Of a DNA stretch of 32,000 bases, positions 1-32,000 are shown piece by piece. Under the pieces are notes generated by a model, which did not search any database, was not told where the DNA came from, and saw only the letters and a list, made by a program, of their open reading frames with translations. How positions within the stretch are numbered: the first letter of the stretch is position 1; every line of letters starts with the position of its first letter. The translations under genes and the position numbers were made by a program. Source of the stretch: Candidatus Lokiarchaeum ossiferum (GTDB taxonomy: Archaea > Asgardarchaeota > Lokiarchaeia > Sigyniarchaeales > Promethearchaeaceae). Location of the stretch: positions 420,001 to 452,000 of the forward strand of contig CP104013.1 in the NCBI GenBank assembly GCA_025839675.1, given 5' to 3'.

Positions 1-2
1 TC

Positions 3-620
3 TTTTTAATAACTGCAGCGTTAATCGATCCAATTGTATTGTTGGTATCCAGAAATCAGTTAACATTAGAATTGGCAGATATTATGATTAATAAAGGTGC
101 ATCTATTTCATTTTCGTTGACAGCAGTAGCGAACATATTTTTGTTATTATTTCAAAAGGATGTTTTTTATCTTAATAGAAAATCAACTTTAATAGGGGTT
201 TTAATTGTAATTGAAATTTTTATTGCAATAATAACTCCAATCTTAGGACTCATGAGTATAGATATCTTTATTTTGCTTGTTATTCATTTGCTTACAAGTT
301 TCATAATTTATGGTAATCAAGCACAAAAGGCAAATCAAGTAAGCAAAAAAAGTGTTAGTAGAGAGGATGTAGTTGGAAAAAAAGGATTAAGTTATTTAAA
401 ATTCTCTGGGATAGTTTTAAGCTTCGTTCTAGTTTCATTTATTTTCCAAGAAATAATTAGAATGTTCAAAGATTTCTTTATTCCAATTGGATTAATTGAT
501 GAGTTAGGTTGTTCACTTTTTGTACCCCTTGCTTGGCTATTAAGTCTAATTGGGCTTTATTGCATGTATATTGGTTATTTAATGCCTGAATGGATTAAAA
601 AACGATGGGAAAAAAAGTAA
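3..620 (+). CDS. Integral membrane protein, 5'-truncated by the window edge, function unknown
   Basis: The frame is open from nt 3 with no stop before the listed TTG at 39, so the gene probably starts upstream of the window. The translation has long hydrophobic runs (e.g. LIGVLIVIEIFIAIITPILGLMSIDIFILLVIHLL, GIVLSFVLVSFIF, LAWLLSLIGLYCMYIGYL), consistent with several TM helices. Confidence 0.5.
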   Translation, partial: FLITAALIDPIVLLVSRNQLTLELADIMINKGASISFSLTAVANIFLLLFQKDVFYLNRKSTLIGVLIVIEIFIAIITPILGLMSIDIFILLVIHLLTSFIIYGNQAQKANQVSKKSVSREDVVGKKGLSYLKFSGIVLSFVLVSFIFQEIIRMFKDFFIPIGLIDELGCSLFVPLAWLLSLIGLYCMYIGYLMPEWIKKRWEKK

Positions 621-728
621 CTGCCTAATTAGCCTAATTTCATCTTCATAAAGAATAATGGCCTTTTTACTTAGATCAACTTAATTCAACCGATTTAAGT
701 AATGATCTTTCAAATTCTCTAGGCATGA

Positions 729-1268
729 TTAGCCGAAAATATAATACATGGAAAATCCGATAGTTGAAACGAGCATTACTACAAGTAAATCTCGACCATT
801 AGGCCAATTATACCGTTTTCGTAACCTTACATCCAATAAAAATGAACTACCGTATACAATCAATATTCCAATGAGAAAGGGTGTTACTTCTCCAGGAGGA
901 ACAAAATTAGGGATACCAGCAATATACATATATAACCCAGAGATTAAAAGAGGAGGATGCATAGTGATTCTTTCCACAAAAAGCCATCTTCGGTTCTTCT
1001 TCCAATAAGTGCGTTTTTTAAATTTACTATAAAAATTATAATCCCATACCGATGTGAATATCATTGCAGGAAAACACACGGCAATGATGACATTAAATAT
1101 TGCAGATTGTAGATTGAATATAAGCATCATACAGAAGTAATAATTGACTAATCTACTTACATAAAACCGGCGAAATTGCAATTCTTCTCGTAATTTGTAT
1201 AAACTTAACCAAATTCGAAATAGAAGAAATAAGCCTCCAAAAATGGGGATCAGTACTTGTGTAGCCAT
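729..1268 (-). CDS. Multi-pass membrane protein, function unknown
   Basis: 179-aa ORF with an ATG start and about 5-6 hydrophobic segments separated by K/R-rich loops (KFKKRTYWKKNRRW). No catalytic motif recognised. The antisense 86-aa ORF (748..1008) is treated as a shadow. Confidence 0.5.
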   Translation of the reverse strand: MATQVLIPIFGGLFLLFRIWLSLYKLREELQFRRFYVSRLVNYYFCMMLIFNLQSAIFNVIIAVCFPAMIFTSVWDYNFYSKFKKRTYWKKNRRWLFVERITMHPPLLISGLYMYIAGIPNFVPPGEVTPFLIGILIVYGSSFLLDVRLRKRYNWPNGRDLLVVMLVSTIGFSMYYIFG

Positions 1269-1425
1269 ATTTAGATTACCTGAAAGCCATATTCATAATA
1301 ATTTTAAAAAAACTTTTAAAATTAACTGCTGAATTCAATATTTAGCAGTTTAATTTTTCATATAGTCGGAATAATCTATGAAATAATTTATAATTTGAGT
1401 AATAAATCTTTACATGTAATAAAAA

Positions 1426-2799
1426 ATGATTGAAATAGAAACGATGAAAAAAAAGATTTCACCCAAAAAAAATCTCTTTTGGGAAGATATCAAAGGTGAG
1501 TTTAAGTTATTAAGGAAAAGCAATGTACTTTGCTTTGGAATTGTCTTAAATGCAATCTTTGTTGTACTTATAATCCTTTTATTCATCCTGTCAGAATATT
1601 CTGAAAAAGTAGATCTTGCATTCATGTCTTTCGATTTTCGGATTTTTTATACATCCTTTAGTTTAATTCGCTCAAATCCATCTGCATTATACACGTCTCA
1701 GCAGTATGAATTTCCTTTTCGCTATCTTCCAATCTTTTCTTACATGAACTCTTTTATTTCTTTAATTCCTTATCCGATAGCATTTATAATTCACACTTTG
1801 ATAATGGAAATACTGCATATATTTTCATTTGTTTTATTTCTTGTCTTATCTAAGCGATTTTATAATGTTGAATTTAATTCAAAACGAAGAAAAAGTTATT
1901 TACTAATTGGAATCGTTGCTCCGCTTCAAGTTCCGAATTTAGCATTCGGACAAATTTCTGAAATTTATATTTTACTAGTTCTTTGTAGCATTATTTTAAT
2001 AGAAAATGAAAAAATCGAACGTTATCAGATTCGAGGGGCAAAGTTTTTATCGGGATTTTTGATTGGCTTAGCAAGCTTATATAAACCATTTGGAATTCTA
2101 TTAATTCCTTTATTGCTTAAAGGATCTATATCATGGAAAAAGAAAAAGTTTCAAATCTCTTTCAAATCTAGTTTTATAGCATTATTGGGATATATCATGC
2201 CAATACTTCCAAATATATTTTTCTGGGTTATGTATCCTAATTTATTGCAAGATTTTATAAAGATAAATCAATCTGCTCAAATCTTAATTTATCCAAGTAC
2301 AAGCATCACACGAGTTCTCGGATTATTACCTAAATTTTTAAACTTTTCAATTTCTCAAACCATCTTAATGATTATATTAGCAGCCATACTTTTTGGGTTC
2401 ATATATGGAATTTTCCTTATAATTCCTTTACACAAACGAAATTATTCAATGTTCTTTGGATTGAGTCACTTGATTTTGTTAATAGTCTATCCCGATTCTT
2501 GGTTTCTATATTTCCATATTTGGTTTTTTGTTGCTTTGCCTGGAATTTTGAACATTGAAGATGCCCTTAATAGAAAAGCAGACAATTTAAAACAAAAACA
2601 AAAACAAAAAATGCTGACTTCATCAAAAATAATATTCATTATTTGCAATTATGGTATGGTTTACTTTACCTTAGGAATTGTTATTGCAATGCTATTAACA
2701 GAGATTGATATTATTTTTCCAATTTTACTACTAATCCTTTTATACGTAATTCTCTGGCAACTAATTCTTTTTCTAAAGATTCCAGAAGAAACCAATTGA
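1426..2799 (+). CDS. Polytopic membrane protein, possibly a GT-C-type glycosyltransferase (DUF2029/GT87-like)
   Basis: 457 aa with more than 10 predicted TM segments. The short N-terminal loop 'YEFPFRYLPIFSY' and the 'YKPFGILLIPLLL' segment resemble DUF2029-type GT-C proteins, judged by pattern memory only. Contains a KQKQKQK tract encoded by (CAAAAA)3 near 2592-2609. Confidence 0.5.
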   Translation: MIEIETMKKKISPKKNLFWEDIKGEFKLLRKSNVLCFGIVLNAIFVVLIILLFILSEYSEKVDLAFMSFDFRIFYTSFSLIRSNPSALYTSQQYEFPFRYLPIFSYMNSFISLIPYPIAFIIHTLIMEILHIFSFVLFLVLSKRFYNVEFNSKRRKSYLLIGIVAPLQVPNLAFGQISEIYILLVLCSIILIENEKIERYQIRGAKFLSGFLIGLASLYKPFGILLIPLLLKGSISWKKKKFQISFKSSFIALLGYIMPILPNIFFWVMYPNLLQDFIKINQSAQILIYPSTSITRVLGLLPKFLNFSISQTILMIILAAILFGFIYGIFLIIPLHKRNYSMFFGLSHLILLIVYPDSWFLYFHIWFFVALPGILNIEDALNRKADNLKQKQKQKMLTSSKIIFIICNYGMVYFTLGIVIAMLLTEIDIIFPILLLILLYVILWQLILFLKIPEETN

Positions 2800-2834
2800 T
2801 GCAGAATTAATACAAATTATCTCAAAAGTTTAGG

Positions 2835-2844
2835 AAAAAAAAAA
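2835..2844 (-). terminator. Oligo-T tract (T10 on the minus strand) just after the stop of the oxidoreductase operon
   Basis: The plus strand reads A10 at 2835-2844. The minus-strand stop (TAA, 2846-2848) is followed by A then T10. Archaeal termination typically uses oligo-T. Confidence 0.4.
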
Positions 2845-2845
2845 T

Positions 2846-4447
2846 TTATTTCTTCTTTTTCAAAATAGATTGAGCAGCATGCCAACCCGTCAAAATTGCA
2901 ATGGGAATTCCGGAAGGACTATACGCCCATTGCCCTGCTTTCAATACGTTTGGAATAGGTGTGTTAACAGAATTAACCATTTTTTTGAGGTCATTTACAA
3001 CAGGCACTGGTGTTTCAAATGACCATCCGGTAATTCCACCTTCTGAACTCCCCACAATTCTTGAAATATCTAAAGGTGTTGAAGAAAATTGAAATAGAAT
3101 TTTATCTTTTATTCCAGGATATAATTGTTCACCAAGCGTATCCAAAATACGATTCTCAACTTCTATTTTGAATTCATCATACCAACCTGCTTCATGTACT
3201 TTTTTTATTAAGTCATATTCAAAGAGGAAGCTAAAAATAATACCAGTTTTTCCTTCTGGTGCTAAAGAAGCATCCCTGAGGGCAGGAATTGATATTTCAT
3301 AAGTATTTAATTGACAATATTCGTCCAACCATTGCAATAATTCTTCTTTCGACACATTTTCAAAATTTGTCAGTATAGATTGGAGTTTAGATCGAAATAA
3401 CTCATTGAGACCTTGTTTTGAAGGTGTATAAAAGAAGTGTCCATTAGATATAGAAGCAAATTTTGCAGGAATCTCATCCACTCCAATCATAAATGAAAAG
3501 ATAGAATCCCCTCCACGGTGAGAAAGATACTTTTCATTATGGGCAGCAATATTTTCGGAAATGCTCGCATCTAGATTTTGAGGATTGATAATTTGATATA
3601 AGGTTTTTAAATCGGCACACCAAATGAGATTGTCATATTCGTAGGAATTACCGAGGACATCTAATATTTTTTGCTCAGAAGGAATAATTTTAGAGATTTG
3701 TGTGTCAAATTTGATCTTTCCCCCCCACTCAAGGATTTTTTTTCGAATTGAGTTAGGTAATTCCCCTGTCCCGCCTTTTGGATAAAAATAATCAAGGTAT
3801 ACATAATAGTAACCTAATGCAAAGAAAGTAGGTGTCTTTTTAAAGAAATGCTGATCAATTATATCAATGAGCGAGCGATTTGAGGATAATTTGTGTAAAA
3901 AGGATTCAACGGGTTCATTCAAGCGACTTATACGGCGAAGAGTAAAAAAGAACTTTCCTACCCATGGAAGTAGTTCTTTAAATATGAATTGCTTATCATG
4001 TTTTAAATCTCTAAAATAAGGATTATCAATTCCATATAATACTCCCATATCCTTCAAAATCTTTTTTATATAGACAAAAATTTTACTAATATCTTTGAGA
4101 CTTTCGGGATAGAGTTTCTCTAATAATTTTCGGTAATCTTCCAAACGATCGAGGGAATCAAAATTGATTATTTCATTTTCAATCCCAATTGAGACAGGAC
4201 TATCAATTAAGTCAAGTTCAATTCCAAGATCCCTTAACATAGGACGTACGATTCCGGAGTTTTCAATAGATCTTGCTCCAGCATCAAACAGAAAACCATC
4301 TCGCTCAAATGATGTTAGAAGCCCTCCACATTCATTATTTTTTTCAAGTAAAAGAACATCCATTCCAGCTTTAGATAAATATGCCGCCGCTGTTAAACCA
4401 GCCATTCCTGCCCCAACAATTACAACTCGAGAATTTTGAGAATTCAT
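2846..4447 (-). CDS. FAD-dependent oxidoreductase, phytoene-desaturase (CrtI)/amine-oxidase-like
   Basis: N-terminal dinucleotide-binding motif [35 protein letters not shown]. Length (533 aa) and the C-terminal GxWxxxGxG-like segment ([18 protein letters not shown]) fit CrtI-family flavoenzymes. Overlaps the upstream SDR gene by 4 bp. Confidence 0.85.
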
Positions 4448-5382
4448 TCCATCCCCACCAATTGCAAACTTTTATCCCATAGTCGTTCCGCCATATCCAT
4501 ATCTAAGGCAGGAGGTGCAGGTTCTTCTTCAGTGGTTAGGTTGAAAAATTTACCACTCTCTGTTTCAATATCTTTTGACACACCAAGATAATATAACGAT
4601 TCTGCTGAAATCTTGGGCGATTTTGCGGAAGGATTGATAAAATGGTGTTTGAAAAACCGATAAAGTTTGCCATTATTTTCTCCCATATTTGTTTTCACAT
4701 CACCAGGATGCATAGCATTTATGGTTACACCACTATTATTGAAATATTCCTTAAATTTGAGCATTGATAGAAGTTGGGCAACTTTTGCAGATCCATATCC
4801 TTTCAAACCAGTGTACCTGTGTTTTTTCCAACGAAGATCATCAATTTTCAGCCCAGAAATGGCAAAACGATGGCCCTCCGAATTAACAAATATGATTCTT
4901 GCATGATTTTGAGCTTTCAATTTATCCTTAAGCATATAATTTAAAATAAAAGAGCCAAGGTAATTTACTTGAAAAACAGTTTCAATATCATCGTCAGTAA
5001 ATTTTTTCTTTGTCAAATAAACGCCTGCATTATGAATTAAAACATCGATAGTTTGATTTAGAGCCAAAATATCAGTAGCCACCTTTTTTATTTCTTCAAG
5101 ATGAGTAAAATCTGCAATTTTATAATTACATTCAACCCCATATTCTTGTTTAATTTCTTCGCACAAATTGATAGATTTTTCTTCATTTCGATTTATACAA
5201 AGGAGGTTAGCACCTTTTGATGCGAATTTAATTGCTGTGTGATATCCAATTCCCGTTGTTGCCCCAGTAATAAGCACTAAGCGTCCAGTGAAATCCTCTT
5301 GACATTCAATAGGATCCACCTTATTATTCCGTAGCATCGCCCGAATATTTGACCATTTATACTCTTTTAAATATTTATTCAT
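4444..5382 (-). CDS. Short-chain dehydrogenase/reductase (SDR)
   Basis: TGxxxGxG cofactor motif ([13 protein letters not shown]), NNAG-like motif (IHNAGV) and catalytic YxxxK (YGSAK). 4-bp overlap with the downstream flavoenzyme gene. Confidence 0.85.
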
Positions 5383-5387
5383 TTTAA

Positions 5388-5828
5388 TTACCCAAATTTT
5401 TTCTTCATAAACTTCCGATATCTTTTAGCTAGCTTTGGAATATTATCAAAAATATCACCCCAAAGATCATAATAATCCCGTTGATCAATAATTTTTCCTG
5501 CTTCGTTCAAGGTTAGTCGACTGGAACCAAACATTGTAGAATTTGGGTATTTTCCAAAGCTTAAATTCATCTCCCATTCCAAAAAAATGATATTTTCTTC
5601 CTTCACACTATTCACAATTTTCATTTTCAAATCTTTAGAACGCTTAACTAAACGTTCAGTCATTTGTTTAAACTCTTCAATACCATGAATCGTTTGAATG
5701 GAATCCCGGAAAATTATTTTTTCATCATAATATGGAATGATATGCGACCAATCTGGCTTCCCATCAGTATTATAAATATTGGTCCATAACTCACATAATT
5801 GTTCTTTATCAATAATCGAGAGGCTCAT
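5388..5828 (-). CDS. NTF2/SnoaL-like fold protein
   Basis: 146 aa. The pattern 'YYDEKIIFRDSIQTIHGIEEFKQM' matches the SnoaL-like 'Y..d..f.D....i.G...i...f' signature. First gene of the three-gene minus-strand operon, 5 bp from the SDR. Confidence 0.6.
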   Translation of the reverse strand: MSLSIIDKEQLCELWTNIYNTDGKPDWSHIIPYYDEKIIFRDSIQTIHGIEEFKQMTERLVKRSKDLKMKIVNSVKEENIIFLEWEMNLSFGKYPNSTMFGSSRLTLNEAGKIIDQRDYYDLWGDIFDNIPKLAKRYRKFMKKKFG

Positions 5829-6300
5829 GATCAGTATCCAATAAAATCCTAAATCGAGATCTTATATTAATGTTCTATTTCAAAGTTAATAAATCGATTT
5901 GAAAATGCAATTTAAATAGTTAGGCAATTTGAACTAATTCCTTGTTTTATATTAGTAAATTATTTATATCTACTAAAAATTGAATAGTTGGAACAATTTC
6001 TTGGAATATACCAATCTAAGATTTGAAAATCTTCGTAAATATATGATTTTATGAGCTTTACCACCTCACTAAATTGGTACAATTCTTGTTTACTTAGATT
6101 TAATTTTAGTAAAATGAGTATTTATATAAAACAGTTTTTACATTATTTTAAATTTCTTCTAAATCTGTAAATTATTTCTTTACAATGATTTCACCTGACT
6201 TTACCTTGACTATTTACAACGCCTTCTTCTATAATAAATTTGAATAGATGATTTATATTGATTAAAATTAATTATTTATTGTTAAAGTTCAAATGATGAG

Positions 6301-6789
6301 TTGCAATCTAAAATGAATTCACAAAAAAACAAATATGCAAGCATGTTAGAATGCTACCAAGCAAATAAACTACCTAGGGGGAATAATGGAAGTTTTTTTC
6401 ATGTAAAACTTATTAGATATTATAAAAGATTTGCTCATTTCCATGCTTTTGATCAAGAATCAGCAATTCCTATCGATGAATTTGCATCTGATCCCAAATT
6501 TCAGGTGAATTTAACTAGAGGATACATGGAAATGGGATTTATTAGAAATACTCCCGATTTTCGCACTTATTTTCAACTCCGTAATATTTTCTGGACGATA
6601 TTTATCGAGCTTCTATTAGTTTCCGTATTAACTGGACTCTGGATAAATGCCAATTTACAAATATGGTTTCTGTTTACCCCTTTATTGCTTTTTATAATAT
6701 ATAATCTATTAAATTTATTTATAGTCATTTATGCATTGCTCAAGCACAAATTTTACAGGAATAATAAAGAAAAAAACGTTTTTGATTAA
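6301..6789 (+). CDS. Hypothetical protein with a C-terminal two-TM anchor
   Basis: The ORF begins at TTG 6301. An ATG at 6313 (MNSQKNKY...) is the more plausible start. The soluble N-terminal half is followed by two hydrophobic helices (IFWTIFIELLLVSVLTGLWI, IWFLFTPLLLFIIYNLLNLFIVIYALL). No family recognised. Confidence 0.45.
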   Translation: MQSKMNSQKNKYASMLECYQANKLPRGNNGSFFHVKLIRYYKRFAHFHAFDQESAIPIDEFASDPKFQVNLTRGYMEMGFIRNTPDFRTYFQLRNIFWTIFIELLLVSVLTGLWINANLQIWFLFTPLLLFIIYNLLNLFIVIYALLKHKFYRNNKEKNVFD

Positions 6790-6796
6790 ATTTTTA

Positions 6797-7819
6797 CTAA
6801 GAATTTATCCCATTATTGAATTCTTCAGAGATTTTTTTTATATTTGCTTGTGAAAGGATTTTTTGATGTCTTAAAGTCTTTAACACAGCTTTCAGTATCA
6901 ATCTCCTCTCTTCTTCATTTTTTTTTTGATCATAAGTTTTTTCTGAACCAATTTTGCATTTTTCAAGAAAATTTAAGGAAGTATTAATTGATTCTTGAAT
7001 AATTTTAGAGATATTGCGGGAACTAAATGTTTTATACTGTGAATCTATGTAAGGTGTAGTCCACTCTTCCATGATCCGATCTTTAATCAAATTCGCATAT
7101 GCACCATTAATTTCATACCCAATCCCTCGACGTTGAGTAAGACGAGTCATTTTTAATGTAGTTCCACTTCCTAAAAAGGGATCCACAACCAATTCATTTT
7201 TCAATGTGTGCATTCGAATCAATCGATATGGAATATCTTCAGGATATGGGGCACTATGTCCAAATAGGTTCTCTTTGTGTTGATTAATTTTAATTACAGG
7301 AGAAATGTCATCCCAAACCATCCGTACAGCCCAATGGCGCCACTCATCCTTTGAAAGAAGTGATTGGTTCACTAAATGCTTATTTAGAGGGCGCGTTTTT
7401 CCCGGTTTTACAAAAGTATAAATTTGCTCAAAAGCAGTATTTGTGGCAATATTGGAGGGTTTAGGATATGACCCCCAAGATACATTATTGATATAGGGTG
7501 CTTTATCCCAAAAAATCATTCCACTTAGAAATAAACCTTGATCAAACATGAAGTTCTCCACATCATTCATAATGTCCTTAATTACTCTTCTTCCATAGCC
7601 AGATTTCTGCGATGATATAGGAAGGGGTTGTAAATTGATCGCAATTTTCCCATTGGGTTGTAATACACGAACACATTCTTTCCAGACTCGGTTTAAAGCA
7701 AGGATGTAGTCTTTGTAAGATTGTTGAAAGCCAATTTGATCAGATCCATAGTCACGTACATCCCAATAAGGAGGAGAAGTTACCACTAAGGTTACCGTCT
7801 CATCTTCGATTTCGTCCAT
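6797..7819 (-). CDS. DNA methyltransferase, beta-class N4/N6 type (motif IV before motif I), SPPY variant
   Basis: Catalytic motif IV 'VVTSPPYW' near the N-terminus and AdoMet motif I 'VVDPFLGSGTT' near residue 210 give the circular permutation typical of N-4/N-6 DNA methylases. No adjacent nuclease-like ORF. Confidence 0.85.
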   Translation of the reverse strand: MDEIEDETVTLVVTSPPYWDVRDYGSDQIGFQQSYKDYILALNRVWKECVRVLQPNGKIAINLQPLPISSQKSGYGRRVIKDIMNDVENFMFDQGLFLSGMIFWDKAPYINNVSWGSYPKPSNIATNTAFEQIYTFVKPGKTRPLNKHLVNQSLLSKDEWRHWAVRMVWDDISPVIKINQHKENLFGHSAPYPEDIPYRLIRMHTLKNELVVDPFLGSGTTLKMTRLTQRRGIGYEINGAYANLIKDRIMEEWTTPYIDSQYKTFSSRNISKIIQESINTSLNFLEKCKIGSEKTYDQKKNEEERRLILKAVLKTLRHQKILSQANIKKISEEFNNGINS

Positions 7820-8026
7820 ATGCTCTGAGGAAGAGAAAAAAATTTGCTGGTTTTCAATTTCAAGATGTGTGATTTTCGAGCACCCTATTATATTTGTTCA
7901 TCCTTTATTTTTTAATTTCTGTCTTTAAAATCGACAAAATAGTTTTACCTAGACGATCATTTGAGCAAATAAACAAATAAAAAAGTAAAAATAGCTTAAG
8001 AGATATTTACTCTTGTTGATATTTTA

Positions 8027-8773
8027 ATGAGACGTATTAAAGACGATCCGAACATAAATCCCAAGGATTTGCGAAAAGAAACGATTTTTGTTGCTTCTTC
8101 AGCGATTATTTTATTCATTTTTCTTCTAATTTGGTCTATTATATACACCTTCATTGATGCAATCGTAGTTATGGGATTAGGGTTTTTCATGCTTGTTCCT
8201 GCCTTTGTAACAAATGGAATGATGGTATTAGCGGGTAAAATAAAAGGAATAAAAAGTTACCCAATGGATGGCGGTCGCTATTACAAAGATGGAAAACGTA
8301 TTTTAGGAGATGGCAAAACATGGAACGGATTTATTGGTGGATGGATCTTAGGATTTGTAGTAAGCTCAATTATTTGTTGGTGGTTTCTCAATCGAATTGG
8401 TGAAGCACAAGTTTATGATAATTTTAAGCTTATTGATCAAGATTACGTCTTATCCTTTCTGGATTTAATCATGAATGATGATAATCATGTTAATTATCCC
8501 ATGTATTTTCTCAGCCAAGCAGTTATTGCTTTAGGAAGTCCAATTGGAGATGCAATTGGAAGTTTTATTAAAAGAAGAACATCCCTCGAACGCGGGGAAG
8601 TGTTCTTGTTTTGGGATCAAAATGATTTCGTAATAGTCTCATCCGCCTTAGCCTTATTTTTCTTCCCTTTACGATGGTATTATTGGGTTTTTCTACTATT
8701 AATTACTCCTTTATTAACGGCATTAGCTAATTGGGTCGGTTATTTAATAAACAAAAAAGATGTTCCGTGGTAA
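8027..8773 (+). CDS. carS: CDP-2,3-bis-(O-geranylgeranyl)-sn-glycerol (CDP-archaeol) synthase, DUF46 family, unusually long
   Basis: Signature segments 'DGKRILGDGKTWNGFIGG' and 'GDAIGSFIKRRTSLERGEVFLFWDQNDF' match the conserved CarS cytoplasmic loops, within a polytopic membrane context. 248 aa versus about 170-180 aa typical. Confidence 0.75.
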   Translation: MRRIKDDPNINPKDLRKETIFVASSAIILFIFLLIWSIIYTFIDAIVVMGLGFFMLVPAFVTNGMMVLAGKIKGIKSYPMDGGRYYKDGKRILGDGKTWNGFIGGWILGFVVSSIICWWFLNRIGEAQVYDNFKLIDQDYVLSFLDLIMNDDNHVNYPMYFLSQAVIALGSPIGDAIGSFIKRRTSLERGEVFLFWDQNDFVIVSSALALFFFPLRWYYWVFLLLITPLLTALANWVGYLINKKDVPW

Positions 8774-8834
8774 CCTAAAACAAGGATTATCTCATCAATA
8801 AAACACTATTGATAAAAAAAGCGATTGATTGGGC

Positions 8835-8850
8835 TTTTTACTCCTTTTTT
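8835..8850 (+). terminator. T-tracts downstream of carS
   Basis: gggcTTTTTactccTTTTTTc lies 60-75 nt after the carS stop, in the convergent gap with the MBL gene. Confidence 0.3.
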
Positions 8851-8999
8851 CTTTCCTTGTATGTATATTTGTATATTTCATTTGATCAAAATAACGAATG
8901 AAAGCATAAATTTGGTTAAATATGATACCTTTCTTTTTGAGAATTATTATAAATGAATAAAAAGACCAATATGAGGGCATATCGTCAAATAAGAAGAAG

Positions 9000-9860
9000 T
9001 TACTTTGCAAACAGAGTGTTTTTGATGACAACACCTAATCGGCGAATCAATGGAGTGATAGGTTCAAGATAAGTGAAATGTTCATCTTCATATTGCCACA
9101 TTCCAAAACATCCAACAATACTCCTATTTGAGGAATTTTTATTTCTCATTGCAATTCCATTCAATAATTGATCAAAAATTTCAGGATCTAAGGGATATTG
9201 CTCATGTCCAGGATAAATTTCCATTTCAGGATTACTCTTTGCTAAACTTTGCAATTTTTTAATACTTTGTTCTAGAACAGGTATTTTTTTCTTGTCAGGT
9301 AGAAAAATCGTTCCATAGTGAACTGTATCAGAAGTGAAAAGTTCTCCTCGGTCTGTGAAAAGGGAAAGCATTCCATCTGAATGGCCAGGTGTATGAATAG
9401 CAGATACTATTAAGCCTCCTAGATCAAATTTTTTCCCATCAACAATTTCAATTACATTTTTTGGAGGGTTGAATTTAAAATTCCTATCTTTATAACGTTC
9501 TTTGATCTTCATTGGTGATTTTTTTAACAAGAAGGCATTAAATGGTTTTTTTATTACCTTCGCTTCCATTTTATGGATGTGTACTTCTTCAAATTCTTCA
9601 TTTCCTCCAATGTGGTCAAAATGACCATGTGTGTTTACAACAATCAATTTGCGATCTCCAATGATATTATCAACAATCTTTTTTATTGGATATAATCCAG
9701 CACCAGTATCTATGAGAAGGGCTTTTTTCGTCCCTAATAGCAGAAAGTGATTTGAGAACTTCGTTAAAAATCTTGGGTCAATTAAATCTAATTGCTCTTT
9801 AATATTAATTAAATCATCCTTTATTTTATGTACTTCATACCAATCTGAATTGGAACTCAT
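9000..9860 (-). CDS. MBL-fold metallo-hydrolase
   Basis: Canonical HxHxDH motif (VVNTHGHFDHIGGN) plus downstream His/Asp ligand candidates (IHTPGHSDG, TSDTVHYG, YPGHEQ). Confidence 0.85.
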   Translation of the reverse strand: MSSNSDWYEVHKIKDDLINIKEQLDLIDPRFLTKFSNHFLLLGTKKALLIDTGAGLYPIKKIVDNIIGDRKLIVVNTHGHFDHIGGNEEFEEVHIHKMEAKVIKKPFNAFLLKKSPMKIKERYKDRNFKFNPPKNVIEIVDGKKFDLGGLIVSAIHTPGHSDGMLSLFTDRGELFTSDTVHYGTIFLPDKKKIPVLEQSIKKLQSLAKSNPEMEIYPGHEQYPLDPEIFDQLLNGIAMRNKNSSNRSIVGCFGMWQYEDEHFTYLEPITPLIRRLGVVIKNTLFAK

Positions 9861-9949
9861 AATTAGGGGTTAAAACTTAAAACTATTTATTCCTTACTAA
9901 AGATTTCAAAAACTTCAACAGTAAAGTCAAAAAAAAATGGAAATTATTT

Positions 9950-11740
9950 TTAAACGCTTTTAATGTTAATAAAATTAAACCATCTTATTTCTTCGGCGTT
10001 TTTGTCTTTCAAAGTTCCAAATTGAAGGTTTTTTTTCTTTTTTCTCGCTATTTCATTTGCGAGTCTCATATATTCTGAGAATAAGTTTTTTCTATCTACG
10101 TCCTCTTCGTCAAAGCAATCACTTAATTCCATTTTGAGAATATTGGCAGTATTGGGAATTACTTCCAAATCTTTATCAATAAAATTCAAATGATGCCAAT
10201 CTCCAGATTTAAAATCAAAGCTATAATCAGGTAAGAATAAATACCCGTAGGTAGCAACAAAATCAATGGCGTCACAAATGAAATTAAATTCATCTTCAGA
10301 AAAGGCATAATGGAAATTAACACGTACCCAACCAGGTTTAATACCTAAGAAACCTGCTTGAACGACCTTGCGGAATTTTTTTGATTTTTGAGTATTAATA
10401 TTCATTAAATGATGACCATATACTCCAGCACAAGAACACCCTGCTCTTGATTGTATTCCAAAGAGATCATTCAACAATTTAGTACAAAATTTGGGATGGA
10501 GATATTTATCCTGATTTTTAATTAAGAAGGAAAAGATACAAATTCTTTGATCGGGATCTTGAGGGCCTAAAATTTCAATATTAGGATTTTCATTGAAAAA
10601 TTTAAAAGCACGATGAGTATACTCTAGTTCTTTTGCTTCGATATTTGAAATACCTATTGAATCTTTAATATCAATTGCTAAGGCAGCCTTGATAGTTTGT
10701 AAAATTCCAGGTGTTCCGGGTTTTTCTCGAGTTTCCACATCTTCAATAAAATCTACAGCATAAGAACTTACAAAATCCACCGTTCCTCCAGCTGCGAAAG
10801 TTGGATCAATGGAAGCGTCATAAATCTTCTTGTTAAAAACGAGAATTCCCGTAGATCCTGGACCTCCAATGAATTTATGAGGGGAAATAAATATTCCATC
10901 AAAATAAGAAAGTTCATCCTTATTCATATTTATTTCCACATAGGGTGCACTTGCCGCAAAATCAAAGAAAGCTAAAGCATCGTGTTCATGAAGTATTCGT
11001 GCTACTTCATAAACTGGTGTCTTAATACCAGTTACATTTGATGCTGCTGAAAATGATCCAATTTTTTCACGACCGGCATATTTAGGATCTTCCAATTTAG
11101 CAATTAAATCGTGCAAATCTAAATATCCATCCTCGGATAACTTAATTTCGACTACATCATTAAGAGCTTGACGCCACATTATGTCATTTGAATGGTGTTC
11201 ATAAGGACCTACAAATACAATTGGTTTAAATTTATTCATATCAGACTTAATTTCATTTACAAGTGCTTGTTTTGCACTATCTTTACCAATCGCTTGATTT
11301 ATTGTATGTTCAAGGAGTCTTTTTGAAGCAGGAGGCAATCTCACTCCAAGAATTTCTTGTGTCTTTGAAATAGCTCCAGTAGAACCCGTCCCCGTTGCAA
11401 TAACATAGCAATTTTGGTCAGCATTGAATGCTTTTTTAATGATATGTTCGGAATGGTGGAGTAAACCAGTCATATGTCTTCCAGTGACATCATCCTCTGT
11501 ATGAGTATTTGCATATTGCCGTTGAACTTGAACTAAATACTTTTCTACAAATTTCAATGAACGCCCCGAGGCGGTATAATCTGCATAAGTTAATAATCGA
11601 TCACCGTAGGGTGTTTTAAAGAAAAAATCTCTCCCGATAATTTCATCTCGTAATTTTTTAAATGTTAAAGCTTGACTCATAATTTTCGCCTTCAGAGATA
11701 ATTGCTTGATAAGATAACTAAGTAACTTAAGCGTTCTCAT
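9950..11740 (-). CDS. Aminotransferase class-V fold PLP-dependent enzyme (cysteine-desulfurase-like), long form
   Basis: PLP-lysine context 'ISPHKFIGGPGSTGILVF', 'SAASNVTGI', and an N-terminal 'YADYTASGRSL' typical of this family. An internal ATG at 11680 (MSQALTFKKLRDEIIG...) is the more likely start than 11740. About 150-aa C-terminal extension. Confidence 0.8.
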   Translation of the reverse strand: MRTLKLLSYLIKQLSLKAKIMSQALTFKKLRDEIIGRDFFFKTPYGDRLLTYADYTASGRSLKFVEKYLVQVQRQYANTHTEDDVTGRHMTGLLHHSEHIIKKAFNADQNCYVIATGTGSTGAISKTQEILGVRLPPASKRLLEHTINQAIGKDSAKQALVNEIKSDMNKFKPIVFVGPYEHHSNDIMWRQALNDVVEIKLSEDGYLDLHDLIAKLEDPKYAGREKIGSFSAASNVTGIKTPVYEVARILHEHDALAFFDFAASAPYVEINMNKDELSYFDGIFISPHKFIGGPGSTGILVFNKKIYDASIDPTFAAGGTVDFVSSYAVDFIEDVETREKPGTPGILQTIKAALAIDIKDSIGISNIEAKELEYTHRAFKFFNENPNIEILGPQDPDQRICIFSFLIKNQDKYLHPKFCTKLLNDLFGIQSRAGCSCAGVYGHHLMNINTQKSKKFRKVVQAGFLGIKPGWVRVNFHYAFSEDEFNFICDAIDFVATYGYLFLPDYSFDFKSGDWHHLNFIDKDLEVIPNTANILKMELSDCFDEEDVDRKNLFSEYMRLANEIARKKKKNLQFGTLKDKNAEEIRWFNFINIKSV

Positions 11741-11926
11741 TCTTTAAAAATGATATGAAAATGAACCAAAGTAGAATTTGTTAGTTAATTAAAAAGGCAG
11801 TCAAAATTTCATTATTAGTTATATATATATAAATGCAGAAGATTTATTTAGCCAAAATAACAATTAATAAAAATAGAAGATAGTTTATTTCTAAAATTTC
11901 ATAAATCACCCCTAAGGATTGGAACA

Positions 11927-12433
11927 ATGGAAAACGAACATGATGATAAAAAAAGACGAAGTCTTTTAGATAAGGTAGATAAATTAATTCTAAATGAATT
12001 GCAACATGATGATCGAATTTCTTCATCAGATCTAGCAAAAAAATTGGGAATTGCAAAATCTACTTTGACTTATCGAATAAAACGCTTGGAAGATGAAAAA
12101 ATCATTCTTGGTTATCGAGCAATTGTAGATCCATCGAAACTGGGTAAAGATGAGCAGATGATTGTTCGAATAAGAGCAAAATTTGGTTCTGGATATCATG
12201 AAAAAGTGGGAAAAATGCTGTCCAATATCCCAGGAGTATATGCAGTTTATTTTGTTTTCGGTGAAAATGATTTTGTGATTTTGGCACGAGCTGAAAACCG
12301 CGAGGAGTTATTTGAAAAAATGCAAATACTTTTCAATTCGGATTTTGTTGAACGAACAACTACTGAAGTTGTTACTAAAGTGATAAAAGAAGACTTTGGC
12401 ACGTATCTACAGGTGAATAATGGGACGAAGTGA
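11927..12433 (+). CDS. Lrp/AsnC family transcriptional regulator
   Basis: N-terminal wHTH 'LDKVDKLILNELQHDDRISSSDLAKKLGIAKSTLTYRIKRLEDEKII' and a C-terminal RAM-like domain (VYAVYFVFGENDFVILARAEN). Confidence 0.85.
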   Translation: MENEHDDKKRRSLLDKVDKLILNELQHDDRISSSDLAKKLGIAKSTLTYRIKRLEDEKIILGYRAIVDPSKLGKDEQMIVRIRAKFGSGYHEKVGKMLSNIPGVYAVYFVFGENDFVILARAENREELFEKMQILFNSDFVERTTTEVVTKVIKEDFGTYLQVNNGTK

Positions 12434-12999
12434 TGAATATGAGTGAAGAGAAATCGAAGAAAGAAATTATTGCGGAAACCTTCCTTAAATTCTTTTTACA
12501 ACACGGAATGGTGCAGACAATTATCAATGATGTCGCTAAAGAACTCCACATGAGTAAAAAGACCATTTATAAGTATTTCCGTGGAGGAAAAGAAGAATGT
12601 CTTTACTTTATTTTTAGTAATATAGCCACAGAATCATTGAAACATTTGGAAAACGATTTGAATGACATTCCCGATCCCAAAGAAAAATTAATTTATAGCT
12701 TAAAACACATTTTTGGGTTGGCGGTTCCGTATGTTTTAGGTAACGCCGCAGAGAAAGAAGAAGATTTCTTACTTGAAAATCAAATCGTTGGGGAATCTTT
12801 TCGAGATGTTTTTCAAAATAAATTGAAAATGATCATTCATGAAGGAATTGAGAAAAAAGAATTTCATGTAAAGGACGTAGAACTATCATTTCATTTCATT
12901 TATGGAATAATTACTGAAAGCATGGTAGTTGTCCACCAGAATCCAAAGCGGAATATAGTAAATGAAGTGACCGAGGCAATATTAAAAATTTTGAAATAA
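12430..12999 (+). CDS. TetR/AcrR family transcriptional regulator
   Basis: HTH 'TIINDVAKELHMSKKTIYKYFRGGKEECL' followed by an all-helical C-terminal domain. GTG 12430, ATG 12433 and ATG 12439 are alternative starts. Overlaps the Lrp stop by 4 nt. Confidence 0.8.
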   Translation: MMNMSEEKSKKEIIAETFLKFFLQHGMVQTIINDVAKELHMSKKTIYKYFRGGKEECLYFIFSNIATESLKHLENDLNDIPDPKEKLIYSLKHIFGLAVPYVLGNAAEKEEDFLLENQIVGESFRDVFQNKLKMIIHEGIEKKEFHVKDVELSFHFIYGIITESMVVVHQNPKRNIVNEVTEAILKILK

Positions 13000-13029
13000 T
13001 AATCCAGATATATTGAGAAGGCCCGAATT

Positions 13030-13749
13030 ATGACTAAAACGATACAATATACATCTAAACACCATGCTATCCTCTTTGGATTTATTGCCAAATCTGTAAT
13101 TGATACAATGGGTGAAGATGGGCGAGAGATTATCCGCAATGCTGCACATAAATATGGAAACCAGCGAGGAAAACGAATGGCATTACGTGTTTTAAGCGAT
13201 GAATTACCATTGACAATGGAAAACTATTTCGTATATTCAGAATGGAATACGCAAGATGGAGATGCCAAGTCTTATGTCAAGGATTTAACTCCAGAATATA
13301 TTTTTTGTGTGGAAGTGTGTTCTTGGTGTGAAAACTGGAAAGAGTTTAACCTCTCAGAATATGGGAAATATTACTGTTCAGAAATCGACATCGCATTGTT
13401 AGAAGGATACAATCCCAAGTTGACTCTCGAAGTCCCCAAAATTTTATCTTTAGGAGATAAACAATGCCAGTTCCATTGGAAAGATGCCCATTTCACAAAG
13501 CAAGATTTAGAGAATATAAATCAAATGAAACAAAGAAGTGAAGGAAGTCATGTTGCATCATGGGAATTTCATACAGCTCATCTCTATTTTACAATGAAAC
13601 AAGAAATTTGCACTCATTTAAAAGAAAAAGCCCAAATTATAATGGAAACGGCTGAAAAACTGTTTAAAGACGCTTTTGGCCAAAATTCCATAAATCAACT
13701 GATGACTTATGAACTGGTGAATTTTTCCACCTTAGATTTTTTTAAATAA
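13030..13749 (+). CDS. L-2-amino-thiazoline-4-carboxylic acid (ATC) hydrolase-family-like protein
   Basis: The Cys-rich core 'CSWCENWKEFNLSEYGKYYCSEIDIALLEGYNPKLTLEVPKILSLGDKQCQFHW' matches my memory of the ATC_hydrolase family pattern (C..ae.W.e.gl.e....YC..D.a...GfNP.l.l.r...l..Gd..C.F). Not verified by search. Confidence 0.5.
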   Translation: MTKTIQYTSKHHAILFGFIAKSVIDTMGEDGREIIRNAAHKYGNQRGKRMALRVLSDELPLTMENYFVYSEWNTQDGDAKSYVKDLTPEYIFCVEVCSWCENWKEFNLSEYGKYYCSEIDIALLEGYNPKLTLEVPKILSLGDKQCQFHWKDAHFTKQDLENINQMKQRSEGSHVASWEFHTAHLYFTMKQEICTHLKEKAQIIMETAEKLFKDAFGQNSINQLMTYELVNFSTLDFFK

Positions 13750-13773
13750 ACCTAATATAACGGTTAATTCGCT

Positions 13774-14913
13774 ATGAAAGAAGATAAAAATCTCAAAGTT
13801 ACCATTATTGGATTTGGAAATTTAGCAGAATCTCTATTCTACTACTTAGAACAATTCATTGGTCCTGAAAATTATCTATCCCAAATAAATGCAACTACTG
13901 CTGATGTAGAAACTATTGAGAAAAAACGAAATAAATATGGAATTTCAATTATATTGGAGAATAATGTGGAAGCTTTAAAACTCCTTCAACCAGATATCAT
14001 CTTTTTTTCCCCTCCTCCTTCGGTTGCTCCAAGAATTATTCAAAATGAGTTAACCAAATATTTTGATTTTATCAGACAACATAATCTCCCTCTCCCGGAC
14101 ATTTATGCATTTCCACCAGTTCCGGATGCAGAGCTTTATCAGACACTCTTAGGAAAAAATGTTCAAGTTGTTACTATACTCCCTAATGATGTACGAGAAA
14201 TCGGCTCTAAACGGCTTATTGGTGAAGGAGTCACATTTTGTGTTTTCCCTTCTAAGTGGAAACAAGAATCTTATAGTCGATTGAGACGATTTTTATCACC
14301 TTTTGGAGAAATCTACACATTTAAAACTCCCGAAATTTTACCAATTCTTTCCACCCGTGTATTGACGACTGCTTTTGCCCAAATTGTAGTAAAAACAACA
14401 GAAATAGTTAAGAAGAAGTTGGAAGGTACCCAAATAAAAGTCTCCCATAACAATATTGCAAAAACCTTCCAAAATTTATTTTTGAATTTTAAAGATAGCA
14501 AAGTAGAATTGGACACGTTTGAATCTAGCTTTAAATTAGATAATATTACCAAGAAATCTTTAGAATCAATTATTATTGCATGGTATAGCGGAATTCTCGA
14601 ATATACTCGAAAACAAAACTTTCCTCATGAAAAGGCAGATTTCATTGTGAGTTCAATGTTGGACTTAATATTGCAGCTTTCAGCAAATGTTCCGAAGGAG
14701 AAACTCAATGATTTACTCTTTATTTCTGCCACGAAAGGCGGACTTCTTGAAACATGTTTGAATTACATCCAAATAAACATCTTCGAACATTTACAAGATA
14801 TATTGACTGTTGACACAATTCTTGAAAAAGAACAAGTGAAGAGTAAAATATATAATGAAGTCATTAATGCCTGTAATATAGTTTTAGAGCATGGAAAAAA
14901 TCTCACGAAGTAA
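13774..14913 (+). CDS. NAD(P)-binding Rossmann protein, divergent pyrroline-5-carboxylate-reductase (ProC)-like
   Basis: N-terminal 'KVTIIGFGNLAESL' (ProC: IGFIGaGnMaeAl), 'PDIIFFSPPPSVAP' (ProC: DvviLAVKPq) and C-terminal 'ISATKGGLLETCLNYI' (ProC: vtSPGGtTiaGl..L). About 100 aa longer than typical ProC. Confidence 0.45.
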   Translation: MKEDKNLKVTIIGFGNLAESLFYYLEQFIGPENYLSQINATTADVETIEKKRNKYGISIILENNVEALKLLQPDIIFFSPPPSVAPRIIQNELTKYFDFIRQHNLPLPDIYAFPPVPDAELYQTLLGKNVQVVTILPNDVREIGSKRLIGEGVTFCVFPSKWKQESYSRLRRFLSPFGEIYTFKTPEILPILSTRVLTTAFAQIVVKTTEIVKKKLEGTQIKVSHNNIAKTFQNLFLNFKDSKVELDTFESSFKLDNITKKSLESIIIAWYSGILEYTRKQNFPHEKADFIVSSMLDLILQLSANVPKEKLNDLLFISATKGGLLETCLNYIQINIFEHLQDILTVDTILEKEQVKSKIYNEVINACNIVLEHGKNLTK

Positions 14914-14956
14914 ATTTAAACTCTGTATTAAGATACAAACTCAAATTCAAATTAGG

Positions 14957-14970
14957 AAAAAAAAATAAAA
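14957..14970 (-). terminator. Oligo-T terminator for the GRE operon (T4-A-T9 on the minus strand)
   Basis: The plus strand reads aaaaaaaaataaaa at 14957-14970, beginning 6 nt after the minus-strand stop at 14976-14978. Confidence 0.45.
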
Positions 14971-14975
14971 GGTTT

Positions 14976-15863
14976 CTAACTAAATTCTGTAACTTTTTCC
15001 CTCACAGAGAGGTTGGGGAACATTTCACCAACTAAAGGAGGCATGGAATTGTAAACTACCTCAATATCCACAATTCCACGTTTATTCTGAATCCCAAGAA
15101 AAGTTCCTTTTACCATCTGGGTGACCGTTTCAAAATCCATTGCAAAAACCGAAACTTTTGCCCCATTAGGAATTTGTAATAAATCTTCTTTAAATTGAGC
15201 CAGATTAAACACGATTCGTTTATTTTCTACAGATCGTGCTTGGAAAAGAGGAATAATCACAGGATATCCATCCTTAGGATCAATATAGCTAATAAATTTT
15301 GGGAATACTAATCCTTTAAACAAACGATTCCCAAGCTCTTGTAATCGATTCTCGACCTTCCCAGTTTTTCCACCGATTTTGAAGAGATTTTGAATGATTC
15401 CTTTAACAATTCCTACCAAACTTATTCCACGGATATGGCGAGCGGCTTTAATTTTGTTGAAGAAAATTCGATACACCCGCATATAGGTATTATAACGGAA
15501 AAGATTCATAGAATTGAACTCAATAGCATCATCCCCTTCCATTGAAATATAATCTAAATCGGCTTTGAGTTGTAAAAACTTGAAGGGCATCGCTACCGTC
15601 ATATAAAGCATACCTTGTTTGGGATTTTTTAGAACATTTCCTTTGGACATTCCCCGAGTAAATTCACCCCATTTGACTACTTCTGGAGACATAGCGATAT
15701 TGGATGTGATGAAACTCAGATGTGGATATCCTTCTTTATCAATCGTAGACACAAACTTTGCCATAATTTCTGGTTTTGTGAATTTGACTGCTTCTTCACT
15801 TAATTTTGGATTCCATTTGAGCATTTCAGTTTTATTTGACATTTTTTCACTTTCCTTGTTCAA
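14976..15863 (-). CDS. Tandem PNPOx-like (FMN-binding split-barrel) domain protein
   Basis: Two repeats of the pyridoxamine-5'-phosphate-oxidase-family pattern. Repeat 1 is 'FVSTIDKEGYPHLSFITS...SKGNVLKNPKQGMLYM'. Repeat 2 is 'FISYIDPKDGYPVIIPLFQARS...NGAKVSVFAM...VKGTFLGI'. 9-bp gap to the activase gene. Confidence 0.5.
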   Translation of the reverse strand: MNKESEKMSNKTEMLKWNPKLSEEAVKFTKPEIMAKFVSTIDKEGYPHLSFITSNIAMSPEVVKWGEFTRGMSKGNVLKNPKQGMLYMTVAMPFKFLQLKADLDYISMEGDDAIEFNSMNLFRYNTYMRVYRIFFNKIKAARHIRGISLVGIVKGIIQNLFKIGGKTGKVENRLQELGNRLFKGLVFPKFISYIDPKDGYPVIIPLFQARSVENKRIVFNLAQFKEDLLQIPNGAKVSVFAMDFETVTQMVKGTFLGIQNKRGIVDIEVVYNSMPPLVGEMFPNLSVREKVTEFS

Positions 15864-15872
15864 TTAAAAAAA

Positions 15873-16835
15873 TTATACTTTTCGTGTTAGACCGGACCAC
15901 TTTACATTGTGAACTCCAATACTAATGGCAATATCGTAATAATATTCCATTTCATCCTGTGTGAATAATTTATCTTGAGTAAAATCCCAAGGTAAATTCA
16001 TGCGAGCATACTTTGCGGCTGCAAGATTATTAAAGGCTAGGATATCCCAACGTTCAATTTTATTATCCAATTCTTCCACAATGAAAGATGCGATACCTCG
16101 AATATTTTCATCTGATGCGGTATAGCGTGGAATTATTGGTGTTCTAATCCATAGTTGCTTTTCTTGATTATCAATTTCTCGAGCCAACCATCGTATATTA
16201 GCTAAAATTTTCTCATTAGGATGACCTACAAAGGATTTATGCTTTTTTGAATCGATTTCCTTGATATCAAGTAAGAAAATATCCACTAAAGGCAATAATT
16301 TCAGATAATTCTTTTGAGAAGATAACCCGCATGTATCGAGTGCAGTTGAAAAACCATTCGCTTTACATTTTTTTAATAAGGCTAAGAGAAAATCCATTTG
16401 TAGGGTTGGTTCTCCTCCTGAAATTGTTATTCCCCCGCCTGATTTATCATAAAATGCGCGATCCTTAGCAATTTCTTCATACAAATCTTCCACAGACCAA
16501 TATTTTCCGATCATCTTCAACGCTGTTGAGGGACATTCTTCAACACATTCTCCACAAGCAGTGCATTTCTCTCGATTAATTTTAATCCCTGATTCAGATG
16601 AAATGATTGCTTTTTGCTGACAAACCTCTAAGCATGATAGACAGCCAATACACTTATTTTTAAACCATTGGATACTTGGTTTTTTCCATATCGATTCAGG
16701 ATTGTGACACCATGCACAACGAAGGGGACACTCTTTGAAAAAGATAGTTGTTCGTATTCCTGGACCATCTTCTGTGCTGAGTTTCTGAATCTCAAAGACC
16801 CACCCTCCATTTTCTCCCGATTTCTGTTCTGTCAT
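15873..16835 (-). CDS. Glycyl-radical enzyme activating enzyme (radical SAM, ferredoxin-insert type)
   Basis: 'STEDGPGIRTTIFFKECPLRCAWCHNPE' carries the CX3CX2C radical-SAM cluster. Two extra clusters are present: 'CIGCLSCLEVC' and 'CTACGECVEECP'. The 'GGGITISGGEPTLQ' SAM-binding motif is also present. Confidence 0.9.
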   Translation of the reverse strand: MTEQKSGENGGWVFEIQKLSTEDGPGIRTTIFFKECPLRCAWCHNPESIWKKPSIQWFKNKCIGCLSCLEVCQQKAIISSESGIKINREKCTACGECVEECPSTALKMIGKYWSVEDLYEEIAKDRAFYDKSGGGITISGGEPTLQMDFLLALLKKCKANGFSTALDTCGLSSQKNYLKLLPLVDIFLLDIKEIDSKKHKSFVGHPNEKILANIRWLAREIDNQEKQLWIRTPIIPRYTASDENIRGIASFIVEELDNKIERWDILAFNNLAAAKYARMNLPWDFTQDKLFTQDEMEYYYDIAISIGVHNVKWSGLTRKV

Positions 16836-16859
16836 TTTCTATATTACACCGAAATTTAC

Positions 16860-19388
16860 TTACATTTGATGGTTTTCACGAGCTATTAATTCATCCTGTA
16901 ATTCTTTTCCTATGGATGTGAAATAGGCATTATAACCTGTGACCCTAACTAGAAGATTTGCATAATTTTCGGGATGATGTTGAGCATCAATTAACATTTT
17001 TGCATCTAACATGTTGATCTGAAGAGCAGTTCCACCGTTCTCAATATAACCGCGAATATAGGCTTTAAATTTTTCTTTGTGCTCAGAATCACGCAGAAGA
17101 CTCGGATTGAAAGTTATTGTGTGTGAAGCACCATTTGGAAGGAAATTAATGTAATCCCCAGTTTCTGTTTTGCCTCCTAATGCATTACCCACCGAGTTTG
17201 TTACCGCAGTAGGACCTTTAGTATCTGCGCCATTGGTAGGACAAATAGCATTTGAAAGAAATGTCCCAGCTTTCCTCCCATTAGGTGTTGCAGGGGTAAA
17301 AGCAGCATCTTCTCCAGCCCAATAATTCCAAGAAAGCATGCCGGGTCTAAATTTATAGTTAGTTGGAGTAGTATACTGATAGGTTTCTTTAGACCAGAAC
17401 TCCATTGCTTCTCGTGCAATCTCATCCATTTCTGTCTCGTCGTTACCAAATTTCGGTGCCTTATTTGAGAGAATTGCTTGCATGATTTCATATTCCTTTT
17501 TGCCTTCAAAATTATTTATTAGAGCTTCTTTAATTTGAGCAAAAGAATATTTTTTCTCATCAAAAACATATTTTTTAATCGCTAAAAGCGAATCAACCAT
17601 AGTAGCAAAGGCGACACCTTCTATAGTTACAAATCCATATTTAGGAGGACCCGCATGTATATCAATGCCTTTTGAAATACAATCATCCATTAATATTGAT
17701 AAGTAAGGTACAGGAAGATATTTTGCGCGAGTTTCTTCACCTAAATTGTAAAAATCAACTGTATATTTGATAATATATTTAATCTGTTTTTTCCAAGCAT
17801 TGAAAAATTCATCCCATGATTGAAATGTCTCTGGATCTCCTGTTTCTGGACCAAATTGTTTTGATTCTTTATATTGTTTAAAAGTATTATCACCCATTAT
17901 ACGTTTAAAGCCTGGTTGATTTTTACCGTTCCATAATGTTAACTCAATACTTTTTGCGAGATTAGGATTACAATTAACGGTTCCTGATCGATCATTTCCG
18001 CACATTGTATTTTCAAGACATCCAACACATCCATAATCCCATACTTCATCTTTAGGAATACCTTCTTCCATTAATCCCGCCATACTACGTTCATCAAAGT
18101 TCAAAATGAAGGGAGCACCTTGTGCGCGGGTTATCATTTCAATAAGTTTATCGATTAATTTATCTGGTGAACCTCGGTGTAATCTCACATTGGGTTTTGG
18201 TTCTAAGATCGGAGCCCATTCGTCAAAACATTCTAAAATTAAATAAGTTAATTCATTGGTGAGATCCTCTCCTTTAGGTCCTAGTCCCGATAGAGTTATA
18301 AGTTGACCGAACCCAGCAGTAATTCCTTGATTTCCGATCTTAATTTGTGCATCATAAGCGGTGTTACAATGAAATATAAAGGAACTGAAAATATCTTTGG
18401 CCATATCTCGGGATAATGTTTGGTCTTCAAGCACATCCCTTTTATAAAGCGGCCATAAAATTTGATCAATTCGCCCAAAACTAAAACCAGGTCCAGGATA
18501 ACTTCCTTCGGACATGGTTAACATATGTGCAATCCAAATAGATTGAAGACTTTGCCAAAAGGTGGTAGCTGGTCCCCAAGGAACTTGCTTTAAATTTTCA
18601 TGCATCAATTTCAATTCTTCTTTTCTTTCTTCCGTAGATGCTGAAGCAAGTAAGTTTTCACATTCTTCCGCATATTTTACTGCCAAATCTCGAGGTAATT
18701 CCGCAGCAATCATCATCGCTCGTAGTTCAGAACCTTTAGATCCTTTTTTTTCAGAGTCGGAAAGTGCAGAGTAGGTTTTTTTTGCTTTATCATAAAGATA
18801 GGAAAACCCCTTTTCAACAACTGTTTTAAAATCTGGAATTATGTGTCCACCAGTTGCCCCTGCATTCCCAAAGCCTTCTTGGTGATAATGAAGAGCAGCA
18901 GTGCGATTTCTTAAATTTTCCTTTTCATAAATTTCATATTCTTTAGCATTCAGACATTTAGAGAGTTGTGTATTAAATCTTCCTCCCGCGAGTAAATCAT
19001 TTTCAGAAATTATCTCTTGAGGAATATAATCGACCATTACCATTTTTAAAAATGTAGCTCTTCTTTCAGGAAGGGAAAGATCCCAAAATTCTAAGGGTAA
19101 TTCTACCTTCTGTGCCATTTGAAGAAGTGAAAGGCCAAATAACCCTTTTCCCTTTACTCCCATAAATCCATAGACTTCTGGAACAATATGATAATCCCCT
19201 TCATTCCATACTCTATCTCCCCATGATGCCCCTGTTGTATAGGGAGAATATTCGTTATTCCATTTCCGATCATTTCCTTTAAAATAATAATCACGTAACC
19301 ATTTTGCTTTTGGAGAAAGATCATGGGATTGGGCAACCGAATATTGTGGTATATTTACTGAATTTGATTTTTTTTTTGTATCACTCAT
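16860..19388 (-). CDS. Glycyl radical enzyme, PFL2/dehydratase-lyase class, substrate unknown
   Basis: 842 aa. C-terminal glycyl-radical motif 'LLVRVTGYNAYF' (Gly818, codon 16935-16937). Cys loop 'YGCVGCLEN' (Cys454, Cys457, Glu459). Family-typical 'APKFGNDETEMDEIA' and 'NGADTKGPTAV' blocks. Confidence 0.9.
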   Translation of the reverse strand: MSDTKKKSNSVNIPQYSVAQSHDLSPKAKWLRDYYFKGNDRKWNNEYSPYTTGASWGDRVWNEGDYHIVPEVYGFMGVKGKGLFGLSLLQMAQKVELPLEFWDLSLPERRATFLKMVMVDYIPQEIISENDLLAGGRFNTQLSKCLNAKEYEIYEKENLRNRTAALHYHQEGFGNAGATGGHIIPDFKTVVEKGFSYLYDKAKKTYSALSDSEKKGSKGSELRAMMIAAELPRDLAVKYAEECENLLASASTEERKEELKLMHENLKQVPWGPATTFWQSLQSIWIAHMLTMSEGSYPGPGFSFGRIDQILWPLYKRDVLEDQTLSRDMAKDIFSSFIFHCNTAYDAQIKIGNQGITAGFGQLITLSGLGPKGEDLTNELTYLILECFDEWAPILEPKPNVRLHRGSPDKLIDKLIEMITRAQGAPFILNFDERSMAGLMEEGIPKDEVWDYGCVGCLENTMCGNDRSGTVNCNPNLAKSIELTLWNGKNQPGFKRIMGDNTFKQYKESKQFGPETGDPETFQSWDEFFNAWKKQIKYIIKYTVDFYNLGEETRAKYLPVPYLSILMDDCISKGIDIHAGPPKYGFVTIEGVAFATMVDSLLAIKKYVFDEKKYSFAQIKEALINNFEGKKEYEIMQAILSNKAPKFGNDETEMDEIAREAMEFWSKETYQYTTPTNYKFRPGMLSWNYWAGEDAAFTPATPNGRKAGTFLSNAICPTNGADTKGPTAVTNSVGNALGGKTETGDYINFLPNGASHTITFNPSLLRDSEHKEKFKAYIRGYIENGGTALQINMLDAKMLIDAQHHPENYANLLVRVTGYNAYFTSIGKELQDELIARENHQM

Positions 19389-19491
19389 TTAAATTCGCCT
19401 ATTAAAAAATTTTAAACGTCCCAAACTATACTATATATATCTAAGGATGTAGATATATTTATAGATATCCGAATTTTCAGCAAATGTTGGC

Positions 19492-19531
19492 ATGGAAACT
19501 CGGGTTTCCATTAGTAAACGGGAGTTTCCAT
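19492..19531. promoter_or_regulatory. Candidate operator: perfect 8-bp inverted repeat ATGGAAAC-TCGG-GTTTCCAT plus a third GTTTCCAT half-site 20 bp away
   Basis: ATGGAAAC at 19492-19499, GTTTCCAT at 19504-19511, GTTTCCAT again at 19524-19531. Each right half-site is followed by A/T then TAAAC. Lies about 105-140 bp upstream of the GRE start, in the 164-bp gap after the 206-aa gene. Confidence 0.4.
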
Positions 19532-19552
19532 AATAAACTAATATTGTGAAAA

Positions 19553-20173
19553 TTATTTTAAAAATGAGTAAATGTGATCAATCAGTTCTTGAGGTACTTT
19601 CATATTTTTATTCTTTATCCATTGTTTAAGATCTTCTGGGATAGTTACATCCAAATTGGCATTTGTAAAATCAGATTTTCGTTTATAAAAATGAAGAAAT
19701 CCATCTTCAACTTCTTCTATAAAAATTTGGCAACGGAAGTTTTCTTCAAACCACTTATTATATTTGTATTTTGCGCGTAATGGATCTTTATATAGACATT
19801 TATATTTTAAAACAAGATATATTTTTGTCTCATCTTGAATATCTTCTTCATATTTATTTGTAAACATTTTGGTTATTTGCTCTTTAGTCAAATTATTAAT
19901 TAATACATCTAAAAACTCAAATCCACGTGTTGAATATCGAAGATACTTATCTTTAGAGGAAAATATCAAGCGTAAAACAGGATTCGCATCAGTACCAATC
20001 CAAGTACAACTCAATTCTTTGGTTTTTTCAACCCGAACTTTTATGATCTCCAGAATTTCTTTAAAAGATAACTCTGTTTCTAATGTTTTGATAATTGAAA
20101 TATCTAAAAAAATGTTATTTTGATCCACATAAAATATTATTTTGGTGAACCTAAAAAAATTAGACTGTTTCAT
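19553..20173 (-). CDS. Hypothetical soluble protein (206 aa), overlapping the upstream ABC exporter gene
   Basis: ATG start lies 14 nt inside the end of the ABC gene (20160..20173 overlap). No TM segments and no recognisable motif. Lys/Glu/Tyr-rich. Confidence 0.5.
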   Translation of the reverse strand: MKQSNFFRFTKIIFYVDQNNIFLDISIIKTLETELSFKEILEIIKVRVEKTKELSCTWIGTDANPVLRLIFSSKDKYLRYSTRGFEFLDVLINNLTKEQITKMFTNKYEEDIQDETKIYLVLKYKCLYKDPLRAKYKYNKWFEENFRCQIFIEEVEDGFLHFYKRKSDFTNANLDVTIPEDLKQWIKNKNMKVPQELIDHIYSFLK

Positions 20174-21992
20174 CTATAGCGGGGTCTTCATCCCAATTTT
20201 CGATTTTTTGGATGAAATCATAAGATTGGTGCTTAAAATAGGTATTATAGAGATTTGAATAATGACCTCCTTTTTGCATTAGAGTATCGTGGTTCCCTTC
20301 TTCAACAATAGTCCCATGATCTAAAACAATTATTCGATCTACGTGACGAACGGTTCTTAAACGATGAGCGATGATAATTGAAGTTCGACCTCTCATCAAA
20401 TGTTCCATTGCTTCTTGAATTTTAGTTTCTGTAAATGGATCTACACTGGCAGTCGCTTCATCCAAGATTAATATAGATGGATTTTGCAAGAGAACACGAG
20501 CAAAAACCACTAATTGTCTTTGACCCATCGAAAGTAATTTACCCCGTTCTCGAATATTAGTATCAAGACCATCAACCAAATCATTAACCCAATCTGCCCC
20601 CCCTGCTTGCTCTAAAGCCCAAATTACATTTTCACGTGTTGCATTAGGTGAACCATATTTTACATTATTTTCAAGTGTATCAGCCCAAAGGAAGGGAGAC
20701 TGGGGGATCATTCCAATAAATCTTCGGTATTCTTTCAAAGAAATGTCACGGATATTTTTCCCATCAACTATTATATTTCCTTTTTGAAATTCATAAAAAC
20801 GAAGTAATAATCGTGCTAAACTGGATTTACCCGCTCCTGTATGGCCCACTATTGCAATTGATTCTCCTGGTTTGATGTCCAAATTGAAATTTTGAAAAAT
20901 TGGCTTTTCAGGCTCATAATAGAATGACATATCTTCAAATTGCAAATGACCATCCAATTTTTCAAAAACAAATTCTTCTTTCTGAATTACCGCAGGTTTA
21001 CTATCAATAAGTGCAAAAGTCCTTTCTGCTGCAGCCATCCCAGTTTGAAATTGAGGCCAAAATGCAGCGATTTGAAAGAGTGGGAAGAAAAGATTCCATA
21101 AACTTTGAATAAATAAATAAAGATCTGCACCTTGTAAACTTCCGAAAAGTATAGAATCCCCTCCAAAATAGATTAAACAAGCGAATGTAACACCTTGAAT
21201 TATGCTTAATCCGGGAAAGATGAGATTCATATACATAGCCCTATTAAAATTGACTTTGAAGCATTGTTTATTTATTTTCTTGAATTCATCATATAATTTT
21301 TCTTCTTGTCGGAAAGTTTTTGCAATCTGAATTCCTGCCATTGTCTCTTGAACAAAAGAATTAACCGAAGCCAGAGCTCTTTGTCCCAGTAACGTTTTTT
21401 TCCGAGCTACTTTTCGAAAAGATAGCGTGAAAATGAAGATCAATGGAATCATGATTAAAAGAACGGAAGTTAAACGAAAATCGATCGAAAACATTGGCAC
21501 AAATAAAATAAAGACGGCTAATAGTGCCGAGATGGACTGAATAAATAGCAGAGCCATCTCACCAAAACTTTGGGTATCAGAATTTACTCGACTAACGATT
21601 TTTCCAGTTGGATATTTATCAAAGAAAGACATATCTTGAATTAAAACATTATTGTTGACATCAGTTCTCAAATCATAAATAACATGGTTGAGAACTCTGG
21701 CAGAATAGTATTGATTTATCCAATTAAATACCCAAACAAAAGTATTTAAAATAAAGATAAGGACAATTCCAAAAGTGATCGCAGAAAAATCCAAACCATC
21801 TTCAAGGCTTGCGAGAATTTTACTCGTAAAATAAGGAATAATTCCATTCGAAATTGAAGCAAGCAATATGAAAATAGTCACAATTACCATTTTTTTTTTA
21901 TGTAATTTAAAATAATCCAGAATACGAATCATTAGTTCCTTATCAGTGTATTTTCGATCGTATTCTTCAGCTTCTAGTCCAAACCAAACCAT
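20160..21992 (-). CDS. ABC exporter permease/ATPase fusion (type I exporter half-transporter), consensus-ATPase subunit
   Basis: Six-TM N-terminal domain. Walker A GHTGAGKSS, Walker B ILILDEATASVD with the catalytic Glu, H-loop IIAHRL. The signature is atypical, LSMGQRQ. Confidence 0.9.
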   Translation of the reverse strand: MVWFGLEAEEYDRKYTDKELMIRILDYFKLHKKKMVIVTIFILLASISNGIIPYFTSKILASLEDGLDFSAITFGIVLIFILNTFVWVFNWINQYYSARVLNHVIYDLRTDVNNNVLIQDMSFFDKYPTGKIVSRVNSDTQSFGEMALLFIQSISALLAVFILFVPMFSIDFRLTSVLLIMIPLIFIFTLSFRKVARKKTLLGQRALASVNSFVQETMAGIQIAKTFRQEEKLYDEFKKINKQCFKVNFNRAMYMNLIFPGLSIIQGVTFACLIYFGGDSILFGSLQGADLYLFIQSLWNLFFPLFQIAAFWPQFQTGMAAAERTFALIDSKPAVIQKEEFVFEKLDGHLQFEDMSFYYEPEKPIFQNFNLDIKPGESIAIVGHTGAGKSSLARLLLRFYEFQKGNIIVDGKNIRDISLKEYRRFIGMIPQSPFLWADTLENNVKYGSPNATRENVIWALEQAGGADWVNDLVDGLDTNIRERGKLLSMGQRQLVVFARVLLQNPSILILDEATASVDPFTETKIQEAMEHLMRGRTSIIIAHRLRTVRHVDRIIVLDHGTIVEEGNHDTLMQKGGHYSNLYNTYFKHQSYDFIQKIENWDEDPAIDETV

Positions 21993-21993
21993 T

Positions 21994-23826
21994 TTAATTA
22001 TTCTCCTCCAATAATTCTTCTAAAGTTTTATCAAAACGTGTTAAAAAGATTTTTCTATATTCCTCTGAGGTTTTCAATAAGTGTTCATGGGAACCTTGTG
22101 CAACAATTTTACCAAGCCGAAAGACAATAATTTTATCCGCCCACCGAATTTGACTCAATCGGTGAGTAATTAAAAGCGTTGTTCTTCCTTTGAGAATGCG
22201 GGAAATTGCCCTTTGAATATTTTCTTCCGTTGCAGAATCAATTGCTGAAGTAGAATCATCTAAAACCAAAATTTTAGGATCCGAAATAAAAGCGCGAGCG
22301 ATTGCAATTCGTTGACGTTCTCCCCCACTCAATTGAACACCACGTTCTCCGACATTAGTATCGTATTGTTTTGGTAACTTTAAGATAAATTCATGAGCTT
22401 GAGCATCCTTTGCGGCTTTAATTACTTCTTCTTTACTTGTTACTCTCCCAAAAGCGATGTTTTCAAAAATACTTTTGGAAAACAGAAATATATCTTGCTC
22501 AATGTATGCAATTTGATTGCGAAGAGAATGCAATTCATAGTCTTTAATATCAATACCATCTACTAATATTTGACCTTTAGGTACGTCATATAATCTTGAA
22601 ATTAATTTTGTGCAAGTTGTTTTTCCCGATCCTGTTGTCCCAACAATAGCAATTGTTTCACCAGCCTTAGCTGAAAATGAAACACCTTTCAGAACCAGAT
22701 TCTCGGTCCTAGGATAAGAAAAAAACACTTCTTTAAATTCAATATCTCCACTAATATTCTTTTTAATGGAATTATCCATTTGAACAATTTCTGAAGATTT
22801 ATTCATTGTATCCAGTAGTCTATCAGCCCCCGCTATCGCACGTTTTACTAAAGCAAAAGCCCATATTGATATTCGTGTTGGAAAATAAAGTGTCAAAATC
22901 AACCCCATATAACCAATGATCTCATAGACCTCCATTTCACCTCTTTGTTGGAGAATAATTGCGTAAACAAGACTTAAAGTTATTGTTATAGCAACCATAA
23001 GAAGAGGAAAATATCGAGCTTGAATTTGTCCTTCCTTAACTCCAATTTCAAGGTATTTTTTTGCTTGCTTTTGATATAACCGAATTGAACGTTTTTCTTG
23101 AGCCATGCCTTTTATAACTTCTATTCCAGATAATGATTCATTAAGGATGGCGTTAAGATTGCCATATTCCATTTGCTTAGCTTGAACTACTGGCCCTAAA
23201 CTATTAACATACTGTTTTAAAGCAACAACAAAGAGTACACTATAGATTGAAGGGATTATAGCCAATCTTGGGGAGTAAATTAAGGCAACCATGACAATCG
23301 GTACGATTGTATTAATAACCGATTCAAAAATTAGTGATATACCGGGACTAATTAAAAAATTTAATTGACGGACGTCATTTGTTGCTCTAGCCATTATATC
23401 CCCCAGTCTTTGTTCATCATGGAATGATTGACTTTTTCCTAATAAATTTAAATATAGTTCATTTCGAGAATCCCGTTCCATCCGTTGTGCTAATATTTCA
23501 CGGAGAACATTTCCCAATAAATCTAATAAAGGTGAACCTATTCCTAATAGCAAGATTAAAACGGAGTAAAATATCAAATCTTGAGTGTTTCCGGCAGTAA
23601 AAGACCCAATTGCTTCTCCTAAATATACTTTCACCCGGGCATAAACAATTGCCGAAAAAATTGTTAAAATGACCCAAGAAAAGATAAAAATTTTATTATT
23701 TCTATATAATAGATGTTTTAATATCCAAACATAGGTTTTTTTTTGACGTGCTTCATAAAAATCATCATTAGTTGGCTTAAATTCTAGATGATTCAAATTT
23801 CTGCTAGTTTCTACTTGTTTTTGCAC
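21994..23826 (-). CDS. ABC exporter permease/ATPase fusion (half-transporter), degenerate-Walker-B subunit
   Basis: Walker A GTTGSGKTT and canonical signature LSGGERQ. Walker B is ILVLDDSTSAID, with Asp replacing the catalytic Glu. H-loop LITHRL. 1-bp gap to the partner gene. Confidence 0.9.
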   Translation of the reverse strand: MQKQVETSRNLNHLEFKPTNDDFYEARQKKTYVWILKHLLYRNNKIFIFSWVILTIFSAIVYARVKVYLGEAIGSFTAGNTQDLIFYSVLILLLGIGSPLLDLLGNVLREILAQRMERDSRNELYLNLLGKSQSFHDEQRLGDIMARATNDVRQLNFLISPGISLIFESVINTIVPIVMVALIYSPRLAIIPSIYSVLFVVALKQYVNSLGPVVQAKQMEYGNLNAILNESLSGIEVIKGMAQEKRSIRLYQKQAKKYLEIGVKEGQIQARYFPLLMVAITITLSLVYAIILQQRGEMEVYEIIGYMGLILTLYFPTRISIWAFALVKRAIAGADRLLDTMNKSSEIVQMDNSIKKNISGDIEFKEVFFSYPRTENLVLKGVSFSAKAGETIAIVGTTGSGKTTCTKLISRLYDVPKGQILVDGIDIKDYELHSLRNQIAYIEQDIFLFSKSIFENIAFGRVTSKEEVIKAAKDAQAHEFILKLPKQYDTNVGERGVQLSGGERQRIAIARAFISDPKILVLDDSTSAIDSATEENIQRAISRILKGRTTLLITHRLSQIRWADKIIVFRLGKIVAQGSHEHLLKTSEEYRKIFLTRFDKTLEELLEENN

Positions 23827-24061
23827 TTTTCCACCACAGTTTTTAAATGATTAGTTAATGGTCAATTAGGATTGAATTAAAAAGCTAACTCCTATTGATA
23901 ATAATAGCTTACTTAATGAAAATTGATGAATAAAAATTTCGATTTGAGTTTATTAAGATTGCCCCATTTCTTGAATACTGTTAGAAAATTTTCAACAATT
24001 TGTTCATATTCTCATTAAAACTAAAACATTTATGAAAAAGGAGGTTTTTCAAATTATTCAA

Positions 24062-24071
24062 ATATTTATAA
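24062..24071 (+). promoter_or_regulatory. TATA-like box upstream of cheY
   Basis: ATATTTATAA is centred about 30 bp upstream of the cheY ATG (24097). This fits an archaeal TATA box with a very short or absent leader. Position-based inference only. Confidence 0.3.
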
Positions 24072-24096
24072 GATTTGTGAAGAAAGTTGATAGAAA

Positions 24097-24462
24097 ATGG
24101 CTAAAATTTTAATTGTTGATGACGCGAAATTCATGCGAAACATATTGGTGAAAATTTTGACAGCAAATGGTCATCAAATAGTCGGAGAAGCAGATAGTGC
24201 GAATGAGGGAATAGAAAAATTTAAAGAACTATCTCCAGATTTGGTTACTATGGATATTTGCATGCCCGATAAAAGTGGTATGGAAGCGATTAAGGAAATT
24301 ATCGAAATTGATCCCAATGCAAAAATTGTGGTATGTTCTTCACTTGGACAAGAATTGATGGTTATGGAAGCAATTCAAATGGGGGCAAAAGACTTTATTG
24401 TAAAACCATTTAAAAAAGAAAAACTCGCAGAAATGATCAACAAAATCGTTCAAGAACCATGA
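24097..24462 (+). CDS. cheY: Chemotaxis response regulator CheY (stand-alone receiver)
   Basis: 121 aa. Acidic pocket 'ILIVDDAKFMR', phospho-acceptor context 'LVTMDICMPDKSG', 'VVCSS' and 'VKPF' (conserved Lys). The length and the FMR/MPxxxG pattern are CheY-like. Confidence 0.9.
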   Translation: MAKILIVDDAKFMRNILVKILTANGHQIVGEADSANEGIEKFKELSPDLVTMDICMPDKSGMEAIKEIIEIDPNAKIVVCSSLGQELMVMEAIQMGAKDFIVKPFKKEKLAEMINKIVQEP

Positions 24463-24487
24463 ATTAATTATAGAAGAATGATTAAAA

Positions 24488-25144
24488 ATGGAACCTGAGA
24501 AAACACCTAGCAACCTATCCAAAAAAGATGTGTATATAAAAAATTTAGATATTTTCAGAGAATTAGGAAACATTTGTGCTGGGGGGGCTGGAAATATATT
24601 ATCAAAATTGATAAAAAAGAAAATTTATTTTGATATACCACCTGCTAAATATTTATCAATTTCCCAAATAATTAAAGGGAGATTGATTGAAAATCAAAAA
24701 CAAATGTGTTTACATGGTACAATAAAAGGTTTCTTTCAGGGTAAGATTTTTTTAATGACTCCTATTGATGAAACAGAAATTCTTCTTGAAAATTTATATA
24801 AAGTAAAAAAAAAGGCAGAAATTAAAAAAAATCAGAATTTTAATTCAAATGACAACCAAATACTTCATAATTTTTTTAAAAAGCTTATCAATGCATATAC
24901 TGATGCTTTAGCGAGTTTTCTACAAGTTTCATTAATGTTTGATGAGGAACAATTTATAACAAAACAAGGTTCTGATTTCAAATCTTGTGTTGCTTCAACC
25001 ACAGATGAAGAACTAAACAAGGCGATAACTATAGAGACAACAATCAAAGTTGAAAATGAAGAAATAATCCACTGCAGCTTCTTGTTTATTCTAGGATCAA
25101 GTGAAGTTGATACGATTTTAAATCGAATTGAAGAAATATGGTAA
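24488..25144 (+). CDS. CheC-family (CheC/CheX/FliY-like) CheY-P phosphatase homolog with a single intact active-site motif
   Basis: Residues 21-51 'DIFRELGNICAGGAGNILSKLIKKKIYFDIP' fit D/S-X3-E-X2-N-X22-P exactly by hand count. The second pseudo-repeat (FFKKLINAYTDALASFL...) lacks the Glu and the Pro. Confidence 0.7.
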   Translation: MEPEKTPSNLSKKDVYIKNLDIFRELGNICAGGAGNILSKLIKKKIYFDIPPAKYLSISQIIKGRLIENQKQMCLHGTIKGFFQGKIFLMTPIDETEILLENLYKVKKKAEIKKNQNFNSNDNQILHNFFKKLINAYTDALASFLQVSLMFDEEQFITKQGSDFKSCVASTTDEELNKAITIETTIKVENEEIIHCSFLFILGSSEVDTILNRIEEIW

Positions 25145-25171
25145 GATACATAGATTAAAAAAAATTTTTAG

Positions 25172-25789
25172 ATGAAAATAATGAAACGAAAACCTTTAGA
25201 ATTACCTAAACAAATTGAAAAGATCCCATACTATTGTTCTGTATGTGCAATGACACATGTTGTCCAAATTCGGAAAGAAAATTTACAAGGAAAACACTTT
25301 CCCATTTCCTATGTATATATTCACGGAAATCCTCAACTAGCAACTGTTCTTTATATAGACAAAGATTTACAAGTCCGTGGATACGAAAATGTGAAAGGAA
25401 TTGGTATAAACTCAGATCAATTAGATGAAATTCTGCATGAATCCCGTTTTAATACCTTAAAAAGAATTCCACTATCATCCATCTTAGCCTTTCGCCTCTT
25501 TCAAAATGAAGATATAAAAAAAATGTATGTAAAAAAGGGGTTTGAAAATTCGATTAATTTTGATGCCATCTCAAACTTAATAAGCGATACTCAAAAAATA
25601 ACACATAATTTCGAAATGTGTAGCGATTTTTATATGAAATTCAATGATTATTGGATTGGAGCATTGCAATTATTGGATTTTCGATTTATTATGATTGTAT
25701 CTTCCGATATTGATGTGGATCATTTAAAGTTTCAAATTATGAATTTGTTTGAAATATTCTCTGCAAACTATAAAACTAAGGATGTATGA
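25172..25789 (+). CDS. Uncharacterised protein, paralog A (CX2CX3H-X21-H N-terminal module plus a C-terminal alpha/beta module)
   Basis: 205 aa. Aligns gap-free with the next gene. Conserved blocks are FP[IV]SY..[IV]HGNPQ, LYIDK...VRG, IGIN.DQL.EI, IKK.Y.K.GFE, WIG and ID[VI]DH.KFQ.M..FE. Confidence 0.6.
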   Translation: MKIMKRKPLELPKQIEKIPYYCSVCAMTHVVQIRKENLQGKHFPISYVYIHGNPQLATVLYIDKDLQVRGYENVKGIGINSDQLDEILHESRFNTLKRIPLSSILAFRLFQNEDIKKMYVKKGFENSINFDAISNLISDTQKITHNFEMCSDFYMKFNDYWIGALQLLDFRFIMIVSSDIDVDHLKFQIMNLFEIFSANYKTKDV

Positions 25790-25792
25790 GCC

Positions 25793-26377
25793 ATGGATGA
25801 TAAATTTAGTGTCTTAACAGAACAGATAATAGAAACAATGTTTTTTTGCAATAAATGTCAAGAAAATCATTGGGTGCAATTACCAAAATCTCTTTTTAAT
25901 ACGAAATCTTTTCCAGTTTCCTATGCTTTTGTACACGGAAATCCTCAGATCATCGCAATTTTATATATCGATAAAAATCATACAGTAAGGGGAGTTGAAT
26001 ATCCTAAGCAAATTGGAATTAATCGAGATCAATTATCTGAAATTATTGATAAAAGTAAAAGTCAAACTTTTTCTTCAATCCCAGAAGATTTAATCTATGC
26101 ATTCGAAGTGATTGCTGAAGATAAAATTAAAAAGATCTACTCAAAGCAGGGCTTTGAACAAATCGTTAACTTTTCAGCAATTAGAGAAATGATCACCCTT
26201 ACCCCAAATTTTGTTAAAACAAAAGAATCTTTCAGAGAATTCTTTATTAAATATAGCGATTGTTGGATTGGAGGAATGGAATTGTATGATCACTACTTTA
26301 CAATGGTAGTTGATGCATCAATTGATATTGATCATTTTAAATTTCAAATGATGGCAATGTTTGAATCTTTAATTTGA
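25793..26377 (+). CDS. Uncharacterised protein, paralog B of the preceding gene
   Basis: 194 aa with a 3-bp intergenic gap. 78 of 175 positions are identical to paralog A in my ungapped hand alignment starting at the first Cys. Confidence 0.6.
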   Translation: MDDKFSVLTEQIIETMFFCNKCQENHWVQLPKSLFNTKSFPVSYAFVHGNPQIIAILYIDKNHTVRGVEYPKQIGINRDQLSEIIDKSKSQTFSSIPEDLIYAFEVIAEDKIKKIYSKQGFEQIVNFSAIREMITLTPNFVKTKESFREFFIKYSDCWIGGMELYDHYFTMVVDASIDIDHFKFQMMAMFESLI

Positions 26378-26401
26378 AAGATTCAGAGAGACGAGTTTCA
26401 C

Positions 26402-27544
26402 ATGGGAACATATCATTATATTAATCTAACACATTTCACAGATCCTTTTGACTTTTTACCACTACTTTCTCAATTATCGGAATCAATTAAAAATCCTTTT
26501 GTAAAAATTAATAGAATAATTTTTTCCAATTTTGCCACAGCGCGACAATTTTTAGAACAAATATCAGATACCCCGTGGAAAACCCAAACTCAAGATATTA
26601 TTCCAAAATGCGACCAATGTAACACAGATTTGGATAAAAATATAGACGAAAATCAAGTCGAATCACAGATTTCAATAAAAGCACCCAAAATAATAACTTC
26701 TAATGAGAGTGCTTATGAAATTGAACGAGTTTTACGCATTTTCGGAGAATATCAATCTACAATTAAGACCGAAATATTATGTTCAGATACTTCTGAGGCG
26801 CTTGACACTATGAAATATTTTTTGCAAGATAAATTCCCCGATCTTTGTTTAACAACTCCCATTCGTTGCTCACTCGTTCATAATGAATTCGAAATCGATA
26901 CAACAAACAATAAAAAGACAAGAAAAAAAAATCGAAAGCCACCGGCACCCTTTCAAAGATTTCTAAAAATATCCGCCCCACACCTTTATCCAAATTCTAT
27001 TGGAAATGACTATTATGGGAATCCTGTGTTTTCTTCCTATCTCACTTTGTTTAATAATATGCTTTCACCTTCTCTTTCTGAAAATGCATCCTATACTGAA
27101 ATAGAACAGAAAATTGAGCAATTTGACCAAATTCCCCTTCCTCCTTCCCCTTTAAAATATTATGATCTGCAAACGAAGGAAGGAGAAATTGAATTGCGGT
27201 TTCAGACTTATTTACCCCTCCCATTGTTTATGGATTGGATGAATGTGCTAAAAAGAATAATAGATCAATTTGATCAATCCCTCGAAATGTTCCGATGTTC
27301 TCTGGTTTATGATCATTGGGAAACAGAACTAGAACAGAAATCGGCGAAATTGGATCGTTTCTTTTTCTCTTGGAACGATATAGAATTTGCTTATACCGAA
27401 AAAAATTATCTATTTTTATCTCAATTTTCTGCAAAACCAGGATCTGGCGCACTTTATCTCAAATTGACACCTTTCATTGAAGATTCCGATTTTCGAATTC
27501 AACTTCTCGAATCTGCTACTAAACAAAAACTTCAGCTCATGTAA
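26402..27544 (+). CDS. Hypothetical protein (380 aa), no recognisable family
   Basis: Long ORF co-oriented with a 24-bp gap in the cheY operon. Central basic/Pro-rich linker 'NNKKTRKKNRKPPAPFQRF' and 'IPLPPSPLKYY'. No TM segments or catalytic motifs recognised. Confidence 0.55.
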   Translation: MGTYHYINLTHFTDPFDFLPLLSQLSESIKNPFVKINRIIFSNFATARQFLEQISDTPWKTQTQDIIPKCDQCNTDLDKNIDENQVESQISIKAPKIITSNESAYEIERVLRIFGEYQSTIKTEILCSDTSEALDTMKYFLQDKFPDLCLTTPIRCSLVHNEFEIDTTNNKKTRKKNRKPPAPFQRFLKISAPHLYPNSIGNDYYGNPVFSSYLTLFNNMLSPSLSENASYTEIEQKIEQFDQIPLPPSPLKYYDLQTKEGEIELRFQTYLPLPLFMDWMNVLKRIIDQFDQSLEMFRCSLVYDHWETELEQKSAKLDRFFFSWNDIEFAYTEKNYLFLSQFSAKPGSGALYLKLTPFIEDSDFRIQLLESATKQKLQLM

Positions 27545-27582
27545 AAAATTTAAACGGTGACCCCTTTCCAATATCATATAAA

Positions 27583-29016
27583 ATGAGTTTAGAAGAAGAA
27601 AAACATAATCGGTTTAAAAAAGGACAAATGCTAATAAAAAAGGCTCAAAAGTTTATTTTAAAAAAGAGATATTCTAAAGCTCGCGAGTTATTGTATGAAG
27701 CGCAAGAAATTTTTGAATTTACTGAATCTTCACTTACTGAAGGTAAAGTTTTTGCTTCAATTGCTGAAACTTTTGAGATACAACACATGTGGGACAATGC
27801 ATTGAAATTTTATCAAAATGCACTAGAAAAACGAAAGATTGCAGGAAGTGTTATTTTATTATCGGAAACGCACCGTAAACTGGCAATAGTTCAAATGGAG
27901 TTAAAAAATTTTGAAATGGCCCATGCATCCGCTCAAAAATCGATTGATTTGGTAGAAAATCTTGAACATCCATTATCGAAAGCAGAAGCCTTTCATACCC
28001 AAGGGATAATTTATTTAAAGGAATTAGATTATGAAAGTGCTCTTTTTTATGAAAATTTTGCGTATGAAAATGTCCAGATACAACTATCATGGAATTTAGC
28101 CTTGGATATTTTTGAGAATTTAGCCTTTATCCACTATAATATTGGAGATTATTCCCAATCTAATATTTTTTGCAAGAAAGCCCTTGAAATGGAGCAAAAA
28201 CAGAGAAATTATGTTGTTATCAGCACTATTTTGGAATTGATGGCATTAAATTATCGACTCTTAGGTAAAATTGATCAAGCTTTAACATACATTAAAGATG
28301 CGCTTTCAATACAAGCCCATTTAAATCCAGATATAGCCTTAAAACAAAAAAACAAAATGAAATTAAATTACGCTACAATTCTTTTTGACTGTCACAAATT
28401 TTCAGAAGCAGAAATAATTGCTGAAGAACTTATTGAACAAGCGGAACTATCCCAAGATTCAGAACAATTAGTGCAAGGGTTACTCGTTATGGTCAAAATA
28501 ATTATGGCTTTACCAACTCATGAAGAATTTAGTAATACTAAACATTATTTAGAAGAAGCGAAGAAATTAGCTCATACTCTAAAAAATCAGGAATATTTAA
28601 CTGAAATTTATATATATTATGGTAGATATTATGATTTGTCTTCAGAAAGGCTTAAAGCGGAAGAAATGTATCAATTGGCGATCGATACCGCAATGATATC
28701 ACAATCAAAATTGAAAATTGGAGAGGCATTTGAACAATTTGGTTTATATTTTCACAAACATAAAAAAATGGAATTGGCTCATACCAACTTCAAGCAAGCG
28801 GTTCAATATTTGTCAAAGACACACAATAATATGGATTTAGCAGAAGCTCATTATAATTTAGCTTGTACTTGTTCAGTTTTACATTTAGGAGAAGATATTT
28901 TGACACATCTTTCCCAAGCAATCAATTTGGATCCAAAATACAAACAGATTGCCAAAATGGATGAAGATTTTACAGGAATTTCAACACAAGAAGTATTTCG
29001 CAATCTTGTTGAATAA
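27583..29016 (+). CDS. Tetratricopeptide-repeat (TPR) protein
   Basis: 477 aa, all-helical, with repeated 34-residue-type units carrying the A/Y/L pattern. Examples: 'AEAFHTQGIIYLKELDYESALFYENFA', 'LMALNYRLLGKIDQALTYIKDAL', 'AEAHYNLACTCSVLHLGEDILTHLSQAINLDP'. Confidence 0.8.
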   Translation: MSLEEEKHNRFKKGQMLIKKAQKFILKKRYSKARELLYEAQEIFEFTESSLTEGKVFASIAETFEIQHMWDNALKFYQNALEKRKIAGSVILLSETHRKLAIVQMELKNFEMAHASAQKSIDLVENLEHPLSKAEAFHTQGIIYLKELDYESALFYENFAYENVQIQLSWNLALDIFENLAFIHYNIGDYSQSNIFCKKALEMEQKQRNYVVISTILELMALNYRLLGKIDQALTYIKDALSIQAHLNPDIALKQKNKMKLNYATILFDCHKFSEAEIIAEELIEQAELSQDSEQLVQGLLVMVKIIMALPTHEEFSNTKHYLEEAKKLAHTLKNQEYLTEIYIYYGRYYDLSSERLKAEEMYQLAIDTAMISQSKLKIGEAFEQFGLYFHKHKKMELAHTNFKQAVQYLSKTHNNMDLAEAHYNLACTCSVLHLGEDILTHLSQAINLDPKYKQIAKMDEDFTGISTQEVFRNLVE

Positions 29017-29026
29017 ACTTTACTCA

Positions 29027-29036
29027 TTTTTTATTT
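29027..29036 (+). terminator. Oligo-T tract after the TPR gene, likely end of the cheY-to-TPR transcription unit
   Basis: TTTTTTATTT starts 11 nt after the TAA stop at 29014-29016. Confidence 0.35.
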
Positions 29037-29135
29037 ATAGATCCTACGTTGTAATTCATGCTATTAGTGAATTAATAAATTGGAAGACCGAAGCTAAAGC
29101 AATAAATACCGTTACTTTCAGAAGCTGTTCGAGAA

Positions 29136-29151
29136 AATTGGACGTCCAATT
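29136..29151. repeat. Perfect 16-bp palindrome AATTGGACGTCCAATT
   Basis: Read directly: AATTGGAC / GTCCAATT is self-complementary with no spacer. It is flanked by an unusually G+C-rich patch (tcgcgctgcgc) in otherwise A/T-rich noncoding DNA. Confidence 0.6.
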
Positions 29152-29195
29152 CGCGCTGCGCTTATTTTATTAACACATTATTAAAAACTATCTGA

Positions 29196-29546
29196 TTTTT
29201 GTCGGTTTTTCATATTTGTCACCCAAGAAAAACTTCCCATTTCTTCCAAAATCGAATCAAATCCAAGTTCCGACATTAATTAAAAATTGTGATATAATGA
29301 AGTTTTATGATATGTGGAAAATAGATAATTATTTTGTCGAATTAATTCTTGCGACTTAAACCGCTAGCTTTTAGTATTGATCTATTTTTGTCGAATATTG
29401 TCGAAGCTGGAGATCTTCACTTCCAAATTGCGGTAATTGTTCCTCGGTTTTTCACTTGGTCCCTTAAATATCCAACTATACTTTGATTATAATAGAATCA
29501 AAATCATGATATCCCAATCTTATACTCATCTGATTCCGATGTCGAA
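29196..29546 (+). repeat. Cluster of same-strand TTGTCGAA-type motifs in noncoding DNA
   Basis: Exact TGTCGAA at 29335-29341, 29389-29395, 29399-29405 and 29540-29546. The middle two form a 10-bp-period tandem, TTGTCGAATA|TTGTCGAAGC, at 29388-29407. Variant TTTTTGTCGG at 29196-29205. Three copies are preceded by a T-run. Confidence 0.6.
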
Positions 29547-29591
29547 GAGATTGATTAAAAAAATGTGAATAATTATCTTTGGAGATAGTAT

Positions 29592-29608
29592 GGGGATGTG
29601 TGATCCCC
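29592..29608 (+). other. G+C-rich hairpin GGGGAT-gtgtg-ATCCCC followed by TTTATT, about 37 nt upstream of the mini-ORF ATG
   Basis: Stem GGGGAT (29592-29597) pairs with ATCCCC (29603-29608) around a 5-nt loop, with a T-rich tail. It could be a leader structure or a terminator-like element. Confidence 0.35.
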
Positions 29609-29644
29609 TTTATTCCCATTGTTTAATGTGTGTGTGAAGCAAAA

Positions 29645-29944
29645 ATGTCAATGTATAGAAAGTATCTTTTAAAGAAAAACTTCTGGGCTCAACCCAAGAA
29701 GGACGGGAGCGATCCCAGCTGCTATGTGAAACATGATATACGAACAGGGGGAATTTATGCCTACGTTCAACATCGCGGAGTTAAAATCGTAGCCGATAAT
29801 AAATCTAAAGAATTTAGTAACTTTAATGAACTCGATCAATATTTAGATCAGCTTTCCATGTCTACTCGCGAAGATACCACTCAATTCATGCAAGTGTTAA
29901 ACCGTCGCAACTCGTCCAAAATGCTCCGAAAAATAACCATTTAA
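29645..29944 (+). CDS. Small hypothetical protein (about 99 aa) with atypically high G+C; coding status uncertain
   Basis: The ORF track starts at GTG 29630. ATG 29645 (MSMYRKYLLKK...) is more plausible. My hand count gives 57/120 G+C in 29681-29800 versus 12/60 in 30061-30120. No family recognised. Confidence 0.4.
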   Translation: MSMYRKYLLKKNFWAQPKKDGSDPSCYVKHDIRTGGIYAYVQHRGVKIVADNKSKEFSNFNELDQYLDQLSMSTREDTTQFMQVLNRRNSSKMLRKITI

Positions 29945-30045
29945 TCAATTGTAAACAAAACTCCGCTAAAAGAACTTAAGTAATCCTTACTTTTTTATTC
30001 CTAAGTTTTCAAATTTAATTAAACTCAAGAAGGTCACTGTTCTCT

Positions 30046-30888
30046 ATGAAACATATTTGGATTATCAATAAATTTTCATCTACAAATTTACTTTATCGGA
30101 ATTATTCTGATTTTAGTATCGATCCTGATTTGGTTAGTGGTTTATTGACTGCCTTAAACTCCTTTTCAGAAGTTGAACTTAAAGCTCATGGAATTTCCTC
30201 GATACATATGGGTGGTTTAAAGTGGGTATATTCAGATCAAAAAGAAATGCATCTAATGCTGATTGCTGCAGATAAAATTGAAGCTCAAACTGAAGTCCTT
30301 CGGGCTCGTTTAGAGGTAATCTTCAAAATGTTCATTGAGAAATATGGAATTATCCCTGAACAAATGGAAAAAACCTTAATTGATTCGGTCCGCTTTGATG
30401 ATTTTGCCGAAGAATTGGATTTATTAAAAGCCCAATGGATACAAGCAGAAGAAATAATCACAGGGGGAGCCGCAAAAATATTTGATCTTTTAGGCGTTTT
30501 TCAGCAGATCTACTCGGCTTTCAATAATATTATTCGACTTAACTTTTTCCAAGCAGATTACGATAATACGGTTATCGAAATAAAAATGATATTGGAAAAT
30601 ATGAAGGGAACCCCAGAATTCAAAAAATATCCCGAATTGTCAAAAATTAAATTTGATAAATATGGATGGGATGTAATTAACTTAAACCCAACGAATTTGG
30701 ATGAAAAAGTTCTGGCACGAATCTTAATTATGTTAACCCTCCATTTAAACAATATTCTTACAACGAAATTAAGTAGATCGTCAAAATATAATGCGTATTC
30801 CAAAGAAATCTTTCCATTATTGCTTGAAAAATATGATCTACTCGTTTCATTGGATATTTTGCATACTTTAATGCGAGTTTTTTTGTAG
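30046..30888 (+). CDS. Protein with an N-terminal longin/roadblock-like alpha-beta domain and a helical C-terminal region
   Basis: The first about 105 aa show a beta-beta-alpha-beta-beta-beta-alpha pattern: IWIINKFSSTNLLYRNY / DPDLVSGLLTALNSFSE / ISSIHMGGLKWVYSDQ / HLMLIAADK / EVLRARLEVIFKMFIEKYG. This is typical of archaeal longin/roadblock-like proteins. The fold call is from sequence pattern only. Confidence 0.5.
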   Translation: MKHIWIINKFSSTNLLYRNYSDFSIDPDLVSGLLTALNSFSEVELKAHGISSIHMGGLKWVYSDQKEMHLMLIAADKIEAQTEVLRARLEVIFKMFIEKYGIIPEQMEKTLIDSVRFDDFAEELDLLKAQWIQAEEIITGGAAKIFDLLGVFQQIYSAFNNIIRLNFFQADYDNTVIEIKMILENMKGTPEFKKYPELSKIKFDKYGWDVINLNPTNLDEKVLARILIMLTLHLNNILTTKLSRSSKYNAYSKEIFPLLLEKYDLLVSLDILHTLMRVFL

Positions 30889-31040
30889 AACGAAGATTCA
30901 AAATAAAAAATTCTGAAATTTCATGATTTGGTTTCCCAAACTAGTTTTTTTTTTTGAAAATTTCATGCAAATTTTATGGATTTTTCATGAATTTTTTTTT
31001 AACACTAAGGGATAAATTCCTTTTTGTGCAAAAATCACAT

Positions 31041-31772
31041 ATGAGTAGCATGCTAGATGGTTCCATAAAACTAGTAATATTCGAATTGGCATCGGAAGAA
31101 TTTGGAGTAGATATCCACAAAATTAATTCTACGGTCAGAATGCAAGAAATTATCAAAGTACCCAATGCAAATGCGTTTATTGAAGGTATTTTAGATTTTA
31201 GAGGTACACCTTTGCTCGTCATAGATCTTCGTAAGAAATTTGGACTGTCAACTGAGGCTAAAAACATAGAAAATATGCGAATTTTGATCATTGAGTTTCA
31301 ACCGCATAAAATCGGTTTTATAGTAAATGCAGTTACTGAGGTTAAACAAATCCCCTTTAATACCATAGAACCCGTTCCATCAAATATTTTAACTGATGAA
31401 CTAGAAGAAAAGTATTTGCTAGGGATAAGCAATTTAGAAAAAGGCGAGCGATTAATTTTAATGCTAGATCTAGCGAATATGTTTTCACCGCCAGAAATTG
31501 ATGAACTCAGTCGTCTACTCAATGATCAAGAGTTTTTGCAAAATTGTCTAAGAACTGGATTAGAAGAAATGAAAATCTATGATGAACAAACCGCCTCCAC
31601 ATTTGATCAAGAACATCGTAAAAAAATTGAATCTAAAATAGAATCAAATGATTCGAACAAAATAATTGAAGATAATATCTCAACTGAACGCAAAATTGTA
31701 CAAAAATTGGCAGTGAAAGAAATAGAAGACGAATTACAATTATCTATTAACTATAGCGACGAAGAAGAATAA
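31041..31772 (+). CDS. cheW: Chemotaxis coupling protein CheW with a long acidic C-terminal tail
   Basis: CheW-domain pattern 'LVIFELASEEFGVDIHKINSTVRMQEIIKVPNANAFIEGILDFRGTPLLVIDLRKKFGL ... ILIIEF..HKIGFIVNAVTEV'. The ATG at 31041 (MSSMLDG...) is preferred over the TTG at 30954. About 100 residues of E/D/K/S-rich tail follow the domain. Confidence 0.85.
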   Translation: MSSMLDGSIKLVIFELASEEFGVDIHKINSTVRMQEIIKVPNANAFIEGILDFRGTPLLVIDLRKKFGLSTEAKNIENMRILIIEFQPHKIGFIVNAVTEVKQIPFNTIEPVPSNILTDELEEKYLLGISNLEKGERLILMLDLANMFSPPEIDELSRLLNDQEFLQNCLRTGLEEMKIYDEQTASTFDQEHRKKIESKIESNDSNKIIEDNISTERKIVQKLAVKEIEDELQLSINYSDEEE

Positions 31773-31790
31773 GACAATGAGGTACCTGAA

Positions 31791-32000
31791 ATGAGTAATA
31801 TAACTGATAATGGTGAAAATTCGGAAGACATAGTCGATGTTCTTCAATATCAAGAAGAATTAGAATTAGATGATGAAGAAATTGAAGAGATAACACATAA
31901 TCAAGAACAAAATAAAACGGTTTTATACATAACAATAACATTACAACCCGAAACCGAATTGAAATATACACGCGCATATCTATGTTTAAAAAAAGTTCGA
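31791..32000 (+). CDS. Partial ORF (runs off the window): acidic N-terminus followed by a CheA-P2-like beta-alpha segment
   Basis: ATG at 31791, 18 nt after the cheW stop, open to nt 32000 (70 codons, no stop). 'LYITITLQPETELKYTRAYLCLKKV' resembles the P2-region pattern I recall from Thermotoga and Bacillus CheA ('FYIKVILKEGTQLKSARIYLVFHKL'). No HPt (P1) domain precedes it. Confidence 0.35.
   Translation, partial: MSNITDNGENSEDIVDVLQYQEELELDDEEIEEITHNQEQNKTVLYITITLQPETELKYTRAYLCLKKVR

Follow-up and report, generated by a model that had tools for sequence, protein, structure and literature searches.

Glycyl radical enzymes (GREs) that have been characterised as 1,2-eliminases all contain a Cys-X-Glu (CXE) motif (PMC13450708; PMC7077986). 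In HypD, Asp278 and Asp339 are essential, and Ser334, Tyr450, and Thr645 are carboxylate ligands (PMC7077986). Among Asgard archaea, GREs of Hermodarchaeota and Thorarchaeota with a single Cys preceded by Gly have been annotated as alkyl- or benzylsuccinate synthases (Ass/Bss) at 29–33% identity (PMC8163825). The window analysed here is a stretch of 32,000 nucleotides from Candidatus Lokiarchaeum ossiferum, in which a GRE operon on the minus strand faces an operon on the plus strand. An earlier note, made from the sequence alone, had proposed that the two operons serve one cyclic imino-acid pathway. The features of the locus are as follows:

11927–12433, plus strand: Lrp/AsnC-family regulator (HTH_24, 2.8e-15; AsnC_trans_reg, 2.9e-8)
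12430–12999, plus strand: TetR-family regulator (TetR_N, 1.8e-7), 4-nt overlap with the Lrp/AsnC gene
13030–13749, plus strand: ATC_hydrolase-family (PF14196) protein, 239 aa (1.2e-21), 30-bp gap after the TetR gene
13774–14913, plus strand: NAD(P)-binding oxidoreductase of the P5C-reductase fold, 379 aa, 24-bp gap after the ATC-hydrolase-like gene
14976–15863, minus strand: p295, a tandem split-barrel (PNPOx/FMN-binding-like) protein, 295-aa ORF, 9-bp gap as called
15873–16835, minus strand: GRE activating enzyme (activase), 320 aa (TIGR02494, 1e-98), 24-bp gap after the GRE
16860–19388, minus strand: GRE, 842 aa (Pfam PFL-like, 1e-117; Gly_radical, 4e-22)
19455–19465, minus strand: TATA-like element TCTATAAATAT, read from the sequence, ~70 nt upstream of the GRE ATG
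19492–19531, strand not given: candidate operator (palindrome and degenerate second copy), upstream of the GRE

The seven ORFs and their spacings were borne out, with 62 bp (14914–14975) between the convergent operons, and Pfam and NCBIfam matches support the family calls for the Lrp/AsnC, TetR, ATC-hydrolase-like, GRE, and activase proteins. Our interpretation, to which we give a probability of about 0.7, is that the locus is composite: two independent units lie side by side, one of them a three-gene module of the GRE, activase, and p295.

The GRE had been left unassigned in the earlier note, and it indeed scores far below every NCBIfam family cutoff (381 bits against 1100 for HypD, 354 against 1000 for HpsG, 307 against 1050 for CutC, and 409 against 678 for TIGR01774). 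Its best PDB sequence matches are the glycerol dehydratase 1r8w (306 bits) and HypD 6vxc (305 bits). Gly818 lies within RVTGY, Cys457 and Glu459 lie within GCLENT, and His182 is retained. These residues and every mapped pocket position are invariant across 86 GRE sequences (49 archaeal and 37 bacterial), in which 137 of the 842 positions do not vary. In the pocket, mapped by pairwise sequence alignment rather than structure superposition, positions 301, 359, and 361 are Gly, positions 354 and 362 are Gln, and position 474 is Asn. The motifs GCLENT and GMLSWNYW are invariant; Arg467 and the N-terminal ~180 residues are clade-specific. In a representative library of 1.84 billion proteins the subfamily is discrete: its full-length relatives score 936, 713, 602, and 585 bits, whereas generic GREs plateau at ≤338 bits and align only from residue ~180. 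Judging from these alignments, the GRE represents an uncharacterised CXE-type, 1,2-eliminase-like subfamily with a pocket that appears unlike those of all characterised eliminases. Given this difference in pocket residues, we infer a larger, polar, possibly anionic substrate.

The GRE, activase, and p295 (288–295 aa) occur together, with p295 downstream of the other two, in 57 of 80 archaeal and bacterial loci, and none of the 31 bacterial loci whose sequence extends far enough downstream lacks a member of the triad. Besides Asgard archaea, Chloroflexota, spirochaetes, Deltaproteobacteria, and Clostridia possess the triad, at ~53% identity; its three families are the only ones shared by archaeal and bacterial neighbourhoods. 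The activase gene adjoins the GRE in most loci, and of 36 sufficiently long Asgard loci, eight contain the GRE with neither activase nor p295 nearby. The expectation that such a locus would be unusual in an archaeon does not hold for Asgard archaea: the best 120 GRE matches are at least 63% identical, and the taxon-named ones are all Asgard with the exception of one "Bathyarchaeia" MAG. Loki/Promethearchaeota, Thor, Heimdall, Hel, Odin, Sigyn, and Hod groups are represented among these matches, and Hermodarchaeota MAGs (loci L028 and L032) contain members of the GRE clade as well.

Other neighbours of the GRE give conflicting hints, namely an H4MPT/F420-type cofactor island in Lokiarchaeia and an MFS_2 transporter or sulfatase in other Asgard archaea. 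Lipase, GlpK, and GlpD genes were noted in Dehalococcoidia, and a GntR/FCD regulator is located near the GRE in many bacteria.

The activase matches TIGR02494 with 330 bits (cutoff 174), and its translation contains the radical-SAM motif C36-x3-C40-x2-C43 and two ferredoxin-like Cys clusters. It falls below all substrate-specific activase equivalogs, the best being that of HypD (311 against 425). For p295, the alignment of 26 homologues indicates that the ATG at 15842 (288 aa) is the likely start rather than the TTG at 15863; therefore, the gap to the activase gene is ~30 bp, not 9 bp. The other part of the earlier description, a PNPOx-like tandem, is confirmed by structural matches and by comparison of the halves. 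The 295-aa ORF has no Pfam match above threshold (PNPOx_N, 15.9 against 28.1 bits), and 25 of 27 family members match PNPOx_N. The AF2 model (pLDDT 85.4) is matched in Foldseek by 3in6, 2htd, HupZ (5ESC), and the F420 reductase MSMEG_3380 (3F7E) with TMt of 0.68–0.76; each match spans about half of the model, and hhalign aligned the N-terminal half with the C-terminal one (E 3.4e-5). Homologue searches returned one family only, mostly unnamed hypothetical proteins, which accompanies this GRE clade in the loci examined. In five Asgard loci (L012, L021, L024, L040, and L041), p295 directly follows the GRE, and the activase is farther off or absent. Most likely, p295 processes the GRE product or is a GRE-specific subunit, and it would use FMN or a deazaflavin.

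It is unlikely that p295 is instead a dedicated electron donor for the [4Fe-4S] cluster of the activase, replacing flavodoxin, and not a pathway enzyme. Such a role would agree with the presence of the Desulfovibrio vulgaris FMN-binding protein, a small split-barrel, among the structural matches and with the position of p295 directly after the activase gene in most loci. However, activase reductants are generic, whereas p295 goes with this GRE clade; in the five loci named above it follows the GRE and not the activase, which itself already contains two ferredoxin-like clusters.

The second unit comprises the last two plus-strand genes. The ATC_hydrolase match is well above the cutoff (78.5 against 28.1 bits). 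The neighbouring protein, 100% identical to a Ca. Lokiarchaeum ossiferum protein, matches the F420_oxidored/ProC-type Rossmann family PF03807 (2.5e-5, residues 8–91) over its N-terminal 90 residues only. Its label as ProC-like stands at the level of the fold, as P5C reductases are the top Foldseek matches of the AF2 model (pLDDT 89.7), but not at the level of Pfam P5CR_dimer or NCBIfam ProC, neither of which matched. Only 24 homologues were found, and the taxon-named ones are all from Lokiarchaeia. In other Lokiarchaeia, the ATC_hydrolase and Rossmann domains are fused in proteins of ~610 aa, in both domain orders (P0244–P0260 and P0264). To our knowledge, this architecture has not been described for ProC or AtcC. 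Because of this fusion, the ATC-hydrolase-like and ProC-like genes are considered functionally coupled; the former corresponds to one half, separated here, of a two-domain enzyme specific to Lokiarchaeia. In Promethearchaeum syntrophicum MK-D1, no GRE is located within 10 kb of the fusion gene.

Of the plus-strand genes, TetR is probably linked to the GRE, whereas the Lrp, ATC-hydrolase-like, and ProC-like genes are not; among 80 GRE loci of other species, these three occur in none. Positions 19492–19511 form a perfect 20-bp palindrome, ATGGAAACTCGGGTTTCCAT, followed by a degenerate second copy at 19512–19531. Eight Asgard loci, including all five with a TetR orthologue, have the core GGAAAC-N4-GTTTCC at 94–149 bp upstream from the start of the GRE. 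TetR orthologues adjoin the GRE module in L033, L036, L081, and L083, always with the palindrome, which in L033 and L036 is inside the divergent TetR–GRE intergenic region. Since the palindrome and the TetR gene co-occur, TetR probably regulates the GRE module through this candidate operator. The element TCTATAAATAT, also present in the syntenic relative L083, is presumably the promoter of the GRE operon; the palindrome is upstream of this TATA-like box, an arrangement not typical of a simple repressor. The Lrp/AsnC regulator was found only in the L. ossiferum locus and L083.

As for the imino-acid pathway, it would have to be confined to Lokiarchaeum, with the GRE dehydrating or opening a proline-, hydroxyproline-, or thiazolidine-like cyclic amino acid and the ATC-hydrolase-like and ProC-like enzymes, recruited in this lineage, processing the substrate or product. 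The convergent adjacency in the window (for the ProC-like gene also in L083 and L084), the P5C-reductase fold, and the HypD activase as the top substrate-specific match of the activase (311 bits) are consistent with it. Nevertheless, we consider it quite improbable. Besides the count of 0/80, the syntenic relatives show losses (L083 is without the ATC-hydrolase gene, L081 has TetR alone, and L085 lacks all four plus-strand genes), the MK-D1 fusion stands without a GRE nearby, and no copy of the GRE palindrome was found upstream of the Lrp operon. This lack of co-conservation is the outcome that the earlier note had itself named as speaking against the pathway. The GRE and activase scores are far from the HypD cutoffs (381 against 1100 and 311 against 425). 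Comparison of the pocket with HypD, made by pairwise alignment, revealed that the defining residues are replaced (Asp278 by Pro300, Asp339 by Gly359, Ser334 by Gln354, Tyr450 by Asn474, and Thr645 by Trp687), and identically so in bacterial homologues without ATC-hydrolase-like or ProC-like genes. A hydroxyproline-like pathway at this locus was rejected, given the absence of the pair near the GRE elsewhere and the missing HypD residues. In L. ossiferum itself, a lineage-specific functional tie between the GRE and the pair is possible, because the TetR gene, whose product is the probable GRE regulator, shares one operon with them.

For the GRE module, we also considered a step in the biosynthesis of pterin, pABA, or deazaflavin cofactors, since in many Lokiarchaeia it lies in the middle of an island of methanopterin/F420-type genes. 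In 17 Asgard loci, the GRE is preceded by amidohydrolase, RibD_C, two CofH-like radical-SAM, Pterin_bind+DUF4346, DUF1464, and rubrerythrin genes, and p295 is followed by DUF447, archaeal DHNA (PF04038), and GHMP-kinase-like genes; the Pfam families of this island presumably belong to H4MPT biosynthesis. DUF447 immediately follows p295 in the same orientation, and both are of the split-barrel type (DUF447: 2ptf, FMN). This assignment is nevertheless hardly probable. The island is missing from the L. ossiferum window and its closest relatives, and the bacterial members (Treponema, Clostridia, and Deltaproteobacteria) have no such neighbours. Because the 17 loci are alike in GRE identity (mostly 63–66% to the query) and in gene order, their synteny could be explained by shared ancestry.

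Hydrocarbon activation by an Ass/Bss-type GRE, suggested by the published annotation (PMC8163825) and by the presence of this clade in the Hermodarchaeota MAGs L028 and L032, can practically be dismissed, as the CXE motif with invariant Glu459 is the mark of 1,2-eliminases, benzylsuccinate synthase 4pkc (138 bits) and MasD 9o8u (191 bits) are among the weakest PDB matches compared with 306 bits for glycerol dehydratase, the activase reaches 211 bits against the BssD cutoff of 496, the third gene encodes a split-barrel protein and not an Fe–S small subunit, and fumarate or beta-oxidation genes are not conserved in the GRE neighbourhoods.

In the composite locus as we understand it, the minus-strand unit would be self-contained, with the GRE, the radical-SAM enzyme that activates it, and a flavoprotein-like partner built as a tandem split-barrel. 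Asgard archaea and several anaerobic bacterial phyla conserve this unit as a block. The activase would use SAM and a [4Fe-4S] cluster to generate a radical on Gly818, which would move to Cys457. The thiyl radical would take hydrogen from the hydroxyl-bearing carbon of the substrate, Glu459 would deprotonate the hydroxyl, and the group on the neighbouring carbon would leave with His182 as the acid, the net result being a 1,2-elimination to a carbonyl product. Both this reaction scheme and the part played by p295 are tentative, and we put them at somewhat less than even odds. In the Lokiarchaeum and Promethearchaeum relatives, TetR would probably control the module via GGAAAC-N4-GTTTCC upstream of the promoter. 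The plus-strand unit, a Lokiarchaeia-specific bi-enzyme of ATC-hydrolase-like and P5C-reductase-fold parts that is split here, may have a small cyclic imine or carboxylate as its substrate and would work independently of the GRE.

Among the known systems, HypD (6VXC/6VXE; NF043068) shares with the GRE the fold, the glycyl radical motif, and the Cys-X-Glu loop; its His160 has an equivalent, and its Phe340 is kept as Phe360. In contrast to HypD, the GRE has no conserved P5C reductase neighbour, and its third gene encodes a split-barrel protein. In the B12-independent glycerol dehydratase of Clostridium butyricum (1R8W/1R9D), Cys433, Glu435, and His164 correspond to Cys457, Glu459, and His182, whereas Ser282, Tyr339, Asp447, and Tyr640, which we take to be its pocket residues, are replaced by Gly301, Gly361, Val471, and Leu685, and the first ~180 residues of the GRE cannot be aligned. 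The 379-aa protein resembles P5C reductases (ProC/PYCR1) in its two-domain fold and contains an invariant ATKGG..E loop; however, the identity is 11–17%, and its helical domain is ~100 residues longer. The 239-aa protein scores above the cutoff of the L-2-amino-thiazoline-4-carboxylate hydrolase family (PF14196). Each half of p295 has the fold of FMN/F420-binding split-barrel proteins (3IN6, 2HTD, 5ESC, and 3F7E), from which p295 differs as a single-chain tandem (pseudo-dimer); its identity to solved structures is 9–18%. The "Ass/Bss-like" GREs of Hermodarchaeota (PMC8163825) and PflD/PFL2 of Archaeoglobus fulgidus (2F3O, 267 bits to the GRE) are archaeal PFL-like enzymes of unproven function whose single catalytic Cys, as here, follows a Gly; these archaeal GREs probably include members of the present clade. 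Neither the CXE motif of eliminases nor the conserved split-barrel partner, both present in this clade, fits an X-succinate synthase.

All seven open reading frames (ORFs) that the earlier note had placed in this part of the window were recovered, with the overlaps and gaps between them as claimed. Pfam and NCBIfam searches returned the Lrp/AsnC, TetR, ATC_hydrolase (PF14196), glycyl radical enzyme (GRE), and GRE activase families, as well as a ProC/F420-oxidoreductase-type Rossmann N-terminus. A CDP-archaeol synthase gene is among those flanking the locus. The ORFs are as follows:

11927-12433, plus strand: Lrp/AsnC regulator
12430-12999, plus strand: TetR regulator
13030-13749, plus strand: ATC-hydrolase-like protein
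13774-14913, plus strand: ProC-like protein
14976-15863, minus strand: p295, a tandem split-barrel (PNPOx-like) protein, 295 aa as an ORF
15873-16835, minus strand: GRE activase
16860-19388, minus strand: GRE, 842 aa

The GRE matches the Gly_radical domain (PF01228, 4.3e-22) and the PFL-like domain of Pfam. Its RVTGY sequence, with Gly818 invariant in 86 sequences, represents the RVxG motif of the glycyl radical domain. The Cys-X-Glu loop (G456-C457-L458-E459) is invariant in the clade and aligns to C433/E435 of glycerol dehydratase (GD) and C434/E436 of HypD, and the catalytic His is kept as His182 in alignments to solved structures. Since the Cys-X-Glu motif is common to all characterised GRE 1,2-eliminases (PMC13450708; the motif is also described in PMC7077986), the chemistry of the enzyme is probably elimination, with a new pocket.

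The placement of the GRE was based on curated HMM cutoffs, PDB scores, and the score profile in a library of representative proteins. It scores 380.6 bits against the NCBIfam HypD model NF043068 (cutoff 1100), 307 bits against the CutC model (cutoff 1050), 354 and 346 bits against the HpsG and HpfG models (cutoff 1000), and 408.6 bits against TIGR01774, the generic PFL2/glycerol-dehydratase subfamily (cutoff 678.2). The top PDB sequence matches, glycerol dehydratase 1R8W (306 bits) and HypD 6VXC (305 bits), are alignable only from residue ~180. Among 1.84 billion representative proteins, few full-length relatives share the N-terminal region of the GRE (936, 713, 602, and 585 bits), and generic GREs form a plateau at no more than 338 bits. 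The nearest three relatives in this library retain the GRE motifs. Four more distant ones (P0269, P0271, P0272, and P0332) have kept the clade-specific N-terminal region and lost the catalytic Cys (SGFHET, ISGGAI, LGDFGC); three of the four also lack the whole glycyl radical domain. These proteins look like catalytically dead GRE paralogues.

The best 120 matches of the GRE are at least 63% identical to it; the named taxa among them are Loki-/Promethearchaeota, Thor, Heimdall, Hel, Odin, Sigyn, and Hod lineages, together with one 'Bathyarchaeia' MAG. Hermodarchaeota also carry members of the clade. A pattern scan with one genome per species gave at least 585 relatives, the 80 best of which comprise 43 Asgard loci (59–72% identity) and 37 bacterial loci (51–54%). 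The latter belong to Anaerolineae/Dehalococcoidia, Treponema and other spirochaetes, Deltaproteobacteria, and Clostridia. The GRE of one contig labelled Candidatus Nanopelagicaceae bacterium (L020, DATKTW010000103.1) is of Asgard type (64% identity), as are the genes around it (Cdc6/Orc1, integrase, and thioredoxin-reductase-like); the contig is probably mis-binned. Two adjoining GRE-activase pairs of the clade are found in the Chloroflexi loci L049 (tandem) and L059 (divergent). In four bacterial loci (L056, L063, L072, and L077), an antisense ORF of ~860 aa overlaps the GRE and displaced it in the longest-ORF filter, which is an ORF-calling artefact.

Only three families, namely the GRE, the activase, and p295, are common to the archaeal and bacterial neighbourhoods. 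The activase and p295 follow the GRE in 57 of the 80 loci; of the bacterial loci, the 31 that extend far enough downstream all have the full triad, and p295 lies within the locus in 25 of 36 Asgard loci. The activase has the radical-SAM motif C36-x3-C40-x2-C43, matches TIGR02494 with 330 bits (cutoff 174), and is encoded 24 bp downstream of the GRE, in keeping with the PFL-like GRE superfamily, in which a cognate radical-SAM activase with CX3CX2C is encoded nearby. A literature search found no description of a GRE with a PNPOx or split-barrel partner. The three genes constitute an orphan GRE module of archaea and bacteria with a new architecture.

By itself, the 295-aa ORF has no significant Pfam match (PF01243, 15.9 bits; gathering threshold 28.1). 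PNPOx_N is matched weakly by 25 of 27 family members, and some homologues have a precomputed PF01243 match. The AlphaFold2 model, built from 27 homologues (pLDDT 85), consists of two beta-barrel halves, which align to one another (hhalign E 3.4e-5). The Foldseek matches, each spanning about one half, are FMN-binding split-barrel/PNPOx-like proteins, HupZ, and F420-dependent reductases (3in6, 2htd, 7kq2, and 3f7e; probability 1.00, TMt 0.68–0.76), so that the earlier label 'tandem PNPOx-like' proves right. Alignment of homologues suggests the ATG at 15842 as the likely start of p295. The p295 homologues form one family of mostly unnamed hypothetical proteins, without a named function. The protein might serve as a generic reductant of the activase; given that p295 follows the GRE directly in five Asgard loci, with the activase elsewhere, and that its family is a single unnamed one, we favour a GRE-specific role in product processing or as a subunit.

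Across 49 archaeal and 37 bacterial GRE sequences, 137 of the 842 residues are invariant. These include every mapped pocket position: His182, Gly299/301, Ser303, Gly361, Gln362, GCLENT 456-461, Arg467, Val471, Asn474, Arg681, and GMLSWNYW 683-690. Such conservation argues for one substrate across both domains.

The earlier note had combined the GRE with the ATC-hydrolase-like and ProC-like proteins in a possible pathway for a cyclic imino acid resembling proline, hydroxyproline, or thiazolidine. The window proteins were searched by phmmer against all ORFs of the 80 loci, and homologues of the ATC-hydrolase-like, ProC-like, and Lrp proteins were each found in 0 of 80, and that of TetR in two. 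Among closer relatives, the syntenic locus L083 has kept Lrp, TetR, and the ProC-like gene and lacks the ATC-hydrolase gene, L081 (82% GRE identity) has only TetR, and L085 (77%) has none of the four plus-strand genes. Taken over the 80 loci and four close relatives, the plus-strand operon is therefore not co-conserved with the GRE, TetR excepted, an outcome that the note itself had named as refuting its proposal. The pathway reading finds no support, the exceptions being that its two plus-strand enzymes are coupled to each other and that there is an unexpected link to TetR. Convergent adjacency in one genome was here a misleading pointer to pathway membership.

The two plus-strand enzymes, although not tied to the GRE, do belong together. 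Homologues of the ProC-like protein number only 24; those with a taxon name are all from Lokiarchaeia, and in most of the 24 the protein is fused to an ATC_hydrolase domain, in either order. The fusion is a ~610-aa protein of other Lokiarchaeia, including Promethearchaeum syntrophicum MK-D1 (P0244-P0260, P0264; L087:10001-11818; L088:10001-11821); in MK-D1 and a related contig, its gene is solitary, with no GRE within 10 kb. Fusions in both orders are strong evidence that the two proteins would act together. The ATC-hydrolase-like protein is a member of PF14196 (78.5 bits, gathering threshold 28.1, residues 11-150), and its PDB sequence search gave chance matches only. In the fusion proteins, this domain has three conserved Cys (motifs CPW, YCxEID, and CEF) and an N-terminal HH, which suggests a metal site.

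The AlphaFold2 model of the ProC-like protein (pLDDT 89.7) is closest to pyrroline-5-carboxylate (P5C) reductases, followed by prephenate and glycerol-3-phosphate dehydrogenases. Its 13 top Foldseek matches are P5C reductases (3tri, 5bse, 2rcy, PYCR1), and the Rossmann and helical dimerisation-domain fold is present. At the sequence level, ProC membership is not seen: the protein matches PF03807 only (residues 8-91), with no Pfam P5CR_dimer, no NCBIfam match, and no PDB sequence match at E ≤ 1. The family has an invariant ATKGG..E loop, which recalls the substrate loop of P5C reductase. A cyclic-imine or carboxylate substrate for the pair, independent of the GRE, is plausible.

The link to TetR rests on the following elements:

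19492-19511: perfect 20-bp palindrome ATGGAAACTCGGGTTTCCAT, upstream of the GRE
after 19492-19511: degenerate second copy of the palindrome, ~40 nt upstream of the TATA-like TCTATAAATAT

Eight Asgard loci (the window, L001, L002, L033, L036, L081, L082, and L083) have the core GGAAAC-N4-GTTTCC at 94–149 bp upstream of the GRE start, and it occurs elsewhere only once in 88 loci; by a back-of-envelope estimate, about 0.04 occurrences are expected by chance. The palindrome is present in all five loci with a TetR orthologue, and in L033 and L036 it is inside the divergent TetR-GRE intergenic region. Both facts suggest that TetR is probably the cognate regulator of the GRE module. Since it stands between divergently transcribed genes in these two loci, the palindrome is also rejected as an intrinsic terminator for the ABC transporter/206-aa protein operon upstream. 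No second operator copy was found upstream of the Lrp operon at up to three mismatches. In many bacterial members (15 loci), a GntR/FCD regulator is directly upstream. A further inverted repeat, rich in A and T (TATATATATCTA / TAGATATATTTA, 19432-19461), coincides in part with the TATA-like stretch of the GRE promoter and could be either another binding site or a chance product of low complexity.

The gene context of the module was analysed by clustering 1,091 neighbouring ORFs, with Pfam searches on ~50 cluster representatives and flanking genes. No pathway common to the archaeal and bacterial neighbourhoods was found, and the context differs between lineages. In 17 Lokiarchaeia loci (L007, L009, L013, L014, L017, L022, L023, L025-L027, L029-L031, L037-L039, and L043; e.g., L030:1-22478), the triad has on one side genes for an amidohydrolase, RibD_C, two CofH-like radical-SAM proteins, Pterin_bind+DUF4346, DUF1464, and rubrerythrin, and on the other side genes for DUF447, archaeal dihydroneopterin aldolase (PF04038), and a GHMP-kinase-like protein. 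This island looks like methanopterin/F420 biosynthesis. In Asgard loci outside this group, genes for an MFS_2 transporter, a sulfatase, or thiolase and NMO occur, Dehalococcoidia have lipase/esterase, FGGY-kinase, and GlpD-like genes, and the remaining bacterial loci are heterogeneous. The hints from context (cofactor island, MFS_2 transporter, sulfatase, thiolase/NMO, lipase/GlpK/GlpD, Fe-ADH, SCFA transporter) are conflicting, and we conclude that the module is self-contained.

Several further genes of the window recur near the GRE. A pair of fused ABC_membrane+ABC_tran half-transporter genes is directly upstream on the same strand (19553-23826, minus) and also in L002, L082, and L083. The first transporter gene shares 14 nt with the gene of a 206-aa protein that lacks a Pfam match and has a homologue in L083; these genes may be functionally linked to the GRE. 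Homologues of a metallo-beta-lactamase-fold protein (9000-9860, minus) are encoded directly downstream of the split-barrel gene in L037 (14537-15085) and L043 (5724-6533), and those of a long class-V aminotransferase (9950-11740) near the GRE in L015, L018, and L083. Beyond the ABC genes (24097-27544, plus) lie genes for a CheY-like response regulator, a weakly CheC-like protein, and several proteins without a Pfam match; this block appears to recur in L082:1354-4804 and L083:1-1733, a comparison made only on the order and sizes of the genes and the Response_reg match.

To judge from the small Gly residues, which widen the pocket, from the Gln, Asn, and Arg residues that never vary, and from regulators of the carboxylate type, the substrate is probably polar and hydroxylated and possibly anionic. 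A bolder reading, to which we give less than one chance in ten, is that these GREs are eliminases of a family not described before, tied to an obligate tandem split-barrel (flavin/deazaflavin) partner and occurring in most lineages of Asgard and in several phyla of anaerobic bacteria; the family would perform an unknown radical elimination and in Lokiarchaeia, with its place in the methanopterin/F420-type island, possibly supply a missing step of archaeal pterin/aminobenzoate cofactor synthesis. If true, this would give the first archaeal PFL-like GRE to which a function can be assigned.

The conserved triad, the identical archaeal and bacterial pocket, and the adjoining ligand-sensing regulators (TetR, for which an operator is defined, and GntR/FCD in bacteria) make the system tractable by experiment; the same three results correct current annotation. 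Members occur in L. ossiferum, which we take to be in culture, in Promethearchaeum MAGs, and in Treponema sp. TIM-1 (L056), recorded as a strain and not as a MAG; the first and the last open the module to experiments. The literature search returned nothing relevant on GREs in L. ossiferum or on a characterised Treponema GRE, and an Asgard microcompartment preprint has a different subject. According to a 2026 review, all function-characterised PFL-like GREs are bacterial, and archaeal GREs are a clear gap (PMC13450708).

The pocket differs from those of glycerol dehydratase and HypD. When compared with B12-independent glycerol/propanediol dehydratase, Ser282, Tyr339, Asp447, and Tyr640 of GD are replaced by Gly301, Gly361, Val471, and Leu685; these four GD residues presumably form the diol-binding pocket of its structure. 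IslA anchors the sulfonate by two Arg and one Gln (Arg189, Gln193, and Arg678; PMC13450708). As judged by offset from the alignment ranges and not by residue-level alignment, the Gln193 position corresponds approximately to His182 of the GRE, and the surroundings of residue 178 contain no Arg.

In HypD, the catalytic Asp278 and Asp339 are strictly conserved, and Ser334, Tyr450, and Thr645 bind the carboxylate (PMC7077986). In the sequence alignment, the GRE has Pro300 and Gly359 in place of the former and Gln354, Asn474, and Trp687 in place of the latter, and these three replacements vary little or not at all within the clade. HypD is linked to a P5C reductase gene, whereas a ProC-like gene accompanies the clade only in the window, L083, and L084. 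A HypD-like function is rejected on the catalytic and binding residues and the HMM cutoffs.

Asgard GREs of a similar kind have been reported as alkyl/benzylsuccinate synthases on ~30% identity (PMC8163825). Evidence against an X-succinate synthase (Bss/Ass/Mas) identity comes from the eliminase motif, the low similarity to BssA/MasD (PDB 4pkc, 138 bits, and 9o8u, 191 bits, are among the weakest GRE matches; the activase scores 211 bits against BssD TIGR04003, cutoff 496), and the lack of conserved genes for Fe-S small subunits in the GRE neighbourhoods. Reconstructions of Asgard metabolism have already read too much into this clade by treating it as a hydrocarbon-activating Ass/Bss enzyme.

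Follow-up and report, generated by a model that had tools for sequence, protein, structure and literature searches.

What carries the signal from CheY to an output in an Asgard archaeon, and which of the uncharacterised genes near cheY in Candidatus Lokiarchaeum ossiferum belong to chemotaxis at all? Both questions are raised by the last 8 kb of the window (the whole 32,000-nucleotide stretch of DNA analysed here), where a preliminary description saw a chemotaxis core replaced by uncharacterised genes that may form a CheY-linked module. We find that the region is a secondary or accessory chemotaxis locus in which two che sub-clusters flank a che-independent block; the sub-clusters would comprise cheY-cheC-X1-X2 and a cheW-cheA pair whose cheA lacks P1, with the older block sitting between them. 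Among the unknowns of the locus, only the paralogs X1 and X2 are truly linked to chemotaxis, and they are a real lineage-specific che component.

The locus opens with six plus-strand ORFs, namely cheY, a cheC homolog, X1, X2, a gene for a 380-aa protein and a gene for a TPR protein, separated by gaps of 25, 27, 3, 24 and 38 bp; a T6 tract lies at 29027, 11 bp past the TPR stop codon. These positions, gaps and T-tract are all as first described. Farther along the same strand come a small conserved gene, a longin-type gene, cheW and the 5′ end of cheA. Because oligo-T tracts follow the TPR gene, the small gene (T6) and the stop codon of the longin-type gene (T11), the region appears to be divided into four transcription units, with the longin-type gene probably a separate one. 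Just as had been noted, searches of these 8 kb turned up no MCP, CheR, CheB, CheD, CheF or Hpt, and the 24 kb upstream and 7 kb downstream held none either. The proposed replacement of the core does not hold for the genome, since MCPs, cheB, cheD, cheR and an Hpt-bearing cheA are present elsewhere in L. ossiferum. The locus is kept in a congener (L009) at 58–89% amino-acid identity.

The cheY gene (24097..24462) encodes a 121-aa single-domain response regulator (Pfam Response_reg, E 2.3e-29; best NCBIfam match CheY_Halo, E 2e-36) in which, read by eye, D8/D9, D53, S81 and K103 are all present, and which shares 65% identity with the CheYs in two other X-containing loci (L015 and L016). Its neighbor (24488..25144) encodes a 218-aa homolog of CheC-family CheY-P phosphatases that matches Pfam CheC (E 5.8e-4) and NCBIfam CheC_Thtogales (E 4.8e-16, residues 18–214 against model positions 6–199 of 201), the latter at 59 bits and so below the equivalog cut-off of 250. 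Compared with the CheC/CheX/FliY family of CheY-P phosphatases, this protein aligns over its full length with the CheC of PDB entries 1XKR/2F9Z (E 4e-8; 1XKR, 4.4e-8) and keeps the first site intact (D21-x3-E25-x2-N28-x22-P51), whereas its second site is degenerate relative to CheC, with Q/N/K in place of S/E/N in the PDB alignment. It thus combines a single site like that of CheX with a CheC-like architecture, and by analogy with CheX one site could suffice.

At the other end of the locus, cheW (30987..31772, with the start taken from the gene call on L001; the ORF is open from a TTG at 30954) encodes a CheW protein (Pfam CheW, E 1e-29) with an acidic C-terminal tail of about 95 aa. The cheA ORF begins 18 bp past the cheW stop codon and leaves the window (31791..32000). 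Extension along the contig confirmed the CheA-P2-like start noted earlier and revealed a 542-aa CheA with P2-P3-P4-P5 domains (Pfam P2, 1.3e-14; H-kinase_dim, 1e-12; HATPase_c, 1.5e-13; CheW, 8.7e-23), N, G1 and G2 boxes present by eye, no Pfam Hpt match at E ≤ 1 in the full 542-aa protein, and a match to NCBIfam CheA_Halo that spans only model positions 144–666. Rhodobacter sphaeroides CheA3/CheA4 is a split kinase in which CheA4 lacks P1/Hpt as well as P2. The window CheA likewise lacks P1/Hpt while its kinase core is intact, which implies Hpt phosphorylation in trans, but unlike CheA4 it retains P2. Such a protein would be unable to autophosphorylate and presumably phosphorylates the Hpt of another CheA, for which the Hpt-bearing CheA of L015 is a candidate trans-partner; alternatively, it may act as a scaffold that binds CheY via P2.

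Between the two sub-clusters, the 380-aa, TPR, 104-aa and 280-aa genes are best read as an older, che-independent block and not as part of a CheY module, because their order is kept without che genes in two Lokiarchaeia contigs (in L006 no che gene lies in the roughly 10 kb before the block or the 4 kb after it; the corresponding che-free stretches in L008 are 4 kb and 0.1 kb) and because the 280-aa family also occurs in Prometheoarchaeum syntrophicum MK-D1 (DSAG12_02561), which is che-less (PMC9834061). The idea of a CheY-linked module therefore survives for X1 and X2 and fails for these four genes, whose lack of synteny with che genes is a result that the preliminary description had itself named as refuting the idea. 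The 380-aa protein (a 100% match to NEF87_000402; 26402..27544) belongs to a Lokiarchaeia-restricted family of which we found ten homologs, and its gene is paired with a TPR gene in L006, L008 and L009. Its AlphaFold2 model (pLDDT 75, pTM 0.78) has no fold relatives in the PDB by Foldseek (TM below 0.22) or by family profile. The 477-aa TPR protein (27583..29016; Pfam TPR_12, E 4.4e-22; NCBIfam TPR end-of-group domain, E 6e-16) ends the tight unit, and L006 and L008 each have an ortholog placed after their homolog of the 380-aa gene. The small conserved protein (29630..29944; about 99–104 aa, the likely start being the ATG at 29645) is 64% identical to an ORF at the equivalent position in L006 and 51% identical to one in L008, with no Pfam, NCBIfam or PADLOC match; calling its gene G+C-rich was an overstatement, at 38% GC versus 32% for the window. 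Finally, the 280-aa protein (a 100% match to NEF87_000405; 30046..30888) combines a putative longin domain (FUZ/MON1/HPS1 type) at its N-terminus with a C-terminal half that is helical: its Pfam Fuz_longin_1 match is weak (E 0.0035, under the gathering score), the same profile matches three of 21 family members (best 7.7e-5), and a search with the family profile gave a weak match (E 0.09) to the longin domain of MON1. With 87 homologs, this family is widespread across Asgard archaea.

The pattern for X1 and X2 is quite different. X1 (25172..25789), the a-type paralog, is 100% identical to NEF87_000400 and 44% identical (E 4e-58) to X2 (25793..26377), the b-type paralog that begins 3 bp 3′ of it. 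An exhaustive HMM search recovered about 30 full-length cluster representatives, every named one of which is from Promethearchaeota. In no fewer than six of the eight independent genomic contexts, the family has che genes as neighbors. The order cheY-cheC-Xa-Xb is found in the window and in L009, while L015, which comes from the same sample as the window, reads MCP-cheW-cheY-cheA(Hpt)-CheW/CheC fusion-Xa-Xb. Related arrangements are cheA...cheR-cheB-cheD-cheC-X-response regulator-Ras-like GTPase with gaps of 24–37 bp (L013, L014 and L022), longin-X-MCP-cheW-cheY-cheB-cheA-cheD (L018 and L019), cheR-longin-X (L012) and a bare cheY-Xa-Xb triplet with nothing else che-related (L016 and L017). One full-length X (L020/L021) has no che gene in the 1 kb upstream to the contig end or in 10 kb downstream. 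Separately, a relative with only the X C-terminal domain sits in an apparent mobile element.

The X family has no match in Pfam, NCBIfam (scanned with X1) or PADLOC, and we found no earlier description of it in the literature. It had been foreseen that the unknowns might turn out to be known che accessory families, and for X no CheF, CheD or ArlCDE match emerged. More broadly, neither CheF-arch/DUF439 nor ArlCDE was matched when nine proteins of the locus were scanned against Pfam (E ≤ 1) and eight, all but X2, against NCBIfam (E ≤ 0.1). In a neighbor-joining tree, four pair-bearing loci each contribute their first gene to an a clade and their second to a distinct b clade, and the a-then-b order is constant; these old clades with their fixed gene order suggest a heterodimer.

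Structure prediction places X1 and X2 in an undescribed family with a predicted Roadblock fold. The AlphaFold2 model of X1 (pLDDT 83.4) has a Cys/His beta-domain at its N-terminus and, C-terminal to it, a Roadblock/LC7 domain, in which residues 81–197 have the topology alpha-beta-beta-alpha-beta-beta-beta-alpha (H81–94, E104–111, E114–120, H130–143, E150–156, E160–167, E170–177, H182–197). Foldseek matched it to Ragulator, MP1/p14 and Asgard Roadblock proteins (probability 1.0, E 1.8e-4 to 1e-3). The predicted similarity holds at the fold level only: Robl_LC7 and longin profiles gave no Pfam match for X1 or X2 at E ≤ 1 and no NCBIfam match for X1 at E ≤ 0.1, and the family HMM found nothing among PDB sequences. 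The closest structures, those of Ragulator LAMTOR2/3 (MP1/p14) and solved Asgard Roadblock proteins (PDB 5Y3A, 1VEU, 7YH1, 9JUE, 7F8M; E 1.8e-4 to 3e-3), have the topology predicted for X and align with it over about 120 columns, and the paralogs are paired as in Ragulator and MP1/p14, again suggesting a heterodimer. Identity to these proteins is only 9–15%, however; X also has a further domain, about 70 aa long, and the Ragulator and Asgard Roadblock proteins have no reported che-operon context. The Roadblock fold is used by regulators of small GTPases and typically serves in GTPase regulation or as a scaffold, and its prediction for X1 and X2 agrees with the small-GTPase partners hinted at in the preliminary description.

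Because the X proteins are che-linked and share their predicted fold with small-GTPase regulators, X1/X2 are a candidate, open to testing, for the output link that is missing from Asgard chemotaxis. The best explanation, to which we assign a probability of roughly 0.55, is that they form a Roadblock heterodimer that is linked to CheY and works on the output side of chemotaxis. That X1 and X2 would pair as MP1/p14 or LAMTOR2/3 do is probable; synteny makes it somewhat favored that the dimer would engage CheY or CheY-P directly, with CheY being reset by the single-site CheC. How the dimer might relay the signal is more tentative: the leading proposal, drawn from the fold and one operon and given a fairly low probability, is that it would serve a small Ras/Arf-type GTPase as a platform, a GAP or a GEF. 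A precedent is found in Myxococcus xanthus, where the Frz chemosensory pathway acts on a polarity module of MglA (a Ras-like GTPase), MglB (its Roadblock GAP) and RomR-RomX (related literature: PMC9481161). There, as for X, Roadblock proteins are tied to a Che-type pathway and response regulators, a Ras-like GTPase being the proposed target for X, and one X operon consists of CheC-X-response regulator-Ras GTPase. The parallel has limits: MglB is encoded with mglA outside the che operon and is a homodimer, whereas X has the extra Cys/His beta-domain, an a/b paralog pair and a GTPase partner that is only proposed, and the two have no sequence-level homology. A GTPase gene is operonic with X in just one of the eight contexts. 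Another lies 4.3 kb beyond the window cheA and is only 26% identical to the L013 GTPase, but small GTPase genes are so numerous in Asgard genomes that it may be a chance neighbor. Because L. ossiferum encodes archaellin (Arch_flagellin) and FlaI/TadC homologs, an output directed at a motor is just as possible; the preliminary description had thought it worth checking whether archaellum and pilus genes are present.

Those same homologs would suit a reading in which X1/X2 are a CheF-like adaptor that would bind CheY-P and, independently of any GTPase, couple it to the motor of an archaellum or type IV pilus, and the che linkage of X fits that reading equally well. Archaeal CheF (CheF-arch/DUF439) is the adaptor that connects CheY-P to the archaellum switch ArlCDE (related literature: PMC7534055, PMC9126983). 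X resembles CheF in being archaea-specific, encoded in che operons and CheY-linked, in a lineage without the bacterial FliM target; moreover, no CheF-arch domain occurs in any che operon retrieved, and "CheF" is absent from a portion of the published L. ossiferum annotation table. We nevertheless consider a CheF-like role unlikely, as a Pfam scan at E ≤ 1 links X to neither CheF nor ArlCDE, its predicted Roadblock fold points elsewhere, no CheF chain is among the top 50 Foldseek matches of X1, and archaellum or pilus genes adjoin X in none of the eight contexts.

If X1/X2 were instead an internal accessory of the array or of adaptation, for instance an array scaffold, or a protein that partners or regulates CheC much as CheD does, the position of X directly 3′ of a CheC gene or CheC-like domain in the window, L013 and L015, and ahead of an MCP gene in L018, would be readily explained. 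The cheY-Xa-Xb triplets of L016 and L017, with no CheC, MCP, CheW or CheA within 4–10 kb, and the separate CheD of L013 and L018 render this improbable. Strongly disfavored, and in our judgment very improbable, is the view that the cluster is a decayed che remnant lacking any specific function, in which every uncharacterised gene, X1 and X2 among them, is an unrelated neighbor. The P1-less cheA, the lost CheC site and the demonstrable che-independence of four of the six unknown genes would fit decay, yet che genes make up well under 1% of the genomes in which X recurrently adjoins them, CheY keeps its phospho-acceptor residues and CheA its ATP-binding boxes, and the congener has conserved the locus.

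The 628-bp intergenic region between the TPR gene and the small conserved gene (29017..29644), which matches no Rfam family, had been called repeat-rich. Most of its repeats are short and two-copy only, making that term too strong, but three exact copies of TTGTCGAA are clustered here and found nowhere else in the window. TTTGTCG(AA) motifs lie at 29198, 29333, 29387 and 29398, with a one-mismatch copy at 29539, and TTTGTCG recurs where the corresponding gap lies in L006 (three copies) and L008 (one copy).

The tandem paralogs X1 and X2 (25172..25789 and 25793..26377, plus strand) proved to be che-linked, as the preliminary description had proposed. While a word-index search with a paralog returned only three close relatives and a locus search with a narrower X alignment only 2 loci, an HMM search run exhaustively over 1.84 billion cluster representatives matched 131 proteins, about 30 at full length (about 200 aa) and about 100 with the N-terminal domain (about 70 aa) only. 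The window and its congener L009 share the order cheY-cheC-Xa-Xb, and the contig L015 reads MCP-cheW-cheY-cheA-CheW/CheC fusion-Xa-Xb. One further context (L013/L014/L022) carries cheA-...-CheW/CheC-cheR-cheB-cheD-cheC-X-response regulator-Ras-family GTPase, where the gaps measure 24-37 bp, and another (L016/L017) a minimal cheY-Xa-Xb, with other che genes absent within 4-10 kb. The remaining contexts are small longin protein-X-MCP-cheW-cheY-cheB-cheA-cheD (L018/L019), cheR-small longin protein-X (L012), X adjoining a REC-domain gene on a 2-kb contig (L023), and X alone where the contig reaches only 1 kb upstream of it (L020/L021). Full-length X adjoins che genes in at least 6 of 8 independent contexts. 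In an Asgard genome, che genes account for far less than 1%, and the X-che adjacency is, on a rough estimate, far beyond chance. Any che genes at all were reported in only 27 of 97 MAGs (PMC9834061). In a neighbour-joining tree the first genes of all pairs form one clade and the second genes another, indicating an old duplication in which the a-then-b order has been kept, a pattern that obligate heterodimer partners would be expected to show. A 265-aa protein (L024 6864-7661 / L025 3919-4716) shares with X the Roadblock half alone; its surroundings, with many short unannotated ORFs and an N6/N4 DNA methyltransferase, resemble an Asgard virus or some other mobile element with an Asgard host.

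The AlphaFold2 model of X (pLDDT 83.4, from an 18-sequence alignment) has an N-terminal five-stranded beta-domain (residues 15-78), in which the nearly invariant C22, C25, H29 and H51 may form a metal site, and a C-terminal domain (residues 81-197) with the order alpha-beta-beta-alpha-beta-beta-beta-alpha. Foldseek matched the model to the LAMTOR subunits of Ragulator, MP1/p14 and solved Asgard Roadblock proteins, as well as to Mon1-Ccz1, Fuzzy-Inturned and the VAMP7 longin domain (E 1.8e-4 to 5e-3 over all matches, probability about 1.0). No Roadblock or longin sequence profile matches X, and the family HMM profile found nothing among PDB sequences; the likeness of the modeled structure to Roadblock/longin proteins is at the level of fold only. 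Profile scans of the unknown proteins of the cluster (Pfam, NCBIfam and PADLOC; NCBIfam without X2) gave no assignment to CheF, CheD or ArlCDE, and none to Hpt or a defence system. The N-terminal domain of X (CxxC...HG...LYID...RG, about 70 aa) is absent from Pfam and confined to Asgard archaea, where the module also occurs in about 100 other protein clusters (P0036-P0143, e.g. P0074, P0037 and P0047), fused to TPR arrays, V4R, ubiquitin-like, longin or Roadblock domains. The TPR protein of the window (27583..29016) showed no specific relationship to the TPR proteins that carry this domain.

All ORFs of the cluster (24097-32000, plus strand), the gaps of 25, 27, 3, 24 and 38 bp and the T-tract behind the TPR gene are as originally described, and a domain scan confirmed the TPR protein, CheY (24097..24462; Response_reg, E 2.3e-29) and CheW (30987..31772; E 1e-29). 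X1, the 380-aa protein (26402..27544) and the 280-aa protein (30046..30888) are 100% identical to NEF87_000400, NEF87_000402 and NEF87_000405, respectively. CheY retains, by eye, the acidic pocket, D53, S81 and K103. Judged on its sequence, the "cheC-like" gene (24488..25144) is a real member of the CheC family, matching NCBIfam CheC over its full length (E 4.8e-16) and PDB 1XKR (E 4e-8), with the first active-site motif intact (D21-x3-E25-x2-N28-x22-P51) and the second site degenerate, since Q/N/K align where CheC has S/E/N. The ORF that runs off the window end with a CheA-P2-like start is a 542-aa CheA (31791-32000, on to L001 14209-15837) once read on L001, a 167-kb assembly contig that holds the window sequence and gave 7 kb past its end. 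This CheA has P2, dimerisation, HATPase and CheW-like domains (P2 through P5) and by eye retains the N, G1 and G2 boxes; no Hpt domain (P1) was found in it, the NCBIfam CheA model matching from position 144 only. Having no P1, it is unable to take the phosphoryl group itself, which implies a role in trans-phosphorylation or as a scaffold. Another CheA probably has to supply its Hpt domain, and the P1-less enzyme resembles the split CheA3/CheA4 arrangement of Rhodobacter sphaeroides.

The cluster's 8 kb are indeed without MCP, CheR, CheB, CheD, CheF or Hpt, as are the 24 kb upstream and the 7 kb downstream covered by the contig extension. The suggestion that the che core had been replaced nonetheless fails. 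Candidatus Lokiarchaeum ossiferum is reported to have 15 MCPs, cheA/B/C/D/R/W/Y and putative chemoreceptor arrays, and an Hpt domain is listed for one cheA ortholog group in the published annotation table (PMC9834061). L015, placed in the same genome solely via a shared sequencing sample, is a second che locus with MCP-cheW-cheY-cheA(Hpt). The core therefore lies elsewhere, and the window locus is a secondary, partial che locus.

In the best-supported reading, X1 and X2 would form a Roadblock heterodimer that is a partner of CheY or CheY-P, placed at the output end of che signalling in Lokiarchaeia, and the single-site CheC would provide the reset. The minimal cheY-Xa-Xb unit argues for such a direct connection to CheY; the pair might alternatively be an accessory beside CheC, its neighbour in the window, or within the array. 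As a further alternative, the pair may act in the manner of CheF and connect to the motor of an archaellum or pilus, in line with the archaellin and FlaI homologs of L. ossiferum; a CheF adaptor itself was not found in any retrieved Lokiarchaeial che operon.

As to what a CheY-coupled X1/X2 dimer would act on, the fold and the CheC-X-response regulator-Ras GTPase operon together point to small-GTPase regulation, which would be similar to that of MglA/MglB by the Frz system of Myxococcus and to that exerted by Ragulator. With one operon and an analogy of fold as its basis, regulation of a small GTPase by the dimer is a tentative proposal and somewhat unlikely. More doubtful still is a longer chain, in which Lokiarchaeial che signalling would pass through the X1/X2 heterodimer and longin proteins to Ras/Arf-type GTPases and the actin protrusion machinery, and not, or not only, to a rotary archaellum. 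If true, a Che front end of prokaryotic type would be coupled to a GTPase/cytoskeleton back end resembling that of eukaryotes, and this in their closest cultured relatives.

The complete che operon of L013 (features at 5990-6535 and 10655-11659) encodes a 181-aa protein with a sub-threshold gelsolin-repeat match (E 0.0024), and its last genes are those for X, an atypical 155-aa response regulator and the Ras-family GTPase (E 2e-30), so that a che operon here contains parts similar to eukaryotic signature proteins. The small stand-alone proteins directly upstream of X in L018 (3907-4431) and L012 (746-1153) share an L(V/I)(A/S)GFFSAI motif and are distantly related to each other; hhalign relates them to the longin domain of the 280-aa family (E 6e-5 and 9e-4). 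Downstream of the window's cheA, 3-5 kb past the window end and on the opposite strand, lie an actin-family gene (Pfam Actin; L001 18811-19932, minus strand) and a small Arf/Ras/Roc-type GTPase gene (L001 20143-20712, minus strand). This GTPase is only 26% identical to the operonic GTPase of L013 and probably not its ortholog, so its proximity to cheA may be coincidental.

Roadblock/longin dimers are classical small-GTPase platforms in eukaryotes (Ragulator, Mon1-Ccz1) and in Myxococcus (MglB), and the X family could thus show how bacterial-type sensing joined eukaryote-like signalling parts. L. ossiferum is among the few cultured Asgard archaea, and a Roadblock-fold pair found alongside cheY offers a concrete, expressible candidate for the missing che output link. 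Putative chemoreceptor arrays occur in this organism together with an actin cytoskeleton (PMC9834061). The genome is already published and its possession of che genes is on record, and public annotation lists these unknown proteins as hypothetical. In full-text literature searches, no paper brought chemotaxis together with Asgard, Roadblock and GTPase, and none dealt with CheF in Lokiarchaeota. NPRL2-like longin domains fused to two-component domains in Asgard archaea were described by Liu et al., which means that the longin superfamily was already known to be connected in a general way with phosphorelay signalling; what is new is a Roadblock pair encoded in che operons, a variant of this theme.

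The 380-aa, TPR, 104-aa (29630..29944) and 280-aa genes had been proposed as part of the same CheY module, and here the proposal did not hold. About ten homologs of the 380-aa protein were found and their neighbourhoods retrieved (a profile search of genome contigs with the family gave only 2 loci). Homologs of all four genes lie in identical order and strand in L006, a 375-kb Lokiarchaeial contig, and L008, a MAG contig covering the same stretch as L011, with the TPR gene directly behind the 380-aa homolog (gaps 43 and 93 bp), 104-aa homologs 64% and 51% identical and 280-aa homologs 47-49% identical. No cheY, cheC, paralogs, cheW or cheA occur in the retrieved stretches of L006 and L008, and the window's arrangement is seen in the close congener L009 alone. 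The 280-aa family has 87 homologs across Promethearchaeota, including DSAG12_02561 of Prometheoarchaeum syntrophicum, reported to be without che genes (PMC9834061). The preliminary description had itself held that genes keeping no company with che genes in related genomes would speak against a module, and synteny without che is what these four show. They are a conserved Lokiarchaeial synteny block, flanked by che genes in this genus; the che genes either were inserted next to it or have disappeared from its borders in other lineages. This negative result keeps four conserved, unrelated genes from chemotaxis annotation. Oligo-T tracts (T6 behind the TPR gene, T6 behind the 104-aa gene, T11 behind the 280-aa gene) suggest four transcription units, namely cheY through TPR, the 104-aa gene, the 280-aa gene and cheW-cheA.

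The 380-aa and TPR genes form a tightly spaced conserved pair in Lokiarchaeia (window 26402-29016; L006 9938-12446; L008 4016-7000). The 380-aa model (pLDDT 75, pTM 0.78) has no credible PDB neighbour by Foldseek (TM below 0.22); the family HMM profile matched no PDB sequence, and the protein matched no profile in Pfam, NCBIfam or PADLOC. Its family carries an invariant basic patch, KKxKKRTRKPPAPFQRFLKKKAP, and a LPLPPSPLKYYDLQ motif. For the 280-aa protein, described as longin/roadblock-like, a Fuz_longin_1 signal is present but weak (E 0.0035), and its family profile gave a weak MON1 longin match only among PDB sequences; hhalign found no relation between this family and X. Upstream of cheY, window 14976-23826 (minus strand) encodes a PFL-like glycyl-radical enzyme (842 aa), its radical-SAM activase and an ABC exporter gene pair. 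The ABC pair keeps its place beside the 380/TPR block in L006 and L009, indicating long-range synteny.

"G+C-rich" overstated the composition of the 104-aa mini-ORF (38% vs 32% for the window), as did "repeat-rich" for the gap before it (29017..29644), where a repeat search gave nothing beyond short two-copy matches at chance level and what is genuine is a TTGTCGAA motif cluster. An Rfam scan of 23700-32000 returned one chance-level snoRNA match, inside the TPR gene, and a sigma-70 promoter/terminator scan, a model irrelevant for an archaeon, stayed at shuffle expectation. Aligned to its L006 and L008 counterparts, the gap is essentially noise except for the TTTGTCG motif. The TTTGTCG(AA) cluster lies at window 29198-29405, and also at 29539, upstream of the 104-aa gene, and includes three exact TTGTCGAA copies within 72 bp, with no other exact copy in the 32-kb window. 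The TTTGTCG core recurs in the equivalent gaps of two other Lokiarchaeia (L006 12611-12744; L008 11382), and may be a conserved cis-regulatory site.

What the first reader, a model, noticed from the sequence alone, without database searches (positions are those of the whole stretch)
25172..26377. Tandem paralog pair with a conserved CX2CX3H-X21-H signature and a roadblock-like C-terminal half
The two adjacent genes (3-bp gap) encode proteins that align without gaps. I count 78 identities over 175 positions. Both keep C-x2-C-x3-H (CSVCAMTH / CNKCQENH), then exactly 21 residues later the His of an invariant 'HGNPQ', giving a potential C2H2-type metal site. The blocks LYIDK..VRG, IGIN.DQL.EI, IKK.Y.K.GFE, WIG and ID[VI]DH.KFQ.M..FE are also conserved. 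The C-terminal half has the strand/helix periodicity (beta - helix - beta-beta - beta - helix) that I also see in the N-terminal domain of the 30046-30888 protein. This suggests three roadblock/longin-like modules in the locus, and such folds typically act as homo- or heterodimeric platforms. I cannot place the family. A heterodimer encoded by the pair, positioned right after cheY and cheC, is a strong candidate for a new CheY-P effector.
Basis: partly seen in the sequence, partly recalled or inferred. Interest (0 to 1): 0.65.

Follow-up and report, generated by a model that had tools for sequence, protein, structure and literature searches.

The report
Zinc-site roadblock protein pair beside cheY
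Two adjacent genes in an Asgard archaeon (Lokiarchaeum) encode an unannotated protein family with a likely zinc-binding head and a roadblock-fold body that sits next to cheY or other chemotaxis genes in 7 of 9 genome contexts examined, which makes it a testable candidate for the unknown step after CheY in these relatives of eukaryotes.

Summary
Genes 25172-25789 (A, 205 aa) and 25793-26377 (B, 194 aa) are 3 bp apart and align without gaps: 81/184 identities, E=4e-58.

In 21 diverse full-length relatives, the only invariant columns are the four proposed ligands (A: C22, C25, H29, H51). In 128 copies of the N-terminal module, a His at CxxCxxxH and a His at HGxPxH are mutually exclusive. That pattern fits a four-ligand Cys2His2 site in which one ligand has moved.

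An AlphaFold2 model (pLDDT 82.7) shows a five-strand N-terminal module followed by a roadblock/LC7 fold. Its best PDB matches are p14/MP1 (LAMTOR) and Asgard Roadblock structures.

No Pfam, NCBIfam, PADLOC or PDB sequence model covers the family. Every named member comes from Lokiarchaeia/Promethearchaeota.

In 7 of 9 independent genomic contexts, a member lies in or beside a che cluster. One context is a minimal cheY-A-B cassette. Another is an operon reading cheC-member-REC-Ras GTPase. Members are also fused or adjacent to a longin-like domain, and the window's 280-aa protein (30046-30888) carries that same domain.

Best reading: a dimeric roadblock platform acting at the CheY step of the Lokiarchaeial Che pathway. 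Direct CheY-P binding, zinc binding and A/B heterodimerisation are all inferred, not shown.

The parts
24097..24462 (+). cheY: a single-domain receiver of 121 aa, with D8/D9, D53 and K103 present
   Evidence: Pfam Response_reg E=2.3e-29. It is 65-67% identical to the cheY genes next to family members in L009, L015 and L017.
24488..25144 (+). cheC-like CheY-P phosphatase homolog (218 aa)
   Evidence: NCBIfam CheC_Thtogales E=4.8e-16, which is below the curated cut-off; Pfam CheC E=5.8e-4. It is absent from the otherwise syntenic locus L007.
25172..25789 (+). Paralog A (205 aa): zinc-site N-module plus roadblock domain
   Evidence: dN/dS is 0.11-0.27.
25205..25411 (+). A, N-terminal five-strand module (residues ~12-80), with putative ligands C22 (25235-25237), C25 (25244-25246), H29 (25256-25258) and H51 (25322-25324)
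   Evidence: These are the only invariant columns in alignment A2. In 128 modules, C is kept in 127 and 125 and H in 128. Predicted strands are 15-22, 27-34, 45-50, 57-62 and 68-73.
25412..25762 (+). A, roadblock/LC7-fold domain (residues 81-197; alpha-bb-alpha-bbb-alpha)
   Evidence: AF2 model at pLDDT 82.7. Foldseek against the PDB: 1veu_B E=2.7e-5 with TM 0.64 normalised to the target, plus Asgard Roadblocks 7yh1, 9jue, 9jq8 and 7f8m.
25793..26377 (+). Paralog B (194 aa), same architecture. Ligands are C19 (25847-25849), C22 (25856-25858), H26 (25868-25870) and H48 (25934-25936). The roadblock domain covers roughly residues 78-194.
   Evidence: dN/dS is 0.02-0.08.
26402..27544 (+). 380-aa protein of unknown family, conserved only in Lokiarchaeum-type clusters
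   Evidence: No Pfam, NCBIfam, PADLOC or PDB hit. Syntenic in L001, L004 and L007. No homolog in the other che loci.
27583..29016 (+). TPR protein (477 aa)
   Evidence: Pfam TPR_12 E=4.4e-22. Syntenic in L001, L004 and L007. Its similarity to the N-module-TPR fusions P0086/P0089 is only generic.
29630..29944 (+). Small ORF (104 aa; called as 97-104 aa in related loci). Membership of the system is uncertain.
   Evidence: Called in L003, L004 and L007. No family hit.
30046..30888 (+). 280-aa protein with an N-terminal longin-like domain (residues ~2-124, nt 30049-30417) and a helical C-terminal part
   Evidence: Pfam Fuz_longin_1 E=0.0035, sub-threshold. hhalign against the longin-like domains fused or adjacent to family members: 93%, E=3.1e-7. 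Local hmmsearch E=4.6e-10.
30954..31772 (+). cheW (gene callers start it at ~30987, giving 261 aa)
   Evidence: Pfam CheW E=1e-29.
31791..32000 (+). Start of cheA. It runs off the window and is 542 aa in L004. It has P2-P3-P4-P5 but no Hpt/P1 domain.

Best explanation
A and B belong to a Lokiarchaeia/Promethearchaeota-specific protein family, called ZnRb here. Each protein has two parts. The first is an all-beta N-terminal module of about 65 residues that holds a structural Cys2His2 metal site, most likely zinc. The second is a C-terminal roadblock/LC7 domain.

Roadblock domains work as obligate dimers. The conserved tandem of an A-like and a B-like gene is therefore most simply read as an A/B heterodimer. 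Where only one copy exists, it would form a homodimer that teams up with a longin-like partner.

I propose that the dimer is an accessory platform of the Lokiarchaeial chemosensory pathway acting at the CheY step. It would bind CheY or CheY-P and pass the signal on. In this locus, the longin-like 280-aa protein and possibly the TPR and 380-aa proteins would take part. The target would be either the motility apparatus or a small-GTPase/cytoskeletal module.

Shown: the paralogy, purifying selection, invariance of the four ligands, the roadblock fold of a confident model, restriction to Asgard archaea, and the repeated linkage to cheY/che genes and to longin-like domains.

Inferred: metal binding, heterodimerisation, direct CheY-P binding and the nature of the output.
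For: Paralogy: 44% identity, no gaps.

Selection: dN/dS 0.02-0.27.

Metal site:
- C22, C25, H29 and H51 are the only invariant columns among 21 members that share 20-43% identity with A.
- In 128 N-modules, the fourth ligand sits either at CxxCxxxH or at HGxPxH, almost never both or neither: 65/58/1/4, Fisher p=2e-30.

Fold: AF2 pLDDT 82.7, pTM 0.67. There are 41 PDB matches at E<=1e-3. All of the 50 matches listed are roadblock or Ragulator-type structures, including MP1/p14, Asgard Roadblocks and 3kye.

Che linkage in different gene orders:
- window/L001/L004/L007: cheY-(cheC)-A-B-...-cheW-cheA.
- L009: longin-ZnRb-MCP-cheW-cheY-cheB-cheA-cheD.
- L012: cheC-P2-like-ZnRb-cheW-cheR-P1P2-MCPs.
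- L015: cheY-A'-B', with no other che gene within 4 kb upstream or 10 kb downstream. This cheY is 65% identical to the window's.
- L016...cheD-cheC-ZnRb-REC-Ras GTPase.
- L017: MCP-cheW-cheY-cheA-cheW/C-A''-B''.
- L018...cheR-longin-ZnRb.

The A-like then B-like gene order is kept in all three tandem pairs.

Longin link: fusion proteins P0031, P0028 and P0033, and adjacency in L009, L011 and L018.

The open slot: L. ossiferum has MCPs, cheA/B/C/D/R/W/Y and visible chemoreceptor arrays, and no cheF is listed for it (PMC9834061). None of the che loci examined carries the CheF Pfam family.
Against: There is no physical evidence for metal binding, dimerisation or CheY binding. A multimer prediction could not be run.

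Gene neighbourhood cannot separate an output adaptor from an array scaffold, a CheC/CheA regulator or a CheY-P phosphatase.

Two of nine contexts show no che gene (L011, L019), though both are short contigs.

The N-module also occurs in more than 100 proteins with unrelated partners (ubiquitin-like, V4R, TPR, HTH) and in non-che contexts such as L013. It is therefore a generic module, not a Che-specific one.

The 380-aa, TPR and 104-aa genes are not conserved outside Lokiarchaeum-type clusters.

The ligand-switch statistic ignores the relatedness of the sequences.

The AF2 model rests on only 21 sequences, and I could not inspect its coordinates to check the geometry of the site.
Confidence: 0.5

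Rival explanations
1. MglB-like reading. The ZnRb dimer is mainly a regulator or docking platform (GAP, GEF or scaffold) for an Asgard Ras/Arf/Rag-type small GTPase. The Che system feeds into it as the Frz chemosensory system feeds into the MglA/MglB/MglC polarity module of Myxococcus. This overlaps with the best explanation and is not exclusive of it.
For: The fold matches are to GTPase platforms: Ragulator p14/MP1, and Asgard Roadblocks studied alongside small GTPases (PMC10933270). In L016 the order ZnRb-REC-Ras GTPase (Pfam Ras E=2e-30) forms one tight co-directional operon at the end of a che operon. In L018 a Ras/Roc GTPase lies two genes away. Roadblock and longin domains are classic GTPase platforms (PMC10329633).
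Against: No GTPase gene lies within about 10 kb in the window/L004 cluster, or in L009, L012, L015 or L017. Asgard genomes carry very many small GTPases, so chance proximity is plausible. The two GTPases share only 23% identity. There is no sequence match to Pfam Robl_LC7 or MglB.
Confidence: 0.2
2. Signal-processing component rather than output. ZnRb is a scaffold or regulator of the array or of CheY-P turnover. It might be a partner of CheC (as CheD is), a CheA/CheW-associated factor, or a new CheY-P phosphatase.
For: The gene directly follows a CheC or CheW-CheC fusion gene in the window, L016 and L017, with one gene between in L012 and two in L018. It precedes the MCP gene, which cheW follows, in L009, and it precedes cheW directly in L012. 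The window cheA lacks a P1 domain, which suggests unconventional wiring.
Against: L007 and L015 keep cheY-A-B without cheC. The CheC/CheX/FliY motif D/S-x3-E-x2-N-x22-P is absent from A and B (read directly from the sequence). The conserved ID.DH.K.Q block is not invariant across the family, which argues against a catalytic site.
Confidence: 0.15
3. Sensor reading. The Cys2His2 site binds a redox-active or exchangeable metal, and the protein is a cytoplasmic metal or redox input to the Che pathway.
For: Cys/His sites can sense metals or oxidation. N-modules are fused to ligand-binding V4R domains and to HTH regulators.
Against: The relocation of one His while four ligands are kept, and the CxxC knuckle at a beta-hairpin, are typical of structural zinc sites. 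The module also occurs with coiled coils, ubiquitin-like domains and TPRs, which looks like a generic structural or interaction module.
Confidence: 0.05
4. Unrelated to chemotaxis. This would be a nucleic-acid-binding or housekeeping zinc-ribbon protein whose position next to che genes is a coincidence of Lokiarchaeal genome organisation.
For: There are weak zinc-ribbon-type Pfam hits (Zn_ribbon_Brz E=0.0017 in 4 of 27 modules) and PDB hits to ribosomal eL42 (E about 0.1). L011 and L019 show no che genes.
Against: Seven of nine contexts, with quite different gene orders and 26-45% protein identity to the window's A and B outside the Lokiarchaeum-type loci, keep cheY or che genes beside the family. 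These include a minimal cheY-A-B cassette. Coincidence would not survive that much rearrangement.
Confidence: 0.05

Closest known systems
Roadblock/LC7 superfamily: MglB/MglC (Myxococcus), LAMTOR2/3 = p14/MP1 (Ragulator), and Asgard Roadblock proteins (PDB 7yh1, 9jue, 9jq8, 7f8m)
   Same: The alpha-bb-alpha-bbb-alpha fold of residues 81-197 (Foldseek E=2.7e-5 to 1e-3, probability 1.0). Paralog pairs that suggest hetero-dimeric platforms, as with p14/MP1. A link to a chemosensory pathway, as with Frz and MglB/MglC (PMC10329633).
   Different: No detectable sequence similarity to Pfam Robl_LC7. An extra N-terminal Cys2His2 module not seen in those proteins. No partner GTPase in most loci. The linkage is to cheY, not to mglA-like genes.
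CheF, the archaeal CheY-P adaptor to the archaellum switch ArlCDE
   Same: The proposed role, a dimeric adaptor that receives CheY-P in an archaeon. It is encoded with che genes. No cheF is listed for L. ossiferum or seen in the loci examined.
   Different: CheF is built from two PH-like domains and a long helical tail (PMC9126983). ZnRb has a zinc module plus a roadblock domain. There is no Pfam CheF hit, and CheF structures are not among the 50 PDB fold matches listed. The resemblance is a possible analogy in function only.
NitrOD3, a roadblock-related output domain of thaumarchaeal response regulators
   Same: An archaeal receiver domain coupled to a roadblock-type module (PMC5847659). In ZnRb loci the same two parts are separate adjacent genes.
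   Different: NitrOD3 is fused to REC and was described in Thaumarchaeota. No Zn module is described for it in the passage read.
Longin-type platforms (the TRAPP sybindin/Bet5, Mon1-Ccz1/Fuzzy and NPRL2-like longins that are abundant in Asgard archaea)
   Same: The partner domain fused or adjacent to ZnRb, and the N-terminus of the window's 280-aa protein, give weak longin-family hits: Fuz_longin_1 E=0.0035, Sybindin E=0.0064, Longin E=7.6e-4.
   Different: All of these hits fall below the Pfam thresholds. No GEF-type partner or GTPase is evident in the window.
Zinc-ribbon / zinc-knuckle and beta-tent (cereblon CULT) modules
   Same: A CxxC knuckle between two beta strands. The best PDB profile hits of the N-module are the cereblon thalidomide-binding domain (E=0.11, 53 aligned residues including C..C and HG) and the ribosomal eL42 zinc ribbon.
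   Different: None of these hits is significant. ZnRb has one CxxC plus two His instead of two CxxC pairs. The module is about 65 residues with five strands. No Pfam model matches it above threshold.

Membership tests
Roadblock/LC7 (Robl_LC7, MglB-like) superfamily | alpha-beta-beta-alpha-beta-beta-beta(-alpha) fold | tested here: met
   The AF2 model (pLDDT 82.7) has H81-93, E104-111, E114-120, H130-142, E152-156, E160-167, E170-177 and H182-197. There are 41 PDB matches at E<=1e-3, and all of the 50 matches listed are roadblock or Ragulator-type structures.
Roadblock/LC7 (Robl_LC7, MglB-like) superfamily | Sequence match to the family profile (Pfam PF03259) | tested here: not met
   No Pfam hit at E<=1 for A or B. 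None in NCBIfam either.
Roadblock/LC7 (Robl_LC7, MglB-like) superfamily | Homo- or heterodimer through the alpha2 helices and the edge beta strand | not testable with these tools
The only indirect support is the conserved tandem of A-like and B-like genes in three lineages.
MglB-type GTPase regulator | A cognate small Ras-like GTPase encoded with it or bound by it | tested here: inconclusive
   A Ras GTPase lies in the same operon in L016 and close by in L018. None is found within about 10 kb in the window/L004, L009, L012, L015 or L017.
Classical C2H2 zinc finger | C-x2-4-C-x12-H-x3-5-H spacing in a beta-beta-alpha unit | tested here: not met
   The spacing here is C-x2-C-x3-H-x21-H, or C-x2-C...H-G-x-P-x-H in the other subgroup. 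The module is all-beta. There is no zf-C2H2 Pfam hit.
Zinc ribbon | Two CxxC (or CxxH) knuckles from two beta hairpins | tested here: inconclusive
   There is one CxxC knuckle plus two His. Only sub-threshold hits were found (Zn_ribbon_Brz E=0.0017, eL42 E about 0.1). The ligand geometry could not be inspected.
Metal-binding Cys2His2 site (any fold) | Four ligands conserved across the family | tested here: met
   They are the only invariant columns in A2. In 128 modules the counts are 127, 125 and 128, and a His fills one or other of the two alternative fourth positions in 123 (both in 1, neither in 4).
Metal-binding Cys2His2 site (any fold) | Bound metal demonstrated | not testable with these tools
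   This needs ICP-MS or a crystal or cryo-EM structure.
CheF (PF04283, archaeal CheY-P adaptor) | Two PH-like domains plus a helical C-terminal dimerisation/CheY-binding tail, and a profile match | tested here: not met
   No Pfam hit. The fold is a roadblock, and no CheF chain appears among the 50 PDB matches listed. The CheF architecture is taken from PMC9126983.
CheC/CheX/FliY CheY-P phosphatases | Active-site motif D/S-x3-E-x2-N-x22-P and a CheC profile match | tested here: not met
   The motif is absent from A and B (sequence read). No CheC, CheX or FliY hit for A or B.
Che-pathway component (operational definition) | Conserved linkage to che genes across rearranged loci | tested here: met
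   Seven of nine independent contexts. The exceptions, L011 and L019, are contigs of 5.8-6.9 kb.

The most novel reading that the evidence does not exclude
The ZnRb dimer, together with its longin-like partner, is the Asgard-specific output device of a bacterial-type chemotaxis pathway. CheY-P would bind a roadblock/longin platform that controls a Ras-like GTPase and, through it, cell polarity or the actin-based protrusions of Lokiarchaeum rather than (or as well as) an archaellum. [quoted passage not shown]
Probability: 0.12. Interest if true: 0.9.

Novelty: new variant of a known kind. Interest (0 to 1): 0.66.

Why it matters
Ca. L. ossiferum has 15 MCPs, a full set of che genes and visible chemoreceptor arrays (PMC9834061). 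What CheY-P acts on in Asgard archaea is unknown, and no CheF is reported for this organism.

This family is a concrete, cloneable candidate for that step. It is small and soluble, it is found only in Asgard archaea, it sits beside cheY even in a three-gene cassette, and it is built on the roadblock fold that, with the related longin fold, serves eukaryotes as a GTPase platform.

If the link holds, it would show how a horizontally shared prokaryotic sensory pathway was wired into the expanded roadblock/longin/GTPase repertoire of the lineage that gave rise to eukaryotes.

Separately, the N-terminal Cys2His2 module is an undescribed domain present in more than 100 protein clusters with many different partners, and it deserves a family model of its own.

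Tried and rejected
Searches that found nothing for A or B:
- Pfam, NCBIfam and PADLOC scans.
- PDB sequence search: only E=1.4 noise.
- Foldseek against viral structures: nothing at E<=1e-3.

Searches limited by the tools:
- The word-indexed homology search returned only 3-8 relatives. The family became visible only through the exhaustive profile search.
- The search for related loci failed on alignments that were too diverse. It found nothing in representative genomes with the Lokiarchaeum-type patterns, one locus with another subgroup's patterns and one metagenome locus. The phyletic picture is therefore a sample, not a census.
- An exact look-up of the cheW ORF failed because of its start codon.

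Ideas tested and dropped:
- N-module-TPR fusions (P0086/P0089) as a 'Rosetta stone' for the window's TPR protein. The similarity is only generic TPR similarity, E=0.002-0.06.
- Direct BLASTP of the 280-aa protein against the L009 longin-like protein gave nothing. Only profile methods link them.
- CheF-like, CheC-like and classical C2H2 readings were rejected on fold or motif (see the membership tests).
- A CheZ-like D...Q catalytic reading of the ID.DH.K.Q block was rejected because those residues vary across the family.
- The resemblance of B's N-terminus (LTEQIIETMF) to the FliM N-terminal CheY-binding peptide, as I recall that peptide. I noticed it but did not pursue it. The segment is predicted to be the first beta strand of the module and is not conserved in distant members.
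- The context of a stand-alone N-module protein (L013) gave no functional hint.
- The cereblon CULT hit (E=0.11) is a lead only.
Full report
**1. Observation**

The two ORFs exist as described: A at 25172-25789 (205 aa) and B at 25793-26377 (194 aa), both on the + strand. They are separated by TGA-gcc-ATG, a 3-bp gap. BLASTP of A against B gives 81/184 identities, no gaps and E=4e-58. The motif C-x2-C-x3-H, then 21 residues, then the His of HGNPQ is present in both proteins. I checked the codons for all eight putative ligands directly in the DNA.

**2. Organism and neighbourhood**

The window is about 31% G+C. Protein A is found unchanged on a 6,035,313-bp contig. Its nearest named relative is a hypothetical protein of Candidatus Lokiarchaeum ossiferum. 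The published Loki-B35 assembly was a single contig of 6,035,157 bp before polishing (PMC9834061). The window is therefore from L. ossiferum or a near-identical strain.

The local gene order, all on the + strand, is:
- cheY (24097-24462)
- a cheC-like gene (24488-25144)
- A
- B
- a 380-aa unknown
- a 477-aa TPR protein
- a 104-aa ORF
- a 280-aa protein (30046-30888)
- cheW
- cheA, which begins at 31791 and runs off the window

Upstream on the other strand are two ABC exporters and a glycyl-radical enzyme with its activase.

**3. Family and metal site**

Pfam, NCBIfam, PADLOC and PDB sequence searches give nothing for A or B.

The word-indexed searches found only a handful of close relatives. 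An exhaustive profile search of 1.84 billion cluster representatives found 142 proteins at E<=1e-3. About 25 are full-length, at 190-215 aa. More than 100 match only the N-terminal ~80 positions.

In an alignment of 21 full-length members sharing 20-43% identity with A, the only invariant columns are C22, C25, H29 and H51 of A.

Across 128 N-terminal modules, the two Cys are kept in 127 and 125 and the HG-His in all 128. The remaining ligand is a His either four residues after the second Cys (66 modules) or five residues after the HG-His. The four classes (first position only / second only / both / neither) count 65/58/1/4, Fisher p=2e-30. That p-value ignores the relatedness of the sequences, but the pattern is what a four-ligand metal site with one relocated ligand would give.

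Metal binding itself is inferred, not shown.

**4. Fold**

With the 10-sequence alignment, AlphaFold2 gave a poor model at pLDDT 60. With the 21-sequence alignment it gave pLDDT 82.7 and pTM 0.67.

The model has five strands (residues 15-73) that carry the Cys/His residues. These are followed by helix 81-93, strands 104-111 and 114-120, helix 130-142, strands 152-156, 160-167 and 170-177, and helix 182-197.

Foldseek against the PDB returns 41 matches at E<=1e-3, and all of the 50 matches listed are roadblock or Ragulator-type structures. They include p14/MP1 of Ragulator (1veu_B, E=2.7e-5, TM 0.64 normalised to the target), Roadblock proteins of Prometheoarchaeum and a Thorarchaeote (7yh1, 9jue, 9jq8, 7f8m), and a Streptomyces roadblock (3kye).

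The C-terminal half is therefore a roadblock/LC7 domain at the fold level, even though no sequence profile detects it.

The N-terminal module has no significant relative. The best profile hits in the PDB are the cereblon CULT domain (E=0.11) and the eL42 zinc ribbon. The best Pfam hits are sub-threshold zinc ribbons. I could not search the module's fold on its own.

**5. The N-module as a wider domain**

Proteins that carry only the N-module combine it with other parts: coiled coils, ubiquitin-like domains (11 of 93 scanned), V4R (8), TPR (3), longin (3), HTH/TrmB and MetOD1. One such gene, in L013, sits in an unrelated neighbourhood. The module is thus a generic, undescribed building block. 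The che linkage belongs to the full-length Zn-module-plus-roadblock architecture.

**6. Genomic contexts**

I obtained nine independent contexts.

1. Lokiarchaeum type (window, L001, L003-L008): cheY-(cheC)-A-B-380aa-TPR-small ORF-280aa-cheW-cheA. cheC is missing in L007.
2. L009: a 174-aa longin-like gene, then a member 31% identical to A, then MCP-cheW-cheY-cheB-cheA-cheD.
3. L012 (Promethearchaeota archaeon CR_4): cheC, a P2-like gene, the member, cheW, cheR, a P1-P2 protein and three MCPs.
4. L015: cheY (65% identical to the window's), then an A-like and a B-like member. There are no other che genes within 4 kb upstream or 10 kb downstream.
5. L016 (Lokiarchaeia MAG): cheA ... cheR-cheB-cheD-cheC-member-REC-Ras GTPase, tightly spaced on one strand.
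6. L017, from the same sequencing run as a contig identical to the window: MCP-cheW-cheY-cheA-cheW/cheC fusion, followed by a second tandem pair of members.
7. L018/L014: cheB-cheA-cheD ... cheR, a 133-aa longin-like gene, then the member. A hybrid kinase and a Ras/Roc GTPase lie convergent to it.
8. L011: a longin-roadblock fusion beside a member on a 6.9-kb contig, with no che genes.
9. L019: a longin-Zn-roadblock fusion on a 5.8-kb contig, with no che genes.

Seven of the nine contexts therefore place the family next to cheY or che genes, in quite different gene orders. Outside the Lokiarchaeum-type loci, the members are 26-45% identical to the window's A and B. None of these loci carries the CheF Pfam family.

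Every member that has a source name comes from Lokiarchaeia or Promethearchaeota.

**7. Longin-like partner**

The 174-aa protein of L009 is 33% identical (E=2e-19) to the N-terminus of P0031. P0031 continues into a Zn module and a roadblock domain, so it is a fusion of neighbours. P0028 and P0033 join the same longin-like domain directly to the family's roadblock domain.

A profile of these longin-like domains matches the first 124 residues of the window's 280-aa protein: hhalign 93%, E=3.1e-7, and local hmmsearch E=4.6e-10. It also matches the 133-aa gene of L018 (E=8e-20).

Pfam gives only weak longin-type hits: Fuz_longin_1, Sybindin and Longin.

**8. Evolution**

dN/dS between orthologs is 0.11-0.27 for A, 0.02-0.08 for B and 0.05-0.18 for cheY.

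A rough NJ tree separates an A clade from a B clade. The L015 and L017 pairs each contain one member closer to A followed by one closer to B. The tandem is therefore old and its order is kept.

Compared with a second Lokiarchaeum strain (L004, CP163304.1), the window is almost identical over 16.2 kb. The exception is a diverged patch at about 22000-25600, which covers the promoter region, cheY, cheC and the N-terminal half of A. B and everything downstream differ by only three bases (27200-30199), and gene B itself is identical in DNA. This looks like a recombination import that ends inside gene A, within its roadblock half.

**9. Mechanism**

Roadblock domains act as dimers that form platforms for partner proteins. 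This comes from established knowledge of LC7, MglB and Ragulator, summarised in PMC10329633.

The conserved A-like/B-like tandem, the alternative arrangement of a single copy plus a longin-like partner, and the fusions all point to a hetero-oligomeric roadblock/longin platform. The N-module would add a rigid, zinc-stabilised interaction surface.

The most constant neighbour is cheY. The minimal cheY-A-B cassette argues that the platform works at the CheY level. I therefore favour an adaptor that binds CheY or CheY-P and relays the output.

This is analogous in role, but not in structure, to CheF, which is built from PH-like domains (PMC9126983).

L. ossiferum has MCPs, che genes and arrays, with no cheF listed. 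It is reported to encode an archaellum machinery (bioRxiv 10.64898/2026.04.22.720090). The slot for such an adaptor is therefore open.

My rough probabilities:
- A real family with a metal site and a roadblock fold: about 0.9.
- A component of the Che pathway: about 0.8.
- A direct CheY/CheY-P-binding output adaptor: about 0.4-0.5.

**10. Rivals**

- An MglB-like role toward a small GTPase. It is supported by the L016 operon and the fold relatives, and weakened by the absence of GTPase genes in most loci.
- A signal-processing role with CheC, CheA or CheW. It is supported by position after cheC in several loci, and weakened by L007 and L015, which lack cheC.
- A metal or redox sensor.
- Coincidental linkage.

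The first rival is compatible with the main reading and underlies the most novel scenario.

**11. Comparison and novelty**

At the fold level the C-terminal domain belongs to the roadblock/LC7 superfamily, which is hugely expanded in Asgard archaea: 130 asCOGs according to bioRxiv 10.1101/2020.10.19.343400. The family fails the sequence-profile test for Robl_LC7. It also carries a domain that no library describes.

I found no paper that links roadblock proteins to Asgard chemotaxis.

I class it as a new variant of a known kind. The fold is known. The architecture, the zinc module and the conserved association with cheY are new.

**12. Limits**

- No multimer prediction, no inspection of the model's coordinates, and no whole-genome census were possible.
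- The context sample is nine loci.
- All functional statements beyond linkage are inference.

Noticed in passing
window 31791-32000 (full gene in L004:15999-17627): The cheA of this cluster (542 aa) has P2, dimerisation, ATPase and CheW-like domains but no Hpt/P1 domain. Its first 44 residues are an acidic linker. The phospho-accepting His must come from elsewhere, either a second CheA as in L017 or a stand-alone P1-P2 protein as in L012.
   Followed up: partly
window ~22000-25600 versus L004: Two Lokiarchaeum strains are nearly identical over 16.2 kb, apart from a diverged patch with up to ~35% mismatches per 200 bp. The patch covers the promoter region, cheY, cheC and the N-terminal half of gene A. 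Gene B is identical in DNA, and only three differences follow downstream. This looks like a recombination import that ends inside gene A, within its roadblock half.
   Followed up: partly
L017:4630-11181: A contig from the same sequencing run as a window-identical contig carries a second che cluster: MCP-cheW-cheY-cheA (with Hpt)-cheW/cheC fusion, followed by a second tandem pair of family members. The organism probably has at least two Che modules, each with its own pair.
   Followed up: partly
P0034-P0150; alignment A7: The N-terminal Cys2His2 module is a stand-alone domain present in more than 100 protein clusters. Its partners include coiled coils, ubiquitin-like domains, V4R, TPR, HTH/TrmB, MetOD1 and longin. 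No Pfam model covers it. One His ligand sits at either of two alternative positions, almost never both.
   Followed up: partly
L016:5990-6535 and 10655-11659: In a Lokiarchaeia che operon, a 181-aa gene between cheW/cheC and cheR gives a weak gelsolin-repeat hit (E=0.0024, below threshold). The operon ends with member-REC-Ras GTPase. This may hint at cytoskeletal or GTPase output.
   Followed up: no
L009:12623-15077, L016:1816-4689, L018:2830-6552: A large protein (668 to more than 1000 aa, with a DUF11/CLIPPER-like region) follows cheA or cheD in three Lokiarchaeal che operons; its copies are homologous (E=4e-28 and 2e-10). In L016 and L018 a 256-282-aa protein follows it (E=7e-11 between the two). 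These are further unannotated che-associated families. They are absent from the window.
   Followed up: partly
L012:1349-1945 and 4195-5007: In Promethearchaeota archaeon CR_4, CheA appears to be split. A 270-aa protein carries a CheA P1-like phospho-acceptor His motif (FHTLKGN) followed by a P2-like region (the P2-like part matches L016 CheA, E=5e-9), and a separate 198-aa gene that looks P2-like by eye lies directly upstream of the family member.
   Followed up: no
window 26402-27544 and 29630-29944: The 380-aa and 104-aa proteins of the cluster have no detectable family and no homolog in the other che loci. They and the TPR protein are conserved only in Lokiarchaeum-type clusters.
   Followed up: partly
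window 15873-19388 (- strand); L001, L004, L007: A glycyl-radical enzyme (PFL-like, 842 aa) with its radical-SAM activase, and two ABC exporter genes, are syntenic with the che cluster in all Lokiarchaeum-type loci. An actin gene lies about 10 kb downstream in L004.
   Followed up: no
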